64,000 bases of DNA, from sequence record NC_041884.1; one strand, 5' to 3'. Positions 1 to 64,000 of the stretch are shown in pieces; the first letter of the stretch is position 1; each line of letters starts with the position of its first letter. Below the pieces are notes generated by a model that saw only the letters and a list, made by a program, of their open reading frames with translations, was not told the origin of the DNA and did not search any database. The position numbers and the translations under genes were made by a program.

Positions 1-144
1 CTAGGTACAGCTGGAAATGCAACATTTGACGTGTTATTGGATTCAATGATTAAGGATATTGAATTAGTAGGTACTAGTCCAACAGGTAAAGAACTTGTAT
101 GGGAAGCTAATCTTAAAATCATTAAGAAAAATATAGGAGAATAA
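1..144 (+). CDS. 3' end of a CDS running in from the left edge (hypothetical, probably structural)
   Basis: Frame 1 is open from base 1 (LGTAGNATFDVLLDSMIK...KKNIGE) to TAA at 142-144; its GGAG serves as the RBS for the ATG at 148. Confidence 0.7.
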   Translation, partial: LGTAGNATFDVLLDSMIKDIELVGTSPTGKELVWEANLKIIKKNIGE

Positions 145-147
145 TAT

Positions 148-747
148 ATGCAGCAACTTCTAAAAGAAGTAGAGTATATAGACGGGGTGCAGGAATTCTT
201 GGAAGAGAGTTATGTGACAGAATTGTTAAGTAAATCGGAGAACACATTCGTTCTCCCTGTATCTCCTGTAGAGAGTACTATAAGGTTTTCAGGAGATACA
301 ACACTATTCAATAAACAAGTCTATAATGAAAAAGATTTAACTATAGAAGGATCTTGGTTTTTAGATGATAAGACATTAAAAATTAACCCAAACTATAGAA
401 CAAGTGAGTACACATACACATATATCACTTATAAGAGAAAGTCTGATACTAAAAAAGAAGGGTTGTTTTCAGTAGACTACACAAACGGGTATTTATATAC
501 ATCAACACCTATTAAAGATATTGTGATTGAATATAAATATGCTGTTCAGTACGTAGAAGGTCAGAAGATGACTCAAGTTAATCCTAATGAATATACTAAA
601 GACACGCTATATAGTATTCCAACAGATGAAAGAACAAGATTGAGTTTTCTTTATCAAGTTAAGAATAAGTCAAACAACAACAAGACAAAAGAGTACTATG
701 AAAATGGGAAAGTGTCTTTAGTAACACTAGGTGATAAAGATGAGTGA
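148..747 (+). CDS. hypothetical protein, possibly virion structural
   Basis: 199-aa ORF with RBS, beta-rich Tyr/Thr composition, overlapping the next gene; no motif recognised. Confidence 0.7.
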   Translation: MQQLLKEVEYIDGVQEFLEESYVTELLSKSENTFVLPVSPVESTIRFSGDTTLFNKQVYNEKDLTIEGSWFLDDKTLKINPNYRTSEYTYTYITYKRKSDTKKEGLFSVDYTNGYLYTSTPIKDIVIEYKYAVQYVEGQKMTQVNPNEYTKDTLYSIPTDERTRLSFLYQVKNKSNNNKTKEYYENGKVSLVTLGDKDE

Positions 748-2302
748 AATAGATAACAAGTTTTTCTCCACTTCTTATGGATCTATAGTAGAGAAAATAG
801 AAGATGTGGATTTAGAAACTAATAAAGGAAGAAGAGAATTAGAGCTTCTTATTAAGAATAAATTTGAGGAGAATGAAAGTTTAGTAGAAGGGACTGAAAA
901 AAGAATCGTAACAATAAATGACACGATTAAAGAAAATATAGACAAATTACAATATAAAATTAATAAAGTCGTTGAAAAGGTTAGAGGAGCGATAGTAGCT
1001 GAAAGAGGAACTACAGGTACAATATATACAACACAGATACCAATAAACAAACAACAAACGACAAACAAGACAACAACACGAATAGAAGATAATGTAGCCT
1101 TTGGAGTCCCTCTTGATTCTGAAGAATACTCTAGTACTCTTAATCTATTAAGTCTTAAGAATTTAACATTTACTAATTTGTATATTTCCTCATTAAATAA
1201 AGTAAGTACTGATAAATTAGAGAATTTTGTAATTTCTCCTAAACTTCAAACAAACCTACCTATTGAATTTACAATCAATTTAACAGGTTTAATAAGAACT
1301 TCTTCTTCATTAGTATTAGATATGGAAGAACATGGAATTATAGAAATATATAAAAATGGGAGTCTATGGAAAGAAAAATCTTTAATTAAAACCATAGTGA
1401 TTCCAGTTGATATTAATACTGTTTCTATTTCAATTCGTTCATACCCTTCTATACACAGAACAAATAGTTTGAAATTTAATAAAATTGGTTATACAGAATT
1501 AATATATGATTCTACTACATTGTTTGAAAGTAAAAACATAAATATTAATAAATCTCTATATCAATTAGCTATAGATACATGTGATAACAGTAATGACACA
1601 GCTATTCAAATTGATTACTATGTATCTATAAATGATGAGCCATACGAAGCTTTCGCTCCTGTCTCTAAAACTGATGCATTATTTAAACAAGCAATCATTA
1701 CATTAGACAAGACACAAGTCTTAACAATGTATCAGTCACCAGCAATTAAAATTAGTGAAGGTAATTATAGATTTGATATTCCAAATAATCTTCAAACTAA
1801 TTTAATAAATAAGCATGATGTCTATCTTAGAAATTATAAGAAGCTAGGAACAACTGAACTAACAATTGTTACTAAAAAAGATATAGAATTAAACACATTA
1901 GCAATAACTCAAAATACTGCTTACAAACTATATATTAATGACAAAGAAGTAACATCTGAAACATTTAATTTATATGTAGGTATTTCTAAGATAGTAGTGA
2001 TAGATAGTAATAAAGCTATAAAACCTTTAAACTTATCTTATCTTGAAACTCTTATAGGAGAAGAAAACATATACATTAGAAAACTAACTAAAGAGTTATT
2101 CACTGATTCTATTACTGGAACTAAGTACATCAGTTTAACAGTACCTGAGTTTCAAGATAGTTTTTTAAAAGAAGGTTTAGTGTTTTTCCCAGGAGTTAAA
2201 CCTAAAAAACAAATAAACACTTTAAAAATAAAAGCAGAACTAAAATCTTTAGATAAAAAGACAGTTCCTTTTATTTCTAGGATATTAGTAAGAGGTATTT
2301 AA
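740..2302 (+). CDS. hypothetical protein, possibly baseplate/virion structural
   Basis: Long ORF; the ATG at 740 is preferred over the GTG at 731; no motif recognised. Confidence 0.7.
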   Translation: MSEIDNKFFSTSYGSIVEKIEDVDLETNKGRRELELLIKNKFEENESLVEGTEKRIVTINDTIKENIDKLQYKINKVVEKVRGAIVAERGTTGTIYTTQIPINKQQTTNKTTTRIEDNVAFGVPLDSEEYSSTLNLLSLKNLTFTNLYISSLNKVSTDKLENFVISPKLQTNLPIEFTINLTGLIRTSSSLVLDMEEHGIIEIYKNGSLWKEKSLIKTIVIPVDINTVSISIRSYPSIHRTNSLKFNKIGYTELIYDSTTLFESKNININKSLYQLAIDTCDNSNDTAIQIDYYVSINDEPYEAFAPVSKTDALFKQAIITLDKTQVLTMYQSPAIKISEGNYRFDIPNNLQTNLINKHDVYLRNYKKLGTTELTIVTKKDIELNTLAITQNTAYKLYINDKEVTSETFNLYVGISKIVVIDSNKAIKPLNLSYLETLIGEENIYIRKLTKELFTDSITGTKYISLTVPEFQDSFLKEGLVFFPGVKPKKQINTLKIKAELKSLDKKTVPFISRILVRGI

Positions 2303-2303
2303 T

Positions 2304-2753
2304 ATGGCAATTAAAGAAGATTATTTTGATGGAGATGGTGTTAACACAGTATTCAAAACATCTCTTAACTATGCTATAAATACAGTGACAGCGTTTTTAG
2401 TAGGTGATACTAGTATTACACCAGTTACTGTTCAAACACTTGGAGAAGGATATATTGTACTAGATGTACCTCCTATGATAGGAGAACGATTAAAAATACA
2501 ATATACAATAGAAGGTACTCTTCCTACAGATAATAAAGAAGAGTATGACATTAAGAAGAGGATAGTTGAATTAGAAAAGGCTGTTAAAGCTCTACATGAA
2601 ACTAATATCGCTTTAACTCAAGCTTTAAATAATCGAATTAATATTTCAGCATTTCAAGCTTGGACAAGGTTAATTGAAAAGAAATTAGGAATAACGTTAG
2701 TAGATAAAAACTTAGGTTACATCAGCCAAGAGTTATATACATCAGATAAATAA
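2304..2753 (+). CDS. hypothetical protein with C-terminal coiled coil
   Basis: 149-aa ORF; N-terminus FDGDGVNTVF; heptads KRIVELEKAVKALHETNIALTQAL. Confidence 0.7.
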   Translation: MAIKEDYFDGDGVNTVFKTSLNYAINTVTAFLVGDTSITPVTVQTLGEGYIVLDVPPMIGERLKIQYTIEGTLPTDNKEEYDIKKRIVELEKAVKALHETNIALTQALNNRINISAFQAWTRLIEKKLGITLVDKNLGYISQELYTSDK

Positions 2754-3412
2754 GTAATAGATTCATTTTGTTCATCTATTTGATTTAATCGTACCATCTC
2801 TTTTTCCTTATTTAGTGTACTTGGATCATTACCATTTAAAAGAGTCTCAGATTCTAACATCGCATAATAAAGACAATGAGGAAAATGAGTATCAAAAAAT
2901 GTGACATAAGACAAATTACTCCCTGAATCATATTTATTATGAATTTTAGGATAAAAATTTCTTACAGCTATAGCAAAAGCATCCTGATAATTTCTTAATA
3001 AGAATAACCAATGCTCTTTAGTTGTAAATATTCCAGCTTTTAAAGCAAATCTAATAAACATAGAATCATGATAACCATCATATAATCTCTGTAGGCATGT
3101 ATCTAAATCATGGTACAAACTACATAAATGGAGGAAAGCTAATTCCAGTCCAGTTTGATCTGTTCTGTATAGCTTTCCTCCTTTTTCTTTTAATAAGAAC
3201 TTAGGTTTAAAAATCCAACTATGAGGCTGGATGTCTTTATTATGAAAATCACTAAATTGAAACTTACTGTTATAATACGCCACATTAGCGTCTGTTACAC
3301 AATTAAGAGAATCAGTAATTAAATCAAAATTTACATTGGAATTATCAACTTTTCCTAAATTTTTATTACTAGAGACTTCTCTTCTAGGTAATTTATTAAT
3401 ATTCTGATTCAT
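2717..3412 (-). CDS. hypothetical protein
   Basis: 231-aa ORF; last gene of the - strand block, 3' end overlaps the convergent + strand gene. Confidence 0.7.
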   Translation of the reverse strand: MNQNINKLPRREVSSNKNLGKVDNSNVNFDLITDSLNCVTDANVAYYNSKFQFSDFHNKDIQPHSWIFKPKFLLKEKGGKLYRTDQTGLELAFLHLCSLYHDLDTCLQRLYDGYHDSMFIRFALKAGIFTTKEHWLFLLRNYQDAFAIAVRNFYPKIHNKYDSGSNLSYVTFFDTHFPHCLYYAMLESETLLNGNDPSTLNKEKEMVRLNQIDEQNESITYLSDVYNSWLM

Positions 3413-3662
3413 CAGTTACTTCTCCATTATATAAAGTAATGAATTGATTTTTCACAATAGGATAATCATCTACAAATAAAATATTAACTCCACCAGAAGA
3501 AGATAAACTTAATGTAATCTCAACATATTCTTTATCTGAACTTATGTAGAGTCTTTGTAGAATATCCATCAATTCATTATGAGAAAGACTATTCAATTCT
3601 TGTATAGAATCTCTATCTAAGTAATATCTAACTTTAAAAGTATAGACTTCTGAATCGTTCAT
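3396..3662 (-). CDS. hypothetical protein
   Basis: 88-aa ORF packed between neighbours. Confidence 0.6.
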   Translation of the reverse strand: MNDSEVYTFKVRYYLDRDSIQELNSLSHNELMDILQRLYISSDKEYVEITLSLSSSGGVNILFVDDYPIVKNQFITLYNGEVTDESEY

Positions 3663-3664
3663 AT

Positions 3665-5542
3665 TTATCCTAAATTAATAATATTACAGTTTTCTAAATT
3701 TGAAGTGTCTTTATGAGTAATTAAAATCATTTGATATCCACTTTGTGACATAGTGTCTAAAGCTTCAGTTATATCATTAGCTACTTCTACTGGAGAAGAT
3801 GCATCAATCTCATCGCCAATAAATAAAGGCAACATACCTAAAATAATACTTTGACCTAAAGACAATCTAAATGCTAAAGAAGATAAGTCTTTTTGAGCAC
3901 CACTTTTTAAGTTAATAGCAGATCCATCTACAATTAAATCATAAGTATCAGTAATCTCAATCTTAGTCATTACACCTTTAGTCATTGTATTTAAATAATT
4001 AGAAGAATGATGATTAATTAAAGGAATAGTTTCTTTTTTAATCTTATCCGTAATTTCATTAATTTCTTTAATCATTTTAACAACAATATCATGTTCTTCA
4101 GATAATACTAGATTCTTAGATTGAGCTTCTTCATACAAAGCTAATTGAGCTAGATAAATATCTTTTTCAGTCTTTAAAGCAATATACTCACTTCTAAGAG
4201 TTGCATTAGCTTGTTGTTCTACTAATAAACTATTAATTTTAGTTTGTATTTCTTTAATCTGATCTTCTACTGCTAAATTAAATTGAATAACTTGTTCATA
4301 AGAATCTTCAGCTTCTTTCCATCTCAGATATAAGTCAGAGGCTCTCTTAATGTTTGTTGTAAGCATCTTAGGAGTCCAGTCGTATAACTCATCTGATAAT
4401 AAACAATCTTCTTGTAGTAGCTTATTATGATCTTCTATAGCTTGTGCTAAAGTACTTTCAATATTTTTTATCTGCGTTTGAGTATCATCACTAAGATATT
4501 CCAAGTATAAACTTAAATCTTTAACAGAAAAACTATGTAACAAATGCGAAGAAGTTTTAATCTCAGATGTATCAAAAGTATGTTCGCACTTTGGACATGT
4601 TAATATTAAATCATCTAGAGAATTTACCATAACTTGATTTAAGGCAGCATTAACTTCTTTTACATCTAAAATTTTAGAAGTTAATAAGTCTTTATTAACA
4701 CCTTTTAACAAAGATCGTTTTTGATCTCTAAGACTATCAATAGTATCTAACAACTGAAAGTGAGTGTTAAGTTTTACAATTAAGGCTTCTTCTTGTTCTT
4801 TAGTAATTTGTGAAAGTTTTAAATCAACCTCTGACAAAGGACTAAGACGAGTAACTGAAGGCTTTTTAGTAGAACGAATTTGGTCTAATTCTGAATAAAG
4901 ATCTTTAAGAGCTGTATAGTCTTCTTTTAAATTATTAAGTAGTTCATCATAATCAATATCTAAATTCACTTTAGAAGAGATTTTTGGTTTTACAAGCATA
5001 TCCCTCAAAGTATCCATACCAACTTTTAATTCTTTTCTCTTAACATTTAGCCAATCTGTTAATTCCTTAGCATCCTCAATACCAGATACTTTATCAATAA
5101 ATTGAAGTCTTTTAGCTGGAGTTAATTCAGAGAAATATTGTAGTTTACCTTGTTGACAATAGTTACTTAATAGGTAGATATTATAATCATAGCCTAATAT
5201 TGAGATAATCTTATTATTAACAGTTGTAGTAGAATTAGCAATCTCTTTAAATACACCATTCTCTAATCTATTTAAAGAGGCATCGTTAGTTTTCCTCTTA
5301 ATCAAAAACGTATCATTTAAATAATTAAACTGTAACTCAACATATAAGCCTTTATAGGTAGTAGCCTTTCCTCGTAATGAACATGTCCCAAAGAAAGCAA
5401 AACCAATCATTTCAATTAATTCAGATTTTCCACTTCCATAGTTACCAATAATATAGTTACGACCAGGTTTAAAATCTACTCTAGTATCTTTATGAGCAAA
5501 AGAATTCTTAATGATAATATAATCTATTACTTGACTAGTCAT
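3665..5542 (-). CDS. SbcC/Rad50/T4 gp46-like recombination ATPase
   Basis: Walker A GNYGSGKS, coiled coils with central CPKC zinc hook, signature-like KSGAQK, Walker B FIGDEID. Confidence 0.93.
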   Translation of the reverse strand: MTSQVIDYIIIKNSFAHKDTRVDFKPGRNYIIGNYGSGKSELIEMIGFAFFGTCSLRGKATTYKGLYVELQFNYLNDTFLIKRKTNDASLNRLENGVFKEIANSTTTVNNKIISILGYDYNIYLLSNYCQQGKLQYFSELTPAKRLQFIDKVSGIEDAKELTDWLNVKRKELKVGMDTLRDMLVKPKISSKVNLDIDYDELLNNLKEDYTALKDLYSELDQIRSTKKPSVTRLSPLSEVDLKLSQITKEQEEALIVKLNTHFQLLDTIDSLRDQKRSLLKGVNKDLLTSKILDVKEVNAALNQVMVNSLDDLILTCPKCEHTFDTSEIKTSSHLLHSFSVKDLSLYLEYLSDDTQTQIKNIESTLAQAIEDHNKLLQEDCLLSDELYDWTPKMLTTNIKRASDLYLRWKEAEDSYEQVIQFNLAVEDQIKEIQTKINSLLVEQQANATLRSEYIALKTEKDIYLAQLALYEEAQSKNLVLSEEHDIVVKMIKEINEITDKIKKETIPLINHHSSNYLNTMTKGVMTKIEITDTYDLIVDGSAINLKSGAQKDLSSLAFRLSLGQSIILGMLPLFIGDEIDASSPVEVANDITEALDTMSQSGYQMILITHKDTSNLENCNIINLG

Positions 5543-6648
5543 ACAGAATCCTTATAAGTTTTATCTAAAAATGTACTTAATATGTTATCTAAAAAATCAC
5601 TATGATTTGTGTTAGCTTCTTTAAAATTCTCTACCAATTCAATAAAAGAATGTTGAAACGTCTTAGTCTCATCTTCATTGATCTGTACAGTCTTATCTTC
5701 ACTTTGTTTTACAACAACCTTTCCTATGTTCTTATAAGTCAAACTAAGGCATTCAAAAGGTTCAGGAATTGTATCATCAGTATCTAATAAAATTCTAACA
5801 TTAGTATTTTTGAGACTGTCTTTATCTTTCTTTAATTTCTTTTCTAATTCACCAACTGTAGTAGTAAGGTATAAATCTCTTTCAGTATGCATTTCTTCAC
5901 TAAAAGCATAAGGCTGCATACTGCCAGTAACATAAATAGGAACACTATCTATAGAAGTTAAAGTAGGTTTATGTTCATGCCCAGTAACAACTAAATCAAA
6001 ATTCATTAGAATGCTTTTAGGAATATGGCGATCAATGAAGTGGTCACCACCAAAATTAGAGACTTCCCAATGACCAAAAGCTACTTTATACATCATATCT
6101 TTATACTTATAAAAGTTAGGCCTTTCTTCATCTAATGCCATAAATGGATTATAATGTGAGAAATATAATAAAAGATTTTTAGTAGCCTTAATAGGCTCCA
6201 TATAAGAAGAAACAATACTAATATTTTTAAATTTACTAGAATTTGTTAAAAAATATTTTTCTAATAACTGGAAACTACTAACTCGTGATGTATCTTTAGA
6301 CATATCATGATTTCCACTAAGAACTATATACTTAGTATTAGGATTCTCTTTACTAGCTTGCTCAATTGAGTCTATACAATAATTTAAGCAACTATTAGAT
6401 ACCCTTACTTTATCAAAGAGATCTCCAACAATGACACAGTAGTCTGCTTTTCTTTTAAGTAGATCTTGAAACTGATTCTGAATCATTTGCTCTCTTTCAC
6501 CTAATCGATGCTTGGGAACTCCAGTTCTAAATACTCTTCCTAAGTGAACATCACCTATTACACTTAAAGTAATCCCATCAATAACAAACAAAGGATTTCT
6601 CTTATCATTTGTTCTAATGTACCCTTTAATATAATTTTTTAATAACAT
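5539..6648 (-). CDS. SbcD/Mre11/T4 gp47-like nuclease subunit
   Basis: Metallophosphoesterase motifs GDVHLG, GDLFD, GNHD, GHEH; adjacent to the SbcC-like gene. Confidence 0.92.
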   Translation of the reverse strand: MLLKNYIKGYIRTNDKRNPLFVIDGITLSVIGDVHLGRVFRTGVPKHRLGEREQMIQNQFQDLLKRKADYCVIVGDLFDKVRVSNSCLNYCIDSIEQASKENPNTKYIVLSGNHDMSKDTSRVSSFQLLEKYFLTNSSKFKNISIVSSYMEPIKATKNLLLYFSHYNPFMALDEERPNFYKYKDMMYKVAFGHWEVSNFGGDHFIDRHIPKSILMNFDLVVTGHEHKPTLTSIDSVPIYVTGSMQPYAFSEEMHTERDLYLTTTVGELEKKLKKDKDSLKNTNVRILLDTDDTIPEPFECLSLTYKNIGKVVVKQSEDKTVQINEDETKTFQHSFIELVENFKEANTNHSDFLDNILSTFLDKTYKDSV

Positions 6649-6673
6649 ATTATTTAATTTTTACCAATATAAT

Positions 6674-6714
6674 TATGTTGAGTGAAATAACATAAAGTCA
6701 CTCCACTCAACATA
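6674..6714. repeat. 11-bp inverted repeat (possible terminator/processing hairpin)
   Basis: tatgttgagtg (6674-6684) and cactcaacata (6704-6714) between the SSB and nuclease genes. Confidence 0.5.
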
Positions 6715-6757
6715 TACTTAATCTGTTAACTATTTAATGTAAATAATTTACAGCAGA

Positions 6758-7327
6758 TTAGAATGGTAAATCATCATCTGCTTGAGAATTAGCTGATGCA
6801 GTGTCTTCTCCAGCTTGAGCCCACTCATCCCCTCGACGTTCTACAGGAACTAAAGATTTAACAAGAATCGAATGAAGATAAGTATTCACTTGACCATTAG
6901 CTTTAGATTCACGAGTAGAAAAACGAAGATCACCAAAAGAACCGTTACCTACTAAAGTAGATGTACGATCTACTGGACGACCATCTTCAAGAAGATAAGT
7001 TTTAGGCCATGTCCAATCTGGAGTTTCTCTCCCATCGGGATAAGTAGCTTTTTGAGAGAAGCCGATAACATAATATTCATCATCTTCATTAGCAAACTCT
7101 TCTGGAGGATCGATTTTATACTTAGTACGGAACTCTTCTCCAGAGATCTCTTTGACTGTTTTATTAAGCTTTAACTTTTTAAATTCTTTAGCATCTGCTT
7201 TACTTAAACAGATAGTAACAGAGAATTTCTTAGTTAACCCAGTTGTATCAAATGGATCTTTTTGAGCTTCAGCGATTTTGGTATATAAAAAATAAACATT
7301 TTCTAATTTAACTAAATTTTGTGACAT
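6758..7327 (-). CDS. single-stranded DNA-binding protein (T7 gp2.5-like)
   Basis: 189 aa, VGNGS motif, acidic tail ending DDDLPF, directly downstream of the polymerase. Confidence 0.75.
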   Translation of the reverse strand: MSQNLVKLENVYFLYTKIAEAQKDPFDTTGLTKKFSVTICLSKADAKEFKKLKLNKTVKEISGEEFRTKYKIDPPEEFANEDDEYYVIGFSQKATYPDGRETPDWTWPKTYLLEDGRPVDRTSTLVGNGSFGDLRFSTRESKANGQVNTYLHSILVKSLVPVERRGDEWAQAGEDTASANSQADDDLPF

Positions 7328-7446
7328 AATAATCTTTTCCTTAACTATGTGTGGCGTAATAGCCTATATTTTGAGTTAATTGTAATCTAAGCAAGATATG
7401 TTTTAAGAGACTCTTGCATCTCTTCATACGGGTAAGAATATGCATA

Positions 7447-10400
7447 TTAATGACACTCTGCCCAATTTGTTCCGACGATATATTCCATACCTAAAGGAAC
7501 TCGTAAATTTAAATCTAAACAAACTCTAAAGATCTCTTGATTAATAAATTGATCCATAGTATTTGATTCACAGAAATAGTATCCTTCCTCATTGTGGCCT
7601 ACAGAGCTACTATCTTTATATTCTTTAGAGGCTGCCTTAGCTTCCTTTTCATCATCATACATATGAATTTTGAAGAAATCTTCAGGACAGTCAAATTGTG
7701 CTTCATCCAATTTTGTTATGGGTACGTCACACCCTTCTCATAGTTTCCTATGAGTTCAGACTATATCATAATCCTGATAATACAATATATCACAGGACTC
7801 CTATCGTTTTGGAGTTGAACGATTTATCTCCTACTCTACTCACTTCTACATTACTGTATGTTTTCGATAGTCGTTAGGCATTTAGAGCATATGCTCATTT
7901 AGCACGGGATTGGCATATGCATTAAATACACTTAGCTTTCCCCGTTTAGATAGGTTTTACAATACGAATTACTTCGTAAAGCCACTCTTATTAGACTAAT
8001 AATCTAATCGGATATTTCCGAATGGTACACAATCATTAAATAAACTTTTTTCTTTTCATCTTCTTCAGTATCAACTAAAGGATCACCTAGTATACCAAGT
8101 TCCTCAAGTCTTCTACAAACTCCAACAATAGTATATTTAACACAAATAGCTCCAGCAGATTGAAACAATAAGTTAATTAAACTATGTTGGCTTCTTACAA
8201 ATAATTTTCTACCATCAATACCAATAATGTATTGTTTACCAGTAGACTTCCAAAATGCTTCTACTTTATCTCTTAATTCTTTAAGGGCAGGTACAGCATC
8301 CCAATAAGCTAAGAACAATCGTTCTGACTCAGCTTTATTAATTCTTAACATCTTAGCTAATTTTGCGGCTTGCGCTCCGTACATACAAGCATAAGAGAAA
8401 GATTTGGCGTTATCTCTTGTAATATCTAACTTATTCGCATTGATACTATTACCTGTAACAGATACACAACTATGTCTACGAATAATAATATAACTAGAAG
8501 GTACAGTTACACACCATACATCTTCTTTTTCTACTTTCTCTTCAGTAATATCATTAACTGTAATTTTAAACCCATCTACATTTAAAGGAGGTTGATCCTT
8601 TAATAAAGATATAGATGTTTGATATAAGTTACTACCATTTAAATCTTTAACTATAAGAAAAGGAGAAGAGCCAGAAAGTCTTTCCATTAAAATTAAAGTA
8701 TTAATAAAATCATAATCTAACGATTGAACAATAAAACAAGATTCTTTTTTACTAAGACTAATAACTTTATCAATATTATCCTTAACAACTTGATAAGAGC
8801 TTTTCTCTAATGTTCTTTCATCATGCTCTAAGATACCATTAGCAGGAATAAAACAATTTAAATTAGTACTTAAATAATTCTTCAAATCTCTAGCTAATAT
8901 AGTGATATGGTTTTCAAGATCACGATTATATAAAACAACTCTATGATTTGCAGTAACACGTTGGCTAAGCCTATCAGTCACAATATTAATCATGACATCT
9001 TTATTAACACCTTTTATAATATCAGAAGGAGTTGTGTATGTAATAGTTTTAGTTTCACTGTTCCAATTAGCAACTAGTGATGTAGGAGTTATACTAGAGT
9101 GATCTACCCAACCATCTTTAGTCAGTATTTCTGTATCTAAAGATAAACAATGAATATCATTCGGCTTCTCCGCGATTAATGCCTCTGCTAAAGCTGCACC
9201 ATCTGAATACGGGAGAACATAATGACCCTGAATCCTTGCCTCTAATGAAGAGAAGTCAAAACCGAATTGTTTTCGGCCTGGACCACAAGAGAATAAGCTA
9301 CGCATACGGTCTCCCCCAGGAGAAGACACACGAGGAATATTACAAACAACTTTATGACGGTATCTACCGCCATTAGCACCTAATGTGTCAGCAGGCGTTC
9401 CTATTCGACCATTTTCCCTAACTTGACTAAGAAATCCTGTTAATGGATCCCCATCATCATTCTCTTTACTACCAGCAATAGAATTACGTCGATGTTTAAA
9501 TGTAAGATACTTTAATACATCTTCTACAAACTCAGCTTCTTTTCCTAAAGCTTTTAAGTTATCACAAATCTTTTTCTCAGTACCAATTCTTAACATAGGA
9601 CTAACAGGTACTTTAATACTGAATCCACCTTTTTGGGAAAGTAGGAAAGAAGCTAAAGCTCTTTCATCTTTTAATCCAAGAATATCTAATCGATGCTGCT
9701 TATAAGGTCCATTAAGAGTATTGTCAACATAACGAAGAATAGCTTCTTCCATTTTAGTTTCACTAAGTTTATGTTTTTTAGTATCTTTAGTTAGATCTCT
9801 TTCTTTCCACTCCATAGGATCCCATCCTAAGTCAAGTAAGAAAGCTTTAAGATAGTCTAAATTATCAATAGATCCAGGAATTAATTCCTTTAAACAAACT
9901 TCAGGATCAATAGGAAGAGGATATTCTCTACCCTCAAAAGTAACTATAGTTTTATCTTCATTTACTTCAGCTCCAATTCTTGTAATGAAGTTAAGCATAT
10001 GAGAAGACAAGTCTCCATTCTTCTTGATTTGAGTTTTAGGAGGTTGATACTCTTTAGCTTCCCCTTTATTAAGAGGACGAGGAGGTAAGATAGCATCTAC
10101 TTCAAGTTTAATCCTATCTAGAATCCCTTGAAAGTATTCCACAGCTTCTACAGCTTTTTCACTCTCAAAATGGAATCCTCTAAGCTCTTGAGACACAGTA
10201 AGAGACATGAGCTTAACTTCCATTCGATAAGCTTTTTCATATATCTCCCAGCCTTTATCACCCATTTCTTCTAATAAGGCAACATATATATTTGCTTGTG
10301 TAAGAGTATCTCCCTCACAATATATTACCATTTCTTCTGAATAGTTTTCAAAGTCATGGAAATCAATCTTAGGTACTCCTAGAGTTTTACCCCATGCTTC

Positions 10401-10799
10401 AACACTATGACCACCAAATCTATCTTGTTTTAAAAGTTTTGATAAAAGTAACGTATCAATAAATTTAATAGGTCGACCAAAGAGAGTATCTGTCTCTCCT
10501 TCATAACCTACACGATAATCAACAACGTTAAATAATTGAAGCATAACCATATCGTATGCAATACCATTATGAAAGATCAACTCTTCACAATCTTTTAAAA
10601 GTTCTTTAAGATTATCAGAAGTGCATTCATCTAATTTTAACGATATAACATCATCTTGATTATCAAAGTCCCTAATAGCAATACACCACAATCTTGCATG
10701 TGGCTTTAGTACCATAGGTTTTAAAGTGTAATCTAATAAGTGTTCTATGAAACCATTTGTTTCAATATCCAGAACAGCTCTTCGAAAACGTTTAGTCAT
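7447..10799 (-). CDS. polA: family A DNA polymerase with 3'-5' exonuclease; exons 10799-8022 and 7707-7447; contains an intein
   Basis: ExoI DIETNG, ExoII FHNGIAYD, motif A DFSSLEARI, motif B RDNAKSFSYACMYG. Joining CAT (8024-8022) to GAT (7707-7705) restores motif C YH-DEAQ. RBS AGGA before ATG 10799. Predicted 1012-aa precursor, 778 aa after intein removal. Confidence 0.93.
7708..8021 (-). mobile_element. ORF-less group I intron (314 nt) in polA motif C
   Basis: 5' exon ends in U, intron ends in G; IGS GUGG pairs with exon CCAU; P7 pair GACUAUC / GAUAUAGUC; P9 hairpin CUCAUAG-GAAA-CUAUGAG; removal gives an in-frame YHDE. Confidence 0.9.
8448..9149 (-). mobile_element. intein (234 aa) in DNA polymerase, no intact homing endonuclease
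   Basis: Starts CLSLDTEILTKDGW, block B TANH, block F VWCVTVPS, ends VTGN with Ser +1; removal restores DIH-SINANKLDITRDNAK, matching T7 gp5 DIHT...TRDNAK. Confidence 0.92.
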
Positions 10800-10858
10800 A
10801 ATTTTCCTAAAATTGCACAATCAGTCAGCGAAAGAATGTACATGATTTATATTTATTA

Positions 10859-12649
10859 TTAATATGTAGCTTTAGATGGATCTTCAACATCTTCTTCAGA
10901 GAAAACATGAGGATTAAGTTTTTTATAATCGTCCAATCTAAATAACAGATGAGCTGCATTATCATAATACAGATCTGCTGATGGTCCAGTTAAACCAGTT
11001 TGTCGATTTTTAGAAATCATTACCTTAATAACATTAGTATTAGGATTACTTTTATCTAAATACTTATTACGATTAAGTAGCATTGTGAAGAACGAAGATT
11101 TAATAATAGTAGAGGAACCCATAATTTCAGATTCCATATACATTTTATTTTGGTCCACACGACCATCTTGTTTACGAATATGATTAATACATACAAAAAT
11201 AATTTCATAGCGTTTAATCATAATCTTTAACCACGCTAAAAACTCTTCTTGATCTTCATTACTTAAACCAGCAAATAAATCTTGAAGTGGGTCAATAACA
11301 ATAACTTTACAATCACAAGCAATAATTAATTGCTCAATAAGTTCTTTAATACGATTAATATTTCCATCAAGTTCTTCCATGAAGTAGAAACGGACATCTC
11401 CTTCTTCAGTAAAGAATAGATCTCTATTGTGTTCTACAGTTTCTTCAAGGAGAGCTTGTCGGCCTAAGGAATCTAAAAGAGCTAGCTTACGATTAAGATG
11501 ACGAGAAGCTAAAAGTTTAGAAAATTCCTTACGGGTTGATTCTAATGCAAGAATACCTACTTTATAAGGTTCTTTCATAATCCAATGATAAATCATTTCA
11601 TTAAGAATAGTTGATTTACCAATACCTGATGGAGCGACAATATTAAAGATACTTGGAAAATCTAATCCACCCATTAATAAATCATCTTGAACATGACTTA
11701 AGAATGGAGGGAAAGTTAATCTTGGTTTTTCTTCAAAATCATAAAGATCATTAAATAAAGCGTCTGAACCTACAATACCAGAAGGACTATAAATCTGAGA
11801 TCTAAAATAAGCATTAACAAGTTCTTTTTCTTTTTTATCTTGAAGCATTACATTAGGATCTTTGAATCCATTAGGTAATGTCATGATATGAACTTTTCCT
11901 TTAGGTAAGTATTTTACTAATTGATGTAAATGCTTTAAACCAGCCTCATCCTGATCAGGGCAAACAGTAATACGATCAAATGTGTCAAACCAAGCATATT
12001 GCTTTTGAATCTGTTTATAACCACCTTCACCAATAGTAGTACATACTACTGGTATTTCACCATACCCTTTTCGTTCTGATTCTTTAGATACCACTTGATA
12101 CAAAGTCATTGTATCAATTTCACCACAAGCAATAATACATCTTCTAGCTTTAGTATTATAAAATGCAACTTGACCAAACAAATCACATTCCATACCAACT
12201 TCACCTTTCTTGTAGAAGTTCTTTTCTAAATCTCTCCAACGTACACCAGATAACTCATTATTTTTAGTTACAGGATAATATTGAAATTTAGGTTTACCTG
12301 TGCTTGGATCGATTTCATGCATCACTCCATATTTTTCACAAGTTTCCTTATGTAGTCCTCGATAACCTCTAGGATCTGTAGTTGTATTGTCAGTTAGGTT
12401 AGACCAGTACTCAGGACTGAATTCTAGACCCATATCTATATCCTCTATGTAATACTCTTTATTTATTTTCTTTTTATAAGTCTCAGATAGAGTTAAAATG
12501 CCATGTCCTGACCAACAGTAAACACCACCATCTTCATAATGAATAGCATTATTCTTAGACCTGTCTCTACCTTCAGCAGCACATTTAGGACATTGACCTT
12601 TTTTAATAACTCTAGATGATTTTAATTCTTCTTCTAATTTTTTAGACAT
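10859..12649 (-). CDS. T7 gp4-like primase-helicase
   Basis: Zn motif CPKC...CWSGH, TOPRIM (CGEID, PDQDEAG), Walker A APSGIGKS, VIDPLQD, NHIRK. Confidence 0.93.
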   Translation of the reverse strand: MSKKLEEELKSSRVIKKGQCPKCAAEGRDRSKNNAIHYEDGGVYCWSGHGILTLSETYKKKINKEYYIEDIDMGLEFSPEYWSNLTDNTTTDPRGYRGLHKETCEKYGVMHEIDPSTGKPKFQYYPVTKNNELSGVRWRDLEKNFYKKGEVGMECDLFGQVAFYNTKARRCIIACGEIDTMTLYQVVSKESERKGYGEIPVVCTTIGEGGYKQIQKQYAWFDTFDRITVCPDQDEAGLKHLHQLVKYLPKGKVHIMTLPNGFKDPNVMLQDKKEKELVNAYFRSQIYSPSGIVGSDALFNDLYDFEEKPRLTFPPFLSHVQDDLLMGGLDFPSIFNIVAPSGIGKSTILNEMIYHWIMKEPYKVGILALESTRKEFSKLLASRHLNRKLALLDSLGRQALLEETVEHNRDLFFTEEGDVRFYFMEELDGNINRIKELIEQLIIACDCKVIVIDPLQDLFAGLSNEDQEEFLAWLKIMIKRYEIIFVCINHIRKQDGRVDQNKMYMESEIMGSSTIIKSSFFTMLLNRNKYLDKSNPNTNVIKVMISKNRQTGLTGPSADLYYDNAAHLLFRLDDYKKLNPHVFSEEDVEDPSKATY

Positions 12650-13218
12650 TATTCATTTCTTTTATTAATATCTTAATAGCTTCTTCTCTAATAGCTAAAG
12701 CTTTCTTTGGCATTACAAGATTGCGAGATGTATAAAACTCTTCTATTCTTTTCTCTTTAATTAATTTAATTACATACTTAGTACATAAAGCATCTTCAAA
12801 AGACATACCAAATCTTTTTGCATAGGTTGCTGCATAGTTGCAGTTCTTACAAATAAGCTGAAGATCATCTGCTGTAACAAATACAACTCTTTTAAAGAAT
12901 GATTCAATATCTGCTACAGTTTTTAAACTATAATCTCCACCATGTTTATGATCGACTTGCATATCACCAATGACATAATCTTGATGACATAGAGCACAAG
13001 TAGCACCCCATACAGTTTTCTTGCCTTTCTTTTTAGGATTAGGTATTTGACGTCTTTTACTTGCAATTAATTTTAACTTAACAGGGTGACGCATCCATAC
13101 AGCACCTCTAATCCCGACCACGTATCCATGAAAAGAATTCTGCTTCAGTTTTCCATACATCTCTATTTTGATCTAAGATTTCAAGAAGCTTTGCTTCATA
13201 ATCTACATCATCAGACAT
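12642..13218 (-). CDS. HNH-type endonuclease (191 aa), +1 break at CGG 13116
   Basis: CALC...QVDH...LICKNC. ATG 13218 gives MSDDVDY...WKTEAEFFSWIRG then CGG; skipping C13116 continues GIRGAVWMRHPVKL. Confidence 0.8.
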
Positions 13219-13822
13219 TAGTACATCCTATTACTACCTTATTAATTCTTCTAGTAACCATCATTCCAGAAGGGACAGATAAAGTATAAATCTTATCTTC
13301 ATATGTAGATTTTATAATATCATTAGAATCAAATGGAGCTGTATTAGTTTCTAAATAATAAGCACTAGTCTCATTGTCATTAATGATAACTGAATATCCT
13401 TTTAATACACCTTCAGCTTGGATAGCATCTAATTCATCTTTAGTATAAGTTCTATCAAAATATAGTTCAGGGATATTTTGGATATCCCTTTTCCCTGTGG
13501 TGTATAAATAATTATTATGATCAAGATTAATATTATGAATATAATCTACTTTATGAGTAGAGCCTTCATCAGTATATTCAAGATAAGGTATTTGAGAATC
13601 AGGTGTAACTGTAAGTAAAGATAGCCCTAAAGAACTAGTAATAGTAATTAAGATACCTGAATAATCAACACAACTATAGTTAGAACCTTTTTCAAAACTA
13701 ATACTAAAGTCAGAATTAAATTGAGCTATAAGATCATTATCAAGATTTACATCTTTTAAACGTTTCCACCCATTATTTGTAAGAACTGAAGTGTATTTAT
13801 CAAAATAATTTTTATAATTCAA
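13211..13822 (-). CDS. free-standing degenerate intein/Hint-domain protein
   Basis: YFDKYTSVLTNNGWKRLKDV...LIAQFN resembles intein block A with Cys1 replaced; TVTPDSQI resembles block B; YEDKIYTLSVPSGMMVTRR resembles block F. Likely TTG start at 13822 with GGAG 9 nt upstream. Confidence 0.75.
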   Translation of the reverse strand: MNYKNYFDKYTSVLTNNGWKRLKDVNLDNDLIAQFNSDFSISFEKGSNYSCVDYSGILITITSSLGLSLLTVTPDSQIPYLEYTDEGSTHKVDYIHNINLDHNNYLYTTGKRDIQNIPELYFDRTYTKDELDAIQAEGVLKGYSVIINDNETSAYYLETNTAPFDSNDIIKSTYEDKIYTLSVPSGMMVTRRINKVVIGCTNV

Positions 13823-14918
13823 AATCCAATACTCCAGAAGGAACATCATCAATCGCTCTAATTTTTTGATAATTAGTATTATCACCTTCCTGATTAGCAT
13901 TTTGGAAAGAATCTATATCCAACCAGTCTTTCATATAAGGAAGAGGATTTACAGGAACATTATTTTCATTAGTAATCCCTACAGGCAATCCTGCAAAGTA
14001 AGCATTATAGTATGTCCAATCATCAAGTAATTCTCTTGTTAAACCTACAGCTTTTCTTCCTTCAGAAAAGATATATTTATTCCAAGCTAACTCGGAAGCT
14101 GTTACATCTTTATGGAGATCAACTAGATCATTCCAACACTCTCTAACAGCAATTTTTCCTCGTGGATCTTTTTCAATAATATTCTTAAGAACATAAGCAA
14201 GCACTGCCGCATGACAAGTAAGTTCATCAGTCGCAATTTTTTGAATTAATTTACAAATTCCTACAAAATACCCTTGTTCAGCTGTAACAAAAGTAGTAGC
14301 AAAAGAAGACATAAATTGTAAACGTTCTGCTAAGAACATTGCATAGATTGCTTTAAAGACTCTATTAAAGAGATTTTGATCGTTAGAAATACGGCCTGAA
14401 ATATAATCAGCCCCAGCTATTTGAAGATCTTCTAAAACTTGAGAAACCTTAACAAATCTATTAGAAATATGTTCATTTTTACTAATATTTTCAATAATTA
14501 AATGAGTCTCTTTAGGAAGACAAAGTCTAATAATTTCTGAATACGTTAAAGCATGAAGACCTTCAATTTCTTGATTTTTAGCTTGCGCTAACCAGAATTC
14601 ACTATTCGTAATAAAAGGTGCTAACAAAGTTGCAAAAGACCTAGAAGCAATACTATCAAATTCCCATTGATAACTAAGATTTTTAATCATTAAGTCTTTA
14701 ATATATTTTGGAGCATTAACTTCCATGTCAATTTTACTTTCAATTAGGCTTACTTCGTTTTCTTCCCAATCAATTTCTTTTTGTCTTTTATATAAATCAA
14801 ATAATGTGGGATGAGCCACATTAATACTATCATGTAATCCTAAACGTTCGCCTAAGATTAAAGGATAGTGACCATTTTCCCATCCTGAATTATTTAAATT
14901 AATTAATGTTTCAGACAT
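13812..14918 (-). CDS. nrdB: class Ia ribonucleotide reductase beta subunit
   Basis: EFDS, EGLHALTY (radical Tyr), AERLQF, DELTCH di-iron ligands; next to nrdA. Confidence 0.92.
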   Translation of the reverse strand: MSETLINLNNSGWENGHYPLILGERLGLHDSINVAHPTLFDLYKRQKEIDWEENEVSLIESKIDMEVNAPKYIKDLMIKNLSYQWEFDSIASRSFATLLAPFITNSEFWLAQAKNQEIEGLHALTYSEIIRLCLPKETHLIIENISKNEHISNRFVKVSQVLEDLQIAGADYISGRISNDQNLFNRVFKAIYAMFLAERLQFMSSFATTFVTAEQGYFVGICKLIQKIATDELTCHAAVLAYVLKNIIEKDPRGKIAVRECWNDLVDLHKDVTASELAWNKYIFSEGRKAVGLTRELLDDWTYYNAYFAGLPVGITNENNVPVNPLPYMKDWLDIDSFQNANQEGDNTNYQKIRAIDDVPSGVLDFEL

Positions 14919-14936
14919 TATTTATTATTCTCATTC

Positions 14937-17313
14937 TTATAGAGAGCATCCACCACTACCACACGAAGCAGCTTTAGATCCTTCATCTTCACTATTTGTT
15001 TTACTGTTTGTATAATATTGAGTTTTTAAACCCATTTTAATTTTATATAAAAAATCTGAATATAATTTTTTCTTAGTTAATTCACTATTAGATCTTGTAA
15101 AATCATGATAGAAATCTGCTGAAATAGACTGATCATTAAATTTTTGAAAAATTGCATAATGGTCTACTAAATGTTTAGTTTCAACTTCCCATGCAATTTC
15201 ATAATTCCATTGTAGTTCTTCAAAATGAGGAGCAATAGATACATTAACATTAGCGCCATCAGTTTTAACAATCTTACCTCTACGAATAGGATATAGTCCA
15301 TTAACACTGTTTAATACTTGGGAACTTGATTCACAAGGCATGTGAGCTACTAAAGAAGAATGAGCTAAGCCACCATTTTCAATAATTTCTTGACTTAAAG
15401 CTTTATAATCATATCTATATTCAAAATCAGCAATACCATCGACAGCATGACAATAAGTATCTAAAGGAGTCCAACCTTCAGGTAATTTAGATTTAAACAT
15501 CCAAGGAGCTACACCACGTTCTTTAGAAATCTTTAAAGAAGCTTTGGCTAGCATATACCAATGACGCTCAGCTATAAAATGAGCATGTTGTTTACCAGCT
15601 TTAGAACTATAATATAAGCCCTTACGTGCTAACTCATATGCAAAGTTAGTTAAACCTACACCAGCATTCATCCTTTGAGCAGCAGTATATTTAACATTAG
15701 GAAATTCATAAGAAGAATTTAAAATAACGTAATCAATAACACGTAATAGATAATAACAAATATCTAAATATTCTTCATCTGTAAAATCACGATGTAAATT
15801 AACACCAGCAATATTACATAAAGCAATCTCATTTTTCGATTCAATCTTCTTAACTACTTTACCATTGACAGTATCACCTGCTTTAACATTAGCTAAAGAC
15901 CAACGAGCAGATTCAATATCAACTATCACTTCTTCAGATTTATCTTCATAAGTGATATAAGCCCATTCAGAAGAAAATTCTTCATAGAGTTCTCTAACAG
16001 AATGGAATGGTTTAGTAGGAAGAGTTATTTCAAGACACAAATTACTTGAATAGATTGGATCTTTATGTGGAGTATGATAATTAATCTGATAACTATCCCC
16101 ACTATATAATCTACCTGTTTCATACTGTTCAGAGAGACAGACATCAGCTAAATCACGAGCTCTAATAAAGGTCTTTTTAACACTATCATCTAGTTCATAC
16201 TTTTCATACAACTCTACATAGTCTTCATAACGATTAGAGTAGAATGCTTCATATAGATCAGGAGCATCTTTAAGACTGATTAACATCCATTGTTCGTCAT
16301 TGATTACTTTAATACCAAAGTAACGATTGTACATAAATGCATAATCGATTTCATCAACTTTTAATTCAGCAACAGTAGAAGGATTACGTGCTTTTACAAT
16401 TACTTCAATTTCTGGATCATTAATAGGCACATAAGTAGTTAAAGCACCACCTCGACTACCTTGCTTATTAGATTTAGTAATACCTTGAGCAGCTTTATGA
16501 TACCCTTGCTTACCTTGGTGGATAATAGTTCCACCTTTAACAGAATCTCCTATAGATCTAATAATATAATTATTACCTAAACCAGCAGCTGCAATAGTCA
16601 TCATTTCAGTAATATGATTAGCTGCTGCAATAGATCTAGAAGTATCTTCAATAGAATATAAGCAACAACTTGCACCTGTACGTCTAACTGTTCCAATGTA
16701 AGACCAGTTAGGACTAGGTAAATTCATATCCAGATTATCTAAATATTTTAAAAAATTATTAATATGGTACATTCTGTTTTCATCTTTCTCGAAGACTGCT
16801 AATGCAATACGAGCAAACATGAATCGAGGAGTTTCATAAGTTTGTTTTGAAACTCGATCTCTAACAAAATATTTAGATTCCATCTGATTGATTTGAGTAT
16901 AAGACAAATCAAAATCTTTATGATGTGTTAACCATCCATCTATAATATCTAATTCTTCCTCAGTGTAATCAAATTTAAGGTAATACCCTTTCTCATACAT
17001 ATAACGAAGATGATCTTTTAATGGTGGAGGTACATCTAACCCTGTATAAGCAAAAACACGCTTATATAAATCAGCAGTATAAAGTTTACCAGCTACTTGT
17101 AAATGAGCAGTTGTAGCTTGATCAAGACAAGCACTAATAAGAGCATTGATAATATCTTGTACAGTACAACCATCATGTAACTTTTTTAAGCCGTTAAGCG
17201 CAATCTCACTCCATGATACACCATGAACTGCTCCGCCAATTGGCTAATTTGTTTAATTTATCTGCTTGGAACTTAACTCTTCGTCCATTACGTTTAATTA
17301 CAGTATTAATCAA
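14937..17313 (-). CDS. nrdA: class Ia ribonucleotide reductase alpha subunit with ATP cone (791 aa), +1 break at CGG 17235
   Basis: SCCL, SNLCLE, LCNI, MPCESSS, C-terminal CGSGGC. ATP-cone start MINTVIKRNGRR (TTG 17313) is out of frame with the body unless C17235 is skipped. Confidence 0.93.
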
Positions 17314-17315
17314 AA

Positions 17316-17798
17316 TTAACTCTTATTTTTACTTTCTTTAATCTTTTTATATATGTTACGTCTATACTCTCTATCTTTATCTAATTTTTCTTGTTTTTTT
17401 AAGTTCTTAGATTCTAGACCAGTATATTCAAATGGTGGGTAATCAACAGAATCAATTAATTCTTTTAACTCTTCTGGAGACTTAACCATTTTATTATGTT
17501 TAATCCTAACTAATTTAATACCATGCTTAGTTAAATACTCTAATTTCTGTTGATCGTAATCTCTCCCTTTTTTATAGTCTTCAAACTCTTTATGGAAGAA
17601 AGGAACAAATTGATCATGTTGAATTCCATCGTACTCAACCGCAATACCTAGACTAGGGATAAATAAATCAAGTCTTTGATTAAGATCATGGAGAGGGAAC
17701 TCATAAATAATTTCTAGCTTAGGATAAATCTCTCTAAGCATATCAAAGATAGTTCTTTGATCTTTACTTCCTCTACCATCTACTTCATTTGAAGCCAT
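17316..17798 (-). CDS. DUF559/Vsr-like endonuclease, possible free-standing homing endonuclease
   Basis: QRLDLFIPSLGIAVEYDGIQH and KLVRI pattern; directly upstream of nrdA. Confidence 0.75.
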   Translation of the reverse strand: MASNEVDGRGSKDQRTIFDMLREIYPKLEIIYEFPLHDLNQRLDLFIPSLGIAVEYDGIQHDQFVPFFHKEFEDYKKGRDYDQQKLEYLTKHGIKLVRIKHNKMVKSPEELKELIDSVDYPPFEYTGLESKNLKKQEKLDKDREYRRNIYKKIKESKNKS

Positions 17799-17800
17799 AT

Positions 17801-18139
17801 TTAAAAACCTCTAGTATCAACAACTGCTCCGCCTAAATCATGGCCAGTAATTTTCTCTGAGATATGTTCTCCAGAATAATTATAATTTCTAGAAATCCAA
17901 TCAATATAATAATAAAATTCAATATCTGATTCGACTTTTTTGAAATTATCTAAATGGAAACCAAGTTTAGAAGATCTATCTATAATTTCATTTAAATGAA
18001 CAGTACGATAGTAGTCATCACAATAATAAACAAATGTACGGGAGTCATCTTTAAATATAATTAAAACTCTTTGTACACCATTACTACCACTGACATAAAT
18101 AGGGTCTGTACCTTCTAAATAAGTATATTCTACTTTCAT
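17801..18139 (-). CDS. hypothetical protein
   Basis: 112-aa ORF in operon. Confidence 0.65.
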   Translation of the reverse strand: MKVEYTYLEGTDPIYVSGSNGVQRVLIIFKDDSRTFVYYCDDYYRTVHLNEIIDRSSKLGFHLDNFKKVESDIEFYYYIDWISRNYNYSGEHISEKITGHDLGGAVVDTRGF

Positions 18140-18975
18140 TTAATATTTACCAATTCAATATATTTATTCTTTTTAGTATTTTTAACATTTGGAACTACAA
18201 CTCCAAACATTTGATGTATAGTGCATGGAGATATAGGGCAACTAGGACAGTTTGTTAAATTAGCATGAGAGAAATCAATATAGAATGACTCTATAAAATC
18301 TGTAGCATATCTTCTTACAGAAGTACTCAGATTTATACTATTTAAAATAATAGAAGGTTTTTCTAAAGATATTTGAATAACGGAGAGGGAAGATGCGTTA
18401 GGATAAGCTGCAATAGTATTTAATACATTAAGATTAGAATAAATACTTTGATGTGAGGTGATTGGAATGATAAGAATATTATGGAGGGAGAAATCAGTTT
18501 TAACAATTTGAACAGGAATTTCCCAATAATAATTATTATTAACAGGAGTTATATTTATAAACTTTGTCTTACCAACACCTCGTAAAAGTGTTTTAACTTC
18601 TAAGACTTCTTCACTTCTAACAATACTTAATAAGGATTCATATACTTTCACAAGTGAAGTCCAATAGTGAGCAATTTGAATAGAAGTGATAGCTTGAGCT
18701 TTTTTCCTAGAAAACCCAGTAATAACATTATAAAAATAATTCTCATAAGATAAAATATTTTTATTCAATTCTAAAGAATTTAACAAAATGCTATTACATA
18801 TATAAGCAGCAAAGCTATTTATATTTTTATCATAAATATTAGAAATACGATGGAAAGAATGAAGAGATGTCTTAAATTTTACATATCTCTCATTCGTAGG
18901 TATCTTATTAGTATTAGGGCAATAATTTGATAACACAATATCATCTATATGATACATGTTAGAATATTTAATCAT
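18136..18975 (-). CDS. hypothetical protein, possibly degenerate PD-(D/E)XK/Cas4-like fold
   Basis: N-terminal YCP and C-terminal CPSCPISPC; likely start at ATG 18975. Confidence 0.5.
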   Translation of the reverse strand: MIKYSNMYHIDDIVLSNYCPNTNKIPTNERYVKFKTSLHSFHRISNIYDKNINSFAAYICNSILLNSLELNKNILSYENYFYNVITGFSRKKAQAITSIQIAHYWTSLVKVYESLLSIVRSEEVLEVKTLLRGVGKTKFINITPVNNNYYWEIPVQIVKTDFSLHNILIIPITSHQSIYSNLNVLNTIAAYPNASSLSVIQISLEKPSIILNSINLSTSVRRYATDFIESFYIDFSHANLTNCPSCPISPCTIHQMFGVVVPNVKNTKKNKYIELVNIK

Positions 18976-19873
18976 ATGAATTACAAGCACCATTGTTAAA
19001 AGCACAATAGCGACATTGGTAATCTCCAATAGGATTATTTACAGGGTCCTTAACCCACTTATCATAAGCATATTTAGGAATCTCACCTAATCGATACTTT
19101 GCTTCAATTTCTTCTACTGTGTATTCTTGAATGTATTCTTTCATAGGAATTGTGTTAGACATTAAAGCATCAATTAACTTTAACTCCGCTTTATCAATTC
19201 CATCAGAAGACACACTCATTTCAGTATAAGAATGATATTCTCCATTCCAATTAGTTTCAATCAACGGATATAAATTGCCATTAACTTCTGTAAATGTAAT
19301 GCGAAACTGCTTATACTTATACCAATCACCACAAGATCTATCTATATAACATAAATTAATAGCTTTCACTTCATCTTTATATACCATTAAGTATCTGAAC
19401 GCTTGAAGCAAATGAGAGATCTTTGGAGATGGTCTTTTTGTACGATTACCTAGTATAGCTTGAGCAGTAGTATAATTACTTCCATCATAGGTTTTTACTT
19501 CAATTAATTCTAATTCTCCAGTAGAGGGATTAGTAATACTAACATCTACTAATCCCTTCATATACCTAGAAGGATCAGAAGCAATGAATTGACTATCTTC
19601 ATAAATACCTACTTGCTGTAATTGATTGATAAACCAATCTTCCCACCAATTACCACTAAAGGCTGCCATTCTAGCTTTTAAACTTATTGTAGAAGATTTG
19701 GGATGATTAGTTTTATCTAACCATACTTGTCTTAAGCAAGAACCTACTTGTTTATCTGTTGAAAGATCATAACAAACTTGTCCAGATGGATTAATAGCTA
19801 ATAAGTTAGGACGCTTAAGCTTGGATGGTTTTTCTAGATTTTCTCTAATTTTTCCAAAAATATCTAAATACAT
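18968..19873 (-). CDS. PD-(D/E)XK (Cas4-like) exonuclease
   Basis: CLRQVW, GLVD, IEVKT, QAFRY, CQYCAF-like CRYCAF C-terminus. Confidence 0.8.
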   Translation of the reverse strand: MYLDIFGKIRENLEKPSKLKRPNLLAINPSGQVCYDLSTDKQVGSCLRQVWLDKTNHPKSSTISLKARMAAFSGNWWEDWFINQLQQVGIYEDSQFIASDPSRYMKGLVDVSITNPSTGELELIEVKTYDGSNYTTAQAILGNRTKRPSPKISHLLQAFRYLMVYKDEVKAINLCYIDRSCGDWYKYKQFRITFTEVNGNLYPLIETNWNGEYHSYTEMSVSSDGIDKAELKLIDALMSNTIPMKEYIQEYTVEEIEAKYRLGEIPKYAYDKWVKDPVNNPIGDYQCRYCAFNNGACNSYD

Positions 19874-19885
19874 TTATTCTTCTTT

Positions 19886-20356
19886 TTAAATCATTACTAA
19901 ATAATATTGAGAATCAGCTTTATGATTTTTATTCCAATCCCCAATATAAAACATATTTTCTTTGTAATCCTTAAAAGCTTCAGGTAATTCAGGAAGGTCA
20001 TTAGGGCTTTTAACTTTAATAATAATCAAACTATCTTCATCTATAGAATAATCAAGATAAGTAGAAAGATTATATTGAGTAGTTAAGTCTACATACAGAA
20101 CATCAACAGGATGATTAAGACAACCATCTTCAAAGTTCTGTTTTAAACCAAAGCCCATATTTGTTACTGAATAACCAGCAGTATAAGGAATACTATCATA
20201 GTCGCTACCAATAAGTAGCACATTACAAACTCGATATTTATTATTAAAGTTATGGAAAAATTTATCATCCTTATCATTAATAATTAACATTCTATTTGTT
20301 TTTCTTAGATAATTAAACGCTACTTCACGAGTAGCATCTAAATGTACATCAGACAT
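19886..20356 (-). CDS. hypothetical protein
   Basis: 156-aa ORF; alternating beta/alpha pattern (PVDVLYVD) but no secure family. Confidence 0.65.
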   Translation of the reverse strand: MSDVHLDATREVAFNYLRKTNRMLIINDKDDKFFHNFNNKYRVCNVLLIGSDYDSIPYTAGYSVTNMGFGLKQNFEDGCLNHPVDVLYVDLTTQYNLSTYLDYSIDEDSLIIIKVKSPNDLPELPEAFKDYKENMFYIGDWNKNHKADSQYYLVMI

Positions 20357-20358
20357 TA

Positions 20359-20820
20359 TTATATTTTCGCTAAAATAATATTTTTTAAAGTTATTTTAGA
20401 CATATCAACAGACAACAACTTCTCAGATGTAGTTACATAATTATTATTTTCTATTTCAATATCTGAAATAATCTGTTGTAATTTAAATGTGTGTGCATAA
20501 GAAACATCTTGAAATATAACTTTATTACATTCAAGTCCACTTACAATACTCTGACTAAAACTTATAGAACTATCTATTAAAGATAAAATAGATAATCTAC
20601 ATACATTAGGATACTGATATACTTTAATGTAAACATTATTTTGGAATATCTTAATACCTACAAAACCAATTATAATATTATTAGTAGTTACAATTCCACA
20701 ATAATCCATAACATCAGGATCAAAACCTTTGAAGATCTTTAACCCTGTAAGAATTGTATCTTTGTATGTTCCAGTAAGAGAGGTGTAGTCAGTGAAGTAA
20801 TCAATATTAATATCTGACAT
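20359..20820 (-). CDS. hypothetical protein (weak GNAT-like pattern)
   Basis: 153-aa ORF; NIIIGFVGIKIF segment only loosely GNAT-like. Confidence 0.6.
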   Translation of the reverse strand: MSDINIDYFTDYTSLTGTYKDTILTGLKIFKGFDPDVMDYCGIVTTNNIIIGFVGIKIFQNNVYIKVYQYPNVCRLSILSLIDSSISFSQSIVSGLECNKVIFQDVSYAHTFKLQQIISDIEIENNNYVTTSEKLLSVDMSKITLKNIILAKI

Positions 20821-20830
20821 AAGAAAACTC

Positions 20831-21649
20831 TTATAAGATACTATCTAACAATTCAGATGTATTTGTAGAACCATCAATGCCTTTACCCCAAGTTCCAACA
20901 TGATGAGTAACAGTATATTCACTACAACGAATTTTACTTCCATTATAATCTACAGGAACTGATACGATATTTCTTACATCAATTTCAACAAGAACAACTT
21001 GATCGCCATAACTAGCAAAACTATTTAAGTATGAAAATGCGCATGCATGTAATCCAGAAGCACAAGTCTTATTAGGATCGTGCGTTACTTTAACACGTGG
21101 CATACTACAAACTTTTCCAGGGGAGTTATCAAATGTTCCTGAGTGCTTATCTTTAAAATCTGGACGAACAACTTTCCAAGCTAATACATTACCATCAGCT
21201 GTGATTGACAGATCGTTAAATTTTAAAAACTCGTACAAACGTTCATAAGTGTCAGTATGAGAAACATCACGTAGACGCTCAATAAACTTACTCCAAGCTT
21301 CTAATGCAATTTGATTGCCTTTCTTAAAGCAATTTAATAGATGGCCTTCAAGTGCAATAGGAATATAATCCTCATCAAACTTCACACGATTGCCAGCTAT
21401 AACTAATCTTCCATTACTCCAATTAACTAAAGCTTTAGTAATAGAATGTAAGTCTTGTAATTCAGCTATTTTAGCAGCTGATAGTTCTTCAGTGTCTAAA
21501 TGTTCTAAAGCAATTCTAACAGCTTTATCAAAATTTACATGGTCTTTATGGAACATGATATTAAGAGAAGCATTAGTAAATAAAACATATTGACTACTCA
21601 AAATAATTTCTACATCTTGAGTGTCTGTGTTTTCGTAATCTGTTGTCAT
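20831..21649 (-). CDS. rIIB: rIIB-like protein
   Basis: FLKFNDLSITADG, AWKVVRPDFKDKHSGTFDNSPG, TCASGLH, IVSVPVDYNGSKIRC; follows rIIA. Confidence 0.88.
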   Translation of the reverse strand: MTTDYENTDTQDVEIILSSQYVLFTNASLNIMFHKDHVNFDKAVRIALEHLDTEELSAAKIAELQDLHSITKALVNWSNGRLVIAGNRVKFDEDYIPIALEGHLLNCFKKGNQIALEAWSKFIERLRDVSHTDTYERLYEFLKFNDLSITADGNVLAWKVVRPDFKDKHSGTFDNSPGKVCSMPRVKVTHDPNKTCASGLHACAFSYLNSFASYGDQVVLVEIDVRNIVSVPVDYNGSKIRCSEYTVTHHVGTWGKGIDGSTNTSELLDSIL

Positions 21650-31180: not shown

Positions 31181-33593
31181 TATTCTTCTAATTTTTCTGT
31201 CTCTTCAGATTCAACAACAGGTTCTTTACGTTTAGGAGTGAGAGCTTGAATAACTAAAGATTCAAGATACTCATTAGAAGAAGGATTATCTATAAGATAA
31301 TTAGCTACTGCTTCTTTACCCATTACTTTCATAGTTTCACCAGAAGAGTCAATAGGGAAAGTATAATAAGCCCCACCACGAGTAATTAAACCTTTATCTA
31401 ACGCTACTTCAAGAATCTCTTCTTGTTTGTTAATTCCTTTACCAAAGTAAAGATTAATGTCAGTCTTACTATAAGGATATCCAAATCTGTGTTTAACAGC
31501 ATTTACTCTAATAGTTTGACCAATATTATTATCACCTTTAGTTAAGAGACCAACACGCTTAAGCTCTAATCTAATAGATGGATAGAACTTTACTGCGTTA
31601 CCTCCTGGGGTTGCTGTGTCTCCACCAAAACCCAAGTTAGCACGAACCTGATTAATAAAAACTCCAGCAACATTATAATGCTTTAGCTTTTGAAGAATTG
31701 TCTTAAAAGTTTGACTTAGCAAACGAGCTAAAGGAGCCATATGGATATCACCAACATCTCCTTCTAATTCTTGCTTAGTGATAAGAGCTGGAATAGAATC
31801 TACTACAGCTAAACTAAACAAACCAGTTTCAAGCATATCTTCATACACTTGTAAAGCTTGTACACCATCGTCTGGTTGAATTAATAAGAATTTATCTGGG
31901 TCAATATCTAATCCTAAGTCTTGAGCATACTGCATATTAAAAGCTTGTTCAGCATCAATATACAAAACCATTTCATCAGGATATTGTTGTTGAGCCTGAA
32001 CACAAAGTAAAGTTGATACAGTTGATTTTCCTGCACCTGAGGCCAGTTATATTATCGTAAGAGCTTTTTATCTCTTACTTCTAGAAGTTTCCTTCATACT
32101 ACATCAGCAGGAGAGATGTAGATACAGAATGTCAATTCATTCTTAGCTTAGCATATATTTTCATCCAAAAAATGGATGTCGGGGGCTCGTGGATTCATTA
32201 TAGTCTCATTAAATGAGGATCAGAATCTATGCGTTACAAACAATTTATAATTTTACTTATAAATTGCTCTCGGTATTTCCGTATGAAGAACACACTTAGG
32301 ATTCACCGATACACCCCAATTACAGATATATATTACTATATACCTAGGCGATTTTGATTTGTAGAATATTTTTTATTTTTTCAAGTAATTGACTTTTATT
32401 ATCAAATTCAGATTCCCAAACTATATGATACTCATATCCAAGACTTTCATAGATCTTTCTCTTATATGCATCCTTAGCAATATTAAGACTCTGAACTGTA
32501 GTTAAACAATCTTCATTATCATATAGTGAAGGATTACCATGCCAGTAATCTCCAAAACACTCTATAATAATTTTTGTTCCTTTTATTACAAAATCTGGTC
32601 TATATAAATACGTAGAGTTAATTCGAGTATCAAAAATATATTCGACTGATAAGCTATCTAATATATTTTTCATTTGAGTTTCAATAGAGGTTTCTTTTTT
32701 AGTATCAAGTTTCAAACCTAATTGACTGGCTTTATGCTTTACACCTTTTAAAGTTCTTTCTAAAAAGAAAGAAACAATTTCTAAACCATTTTGATAATTT
32801 TCTATTAGAAAAGCTATTTCTTCATCTGACCATTTAGTATCAGAATTAATATATGGTAATTTTAATTCCCATAATTTCTTTTCTACTGCTTTAGAAGATC
32901 TGTTTAACTTTTCAGCTAATTGATCTCTATTAAAGTTTGTATAGTTTTCTTTCAAGAAAAGAATATCTTCACTACTCCAAGCGTTAGCTTTTCCATTAGT
33001 AATTATTCTTTTTTCTTTAACTAACCCTAGTTGTTTAACCAAATTAAACAACACATGTTCAGATGTGTTAAACTCTTGAACAAAAGAAGACACACTTCTT
33101 GTTTGAAACTCTTTTTTAAGTTTTTCAATTTGTTCGCTTGTAATATCCGAAATAGATTTAGTTTTAGTTAATTTAACAAGATTATTCTTTCTAAAGAAAT
33201 ATCTCATTTGCTCTTTGTCTATATTAAATTCTTTAGCAAGTTCAGAATAAGATTTTGTACTTGTTTTTAAATATTCTATTTGTTCTTTAGTAAACATATG
33301 TTAATCCTATAATATTTTTAATGCATGATATCTTTGTATCACACAAATACTATTATAGCACCACAAACATGCTTAATCAAAATTATTGTCCACCATATAC
33401 TTCTACCATTCTACCACGAGGGATACCGCCGATATTCAGAAGAGCATCTAACTTATAGCTTCCGTGAACTAATAGTATCTAATACAGGGAGGTTATTAGG
33501 ATCAACAATGACGCCAGGATGTTTTTTATTTACTGCTGCAATAGCATTTTGTAAGATCTTTTTACGATCTGCGGCATTTAAACCTTTTGACAT
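31180..33593 (-). CDS. recA: RecA/UvsX recombinase (354 aa); exons 33593-33392 and 32043-31180; +1 break at CGG 33464
   Basis: Restored ISSGSYKLD...GGIPRGRMVEVYG|ASGAGKS; IDAEQ, VVDSIPAL, FINQVR, TPGGNAVKFY. Confidence 0.92.
32344..33297 (-). CDS. intron-encoded EDxHD (Vsr/DUF559-like) homing endonuclease
   Basis: YRPDFVI...IIIECFGDYWHG...IVWESE; N-terminal helical repeats such as WSSEDILFLKENY and WSDEEIAFLIENY. Confidence 0.85.
   Translation of the reverse strand: MFTKEQIEYLKTSTKSYSELAKEFNIDKEQMRYFFRKNNLVKLTKTKSISDITSEQIEKLKKEFQTRSVSSFVQEFNTSEHVLFNLVKQLGLVKEKRIITNGKANAWSSEDILFLKENYTNFNRDQLAEKLNRSSKAVEKKLWELKLPYINSDTKWSDEEIAFLIENYQNGLEIVSFFLERTLKGVKHKASQLGLKLDTKKETSIETQMKNILDSLSVEYIFDTRINSTYLYRPDFVIKGTKIIIECFGDYWHGNPSLYDNEDCLTTVQSLNIAKDAYKRKIYESLGYEYHIVWESEFDNKSQLLEKIKNILQIKIA
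33352..33380 (-). promoter_or_regulatory. sigma70-type promoter inside the recA intron, upstream of the endonuclease
   Basis: TTGATT-17 nt-TATAAT with extended -10 TG; RBS AGGA before ATG 33297. Confidence 0.7.
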
Positions 33594-33596
33594 TTA

Positions 33597-34106
33597 TTAG
33601 TATCCATTTTTCTTCAATATATTTAAACTAGTCATTCGATCATGTAATCTATTAAGTTTATAACTGTGTGTGTTCCAAAATTCATAAATGGCTCTAGAAC
33701 TCTCTAAGAGTTTATAAGACTTTAAGCACTTTGTTTCACACATCTTTTCCATAGAGTCAGCGCTAGGAGCTCTTTTACCAGAATTAGTTAATGCTATTTC
33801 TTGAAGAATCTCTTCTCTAGCTTTTAATAATGCTTCTTTATGTTGAGCATCTGCTTTAAGAAAAGCTACCTTAGAATAAGCTGTATTACTCATAATCGTT
33901 TCAGTTAAATTAATTAACTTATTATTATAAGCTTCAACTTCATCAGGATTAGTAGATGCAGAAGCATCAGGTAAGTTTAAATGACTTTCCCATTCGGCAA
34001 GAGACTTATCTCTATAAACAATAGAATTAATAATAGATACTAACCACAATTCATAATCATGACTATCATCTAGAAATGTTTGAACTTGTTCTTCGTTACT
34101 CATCAT
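33597..34106 (-). CDS. hypothetical helical protein, possibly UvsY-like recombination mediator
   Basis: 169 aa, mostly helical, directly upstream of recA; the UvsY call rests on context only. Confidence 0.45.
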   Translation of the reverse strand: MMSNEEQVQTFLDDSHDYELWLVSIINSIVYRDKSLAEWESHLNLPDASASTNPDEVEAYNNKLINLTETIMSNTAYSKVAFLKADAQHKEALLKAREEILQEIALTNSGKRAPSADSMEKMCETKCLKSYKLLESSRAIYEFWNTHSYKLNRLHDRMTSLNILKKNGY

Positions 34107-34377
34107 TTATCCTATTAGCTAGATCAATAATGTGATGGGCTTTCATAGCTATGTTTAATCCAAAACTATCTATATGTTTTAAAAGTTCATATGATACAGC
34201 TTTTCCATTAGATACCAAATTTACCTTGTTTTCTTGTAATTCTTTTGGAAGGTAATTAGTACTAATAGTTAGAAGAAGATTGGAAAGAATAAGAAGCTTT
34301 TCAGTATCATTTAAAGATTCAAATAATGTTTCTTCAATAGTAGATATAGTGTGTATTACTTTATCTTCATTAATCAT
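34096..34377 (-). CDS. hypothetical protein
   Basis: 93-aa ORF with overlapping start and stop. Confidence 0.65.
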   Translation of the reverse strand: MINEDKVIHTISTIEETLFESLNDTEKLLILSNLLLTISTNYLPKELQENKVNLVSNGKAVSYELLKHIDSFGLNIAMKAHHIIDLANRINDE

Positions 34378-34718
34378 TATGGCCCTCTAAATCATCTGAA
34401 ATATCTGTAGCTTTAGTAATATCGAAAATTCTACTTGCAATATTAACTCTAGCTTGATGTCTTTTATCAACTTCTCGCTTATCAAACTCTCCGCTTACAA
34501 TAAACACAACTATAAAGAGAGTTATTAAAACTGTAACTATTTAACTTAAAACATTGCTGACATCTAATTGTAGTACTTTTAAGATCTTTTTCAGAATAAG
34601 TTAAATATCTATCAGCAGAATACACTATCTTTTTTGCAGTATGACGAAATACAGTATTAATAAAGATGTCTACAAACTTAGTTTTATAACTAATTTGATT
34701 AAATTTTTTATACTTCAT
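34370..34718 (-). CDS. CxxC-CxxC zinc-finger protein (115 aa if CGG 34493 is skipped)
   Basis: CQQC...CVYCK then CGG; the +1 frame adds 40 codons that fill the gap and overlap the next ATG. Confidence 0.65.
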
Positions 34719-35423
34719 TTATAAATTATCTCCAATTTTCTTATTTAATGTCATAAGAATATCAAAGTCTCTTAATAAACTAGAAGTTAAGTTATAAAAT
34801 TCTAAAAGTTCTGCATAGCTTACAGAAGGATTACTATCTAATTCTTTACGAATTTCTTTTACAACTGGTTTAGATTCTTCCTTAGGAGCTTCTTCTTGTT
34901 CTTCACAAATTAAATCCAATACTTTAGTAGTATCTTTAATAACTTCTGTATTAAGAGAATCTTTAATAGGAAGAGAAGTAACTTTAGATGTAGGTTCAGA
35001 AGAAGTAAATCCACTAACTGTAGTAGTATAACTAGTCAAAAAGGTTTTAAGCTTAGTCCATGTAGTTCTTTTTAAGGCTTCATTCTTTTCGTCAAACAAT
35101 TCATCTAAGTTATTAAGTAACCCAAGAATATAAATGCGTTTAGTATCGTTTTGATAATAACGAGAGAAAAACTTAAAAGGCTGTTCTCCAATTATTTGAC
35201 CAGTCTGAATAGAAATTTCTGTATATGTCTTGTTTAAACATATAACATAATTCTTAGAGCCTTCTTCTTTTAATAAGGCTAAATATTCTTCTTCTGTTCT
35301 AAATTGAATTTTAGAAATAGGAAATTTGGCTTTATCTAAAACAACAGTCAAAAATTTATTTAATAGTGTACTTGTTTCTATCTCTGAGTTGTAAACAACA
35401 TAAATATTAGAATCACCAACCAT
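34719..35423 (-). CDS. hypothetical protein
   Basis: 234-aa ORF. Confidence 0.7.
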   Translation of the reverse strand: MVGDSNIYVVYNSEIETSTLLNKFLTVVLDKAKFPISKIQFRTEEEYLALLKEEGSKNYVICLNKTYTEISIQTGQIIGEQPFKFFSRYYQNDTKRIYILGLLNNLDELFDEKNEALKRTTWTKLKTFLTSYTTTVSGFTSSEPTSKVTSLPIKDSLNTEVIKDTTKVLDLICEEQEEAPKEESKPVVKEIRKELDSNPSVSYAELLEFYNLTSSLLRDFDILMTLNKKIGDNL

Positions 35424-35842
35424 AAACTCTCTCCTTTGCTTTATTTAATAATACTTGTAAACCTTGTACTTCTGCCATAGAAAGAACAAGACTGAGATTT
35501 AAATCTCTTACTCCACTTTCCTCTAGTTTTAAAACTAAAGAATTAAGTTCACTAGTTTCATATTCCATACTAAAAGCTTTATAGCCTGTAGGAGTAGTAA
35601 ATTTAATTAAAGATGAAGTTTGTTTTGTATCATTAAACAATACTAAAAGTTGATCTATAGCATTTGCTGAAATCTTAAAACTAATTTTATTGTTTACCCA
35701 ATCATAGATATTATAAGTATCACGATTGTGAAGAACTGGAGCTGCTTCTACGTAAAGACATCCGTGTAGAACTTCCATCAGCAGGATGAAGAGTAAAACG
35801 GAAAGAGGTATCTTTACTGTAATAAGTTGGTTGAGCTAACAT
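35413..35842 (-). CDS. Whirly-like putative ssDNA-binding protein (142 aa), +1 break at CGG 35764
   Basis: GCLYVEAAP...YDWVNNKISFKISANAIDQL parallels the plant Whirly core GxxLLQFAP...YDWSRKQVFSLSVTEIG; ATG 35842 joins in frame after skipping C35764. Confidence 0.6.
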
Positions 35843-35891
35843 ATTATTTGAATAACCTTTTTATAAACTTTTTATAATCTATTTTATTTTC

Positions 35892-36443
35892 TTATTTTGA
35901 TAAAGCTGTACGAGACGAGCAATATTCAAACTTACGATTACGAATCGATTTAATGGAATCTTCAGTCCCTTTATAACGTTTTAACATATCACTATAAAGA
36001 GTTACATTATATCCTTTATCTAACAATTCAGTTAGAACAGTTTTATACATACCATGTAAGTCTACACCACAGATATGTATTTCATAGTCTTCTGGACGAA
36101 GAACAAAATCTAAATCTCGACCACTTAATTGTAATTTCGTACCATCTTCTTGAACTACAGATAGTTCATTAGTATGGTCAATAAGATTAGTACTATTTAA
36201 ACGTAAATTAACAATACGTTGATTACGAATACCATTAAATACATTAACATCTTTACGTTGATCTTTAGGACCAAGAACGTCAATATAACCAAAGAATTTA
36301 TCTTTGTTTTGATCAATAAGGGATTTAATACGAGAATCTAATTCATTAGTATGTTGGAGCTGTTTATGAGAATTAGTTGAAAAAAATGTATCAGCTACGC
36401 CAGAAACTAAGAGAATGATATTTTTGTTAGATTGTTGAGTCAT
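35892..36443 (-). CDS. isochorismatase/nicotinamidase-fold protein, probably degenerate
   Basis: EIHICGV...LLDKGYNVTLYSD pattern; catalytic Cys not evident. Confidence 0.45.
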   Translation of the reverse strand: MTQQSNKNIILLVSGVADTFFSTNSHKQLQHTNELDSRIKSLIDQNKDKFFGYIDVLGPKDQRKDVNVFNGIRNQRIVNLRLNSTNLIDHTNELSVVQEDGTKLQLSGRDLDFVLRPEDYEIHICGVDLHGMYKTVLTELLDKGYNVTLYSDMLKRYKGTEDSIKSIRNRKFEYCSSRTALSK

Positions 36444-36505
36444 TACGAACTCCTTGATAATTGGGTTTAAAGGGAAAAAGATTTTTATTTATTACGAATT
36501 AGAAC

Positions 36506-36676
36506 TTATTGATTGTCTTCTAATTCTTTTACACGAGCACGTAAAGCAGCAAGTTCTGCATTAGTAGCACTTAAGCTATTAATAAGAGAACGAATAAGAG
36601 CTGATTCTTTAGCTACACGTGGATCAAGAGTTGATTGAATATTATCAACTTTCACATTTAATTTACTTGGATTCAT
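36506..36676 (-). CDS. 56-aa coiled-coil protein, not in the ORF track
   Basis: MNPSKLNV...NAELAALRARVKELEDNQ; host-like codon usage; fills the gap. Confidence 0.7.
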   Translation of the reverse strand: MNPSKLNVKVDNIQSTLDPRVAKESALIRSLINSLSATNAELAALRARVKELEDNQ

Positions 36677-36688
36677 TATAAGTATTCC

Positions 36689-36982
36689 TTAGTTAGATTG
36701 ATTTTGTAGATGAGTATTAACTAATACTTCTAACGCAGTCAATCGATTATTAATATTATTAAAAAGAGAATCAACATAAACTCTCTGAGCTAAACTAAGA
36801 GGTTTATTTTCATCTAAAGTATTTTCTACTAAAGGTATTCCTAAATTAATTTTAAGATCTTTTAGTATATAATTTTTAATTGCTGATACATTTACATAAT
36901 TTTGATTTGAAGTATTATTAATTATTTCAAATTCTTCATTACCTGTAAGAGAATCAGTTTGGTTTAAATTATCTGTTGTCAT
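36689..36982 (-). CDS. short fibre-anchor-like protein (NTxDxxKP motif)
   Basis: LGIPLVENTLDENKPLSLAQ plus a C-terminal coiled coil. Confidence 0.65.
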   Translation of the reverse strand: MTTDNLNQTDSLTGNEEFEIINNTSNQNYVNVSAIKNYILKDLKINLGIPLVENTLDENKPLSLAQRVYVDSLFNNINNRLTALEVLVNTHLQNQSN

Positions 36983-37292
36983 CTTGACGTTTTTTCTTTA
37001 ATTCATTTATTTCAAGTATAAGCATTTGAATAGTATTATTTAAAACTTCAACTAATCCTTCTAAACCAGAAAATCTTTCTTCAAGAGGCCTAGGAAAAGA
37101 ATATGAAAATTCAGGAGGAGTTATAGAATTTGTTGTGTAATAATAATTAGGCGATCTTGTTGTTGTGACATAAGATTCTAAATCTCTTATTCTTGCACCT
37201 TGAGGTTCTGTGTCTAATATAGTACTAAATACACCGTCAAAATCAAAATCTCCAATACTTATACCATCAGTATTGTTTGAATTTATTGTCAT
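36969..37292 (-). CDS. hypothetical protein
   Basis: Likely start at ATG 37292 (RBS AAGGAA) rather than 37379. Confidence 0.55.
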   Translation of the reverse strand: MTINSNNTDGISIGDFDFDGVFSTILDTEPQGARIRDLESYVTTTRSPNYYYTTNSITPPEFSYSFPRPLEERFSGLEGLVEVLNNTIQMLILEINELKKKRQDDNR

Positions 37293-37402
37293 TGGAATGA
37301 TTTCCTTATAATTAAATTTGGAGAGGATAGAGAGGCACGATCTCTCGAAAGAACTGGTCGGAATCCGTCTTTCCACCATGTACCCTCTATATGCTTAAAC
37401 AT
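37289..37402 (-). CDS. possible 37-aa ORF (MFKHIEGTWWKDGFRP...)
   Basis: Follows the promoter at 37424-37451 and ends in an ATGA overlap with the next gene; weak RBS. Confidence 0.35.
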   Translation of the reverse strand: MFKHIEGTWWKDGFRPVLSRDRASLSSPNLIIRKSFQ

Positions 37403-37417
37403 CTTGCATATAGAGTG

Positions 37418-37471
37418 AAATAAATTCTATTTATTAACTAAGTATTGTCAATTAATAAATAGAATTTATTT
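37418..37471. repeat. perfect 20-bp inverted repeat
   Basis: aaataaattctatttattaa (37418-37437) and ttaataaatagaatttattt (37452-37471), 14-nt spacer. Confidence 0.9.
37424..37451 (-). promoter_or_regulatory. sigma70-type promoter within the inverted repeat
   Basis: TTGACA-16 nt-TAGAAT on the - strand. Confidence 0.6.
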
Positions 37472-37485
37472 GTTCGTAAAGAAGT

Positions 37486-37528
37486 TTTATAGGATTAGTG
37501 ATAAGACATTCTTATATAATCCTATAAA
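37486..37528. repeat. 12-bp inverted repeat with an inner hairpin (possible terminator of the fibre operon)
   Basis: tttataggatta / taatcctataaa flanking taaga-cat-tctta. Confidence 0.65.
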
Positions 37529-37547
37529 CAAAAAATGCTAATAACCC

Positions 37548-37880
37548 CTAAAGATTATTAGCAATAAAAGATTCTAATGCAGCTACTCTATTTTCAAGAG
37601 CAGATACATAAGTAGTAAGAGTAGATAGATGTGAATAAACACCATTGAAATTACTATCAATATAAAGCTTTTGAGCTTTAGATACAGGCTTATCAATATC
37701 ACTAGTGTTATTTAATCTATCTAAATTTAAATTAACTTTAATGTCTTTCAATACCCAAGCTTTTAGTGTATCAGTACGAACGTTTCCAATACCAACATTA
37801 CCTAAAGGGATTGCTTCTATTCCTGTTAAATTAAATATTTCTCTTGTGTTTAAAATATAGTCATTTGTATATGGAAGCAT
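37548..37880 (-). CDS. short fibre-anchor-like protein (NTSDxDKP motif)
   Basis: LNNTSDIDKPVSKAQ plus coiled coil ending RVAALE. Confidence 0.7.
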   Translation of the reverse strand: MLPYTNDYILNTREIFNLTGIEAIPLGNVGIGNVRTDTLKAWVLKDIKVNLNLDRLNNTSDIDKPVSKAQKLYIDSNFNGVYSHLSTLTTYVSALENRVAALESFIANNL

Positions 37881-37890
37881 AATTAAACTC

Positions 37891-38442
37891 TTAAAAGAGA
37901 ACTGATTCTACTTCAGAGATAGTATTTGCAGCATTAATTGCATCTCTAGCTAGTCTTCCTCTCCTGTGCAATGCAGTAACATGATTTCCTAAAGCTAAAG
38001 CTAGTTGTTGAATTTCTTCAACACTAAGTTCAACTACAGTATCATCTGCTAATGTCCAAGAGACAGGTTGATTAAAAAGATATGCTGCTAAGATTCTTCC
38101 TTGAGAAATATAGTCTGAGTCAAATGGTTTACCATTTAAGACAAATCCTCCAAATTCTTGCTTATTTCTCTCTAGTTTAATCTCTTCCCATTTGAGAGTT
38201 TTAACTTCACTTAAAGAACGAGAGTCCTTCCAAGTTCGACTAACATAATCAAATTTAAAGTAGTAAGCTGGAGGAGAACCAATAGGCATCCAATCAGTAC
38301 CTGTCCAATAATCAGTTGATCTTGGAGGAGGTAATAAAACTGTTGAATGATTTGGAGGAGTTTGACCTATAATTTCAAATGTAGTTCCAGTTAATGTTTT
38401 TATATACTGACCATATTGATTAATTAAATATTCAGTTTTCAT
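37891..38442 (-). CDS. tail-fibre assembly chaperone (DUF4376-like)
   Basis: KWEEIKLERNKQEFGGF...FDSD...WTLADDTVVEL...EVESVLF. Confidence 0.75.
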   Translation of the reverse strand: MKTEYLINQYGQYIKTLTGTTFEIIGQTPPNHSTVLLPPPRSTDYWTGTDWMPIGSPPAYYFKFDYVSRTWKDSRSLSEVKTLKWEEIKLERNKQEFGGFVLNGKPFDSDYISQGRILAAYLFNQPVSWTLADDTVVELSVEEIQQLALALGNHVTALHRRGRLARDAINAANTISEVESVLF

Positions 38443-38447
38443 TATTT

Positions 38448-38993
38448 TTACAATTCAATTGAATTTACTTCTTCTATAGTTGTAGCAGAATCTAGTTTTT
38501 CTCTAGCTGTTCTACTTCTATCATGAATACTTGTAATATGAGTAGAAAGTACTATTTTTAAATTATTTAAATCCTCAACAGATAAATCAATAGTAGAATT
38601 ATTCTTCAAAGTCCAAGAGACAGGAATACCTAAGCTAATAGCATTAAGTATTCTTGTTTGAGAATTTAAATCGGAATCAAAAATACAGTCTTTGTATTCA
38701 AAGCCAGCATCTTCTAATTCTTGTCTTTGGTTTTTAAGTTCTTCCCACTTAGATTTTTTGAACATATCTAAAGTTCTAAAGTCTTCCCATTGTTTAGTTT
38801 CATAATTAAATTCAGAAAATTCATTAGGCTTATTTGGGATGGGGATAAAATTTTCCCCATCCCAATAACTATTAATATCAGTACAAAATTGATTAATAAT
38901 AATTTGATTTTCAATAAAACAATAAGAAGGTTGTTTAGGTCCAGAAGAAGTCATATAGACTCTTCCAGAAAGATCAACAATAGTATATGCCAT
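38448..38993 (-). CDS. tail-fibre assembly chaperone (DUF4376-like), paralogue of 37891-38442
   Basis: KWEELKNQRQELEDAGF...FDSD...WTLKNNSTIDL. Confidence 0.75.
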   Translation of the reverse strand: MAYTIVDLSGRVYMTSSGPKQPSYCFIENQIIINQFCTDINSYWDGENFIPIPNKPNEFSEFNYETKQWEDFRTLDMFKKSKWEELKNQRQELEDAGFEYKDCIFDSDLNSQTRILNAISLGIPVSWTLKNNSTIDLSVEDLNNLKIVLSTHITSIHDRSRTAREKLDSATTIEEVNSIEL

Positions 38994-38995
38994 AA

Positions 38996-41900
38996 TTAAG
39001 CCTTAAATAAAATAATATCAGATTTTAAAGAGTTTGAATCTGTAGTTAAAAAGGTAAAAGAGTTTTCACCAAAAACTTTCCAAACATAACTCAAATAAGC
39101 ATCTCCAGATGGTGATATTTGTAATGAAATTTGATTTTGAACTACTCTAAGTAAATCTGAATCACGTAAGAATAGTAAAACATTATTATTTTGAGAGCTT
39201 TTAATAGCATATCCTGAAGGAGGGTCTACTAAATAATTAACACCATCTCTTAATCCTATACTACTCTCAGTTGTTATATATAGAGCTATACTGAGTTTAT
39301 TTGTAGTATTTGTTAAAGAAGAGAATCTTGATTCTGAGTTGGTTCCTAATTTGGCATAAGCTCTATAAAATTCACCATCAATAGTTCTGGTTTCATCGCC
39401 AGCTGTACCATTAATAGCAGGACGTCTAAAAGTAGTTAACACTAAACATTTATTAATTCTGCTAGGTTGCAGACTTCCAAACCAAACATTGCCATTTTGA
39501 GTTATACTGGCATACTGAGTGACAGAACCATTTTTCATTTGTAAAGTATCCACGGCTAAATCTTTAATATTAGCTGTATCAACTTTGATACTACCTAAAT
39601 TAGCACTAATTGCACTTAAATCAGTTACATCAATACTTTCAGCTTTAATACTTTTAGTTACAATGTTACCACCATCGATTCTAGTAATATTACCTTGAGA
39701 GAATTGAAATGGTTTAGTTTGACTAGCAGATACTTTTTCAAGCATAAACCCAGTCCAGTAAGTTGTAATACCAGTATTTACATTTCTAAGATAATAAGAC
39801 AAATATGGATTAGTTCCACCAGCTGTAAACTTAATATACACTTGTTTCCAACCATCGGAAGCAGATAATACTAGATTACCAGTTCCAGTTCCCGTACCAC
39901 CAGATGAAGTAGCTCCTTCTCTGATAACAGCAGCTAAATTAACTGAAGTTGCAGTAGAAGAAGTTGTTCTAACATAAGCACTAAGAATATACTGTTGTCC
40001 AGTATCTAACTTAAGCCATGCATTAGTAGTGTCACTAGATGGATGCAAATAATAATATGAGTTTGCAGAAGTAGAGACATGCTTAAAGCTATTAGGACCA
40101 AATAATGGATAGTCTTGACTCAATGTATTTGTAGCTCTTTCACCATAACCAGAAGGAAGTGTTGAGTAATTCGAGAAATTATCTAAACCTCCATAAATCA
40201 TATTACCAGAACTTAACAGAATTTGATCTGTAGTAACTGTATCTGATGCAATCTTACCACCATCAATACTACCTCCGCTTGCAACCCATGCTGTATCAAT
40301 AGCTTGAGTAATCAGAGTTCTCTTTTCATAGTAAGTAGCAAAATTAGTATTTAAAGTTGCACGTACTACATCAGAAGTAACATTAAGATTAGACAACAAA
40401 GGATTAACTTGATTAAACAAAGTTGTATAAGCTGTGTTATAAGCATCTTTAGTTGCAGTAGCAATTCCATAAGAATCAGCAGTAGCAGAAATTGTAGTTT
40501 TCTCTTTTAAGATATTATCCCAAATAAGTTTTAACTGTTTTTTCTCTACAGGTGTTAATTTACCATCCGCAGCAATATCATCCACAAGGGAGTTTGCATT
40601 AGCTAAGTTCATAACTACTGTAGGGTCAACTTCAACTACTTTAGCATTAGCTACCCAAGTTGTAGTAGATGTTCCACCATTATAGTAATTCAACCATCTA
40701 ACTGCTATATGAGTGGTAGTCGGTAACATTCTAGCATTTAATAGAACATTTTGACCTATACCTTTCATCATAGATGCCCCAGTTCCAGCAGGCATGATAT
40801 AAGCTGTTCTCTTAACCCAATCTAAATGAGCAGCATGACCACCAGACCAGAAATAAAAGTTAGTATTAACAGCTGAATTATCAGCTCCAGTATCATTTGA
40901 AATACCATGACACCCGATAACAACTCCAGCTTCATTATAACAATGAAGACCAAAATAATCAGTACCAGCAGTATTATTACTAGCTTTCATCCATATACTA
41001 ACTTCATATGCTTTAGAAGGGTCTACAACAAATTTATCTGATAATGCCATAACATCACCAGTTGTAGTGATAGTATGAACAGGTACTGTATAACCAAGGA
41101 AAGCTTGATTACTGACAGTACCAGCACTCCATCTATCAACATTACCACTTCTAGTTACGTTATTAACTAAATTACCAGTAGTATTATCAACATACTTGAT
41201 CAAATCTTCAGGAGCAGGAGACCAAGAAGTATTTCTATTACCAACTTCAAATTTAAAATTGGTTATAGTTAATACACCTTGGAATGCATCTAAACGAATT
41301 TGAACTAATGTAGCAGCAGATGAGCTAGTTACTCCAGACATTTTCCCAACATAAAAGCCAGAAGAATTTGAAGCAGATACTGTAACAGATGGAGCTCCAG
41401 CTGCCCAAGGTACATTAGATAACTGAGGAAGAAATCCTCCAGTTATAGTAGACCCAGATACAGACCAATTAAAACTTACAGTAAATTCATCATTACTATA
41501 TTTTTTACTTAGATTTCCAGCAGTATCATTTAAATAATAAGCTGTTAAACTTTGGTTACCTGTATTGTTACCTGTCAATGTAATAGCATTATCAGTATTA
41601 AGGGCTAAGTTAGTACCACCAACAGATACTTTATCAGTATAAGTCTTAGCACTATCTGCAATTGCCTTTAATAGTTCAGATCTTCTTAAATAATAAGTGG
41701 CAAACCAACTTTGGAACGTACCTCTGGTAATATTACTTGTACTACTCATGTTGCTTAATAATGGAGGAATATTTGCATTCAACGTATCATAAGCAGCACG
41801 ATAAGTAGAGATTGAAAGTCCATAATTAGAAGCTTGCGCTTCATAGTTAGCTTTCTCATTAGTAATTGAGTCCCATTCAGTTTTTAACCATTGTTTCTCT

Positions 41901-42556
41901 AATGGTGTTAACTTATTATCTGAAGATATATCAGATAAGACAGAATTAGCAGTATCAGCATCAGATTGAGCTTTTGCAATACTTTGTAAGAAAGTAGTTG
42001 GAACTAATGAAGCATTGTAAGCCATTGGTGAAATAGTTTGACCGCTTACTGTATAAGCTGTAGTTCTTAAAACAGGAGTTAAATTCTTTTGATGAGTAAT
42101 ATCATATTTTGTCCCACCTCTTAAATAAACATATTCAACAGAGCTATTGCTCATTTGATTAATATTCATTACAGGTGATTGACTACTTGTAGTCCAAGCG
42201 TAAACAACAGTTGTAAAAAATCTATTAACTACTTGAGCTCCCCAACCCGATGCACTAGATGACCATTCAACATTTAAAGAGAATGTTCCAGTGTTATGAG
42301 ACGCCCAAGGAGCAGTATACCTACTTAAAGGAACATAAATTTTAAAGTTATATTGACTAATACCTTGAGCAAGTGCAAAGGTAACTGGATAATAAGTGTT
42401 AGAATCTAAGCTGGATAAATCTATAGTAGTAGTTCTATCAGATTTTTGTTCATCTGAAATAGCCTTTAATAATTCAGAACGTCTAGCATAGTAAGTAGCG
42501 AACCAACTTTGGAATGTTGCTCTTACTACATTACTTGTAGTAGACATATTACTCAA
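38996..42556 (-). CDS. tail fibre/receptor-binding protein; probably the distal part of the giant gene
   Basis: Begins mid-repeat (MSNMSTTSNVVRATFQ) with no RBS; DNKLTPxEK repeats, carbohydrate-binding-like modules, J-like IKAESIDVTDLSAISANLG. Confidence 0.8.
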   Translation of the reverse strand: MSNMSTTSNVVRATFQSWFATYYARRSELLKAISDEQKSDRTTTIDLSSLDSNTYYPVTFALAQGISQYNFKIYVPLSRYTAPWASHNTGTFSLNVEWSSSASGWGAQVVNRFFTTVVYAWTTSSQSPVMNINQMSNSSVEYVYLRGGTKYDITHQKNLTPVLRTTAYTVSGQTISPMAYNASLVPTTFLQSIAKAQSDADTANSVLSDISSDNKLTPLEKQWLKTEWDSITNEKANYEAQASNYGLSISTYRAAYDTLNANIPPLLSNMSSTSNITRGTFQSWFATYYLRRSELLKAIADSAKTYTDKVSVGGTNLALNTDNAITLTGNNTGNQSLTAYYLNDTAGNLSKKYSNDEFTVSFNWSVSGSTITGGFLPQLSNVPWAAGAPSVTVSASNSSGFYVGKMSGVTSSSAATLVQIRLDAFQGVLTITNFKFEVGNRNTSWSPAPEDLIKYVDNTTGNLVNNVTRSGNVDRWSAGTVSNQAFLGYTVPVHTITTTGDVMALSDKFVVDPSKAYEVSIWMKASNNTAGTDYFGLHCYNEAGVVIGCHGISNDTGADNSAVNTNFYFWSGGHAAHLDWVKRTAYIMPAGTGASMMKGIGQNVLLNARMLPTTTHIAVRWLNYYNGGTSTTTWVANAKVVEVDPTVVMNLANANSLVDDIAADGKLTPVEKKQLKLIWDNILKEKTTISATADSYGIATATKDAYNTAYTTLFNQVNPLLSNLNVTSDVVRATLNTNFATYYEKRTLITQAIDTAWVASGGSIDGGKIASDTVTTDQILLSSGNMIYGGLDNFSNYSTLPSGYGERATNTLSQDYPLFGPNSFKHVSTSANSYYYLHPSSDTTNAWLKLDTGQQYILSAYVRTTSSTATSVNLAAVIREGATSSGGTGTGTGNLVLSASDGWKQVYIKFTAGGTNPYLSYYLRNVNTGITTYWTGFMLEKVSASQTKPFQFSQGNITRIDGGNIVTKSIKAESIDVTDLSAISANLGSIKVDTANIKDLAVDTLQMKNGSVTQYASITQNGNVWFGSLQPSRINKCLVLTTFRRPAINGTAGDETRTIDGEFYRAYAKLGTNSESRFSSLTNTTNKLSIALYITTESSIGLRDGVNYLVDPPSGYAIKSSQNNNVLLFLRDSDLLRVVQNQISLQISPSGDAYLSYVWKVFGENSFTFLTTDSNSLKSDIILFKA

Positions 42557-42782
42557 GAGAGTTGGAATGTTACTATTCAGTGTATTATAAGCTGCTGTAT
42601 AATTTGCAGCTGATACATTATAAGTACTTGCTTGTCCTTCATAATTCGCTTTTTCATTAACAATAGAATTCCCATTCTGTTTTCAAGAGTTGTTTTTCTA
42701 AAGGAGTAAGTTTCGAATCACTAGAAATATCTGACAGCATAGCATTTTAGCTTGAATTCAGCTTTTGAAGACTTTTGAGCAG

Positions 42783-45700
42783 TCAGAAATTGCTAGCATC
42801 AATATCTTCTAAAGCTGGTTTCCATTCAGTAGCTTTATTACCTCTTTCGTATTGAACTCTAGAGATATAATAAGTACCTGCTGCTGCTGCATAGAGTACA
42901 ATATTAGGATTAACTGTAGTCTTAGTTAAAGACACAGTATATCTTTTCCAAGTAGTACTTAAAGGAACTACTGAAGTTCCAGTATGACCTTCATTAGATA
43001 CATTCAAAGATATAGCAGCACTAGCCTTAGCCCAAAAGGATACTACTATAGGAATCCCAGTTTCTTTTAATAAATTATTAAGAGTTCTGTAAATACCTTG
43101 TCCAGATCCAGAAGTAACCATTCTCAAACATTTAGTAGCACCATTTGGAATAGTAGTATCTGTAAAGATATCTACAGTTGGTGTACCATTAGTTGTCCAA
43201 TCGTTTCTATTAACTTCAAAAGAAGAGTTAAATAAATAGTTTCTACTTCCAACTTCAATTGAATCAGTATAAGCATTAGCTCTTGCTACATTTGCATCTG
43301 CAATAGCTTTTAATAAAAGAGTTTTTTGATCATAATAATTCGAGAAGTTAGTCTGGAAAGTTGTTCTAACAATATCAGAAGTGGTATTTAAGTTAGTCAG
43401 TATAGGAGTAATGTACCCATTAAGAGTATCATATCTACTATTATATAAACTTGTAGAAACACCTAGAGTATCTGCTTGTTGAACAAGAGTTGGTTTTTCT
43501 TTAACAATTTCATCCCAAATAACTTTAGTATTCTTTTTCTCTACAGGAGTTAATTTATTATCAGCTGCAATGTCAGATAAGGTAGAATTAATTGAAACAA
43601 TTTTATTCTCTGTATCTGCAATAGCAGGAGACCAATCTGTAGCCTTATTACCAATTTCTAATTTAACAGCTTTTGCAAATAGTGCTGCCGCTGTACCACT
43701 AGTTGTAGACCCATTATTATCTATTCGTATATACCCAACTTGACTAGAAGCGTTCGTTTTAAACGTCCAAGTGATATATTGATAAGAAGTTGTTAAGTTT
43801 ATTTTAGTAAATTGGTAAGGTGTACTACCACCTAACCAATAAATATCCATAGTAGAGAAAGCGCCACTACATTTAAACCAACCAGAGACAGTATAAGTTG
43901 TATTAGGATTTAAAGAACCACCATCAATTAGATAGCTAGGTAAGTAAACTTCAGTCGTACCTGTAGTACTTACTGTTCTTTCATCTCCAGAAGATAATAA
44001 TAAATTAGTACCTCCAATAACAAGATCATCAACTTTTTTCTGGGCACCAGCTTGAGTCTCAAATAGATCCATATTCATTACATATGATCTATCTGTATAC
44101 ACAGTCATATCTGATTCCCATGCAATACTCCAACCACCTTGGAAGGAATCTGGAGGATTAGTATGAGTAATAGCAGCTCTGTCAACATATACAGCTGGAT
44201 AACTCCAACTACCTGTTTTTTCTATAATAATAACAACATTCTTATTTGCATCCAAAGCAAAAGAAACGTTAGTAATATTAATACCTTTAGCTGCAACTCT
44301 TTGGTTAGCAGGAAAAGGATTAGTTGTAGTATAAGCATAAAAACCTATATCAATTTGAAATTGAGCATCAGTATTAGCAGTATAATTATACCCAGTAATA
44401 GTTAAATCACACATATAAGCACTAAGCTTAATAGGTGTATGAATTACTAAAATATTAGAAGATCCACCATTTAATCGAGCAGATGCTACTTTAGTAAATA
44501 CTTTACCAATTCCACTATCTAGTCTTTCAATATTATTACTTGGTATTTTAGCTGCATACATTTCATCTACTTGACTACTTAAAGTAGTAGGTGTTGTAAA
44601 GCCACCATTACCAACTCCATTATTAACAATAATATCAATAACATGGGTACCAGCTGTTACACTAAATGAAACAGGACTAGTTGTATAGCTAGTTGCACTA
44701 AATATTAAGTTACCATCTAAATAAATAGCATGAGCATCATCACCAACAAAATTACCTAAATTAATAGTTTTTGTAGTATTTACTGTAAATATAGCTCTAT
44801 GATAGATTACTGAATTTAAATTAGTACTAGTCATCGTGCTTCCATCATTTGCATAATAGGAAGACGTTGTAGGGAACAGATTAATATAAGAATAATCAGG
44901 TACTACATTTATAGATAAATAAGGTTGAGTCTTACCAGCAACAAACACTGCCCATTGATTAGATTTAGAATAATCAAACTGATTTGGTAGCATATTACTA
45001 CCGACAGATTTATTAATATTTAAAATCTGATCATTTAACGTAGCACTAATTTCAGCAGGATTATAACCATTTTGGAAATTAGTACTAGAGCCAACAGTAA
45101 TAGCATCAGCTCTTATTTGAGAAGCTGTAATACTATTTGCAACAATTTGAGAACCATCAATTACAGTTGTAGTAGTGCCATAAAGTAACCATTCATAAAT
45201 GTGATTACCGACATTAACACTATTACCATTACCATAAAGTCTAAAGTATCTAGCTGTAACACCTGGATAGAAAGCATCTTCAGTAGAAACAGTTTGGTAT
45301 TTAACTCCAGCACCATCACCTGTAGAAGGATTGCTTGTACTCCAACCAGTATTAGTAGAATTACCTGCAAAATAATTCCAAGTCACACCATCAATAGAGT
45401 ACTTGATTTTATACCAATAATATCTTGCGTCTTGAGCATACCAATATGCAATACTTTGAGTAACTGCATAAACAGCGCCAAGATCAACTTCAATATAATC
45501 ACGTTCAGTACCACTATTTGAACTGTTTCCAGTACCAAAAGATACATAAACAGAACCAACTTTATAGTTACCATCATTAGGAACAGTTGAAGTAGATGTA
45601 CTACCATTTGAATTAATAGTATAAGTTCTACCAGCTGTTAAATTACCAGCTTTTGATGTACCACCTTCTAATACAATTTTATCTGTAGTTAACGAATTAA

Positions 45701-48700
45701 TCTGAGCAGATTTAATTGTAGCATTAGCAATAAGAACACTATCAATATAAGTACCAGCAGGAACAGGTGTTCCATTAATAGTACCTGGAGAAGTTAAAAC
45801 AATGAATGGTTTTTTATTAGATGTTGGAGAACCAATGTAGAATTGATTTGCCTCAACAGCAAAAGCTGAAGTAGGTGTTCCATTATTAGCATCTGCAATT
45901 AAACCGTAACCAGCAACCAAACCACCCGCATTAACTTTAACAGCATACTTAGCTAAAATTCCATCAGGGCCACTAATAGCTTCATTCACAACTTGAGTTT
46001 GAGCTTGAAGCTCTGTAGCACTCTTAACAAATGCAGTAGCCACTTCACCTTGCTGTAACATAACATCTGTTACAATGAAGTTAGGAGCATACCCAGTAGG
46101 TGAATAAATAATAATATTAATATGCTTTAAATCTGCAATAGTTGTAAAAGTAAAAGTAAGACGACTTGGACTAGTAGTATTAATCGCTAACGAAGTACTT
46201 AATTGACTATTAGAATTTGCAGAGTTAAGTCGATGAATAATAACATTTACATTCTTATTATTTGCATCTAAAGCTTGAGCATAAAACGAAAGAGTATACT
46301 TAGCATTAGATAATAATAATTCGTTACCAGCACTAGTTATAGTCTGAATAAGCCCTTTAAAAGCTGTAGTTGTATCAGTACTATTAACTAAACACCAAGT
46401 CTTGCCATTCGTATCTTTATAAGCTGAAATAGCTGTACCTGAATTATTTCTCCAACCGTATAAACCATTAGTAGTATTACTAAAATTACCATTAGTAATA
46501 ATATTGTCACTACCAATACTTGCAGAAAGAGTTTTAATCTCTTGAGCAATAGCTCCATCAACTCCAGCTTGAGTAAGATACTTAGAATCAATTTGAGCCA
46601 TAGTAGGCTTAGCGGCATCTAGATTCTTAATGTCTGATTTCCAAGGGGACCATCCAGTAGTACCTACCGAGAATCTAGTATGAGTATTTAAACTATCACC
46701 AGCTGTCCAAACTTGAATGATATAACCGCCACTACTGTCATTCCAAGGAATTGTAGTTTCTAATACACCATAACCTGTAATGCCACCAGGAGAACCTATA
46801 GCAGAACCAGTTTTAAATTCTTGTACTTTACGTCTAGGATAATTAGCCCAATACCAACTTGGAGGTTGGTTAACATCTCTAGTATCTGGTAGTTGTAAAG
46901 CTTGCGCAATGTTAGAAGCAGAAATAGTTTGAGCTCCAGCTGCAATAGCTGTATCTGCGTCAGCTTTAGTATAGTAATTATTCATTACAGTACCAAAAGA
47001 ACCTATCAGAACTTCATTTCTATTTGGAGCATACATTTTATCTACTAATGTACTCAATAACTTAGTAAATCTAAAACCACCAACACTGGCATTATTGTTA
47101 ACGAGCACATCAATAATATTCCAACCAGCAGTTAATGTAAATGTAGTATCTACAGTCTCCATTGCTGAACTTATACTTGATTTAATTAAAATTCCATTTA
47201 CATATAAGCCCCAAGCATCATCACCTTGCATTGGTCCAACATTGATAGTTTTTCCAACAGCTACATATACTCTAGTTCTATAAGCACCAATTTTTCCAGT
47301 TGGAAGCGAAAGAGTTCCATTACCTACCGCTGTAGATTCTGTAACGTATAGAGTTGATTCTATAGAATAAGTATTAATAATACTATAAGTAGGAGCAACT
47401 GCTACATAAGCTTCAGGTCTTACAAAGATAACACATAACCATTTATTAGCTTGAGCAAAATCAGGATTAACTGGAAGACGACCATTATAACCATCTACAG
47501 TAAAAGCAGATCTTAACTGTTCGTATCTAAATGCTTGAGCATCATCTTTAGTAGTTAAAGTATCCATCTGACTTTGATAGTCAGCTAGAGTAGACTTAAT
47601 TGCTGGAGGAACATCATCATAGTCTGTTAAATCATATGCCTCAATAGAAGCTAAATAAATTTCTAAAGGACTATCTGTTGTCGGGCTAGGAGTAGAGCCT
47701 GTTGATTTATTGAAATAAACATGACCAGTAGTACTAAACGTACCAGTTGCGCCACATTCAATTCTTCTAATATAAGTCTCATATCTTCCTGTACCTTTAT
47801 TATTCCCAATAAATACATTTCGAGAGTCATTTCCAATAGCATTAGAAGCTGGCAAAACAGTCCACCCTTCAGGAAACTTCATAATATATTTTACTAGAAA
47901 TACAGCATTAGCTCTTGAGTTAATATTTTGATAAAACCCTGCCCAACCTGGAGAACTCAATGTTGAACTTGAAATTTTCATTTCAAAACCAGATGTAGTA
48001 GGATTATCAGAACTCTTTGCTACTCTAGCAGGAACAGTTCCTGAATAACCATTTACACTATTTGTGCCTACTTTAAATGTAGGATCTGCATATAATAATT
48101 TGCCACTATTAAATGACCTAGCTAAATATCCAGCATCTGATACATCTTTAGTTAAAGTGGTTGTAGTTGATTCTAAGTTAGTTATCTTAGTAGCTTGACT
48201 ACCACTCATACCAACAGCAGTATTAATATTATCTATTGCTGTTGCTGTTGAATCTAATTGACTATCAATATCAATTGCAGCTTTAGACCAATCAGAAGGA
48301 ATATTACCTACTTCATATTGAGCTCTACTTACATAGAATGTACTTGCAGCAGAACCATAAATTCTTACTTGAGGTATACCCGCACTAATTACTTTAGTAG
48401 TGAAGAAGTATCTAGTCCATGTAGTACTTAACGTTGCTTCATATGTACTGATATCGTGATCACCAGGAAGTAATCTAACTTTAACTCCAGCTGTATCTGC
48501 TTTTAACCAAACACTAAATGTTATCTCTGTACCAGCAGGTACATTATAAGGTAACGGTCTAAGTATTCCGTGTAAAGTAGCAGTAGTTATAACTTTAAGA
48601 CATTTAGTTGCAGTGGTTGGAATAGTAGCATCATTAACTATTGTTAATGTAGGAGTACCATTTGATAACCAACCAGTTGTATTCACTTCAAAAGAGGAGT

Positions 48701-51700
48701 TAGGTATTAAGTTTGCACTACCTACTTGTAGTGTACTCTTAAAATCAGAAATCTTACCAGCAGTAGCTTGATCAGCTTGAGTCTTAGTATAATACGCATC
48801 AATAACTGTAGCATCTAATTTAGTTTGAACTTGAGCAACAGTAGCTACAGTATTATCTGTGTCATCAGCTGACAATAAGGCTCTTACATGGAAACCTTGA
48901 ACCTCACCTTTATACCCAGAAACTGTATGGTTAATAAAGAAGCCAGGAGAGAATTGAGGATAAATATCTTTTTGAGAAGTTAAATCAAAAATCATCTCAA
49001 CAAATTGCCAATTACCATCAGCAGTAACAACTCTACTTGCACTCGAATACTGAGATGTAGTTCTAATACCATTAGGTTTAATTAATAACCAGTTAAAGCC
49101 ACAACTACCACCACTACCAACTTCTCTTCTCATCCAAACAGAAAATTTATAAGCTCTATTATTAGGAAGAATAGTTCTAGAATAATTCCAACAGTTAGCT
49201 ACTGTAGTAGGTTTACTAAATACATAAGGACCTACTTTACCATCAGTAATAGTAGTAAAATAGTTTGTTAAATCATAGCCATAGTGAGATTGCCATTCAG
49301 AAACTAATTTCAAATTATAATCAGCTGTTAAAGAATCACTATCACGAACAACCTCAAGTTTAGAACTTAATTTAGTATCAATAGCTGCAATAGCTTCATT
49401 AGTACCAGTCTTCGTATAATAATTATTAAGGACAAGAGCATCTACTCTAGGACCTAAATTATCAACTAAAGATTTAGTATTCATTGCTGGATACATGTTA
49501 GTAACTTGACTTCCTAGGGAAGTAGCTACAGATACATTTTCATCTCCAGTACCTTCATTAACAAGTAAGTCAATACAATGCCAACCAGCACTTAAAGCAA
49601 AGGTAACAGCAGTACCACCAGAAGATCTAGGAACACTATCATAGACTTTAGTGTTATCTACATACATAGCAACAGAACAGTTATTAGTCATTGCACCTAA
49701 ATTGATAGTCTTAGCAGATGTAACATTTACAAATGTTCTATATGCAATAAAGACATTATCATGAGTACTTGAAACTAAACTTGTACTACTTCCAACATAA
49801 TTAGAAGTAATAACTGTATTCGCAATTAAATGTTTATATTCAGGAATTACAGTTTCAGCTTCACCACCACGTTTAGTATAAACAACTTTCAACCATTTAT
49901 TAGGTTCTTTATCATCATATTCAGTAGGTAATGTTAATTGAGGATAAACAGAACTTTCTACTGTTGTAATACGTTGATTAATAGCTGTATCTGCATTAGT
50001 TGTAGAAGTTGCTAATGTAGTAATTTTTCCATCTAAACTTCTATCAGCATCTGCAAATTCAGTACGAACATTAGTAAAGCTTTGAGCAGTTGCTAATTTA
50101 TCTGAAGCATAAGTACTTTGGAAAGTAGTTAAATCAGCTGAAGTTTTGTTAAGAACTTTAACTATAGCTGGAGTAGATTTATCAAACGAAGTAGCTCTAT
50201 TACCAAGTTGTAATTGAACTTGTTTAACTTCATACCAATCACCAGCAGCAAATGCTCCAGAAGGAACAGAAATAGCAAATAATTGATTAGTAGATCCAGT
50301 AGCACCTAAATTAGCTACAGTTAATGTTCCAGTGACAAATTGCCAATTAGGAGTAACTGTAAATAATCTATTAGCTATAGTGGCTCCATATGAATATGCA
50401 TACCAACCTAATTGTTTAGTTACATTAGATCTAACCCAGAATGAAACGGTTAATGAATCACCTATAGCAGGTTTAGCATCCGCTACTAAACAACTATGGA
50501 AATAAACTCGTGCTAACCCATTAGTCGCATTTGCACTTACAAACGTTCCTCTATAATATTCTTGATCTCTATCGATCCAAGAAATTGTAGTGTTACCCCA
50601 TTCTTGAGCTGCAACACCATTGCTTTCTAGTGACCAAAGATTTTGACCACCAATCGTCATATTCTCAAACGACGATTTTACAGTATTTAAGGTGTTAGCT
50701 TGAGTATCGAATGCAGTAGTGTTTGCAGATTGATAAGATTCAACTTTTGAATCAATAGCTCTAATTGTATTTACAAAACTAGAATCAAATGGAGTAGGTC
50801 TTGAGCCTTTCTCAATTTTAACATTTCTGATTTCATAAGTACCAACTAATCCAGCAAATCCAAAATGAATACTTGGAGTTGTATAATTAGCTGCAAAATC
50901 ACGAACATGATAAACTCTTCTCCACTTTCCAGCCTCTAGAGTTTCCCCTGTAAGAGGTGTAGTGGCAAGATAACCCATTTGAGTACCCCAGTAGACACTA
51001 GGACTACCAATAGTACCACCAGAAGTAATACGTATATCAAAAGATACACATACTTTATTTCCAGTAGTACATAACTCAAATAATCTAGGTAACTTAGTCA
51101 TATCCATAGTACCACTAACGTAGTTCGCAGCAGCATTAGTAGAGACAACTGTTAAAATAGTTTTATCTGAATTAATAGAAGATGTTAATCCTGCTTCTGC
51201 TGTTCCAGCTGCAAAGAATTTTCCTGGATCATCATAAAGATTATCACCACCTAAAATCATACTATTAAAGGAAGTTGTTAATTGACTTAAACTTTGAGCA
51301 GTTGCACTATTTGCATCTGTTGAAGTTTGTTGAGCTTGTGCAATCTTAGCATCAGTAGCTGTGACATTAGCTGCAAACATTGCATCAATGTCGTAAGGAC
51401 TCTGACTCCAATCTGTAGGCTTAACATTCAATTCTCCATCAAATAATACAGCCCAATGAACGGTAGCTGTAGTTGCAGCATCAGTTCCACTAGGAAATAG
51501 ATAGAAAGAGATATTACTACCAGCACCAGCTGATGTACGAGTAAACGTAATCATTCTGATTTGCTTGGTAGCATTAATTACTTGATTTGCAGCAACAGTC
51601 GATAAACCCTGACTGCCATTAACCCATGCTCCAACATATGAAGTTGTATCAGCACCACCTCTTAAATGAGAAGCACAGAATACTAAAGTATATTTTTCTC

Positions 51701-54700
51701 CAACAGTTAAAGCACCACCACCAATATTATAAGATCCGAAACCATAAGTAGTCCCAGCTCTAACAAGGGCGACATTAGAGGCTATTAATCTATTTTTACC
51801 ATTACTAGTTAGATTACTAAATTGAGTATTAATATTACTGAATTTAGTAGCAGTTGAAGAATCTAAATTAGTAACAACATCAGTTAAATCTTGAATCTTA
51901 CCTAAAGCGACAGTATGGTTATTAGTAGCTAATGTCTTAGCATCAGTAGCTACAGTTAAAGTAGCGGCATTTGCATCACTAGCAGCTTTACTAACAGTAT
52001 TAATCTTAGCATCAGTGGTAATAAACTGTTTACTAATTGATGTATCACTTGCCCAAGGACTTGGATTATTATTATCACCTATTCTAACTTCCAACATCAT
52101 TTGCTCTAAATAAATAATAGCACCTGATAACCCAGTAGGGTTAGAAATTAATAAAGGACAATACGTACCATCAGCCGTAATTTCTACAACTTGACTAAAA
52201 CGTTTTAACGACGTATTAAGAACATGTCTTACACGAGGAGAAGCCACTGTACCATAGATATTAAAATCAATTGGCATACTAGCTAAATTAGATTTAGCAT
52301 AGAAACTAAAGATATAAAAACCTTTAGTTAAGAATAAATTTCTAGTTGTGTAAGCTCCAGCTTCGTTAAAATAGACACCACTACCAACTGAAGTAGTCGG
52401 AGATAAGGTATATCTATTTACTGTTGGATTTTCATAACTAGGTTCAACAACAAAGGTAGTCCCTGAAGTCCAAGGAGGATTAGGAACACCAATAGGAGCA
52501 GATATACTTAAAGGTAATAAATTAACACCACCATTAGGCATAGTAGAAAACTTAGTATCAATAGTTCCAAATTTAGTTGCTGTTGAACTACTTAAATCTG
52601 ATACAGTTGAAGTTAATGTTGCAATAGATGAGTTAGATGCAGCAACATCACCTTTTAATTCAGTTCTGTAACTTTCTAAACGATCTGCTACAGCTTTAGT
52701 TGCATTTGCGGCTACAGTTTTAGCATCATTAATCTGAGCTTGAGAATTGATATAATCTTGCTTTGTATCCTGATAAGCAGGAGTCCAAACAGAACGCTTA
52801 GTTCCCAATTCAATTTGTACGTTACTAATTTTAACAATAGAAGTAAAATTATTACCATTAGCTTTAACAGTAATATTATAAGGACCAACTGTTGAAGAAG
52901 TAGAACAAATAAATGCAAAGTCAGCTACTTTGTTTACAGCATAAGGAAACCCTGCTAAACCATCTTTAACATTATCAACATACATTTCCTCTACTATAAT
53001 TCCATTATTAACTCCAATACTAACATCATTTAAAGTACCAGATTCAACTTTAACTTTAAAAGAGATAACAAATTTAGTATTAATTGGAAGAACAGTATTA
53101 ACAAAAGTATTAATAACTCCTGATGCGTTACTTGAACTCTTAAAGGAGTAAGCATACTCTTCAGGAATAGGAGTAAATAATGAAGGACTTCCAACACCTA
53201 AAGCATCTTTAAAGATCCATAAGTTAGGAGATGACATTAAGTTGTCTCTCTTAAACCCAGCCTTTAAAGTATTAATATCTGTAGATGTTGTTCCAGCTAA
53301 ATTAGTAATAGATTCTTGAAGATCAATAATTGCTCCAGATACCTCTGTATCTAAATCAGATACAGTTGTCTCTAGTGTGTTTAATCTAGAAGCTGATGAA
53401 GCAGCACTAGAAGAAGTAGCATCTAACTGAGATCCAAGACGAGCTTGTGATGCGCTAACAGGTAATAAACTATAAGGAGATAATGATTGACCTTCAGCCC
53501 ACTTAGAAGGGTTAGGATTTGTTCCATACTGTTGTTCTAACATCATACGTTCAATGAACATAGGACGACTAACTGTAGATCCAGCTGCATTTACAACAAA
53601 ACGAACAGTATATTTACCAGCAGTAGTAACATCAAAAACTTTAGAATATCTTGTAAGAGACGTAGCTAAAGTAATGGCTGTATTATCTAAAGCATTTACA
53701 ATATTACTTGCGTCTCTCATTAAATTTACAGAAATGCTTTGATTCGTAATAGACGAATATGCATAAAAACTAAGAATATATTTCCCAGGGTTTAAATCTG
53801 TAAATTCAGCTACAAAAGTGCTAGGAGAAGTGGCTAAAACAACATTAGCTGCTTGGTTAGGATCATACCTAATACCTTTTAGTCCTGTAACGATTGTACT
53901 GTCATATAAAGCAATAGTGTCTGTACTACCTGAAGGATAGAAATTACTTACATCTACAGGATTAGTAACTTTACTACTTAGTAAATTAATTCCAGAGTTA
54001 GGAACTGTAGTGAATTGAGTAGTAAGTCCAGAAATTTGATTAGCACTAGCTGTATCACCATCAGTAATTGCTTTAGTTAAATTAACAACAGTTGCGTCGA
54101 TCTTACTGTTTAATACCTTAGGCATTTCTTTATAGTCAGACCAATCAGTCGGCTTATTACCTAATTCAATCTTCCATCGACTAATGATTAAACCACCATT
54201 AATAGAGTCAGTATGAAACTGAATATTAGGTACAATATCAGTTGTTAAAGGAGTAGTTAAATTAATAACTTTATAGTATTGACACCAACCACCAGAAGAT
54301 AAATTTCCAATAACTCTATCAAAGTCTACATAATTGTAATTAGAAGCTAAGAATAATCTTGGTTTTCCTGTAGGTACTTTAGTAGTATCAACAGCTTTAG
54401 CCCAAAAACTAAATACAATAGAAATACCAGTAGTGTTTCTAAAATTATCAGTAGTAACTTTTAAATCAGTATCAGCACTCCAATAATTAGTTATATACGT
54501 ATAACCTAAAGTAGTAGCTGGATCTTGAATAGTAAGCTTTAAATACCCTTCAGGGGTAATTTCTCTTAATAACCTAGAATTACCTACAGTACCAACACGA
54601 AACTTATCTGTATAAGCTGCTAAATTAGCACTACCAATAGTAAAATTGTCAAATGTACTTTGTAATGTATTTAGTTGACTAACTGCATTACCTACAGCAG

Positions 54701-57700
54701 TTGTTCTATTAGTAGTTTCAGTAGCAATTAATCCTCTAACAGCAACATCATTATTTTCAATCGTTGTAGTAATAGATGTTAATTGAGAACCAAAAGCTTC
54801 ATCAGCATTAGCTCTAGCAGTAGCTTCATTAGTTACAGCAGCATTAACTTGATTAATAGCTTTTGTTGTTATCCAACTAGGTTTAGTATACGCTGAAGTA
54901 ACTGTTCCTTGTTGTAACTGAACATTACGAATTTCAAGTGTTTTACCAACTAAATCAGTAGCAGCTACATTGTTATCAGATGCTACATATCTAATACCTA
55001 ATAAACCATCATAAGAATCTGAAGGAGTTCCAGTATTTGTATTTATAAGATTGTTAAGTCTTACAGTAGTCCATTTATTAACTTCTACAGTTTGTAGAAA
55101 ATTAGCAATCGGATTTGCTTGTCCATAGATGTAAACAAAAACTCTAATCTTAGAGTATGCAGATTTAATTTCAAAAGAAACAGAATGTGGCTGTTCTAAA
55201 TTAATTTTAGACGGAAATTCAGTACTTTTTAAATTTCGCCATAAATTGCTAAAGATTCCACTAGATTGAGCAGTAATCGTTAATTTCTGATGTTGTAAAT
55301 CAGAAGTCATCATTTCTTTAGTAGCAGTACCGTAATCAGAACTACCTGAATTACTAAACCACCATAAATTATCTGTCCCTACTACATTACTTCCAAAAGA
55401 AGCTTGTAAAGAATTAACTTGATCAACTACAGTATCAATAGCTGTAGTTCTAGCTGTTCTCTCGTCTACAATTAAACCTTTTACTGCTACATCATTATCA
55501 TTGACTTTAGTAGTAAGAGCTTGAAATTGACTAGCAAAAGATGCCTCACTTGTTGTAATAGCTTTATTGATTTCAATAATAGAAGCTTCTAAATTACCAT
55601 TACTAGAGACCCAATCAGATGGAGCTGTACCAGTGCCTATTTGTTTTTCCACCATAATCATATCAACTAAGATATAATTATTGTCAGAGACAGCTTGATT
55701 ACCAGTATCACAATAAATTAAAAGATATCCACCTTCAGCTGGTACAGTATTAGGTACTGTAAGAACTGAAGAATATCTTACTTGGGTAGTCGTTAAAGCT
55801 ATTTCAGGACCGTTAATATACAAACCTGAGGATGCTCTAAAAGCAAATTTAAATTTAGTTCCAGCGATTCCTGCTTTAACATAAGCAGATACAATATAAC
55901 TGGTATTAGGTTTTAGTCTTAAATTATCATAAGTAGTTATAGTTTTAGCAAAAGCTAAATAACTGTTAGCTCCAGTCCCAGTCTTTTTAATCTTCCATTG
56001 TTTAGCAACAGAAGGATCTCTTAATGTACTAGGTTCTATTGTAGGAGTAACTGCATTAATTGTAATACTCTTAAGTCCTACAGGATCACTATATTCAGCA
56101 GCTAATAGGTTAACACCACTTCCACTAAAAGAACTCTGTAATAAACTTACAGACTGAGCTAAGGACTGGTCTGCATTGGATCTAGTTGTAGCCTCATTAC
56201 TAACTAAAGAAGACGTAATGCCTTTCTCTGTTTCAAAATCAGATCTTAACACTTCTAATAGTTGAGCATTACTTTCAATATCATTTGATAAAGCTTCTTT
56301 TTCAACTTGAATAATAGATCTAGTTTCAGTATCTAATGTTGTAAATTCAGTTCGAACTTGATCAATCTCTTGAGCTCTAGCCTGAGTCTCATCAGCAATA
56401 GCAGTCTGCAATGAAGAAATATTAGCATTACTGATAACTTCTCTATCTAATACATCGAAAGGAGATTCGATCCAATCAGTTGTCGCTATAGCATCTCCTC
56501 TCACTAACATCGCCCAATGTACAGTAGCTGTACCTGAAGTTGTAGCTTGAGGATAATAATAAAAATTAATTGTTGAAAAATTATTAGTTGTAGGAGTAAA
56601 AGTAGTCTTAAATACCTTCCTTACACTTCCTTTAGTAGTTGTACTAAAAGGAATAGCTACAGATGAACCTTGCCAACCTCTAATCTCAGCAGGAGCTGAA
56701 GGCTCAGAAGAAACATCATGAGTAATACATGCAATTAATGTATATTTCTCATTAATTACTATTGGCTCTCCAATAGTATATCCACCAATTAAATAAGTTC
56801 CAGCAGTACGAACTAGAGCTACATTTGACTTTTTAAGAAGGTTCTTACCAGCTGTATTTAAATTAGTAAAACTTGCATCTAATGTATTTAGTCGAGTAGT
56901 AATTGTTCCAACTTGAGAAGTTCTAATATCTCTTTCTTCAGCAATTAATCCTCTAACTTGAGTATCATTTGATGTAACAGTTGCACTAAGAGCTTCAACA
57001 GTACTAGCTGTAGCAGCACTTTGAGTTGCAGTAGCATCAGCTTTTTCAATAACACTAGCTAAATTAGTTTGCATAGTGCTTGAATCAGTTTCTAATGTAT
57101 CAACACGAGCATCCAGTGCTGTCATTGTAGAAGAATTGGCAATGCCATCTTCAATACGAGTAGTAATTTCTTCTCTTACGTTTGCAAGTGCTGCATCATT
57201 ACTTGTTTTATAATTAGTTATATTTTGAAGTAATTGATCATCACCAGAGATACGAGCAGTTGCTTCGTTAGTAATACCATTTTCTAACTCTGCAATTTTT
57301 CCTAATCTATCAATTTGTTCTAATGTAATGTCTCCAATAAGATCATTAACATTATTCATAACAGTTGTATTATTAGAATTTATTTGACTATTAACATAAT
57401 CAATCATCTCTTGAGTGACAGTTCCAGCATCAATACGGGCATTAAGGTCGTCAATCTTTTGAGATAAGATATTAATATCTTCAATAGCTAAATTATCAAT
57501 TTTAGCATTCAACTGTGTTACAGCAGTTCCTACTTTACTATCAATAGCAGCATTACGATCAATTACTTCCTGATTAAGATCAGCAATTAATTGATCAGTT
57601 TTACTTGTAATAACCCCTTCAATTCTAATAAACTCTGAATTGTAATAAGCTGCCTTAGCATCTACATCAGCTTGAACAGAGTCAATTAAAGTATTAGCAG

Positions 57701-59042
57701 CATCAATACGAGTATTAACTTCAGTCAATAGTTGATTCATCTGAAGTTTATTATTTTCAACTTGAGTTTCTACAATACCAGTAATGAGATTATATCTTGT
57801 ATCAACAATAGTGGTGATTTCACTCATTTCAAAAGCAAGATCATTGATATCTTTTTTAGCTGCTTCACTAGCAGCATCAATTAATCCTTGAAGAGTAGTA
57901 TCACCAGCAACTAACATATCAACAATTGCATCATATTGACTATGAATGAAATCATCTAATGTTTGATTAATTGTTTTTTGATTACTAATCTCACCATTAA
58001 TGTCAATGATCTTTTGAGTTAAAATACCATTTTGTAAACTTACTGTTTGTTGAAAATCGAATAAGGAATCTTTGTACTTGTTGCCAGCTTCAACAATAGA
58101 AGGTTTTAATGCTTCAATTTGTTGATTGATTAAATCAATTAGCTCTTGAGCTTTTTCATCTAAGTTTAAACCACCATTAGATATGCTAGTTTCCAATTCT
58201 AAAATATCAGAATCAATTTGAGTAAATTTATTATTAACTTGTAAAGTTAAACTATTAATAGCTGCATTTAATCGCTCGTCTTCAATTCCTAGACTAGCCA
58301 ATGTTTGATTAATTGTAGCTATCTTTAAATCAAATTCATCTTTTACTTCTTGAATCTTTTGATTAAAAACTACACTATTAGTTAGATACGAATTAAAACT
58401 ACTAGTGAGAAAATCAGTTAATGCGGCATATTGTTGATCAGAAAAACCTGATGCAAGAGTATTAATCTTATTACTTACATAAGTTGATAACTCATTTAAA
58501 TTATCAATAATGCTTTGATCTGCTAATTCTAAATTAGCAATTTTCTGTAAAATTTCTTGATCTAAAGTATCTAAAGCCCCAAATTTAATAGCAACTTCAT
58601 TTTGGAATTCTTCAAATACTCTTTTAAAAGCTTTAAAAGTCGTTTTATCTAGTTTTAGATTTAACGCATTAATAGCAGCATCGCTTAAAGGTTTTTCTTT
58701 ATCTGACGTATTATTAACTCGTCCTAAACCAATAGTTTCTGCAACTAAATCAATATCTCCTGTTAAACCATTAATAGATCTAACATATGGGTCAAGAACA
58801 CTTACCTTTTTAGCTAACGCTTCACGTGCTGCTTTTGATAAGGGCTTATCTTCATCTGAAGTATTATCTACTTGACCAAGTAAGATAGCTTCTTTACCAA
58901 AGTAAGTTAGAACATAATCTCTTACTTGGTCAATAGTAACATGATATAGACCTCGGCCACCTGTAGGTAATTTTTCTGTACCTACAATAAATGGAGCTTG
59001 TTCTAATAGATCTATTTCTGTTCCAATTATTTCAATTGCCAT
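42783..59042 (-). CDS. giant 5419-aa tail fibre/host-specificity protein
   Basis: NTSDxDKP anchor, long coiled coil, many GxNL...W-type galactose-binding-like modules, three PA14-like modules, DUF1983/J-like YAVKVNAGGLVAGYGL, F5/8-type C YIEVDLG...ARYFRLY. Confidence 0.88.
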   Translation of the reverse strand: MAIEIIGTEIDLLEQAPFIVGTEKLPTGGRGLYHVTIDQVRDYVLTYFGKEAILLGQVDNTSDEDKPLSKAAREALAKKVSVLDPYVRSINGLTGDIDLVAETIGLGRVNNTSDKEKPLSDAAINALNLKLDKTTFKAFKRVFEEFQNEVAIKFGALDTLDQEILQKIANLELADQSIIDNLNELSTYVSNKINTLASGFSDQQYAALTDFLTSSFNSYLTNSVVFNQKIQEVKDEFDLKIATINQTLASLGIEDERLNAAINSLTLQVNNKFTQIDSDILELETSISNGGLNLDEKAQELIDLINQQIEALKPSIVEAGNKYKDSLFDFQQTVSLQNGILTQKIIDINGEISNQKTINQTLDDFIHSQYDAIVDMLVAGDTTLQGLIDAASEAAKKDINDLAFEMSEITTIVDTRYNLITGIVETQVENNKLQMNQLLTEVNTRIDAANTLIDSVQADVDAKAAYYNSEFIRIEGVITSKTDQLIADLNQEVIDRNAAIDSKVGTAVTQLNAKIDNLAIEDINILSQKIDDLNARIDAGTVTQEMIDYVNSQINSNNTTVMNNVNDLIGDITLEQIDRLGKIAELENGITNEATARISGDDQLLQNITNYKTSNDAALANVREEITTRIEDGIANSSTMTALDARVDTLETDSSTMQTNLASVIEKADATATQSAATASTVEALSATVTSNDTQVRGLIAEERDIRTSQVGTITTRLNTLDASFTNLNTAGKNLLKKSNVALVRTAGTYLIGGYTIGEPIVINEKYTLIACITHDVSSEPSAPAEIRGWQGSSVAIPFSTTTKGSVRKVFKTTFTPTTNNFSTINFYYYPQATTSGTATVHWAMLVRGDAIATTDWIESPFDVLDREVISNANISSLQTAIADETQARAQEIDQVRTEFTTLDTETRSIIQVEKEALSNDIESNAQLLEVLRSDFETEKGITSSLVSNEATTRSNADQSLAQSVSLLQSSFSGSGVNLLAAEYSDPVGLKSITINAVTPTIEPSTLRDPSVAKQWKIKKTGTGANSYLAFAKTITTYDNLRLKPNTSYIVSAYVKAGIAGTKFKFAFRASSGLYINGPEIALTTTQVRYSSVLTVPNTVPAEGGYLLIYCDTGNQAVSDNNYILVDMIMVEKQIGTGTAPSDWVSSNGNLEASIIEINKAITTSEASFASQFQALTTKVNDNDVAVKGLIVDERTARTTAIDTVVDQVNSLQASFGSNVVGTDNLWWFSNSGSSDYGTATKEMMTSDLQHQKLTITAQSSGIFSNLWRNLKSTEFPSKINLEQPHSVSFEIKSAYSKIRVFVYIYGQANPIANFLQTVEVNKWTTVRLNNLINTNTGTPSDSYDGLLGIRYVASDNNVAATDLVGKTLEIRNVQLQQGTVTSAYTKPSWITTKAINQVNAAVTNEATARANADEAFGSQLTSITTTIENNDVAVRGLIATETTNRTTAVGNAVSQLNTLQSTFDNFTIGSANLAAYTDKFRVGTVGNSRLLREITPEGYLKLTIQDPATTLGYTYITNYWSADTDLKVTTDNFRNTTGISIVFSFWAKAVDTTKVPTGKPRLFLASNYNYVDFDRVIGNLSSGGWCQYYKVINLTTPLTTDIVPNIQFHTDSINGGLIISRWKIELGNKPTDWSDYKEMPKVLNSKIDATVVNLTKAITDGDTASANQISGLTTQFTTVPNSGINLLSSKVTNPVDVSNFYPSGSTDTIALYDSTIVTGLKGIRYDPNQAANVVLATSPSTFVAEFTDLNPGKYILSFYAYSSITNQSISVNLMRDASNIVNALDNTAITLATSLTRYSKVFDVTTAGKYTVRFVVNAAGSTVSRPMFIERMMLEQQYGTNPNPSKWAEGQSLSPYSLLPVSASQARLGSQLDATSSSAASSASRLNTLETTVSDLDTEVSGAIIDLQESITNLAGTTSTDINTLKAGFKRDNLMSSPNLWIFKDALGVGSPSLFTPIPEEYAYSFKSSSNASGVINTFVNTVLPINTKFVISFKVKVESGTLNDVSIGVNNGIIVEEMYVDNVKDGLAGFPYAVNKVADFAFICSTSSTVGPYNITVKANGNNFTSIVKISNVQIELGTKRSVWTPAYQDTKQDYINSQAQINDAKTVAANATKAVADRLESYRTELKGDVAASNSSIATLTSTVSDLSSSTATKFGTIDTKFSTMPNGGVNLLPLSISAPIGVPNPPWTSGTTFVVEPSYENPTVNRYTLSPTTSVGSGVYFNEAGAYTTRNLFLTKGFYIFSFYAKSNLASMPIDFNIYGTVASPRVRHVLNTSLKRFSQVVEITADGTYCPLLISNPTGLSGAIIYLEQMMLEVRIGDNNNPSPWASDTSISKQFITTDAKINTVSKAASDANAATLTVATDAKTLATNNHTVALGKIQDLTDVVTNLDSSTATKFSNINTQFSNLTSNGKNRLIASNVALVRAGTTYGFGSYNIGGGALTVGEKYTLVFCASHLRGGADTTSYVGAWVNGSQGLSTVAANQVINATKQIRMITFTRTSAGAGSNISFYLFPSGTDAATTATVHWAVLFDGELNVKPTDWSQSPYDIDAMFAANVTATDAKIAQAQQTSTDANSATAQSLSQLTTSFNSMILGGDNLYDDPGKFFAAGTAEAGLTSSINSDKTILTVVSTNAAANYVSGTMDMTKLPRLFELCTTGNKVCVSFDIRITSGGTIGSPSVYWGTQMGYLATTPLTGETLEAGKWRRVYHVRDFAANYTTPSIHFGFAGLVGTYEIRNVKIEKGSRPTPFDSSFVNTIRAIDSKVESYQSANTTAFDTQANTLNTVKSSFENMTIGGQNLWSLESNGVAAQEWGNTTISWIDRDQEYYRGTFVSANATNGLARVYFHSCLVADAKPAIGDSLTVSFWVRSNVTKQLGWYAYSYGATIANRLFTVTPNWQFVTGTLTVANLGATGSTNQLFAISVPSGAFAAGDWYEVKQVQLQLGNRATSFDKSTPAIVKVLNKTSADLTTFQSTYASDKLATAQSFTNVRTEFADADRSLDGKITTLATSTTNADTAINQRITTVESSVYPQLTLPTEYDDKEPNKWLKVVYTKRGGEAETVIPEYKHLIANTVITSNYVGSSTSLVSSTHDNVFIAYRTFVNVTSAKTINLGAMTNNCSVAMYVDNTKVYDSVPRSSGGTAVTFALSAGWHCIDLLVNEGTGDENVSVATSLGSQVTNMYPAMNTKSLVDNLGPRVDALVLNNYYTKTGTNEAIAAIDTKLSSKLEVVRDSDSLTADYNLKLVSEWQSHYGYDLTNYFTTITDGKVGPYVFSKPTTVANCWNYSRTILPNNRAYKFSVWMRREVGSGGSCGFNWLLIKPNGIRTTSQYSSASRVVTADGNWQFVEMIFDLTSQKDIYPQFSPGFFINHTVSGYKGEVQGFHVRALLSADDTDNTVATVAQVQTKLDATVIDAYYTKTQADQATAGKISDFKSTLQVGSANLIPNSSFEVNTTGWLSNGTPTLTIVNDATIPTTATKCLKVITTATLHGILRPLPYNVPAGTEITFSVWLKADTAGVKVRLLPGDHDISTYEATLSTTWTRYFFTTKVISAGIPQVRIYGSAASTFYVSRAQYEVGNIPSDWSKAAIDIDSQLDSTATAIDNINTAVGMSGSQATKITNLESTTTTLTKDVSDAGYLARSFNSGKLLYADPTFKVGTNSVNGYSGTVPARVAKSSDNPTTSGFEMKISSSTLSSPGWAGFYQNINSRANAVFLVKYIMKFPEGWTVLPASNAIGNDSRNVFIGNNKGTGRYETYIRRIECGATGTFSTTGHVYFNKSTGSTPSPTTDSPLEIYLASIEAYDLTDYDDVPPAIKSTLADYQSQMDTLTTKDDAQAFRYEQLRSAFTVDGYNGRLPVNPDFAQANKWLCVIFVRPEAYVAVAPTYSIINTYSIESTLYVTESTAVGNGTLSLPTGKIGAYRTRVYVAVGKTINVGPMQGDDAWGLYVNGILIKSSISSAMETVDTTFTLTAGWNIIDVLVNNNASVGGFRFTKLLSTLVDKMYAPNRNEVLIGSFGTVMNNYYTKADADTAIAAGAQTISASNIAQALQLPDTRDVNQPPSWYWANYPRRKVQEFKTGSAIGSPGGITGYGVLETTIPWNDSSGGYIIQVWTAGDSLNTHTRFSVGTTGWSPWKSDIKNLDAAKPTMAQIDSKYLTQAGVDGAIAQEIKTLSASIGSDNIITNGNFSNTTNGLYGWRNNSGTAISAYKDTNGKTWCLVNSTDTTTAFKGLIQTITSAGNELLLSNAKYTLSFYAQALDANNKNVNVIIHRLNSANSNSQLSTSLAINTTSPSRLTFTFTTIADLKHINIIIYSPTGYAPNFIVTDVMLQQGEVATAFVKSATELQAQTQVVNEAISGPDGILAKYAVKVNAGGLVAGYGLIADANNGTPTSAFAVEANQFYIGSPTSNKKPFIVLTSPGTINGTPVPAGTYIDSVLIANATIKSAQINSLTTDKIVLEGGTSKAGNLTAGRTYTINSNGSTSTSTVPNDGNYKVGSVYVSFGTGNSSNSGTERDYIEVDLGAVYAVTQSIAYWYAQDARYYWYKIKYSIDGVTWNYFAGNSTNTGWSTSNPSTGDGAGVKYQTVSTEDAFYPGVTARYFRLYGNGNSVNVGNHIYEWLLYGTTTTVIDGSQIVANSITASQIRADAITVGSSTNFQNGYNPAEISATLNDQILNINKSVGSNMLPNQFDYSKSNQWAVFVAGKTQPYLSINVVPDYSYINLFPTTSSYYANDGSTMTSTNLNSVIYHRAIFTVNTTKTINLGNFVGDDAHAIYLDGNLIFSATSYTTSPVSFSVTAGTHVIDIIVNNGVGNGGFTTPTTLSSQVDEMYAAKIPSNNIERLDSGIGKVFTKVASARLNGGSSNILVIHTPIKLSAYMCDLTITGYNYTANTDAQFQIDIGFYAYTTTNPFPANQRVAAKGINITNVSFALDANKNVVIIIEKTGSWSYPAVYVDRAAITHTNPPDSFQGGWSIAWESDMTVYTDRSYVMNMDLFETQAGAQKKVDDLVIGGTNLLLSSGDERTVSTTGTTEVYLPSYLIDGGSLNPNTTYTVSGWFKCSGAFSTMDIYWLGGSTPYQFTKINLTTSYQYITWTFKTNASSQVGYIRIDNNGSTTSGTAAALFAKAVKLEIGNKATDWSPAIADTENKIVSINSTLSDIAADNKLTPVEKKNTKVIWDEIVKEKPTLVQQADTLGVSTSLYNSRYDTLNGYITPILTNLNTTSDIVRTTFQTNFSNYYDQKTLLLKAIADANVARANAYTDSIEVGSRNYLFNSSFEVNRNDWTTNGTPTVDIFTDTTIPNGATKCLRMVTSGSGQGIYRTLNNLLKETGIPIVVSFWAKASAAISLNVSNEGHTGTSVVPLSTTWKRYTVSLTKTTVNPNIVLYAAAAGTYYISRVQYERGNKATEWKPALEDIDASNF

Positions 59043-59078
59043 TTTAAATCCTTAAGGGAAATAAATACTTAATATACA

Positions 59079-59111
59079 AAAAGGCATCTACTTAAAAAGT
59101 AGATGCCTTTT
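59079..59111 (-). terminator. rho-independent terminator after the spanins
   Basis: aaaaggcatctact-taaaa-agtagatgcctttt; 14-bp stem with T-runs. Confidence 0.85.
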
Positions 59112-59112
59112 A

Positions 59113-59637
59113 TTAATTTTCTTGTTTATATTCTTTTAATATTAAATAAATTTGATCAATCTCTGAATTCAAATCTTGGATTATTAGTCCTCTTCTGTCA
59201 GCCTCAGCTGCCACTTCGACAAGCATTGTTGTACACTCGGTGAATACATTTTCATATCGGTCAACGTATTTGATGACTTCCTCTCTTGAAGCTGAGGTGT
59301 TACGTATACTACTTCTGATTTTACTCTGGGACTGCTGCAAGCTGTTAAGTTGAGACTTAGTACTATTGTACTGATCATTAAGAGCTTTAAGTTTTTTCTC
59401 ATACTGTTCTTCTCTCTGTTTACTTAATGTTTGATACTCTAAAGTCATTGACTTAATTTTAATATTAGCTTTCTCTAAAGCCAGTTGATTAGCAATAAGA
59501 ATATTTTCTTGTTCTTTATTTAAAGCTTTAACTTTATTATGAAGTATGTAATTATTTGTAACTAAAATAGTAAATATTAAACCTACTATAAAGTAAGCTA
59601 TATATTTTAGATTTATACTGAAAAAAGGAACAATCAT
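59113..59637 (-). CDS. i-spanin (Rz-like)
   Basis: N-terminal TM helix then periplasmic coiled coil; contains an embedded lipoprotein ORF. Confidence 0.8.
   Translation of the reverse strand: MIVPFFSINLKYIAYFIVGLIFTILVTNNYILHNKVKALNKEQENILIANQLALEKANIKIKSMTLEYQTLSKQREEQYEKKLKALNDQYNSTKSQLNSLQQSQSKIRSSIRNTSASREEVIKYVDRYENVFTECTTMLVEVAAEADRRGLIIQDLNSEIDQIYLILKEYKQEN
59184..59402 (-). CDS. o-spanin (Rz1-like lipoprotein) embedded in the i-spanin
   Basis: Signal MRKNLKLLMISTIVLSLN-LTAC lipobox, in a different frame fully inside the i-spanin. Confidence 0.75.
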   Translation of the reverse strand: MRKNLKLLMISTIVLSLNLTACSSPRVKSEVVYVTPQLQERKSSNTLTDMKMYSPSVQQCLSKWQLRLTEED

Positions 59638-59640
59638 ATC

Positions 59641-64000: not shown

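What the first reader, a model, noticed from the sequence alone, without database searches (positions are those of the whole stretch)
42556..42800. Giant fibre gene probably continues into the next ORF (~6,680 codons) across an indel-rich patch
The gap encodes most of a DNKLTP repeat: NAMLSDISSDSKLTPLEKQLLKTEW in the giant's frame, then after TGG-G-AAT, NSIVNEKANYEGQASTYNV...IPTLLSNMSTTS in the downstream frame. It matches the intact copy near 41700-41940. About 42745-42800 looks like several extra A/G bases in short runs. These indels are not CGG-type and resemble homopolymer read error. They are the main reason to doubt assembly quality. If the gene is continuous, it spans 20 kb.
Basis: partly seen in the sequence, partly recalled or inferred. 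Interest (0 to 1): 0.7.

Follow-up and report, generated by a model that had tools for sequence, protein, structure and literature searches.

The report
One giant phage fibre gene, split
The two neighbouring tail-fibre ORFs of Acinetobacter phage ME3 are a single gene of about 6,300-6,900 codons in every related phage, and the short stretch that separates them in the ME3 record looks more like a local fault in the deposited sequence than like biology.

Summary
The window is Acinetobacter jumbo phage vB_AbaM_ME3 (KU935715). The finding's stretch lies between ME3_104 (5,419 codons) and ME3_103 (1,183-1,186 codons), both on the minus strand. The stretch encodes, in two frames, a helical-linker module that matches intact copies in the same gene and in relatives (E 1e-15 to 1e-22).

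The two ORFs are one continuous ORF in every relative that covers this point. These relatives come from metagenome assemblies: three full-length proteins of 6,542, 6,860 and 6,270 aa, and three cut products.

Against three relatives, ME3 has a net surplus of 13 nt within about 250 nt. This gives at least 3 frame changes (7-9 surplus-base events by nucleotide alignment) and no nonsense substitution. Thirteen other 600-nt tiles of the gene show none. Codon differences inside the patch are still mostly synonymous.

ME3 was sequenced by 454 only. A local sequence fault is therefore the best explanation (about 0.7). A real, very recent ME3-only disruption remains possible (about 0.25).

The other split genes in the window (thyA, RecQ-like) recur in independent assemblies, so the assembly is not poor overall. 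This is an ordinary annotation issue of modest interest.

The parts
38996..59042 (-). Giant tail-fibre gene of phage ME3, given as one broken gene. It is annotated as two CDS: ME3_104 (5,419 codons) followed by ME3_103 (1,183 codons from its ATG; the ORF has 1,186 codons). Breaks: at least 3 frame changes by protein-guided alignment, or 7-9 surplus-base events by nucleotide alignment. There are no nonsense substitutions and no large deletion or insertion.
   Evidence: ORFs. Annotation. Colinear over its whole length with single ORFs of 6,542, 6,860 and 6,270 aa. PHROG 5499 'host range and adsorption protein' on both ORFs. Break counts.
42401..42950 (-). A 550-nt tile (outer bounds only) that holds all the frame changes. 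It encodes the end of a beta-sandwich domain and a helical-linker module of the DxKLTPxEK type.
   Evidence: The neighbouring tiles and 13 further 600-nt tiles have 0 frame changes. Codon differences from L005 inside the recognisable pieces are 15 synonymous against 7 non-synonymous.
43260..43562 (-). Intact helical-linker domain (ME3_104 aa 5161-5261), the same kind of domain as the one interrupted in the patch.
   Evidence: AlphaFold2 model m3917fc5808b4 has three long helices with pLDDT 85-97.
42843..43196 (-). Beta-sandwich (galactose-binding-like / GTA head-spike-fibre-like) domain, the last domain of ME3_104.
   Evidence: The model shows strands 164-281. NCBIfam NF048003 GTA_spike_fiber, E 1.7e-13.
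41618..41920 (-).
38448..38993 (-). ME3_102, a DUF4376 protein directly downstream of the fibre gene.
   Evidence: PF14301 in relatives. A DUF4376 gene follows the fibre gene in most contigs, and the gene next to the fibre changes where the fibre tip changes.
37891..38442 (-). ME3_101, the second DUF4376 protein.
59113..59637 (-). ME3_105, a small helix-rich protein directly upstream of the fibre gene.
   Evidence: An identical protein occurs in three metagenome contigs.
59641..61365 (-). ME3_106, a second, ordinary-sized tail fibre with a collar domain.
   Evidence: (PF07484, PF03406 weak).

Best explanation
ME3_104 and ME3_103 are two pieces of one tail-fibre (host-adsorption) gene of about 6,680 codons. 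The protein has a long N-terminal rod. Its C-terminal part is built from alternating modules: a beta-sandwich, carbohydrate-binding-like domain followed by a helical linker of about 100 residues of the DxKLTPxEK type. It ends in an exchangeable distal tip. In the ME3 record the reading frame is lost inside one such linker module, because about 13 surplus bases are spread over about 250 nt. The most likely cause is a local fault in the deposited 454-only consensus, for example a stretch supported by few or poor read ends, or a poor gap-closing read. On that reading the real phage makes one protein of about 6,680 residues, as its relatives do. Shown: the ORFs are one gene in relatives; the breaks are found only in ME3, are clustered and consist of surplus bases; the coding signal is intact. 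Inferred: that the breaks are errors in the record rather than in the phage.
For: (1) P0001 (6,542 aa) aligns with ME3_104 aa 1-5415 at 86% and with ME3_103 aa 454-1186 at 85%. P0003 (6,860 aa) and P0004 (6,270 aa) behave likewise. Cut ORFs on L006, L074 (at least 6,052 aa) and L075 are open across the same point. (2) A single blastn alignment runs through the patch. (3) Frameshift-aware, protein-guided alignment gives 3-6 frame changes, all surplus bases in ME3, and 0 stops when each stretch is read in its homologous frame. The surplus is the same 13 nt against three relatives that differ from one another. Flanking tiles and 13 other tiles have 0 frame changes. (4) Inside the patch, codon differences from L005 are 15 synonymous against 7 non-synonymous, like the flank at 15 against 9. 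The 1,186 codons downstream hold no stop, with dN/dS 0.41. The breaks are therefore very recent or not real. (5) The annotated start of ME3_103 lies in the loop before the last helix of a helical domain. It lacks the AAGGA-type ribosome-binding motif seen before ME3_104, 102, 96, 94, 81 and 80. No promoter- or terminator-like site lies on the coding strand. (6) Sequencing was 454 FLX Titanium PLUS only. On that platform insertions are the commonest error and are enriched at 3' read ends (PMC3116506).
Against: Only 1 of 7 surplus events lies in a homopolymer run of 3 or more, so this is not the textbook 454 error. Wherever the ME3 assembly can be checked against contigs 97-100% identical (about 20 kb), it shows no excess of 1-nt errors. 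The other frame-broken genes of the window are also broken in independent assemblies, so real broken genes do exist in this lineage. No reads and no independent contig at least 98% identical across the patch could be found. The paralogous copies are only about 70% identical at DNA level, so misassembly by repeat collapse is unlikely, and the exact technical cause stays unknown.
Confidence: 0.7

Rival explanations
1. The breaks are real in the sequenced ME3 stock. A recent disruption, specific to ME3, cut the fibre gene. The phage then makes a 5,419-residue fibre without its last ~1,260 residues. The downstream part is either silent or made separately from an internal start, perhaps joining the fibre non-covalently.
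For: The deposited sequence is the only direct datum and it has the breaks. The rest of the assembly checks out well. Real frame-broken genes occur in this lineage (thyA, RecQ-like). The events are mostly outside homopolymers. A second, ordinary tail fibre (ME3_106) is present, so the phage might adsorb without the distal part.
Against: One break would be enough to inactivate the gene. Instead there are 3 or more frame changes (7-9 events) within about 250 nt, and none in the 3.6 kb downstream or in 13 other tiles. If independent events fell at random over the dead 3.8 kb, the chance that 3 all land in one 250-nt stretch is about 0.004. There is no nonsense substitution and the synonymous excess is intact. 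No relative shares the breaks. ME3_103 would start inside a folded domain and without the usual ribosome-binding motif.
Confidence: 0.25
2. The sequence is right and the ribosome bridges it: programmed frameshifts or read-through produce the full-length fibre from the interrupted sequence.
For: Tailed phages do use programmed frameshifts in tail genes (established knowledge). The thyA split is conserved in this lineage and could be a recoding site.
Against: At least 3 frame changes would be needed within about 250 nt. None of the relatives has any shift here. No RNA or DNA structure stands out (z = -0.01).
Confidence: 0.02
3. The annotation is right as it stands: two separate genes by design, a 5,419-residue fibre and a 1,183-residue distal fibre protein, as in phages whose long fibres are built from several gene products.
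For: GenBank and RefSeq annotate two CDS, and later papers treat gp104 as 5,419 aa. Multi-protein fibres are well known (T4 gp34-37, established knowledge).
Against: The inter-ORF stretch is not a spacer. It encodes, in shifted frames, the middle of a module conserved at 87-92% with relatives. All relatives have one ORF. The ORF boundary cuts a folded helical domain.
Confidence: 0.03

Closest known systems
Fibre genes of ME3-like phages in metagenome assemblies (P0001 6,542 aa; P0003 6,860 aa; P0004/P0015 6,270 aa; cut ORFs on L006, L074, L075)
   Same: They are 82-86% identical over the first ~5,000-5,400 residues. They have the same module order and the same four DxKLTPxEK linkers in P0001. 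They sit in the same neighbourhood: DUF4376 genes downstream and split thyA upstream.
   Different: They are uninterrupted. ME3 has about 139 residues more between the third and fourth linker than P0001. The distal tip differs in identity (85%, 80%, 73%, 61%, or none in L074).
Large modular tail fibres of Herelleviridae and other Firmicute phages, e.g. Bacillus phage Shanette gp115 (AGR47009, 3,592 aa), Bacillus phages JL and CP-51, Enterococcus phage EfV12-phi1
   Same: They share the helical-linker plus beta-sandwich modules at 30-39% identity. The module recurs 2-14 times per protein in 2,159 representative clusters.
   Different: They are about half the size or less, come from different phage families and hosts, and share no colinearity outside the modules.
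Carbohydrate-binding beta-sandwich domains: F5/8 type C (PF00754), CBM_4_9 (PF02018), GTA head-spike fibre domain (NF048003); lambda-J-type Phage_Tail_Tip (PF09327)
   Same: The profiles match above or near their cut-offs in both ORFs. The model shows a beta-sandwich.
   Different: Only single domains match. Nothing is known about the ligand. The fold comparison could not be run.
Frameshifted or split ORFs produced by unpolished 454 assemblies
   Same: The platform matches, insertions predominate, and the events are clustered and occur in this record only.
   Different: The events are mostly not in homopolymer runs, and the rest of this assembly shows no such errors where it can be checked.

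Membership tests
ME3-like giant fibre gene (PHROG 5499 'host range and adsorption protein') | Colinear homology over the whole length | tested here: met
   ME3_104 aa 1-5415 matches P0001 aa 1-5419 at 86%. ME3_103 aa 454-1186 matches P0001 aa 5810-6542 at 85%. PHROG 5499 matches both ORFs at E = 0.
ME3-like giant fibre gene (PHROG 5499 'host range and adsorption protein') | One uninterrupted ORF of about 6,300-6,900 codons | tested here: not met
   In the ME3 record the frame is lost, with at least 3 frame changes. The feature is met in all relatives.
ME3-like giant fibre gene (PHROG 5499 'host range and adsorption protein') | Same gene neighbourhood | tested here: met
   DUF4376 genes lie downstream. 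ME3_105, ME3_106 and split thyA lie upstream on the same contigs.
454 homopolymer-length error | Genome read on the 454 platform without a second technology | tested here: met
   PMC5000817 states 454 FLX Titanium PLUS and names no other method.
454 homopolymer-length error | Length differences sit in runs of identical bases | tested here: not met
   Run lengths, counting the surplus base, are 1 (3 events), 2 (3 events) and 4 (1 event).
454 homopolymer-length error | Similar errors elsewhere in the same assembly | tested here: not met
   About 20 kb was compared with contigs 97-100% identical. The 1-nt gaps are few and balanced, with none in runs of 4 or more.
454 homopolymer-length error | Low coverage or low base quality at the site | not testable with these tools
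   No reads or quality values are available.
Programmed ribosomal frameshift | A single shift site conserved among relatives | tested here: not met
   There are 3-6 frame changes, and none in any relative.
Pseudogene by natural decay | Breaks scattered over the inactivated part, nonsense substitutions, relaxed constraint | tested here: not met
   All breaks lie within about 250 nt. There are 0 in 13 other tiles, 0 nonsense substitutions, and 15 synonymous against 7 non-synonymous codon differences in the patch.
Modular phage tail fibre with carbohydrate-binding beta-sandwich domains | Recognised fibre and binding domains, and homology to annotated tail fibres | tested here: met
   PF00754, PF22633, PF09327 and PF02018. 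NF048003. tblastn hits to tail-fibre or receptor-binding genes of 215 phage records.
Modular phage tail fibre with carbohydrate-binding beta-sandwich domains | Presence in the virion and a role in adsorption | not testable with these tools
   No proteomic or adsorption data for ME3 were found in the papers read.

The most novel reading that the evidence does not exclude
The interrupted sequence is real, and ME3 builds its fibre from two polypeptides: a 5,419-residue shaft, and a separately started distal piece of about 1,180 residues that begins inside what is a single helical domain in all relatives. That would be a freshly caught fission of a giant fibre gene into two subunits.
Probability: 0.08. 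Interest if true: 0.45.

Novelty: new member of a known kind. Interest (0 to 1): 0.3.

Why it matters
ME3 gp104 is quoted in the literature as a 5,419-residue tail fibre. If the gene is continuous, the protein has about 6,680 residues, and its receptor-binding distal tip is the part now filed under a different protein (gp103). This matters for studies of Acinetobacter phage host range and for domain catalogues of fibres. It also gives a family-level picture. ME3-like phages, no longer orphans, carry one fibre gene of 6,270-6,860 codons with an exchangeable tip. Beyond that, this is an ordinary correction to a record.

Tried and rejected
- I reached their contigs through the small downstream genes instead.
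- **No independent near-identical copy:** I searched for a contig at least 98% identical to ME3 across the patch and found none. This used exact look-ups of ME3_103, 102, 101 and 100, IMG/VR (ME3 only), JGI metagenome contigs (best 35-54%) and a protein search with the first 500 aa of ME3_103.
- **Gap counting:** plain nucleotide gap counting is noisy where identity is below 80%; controls gave 11-38 spurious frame changes. I replaced it with a protein-guided, frameshift-aware alignment. The first version timed out, and edge effects were removed.
- **Repeat collapse:** misassembly by repeat collapse is rejected, because the paralogous DNA copies are only about 70% identical.
- **Local sequence features:** no hairpin or other structure (z = -0.01), no composition anomaly, and no promoter or terminator on the coding strand.
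- **'Genome-wide 454 errors':** rejected as a general claim.
- **Family and fold assignment:** the PDB sequence search gave nothing useful, and Pfam has no family for the helical linker alone.
- **recA insertion:** Rfam found no intron in the recA insertion.
Full report
**Identity of the window.** The window is part of Acinetobacter phage vB_AbaM_ME3 (KU935715 / NC_041884), a 234.9-kb jumbo myovirus; record position equals window position plus 62,000. The finding lies between two minus-strand CDS. ME3_104 is annotated 'hypothetical' or 'tail protein' and has 5,419 codons. ME3_103 is annotated 'structural' or 'tail protein' and has 1,183 codons from its ATG, in an ORF of 1,186 codons. The genome announcement states that the DNA was sequenced by 454 FLX Titanium PLUS and names no second method. 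It also singles out the 'massive protein of 5,419 amino acids' (PMC5000817). Later comparative papers repeat 5,419 aa, and none mentions gp103 as its continuation.

**The observation.** After the end of ME3_104, part of a repeat module continues in the same frame, and the rest of the module is in the frame of ME3_103. I compared each stop-free piece separately and never joined them.
- The 29-aa piece matches ME3_103 aa 204-229 (81%, E 3e-17) and relative P0001 aa 5435-5458 (92%, E 5e-20).
- The 47-aa piece matches ME3_103 aa 225-271 (66%, E 4e-15) and P0001 aa 5454-5500 (87%, E 7e-22).

The three motifs that mark one module (GNKATxW, DxKLTPxEK, LLKAI[AS]D) occur in that order in the intact copies. 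Here they straddle the ORF boundary: the first is at the end of ME3_104, the second lies between the ORFs, and the third is at ME3_103 aa 29.

**Relatives.** A protein search with the C-terminal 720 residues of ME3_104 returned metagenome-derived proteins of 6,542 aa (P0001), 6,860 aa (P0003) and 6,270 aa (P0004).
- P0001 aligns with ME3_104 aa 1-5415 at 86% and with ME3_103 aa 454-1186 at 85%. The stretch in between corresponds to the inter-ORF stretch plus ME3_103 aa 1-453, with about 139 residues fewer. P0003 and P0004 behave likewise.
- Through the small downstream genes I fetched the DNA of several contigs. L004/L005 carry P0001. L006 has a cut ORF of 1,674 aa. L074 has a cut ORF of at least 6,052 aa on a 30.5-kb contig. 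L075 has a cut ORF of 1,344 aa.
- All of these are open across the equivalent point, and blastn aligns ME3 with them straight through the patch.

The two ME3 ORFs are therefore one gene in at least four or five distinct lineages of ME3-like phages.

**Counting the breaks (counts only).** By nucleotide alignment against L005, at 87.5% identity, the 550-nt tile has ten length differences, nine of them surplus bases in ME3. The tile immediately upstream, at the same identity, has none. Nucleotide gap counts proved noisy where identity falls below 80%, so I wrote a protein-guided alignment that allows frame changes and printed only counts.
- With in-frame tile ends, it gives 3-6 frame changes in the tile, all surplus bases in ME3, plus 2-3 codon-sized surpluses.
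- It finds no stop when each stretch is read in the frame homologous to the relative, which means no nonsense substitution.
- The same holds against L005, L006 and L074, and the flanking tiles give 0 frame changes.
- ME3 is 547 nt long where each of the three relatives is 534 nt. Seven of nine surplus events fall at the same ME3 positions whichever relative is used, and the events span about 240-250 nt.
- Thirteen further 600-nt tiles (7.8 kb of the gene) have no frame change.

Only one of seven events lies in a run of three or more identical bases.

**Is the patch still 'coding'?** In the two recognisable pieces, codon differences from L005 are 15 synonymous against 7 non-synonymous, compared with 15 against 9 in the upstream flank. 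The 1,186 codons downstream contain no stop and differ from L005 with dN/dS 0.41, against 0.13 for a part of ME3_104. There is no unusual structure, composition, promoter or terminator on the coding strand.
- The annotated ATG of ME3_103 lacks the AAGGA-type motif that precedes ME3_104, 102, 96, 94, 81 and 80.
- An AlphaFold2 model of the last 300 residues of ME3_104 (mean pLDDT 78.9) shows what a module is: a helical domain of three long helices that starts at the DxKLTPxEK motif, followed by a beta-sandwich.
- By alignment, ME3_103 would begin in the loop before the last helix of such a domain. The ORF boundary therefore cuts a folded unit.

**Artefact or real?** Three facts favour a fault in the record.
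- Sequencing was 454 only.
- Insertions are the commonest 454 Titanium error and are enriched at 3' read ends (PMC3116506).
- The events are tightly clustered. One break would be enough to kill the gene. Further independent events should then scatter over the 3.8 kb that would be dead, yet all lie within about 250 nt. For three events the chance of that is about 0.004 (my calculation).

Three facts count against it.
- The events are not homopolymer errors.
- Wherever ME3 can be compared with contigs 97-100% identical (L009-L011, L064, L066, L069-L071; about 20 kb), there are only a few balanced 1-nt gaps and none in runs of 4 or more.
- The other frame-broken genes of the window are real. The thyA split recurs in a JGI contig 98.8% identical to ME3 and in at least eight other contigs. 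The decayed N-terminal half of the RecQ-like helicase recurs in six independent contigs.

I could not obtain reads or an independent near-identical contig across the patch. Misassembly by collapse of the paralogous copies is unlikely, because they are only about 70% identical. My estimates are 0.7 for a local fault in the deposited sequence, 0.25 for a real and very recent ME3-only disruption, and a few per cent for recoding or for two genes by design.

**What the gene is.** Both ORFs match PHROG 5499 ('host range and adsorption protein') and several 'tail protein' PHROGs.
- Pfam finds F5/8 type C, a NedA-like galactose-binding domain, Phage_Tail_Tip and, weakly, CBM_4_9.
- NCBIfam finds the GTA head-spike fibre domain on the last beta-sandwich of ME3_104.
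- The linker plus beta-sandwich module is a widespread building block. It occurs in 2,159 representative clusters at E of 1e-3 or better, mostly in proteins of 1,000-5,500 aa with 2-14 copies. Examples include the tail fibres of Bacillus and Enterococcus phages such as Shanette gp115, which has 3,592 aa.
- Among ME3-like phages the distal ~730 residues vary from 85% identity to none, and the gene just downstream varies with them. This is what one expects of a receptor-binding tip and its partner (inference).

The likely working model is a very long fibre whose serial beta-sandwich domains bind surface carbohydrate and whose tip sets the specificity. This is inferred from homology, not shown.

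**Verdict.** The specific attribution to homopolymer read error and the wider doubt about assembly quality are not. This is an annotation or record problem in a known kind of gene, of modest interest.

Noticed in passing
window 61533-62493 (-), ME3_107/ME3_108: Thymidylate synthase is in two overlapping ORFs (Pfam PF00303 positions 9-158 and 170-266), which implies one frameshift. The same split is present in a JGI contig 98.8% identical to ME3 and in at least eight other ME3-like contigs. One relative has a fused ThyA of 323 aa (P0050), 90-91% identical to both pieces. The split is therefore real and widespread. It could be a gene surviving in two halves or a programmed frameshift.
   Followed up: partly
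window 27891-29142 (-), ME3_82/ME3_83: In the RecQ-like helicase, the Helicase_C and Zn-binding part is an intact 227-codon ORF. The DEAD domain upstream survives only as pieces in two frames, with at least two frame changes, many stops and missing profile positions. The same ORF-less stretch precedes the gene in six independent contigs, so this is old, real decay and not a sequencing error.
   Followed up: partly
window 31180-33297 (-), ME3_87 (recA) and ME3_88: Compared with three relatives (L064, L075, L076), ME3 carries an insertion of about 1.35 kb that holds the Vsr-like endonuclease gene ME3_88 close to the start of recA. The RecA ORF has 263 codons in ME3, L067 and L074, against 293-294 where the insertion is absent. 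This looks like a mobile endonuclease gene. No Rfam intron family matched.
   Followed up: partly
window 38996-41200 (-), and loci L074, L075, L077, L006: The distal ~730 residues of the fibre are exchanged among ME3-like phages. Identity to ME3 is 85% (P0001), 80% (L075, L077), 73% (P0003), 61% (P0004, L006) and none (L074). The gene directly downstream of the fibre also changes: a different DUF4376 protein of 198 aa in L074, and three other small genes in L075.
   Followed up: partly
loci L004-L011, L064-L077: ME3, published as an orphan and singleton, now has close relatives (about 75-100% DNA identity) in at least twelve sequencing runs or metagenomes, including contigs of 115-135 kb. A more distant genome-sized contig of 233.6 kb carries a 7,798-aa fibre homologue, P0005.
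   Followed up: no
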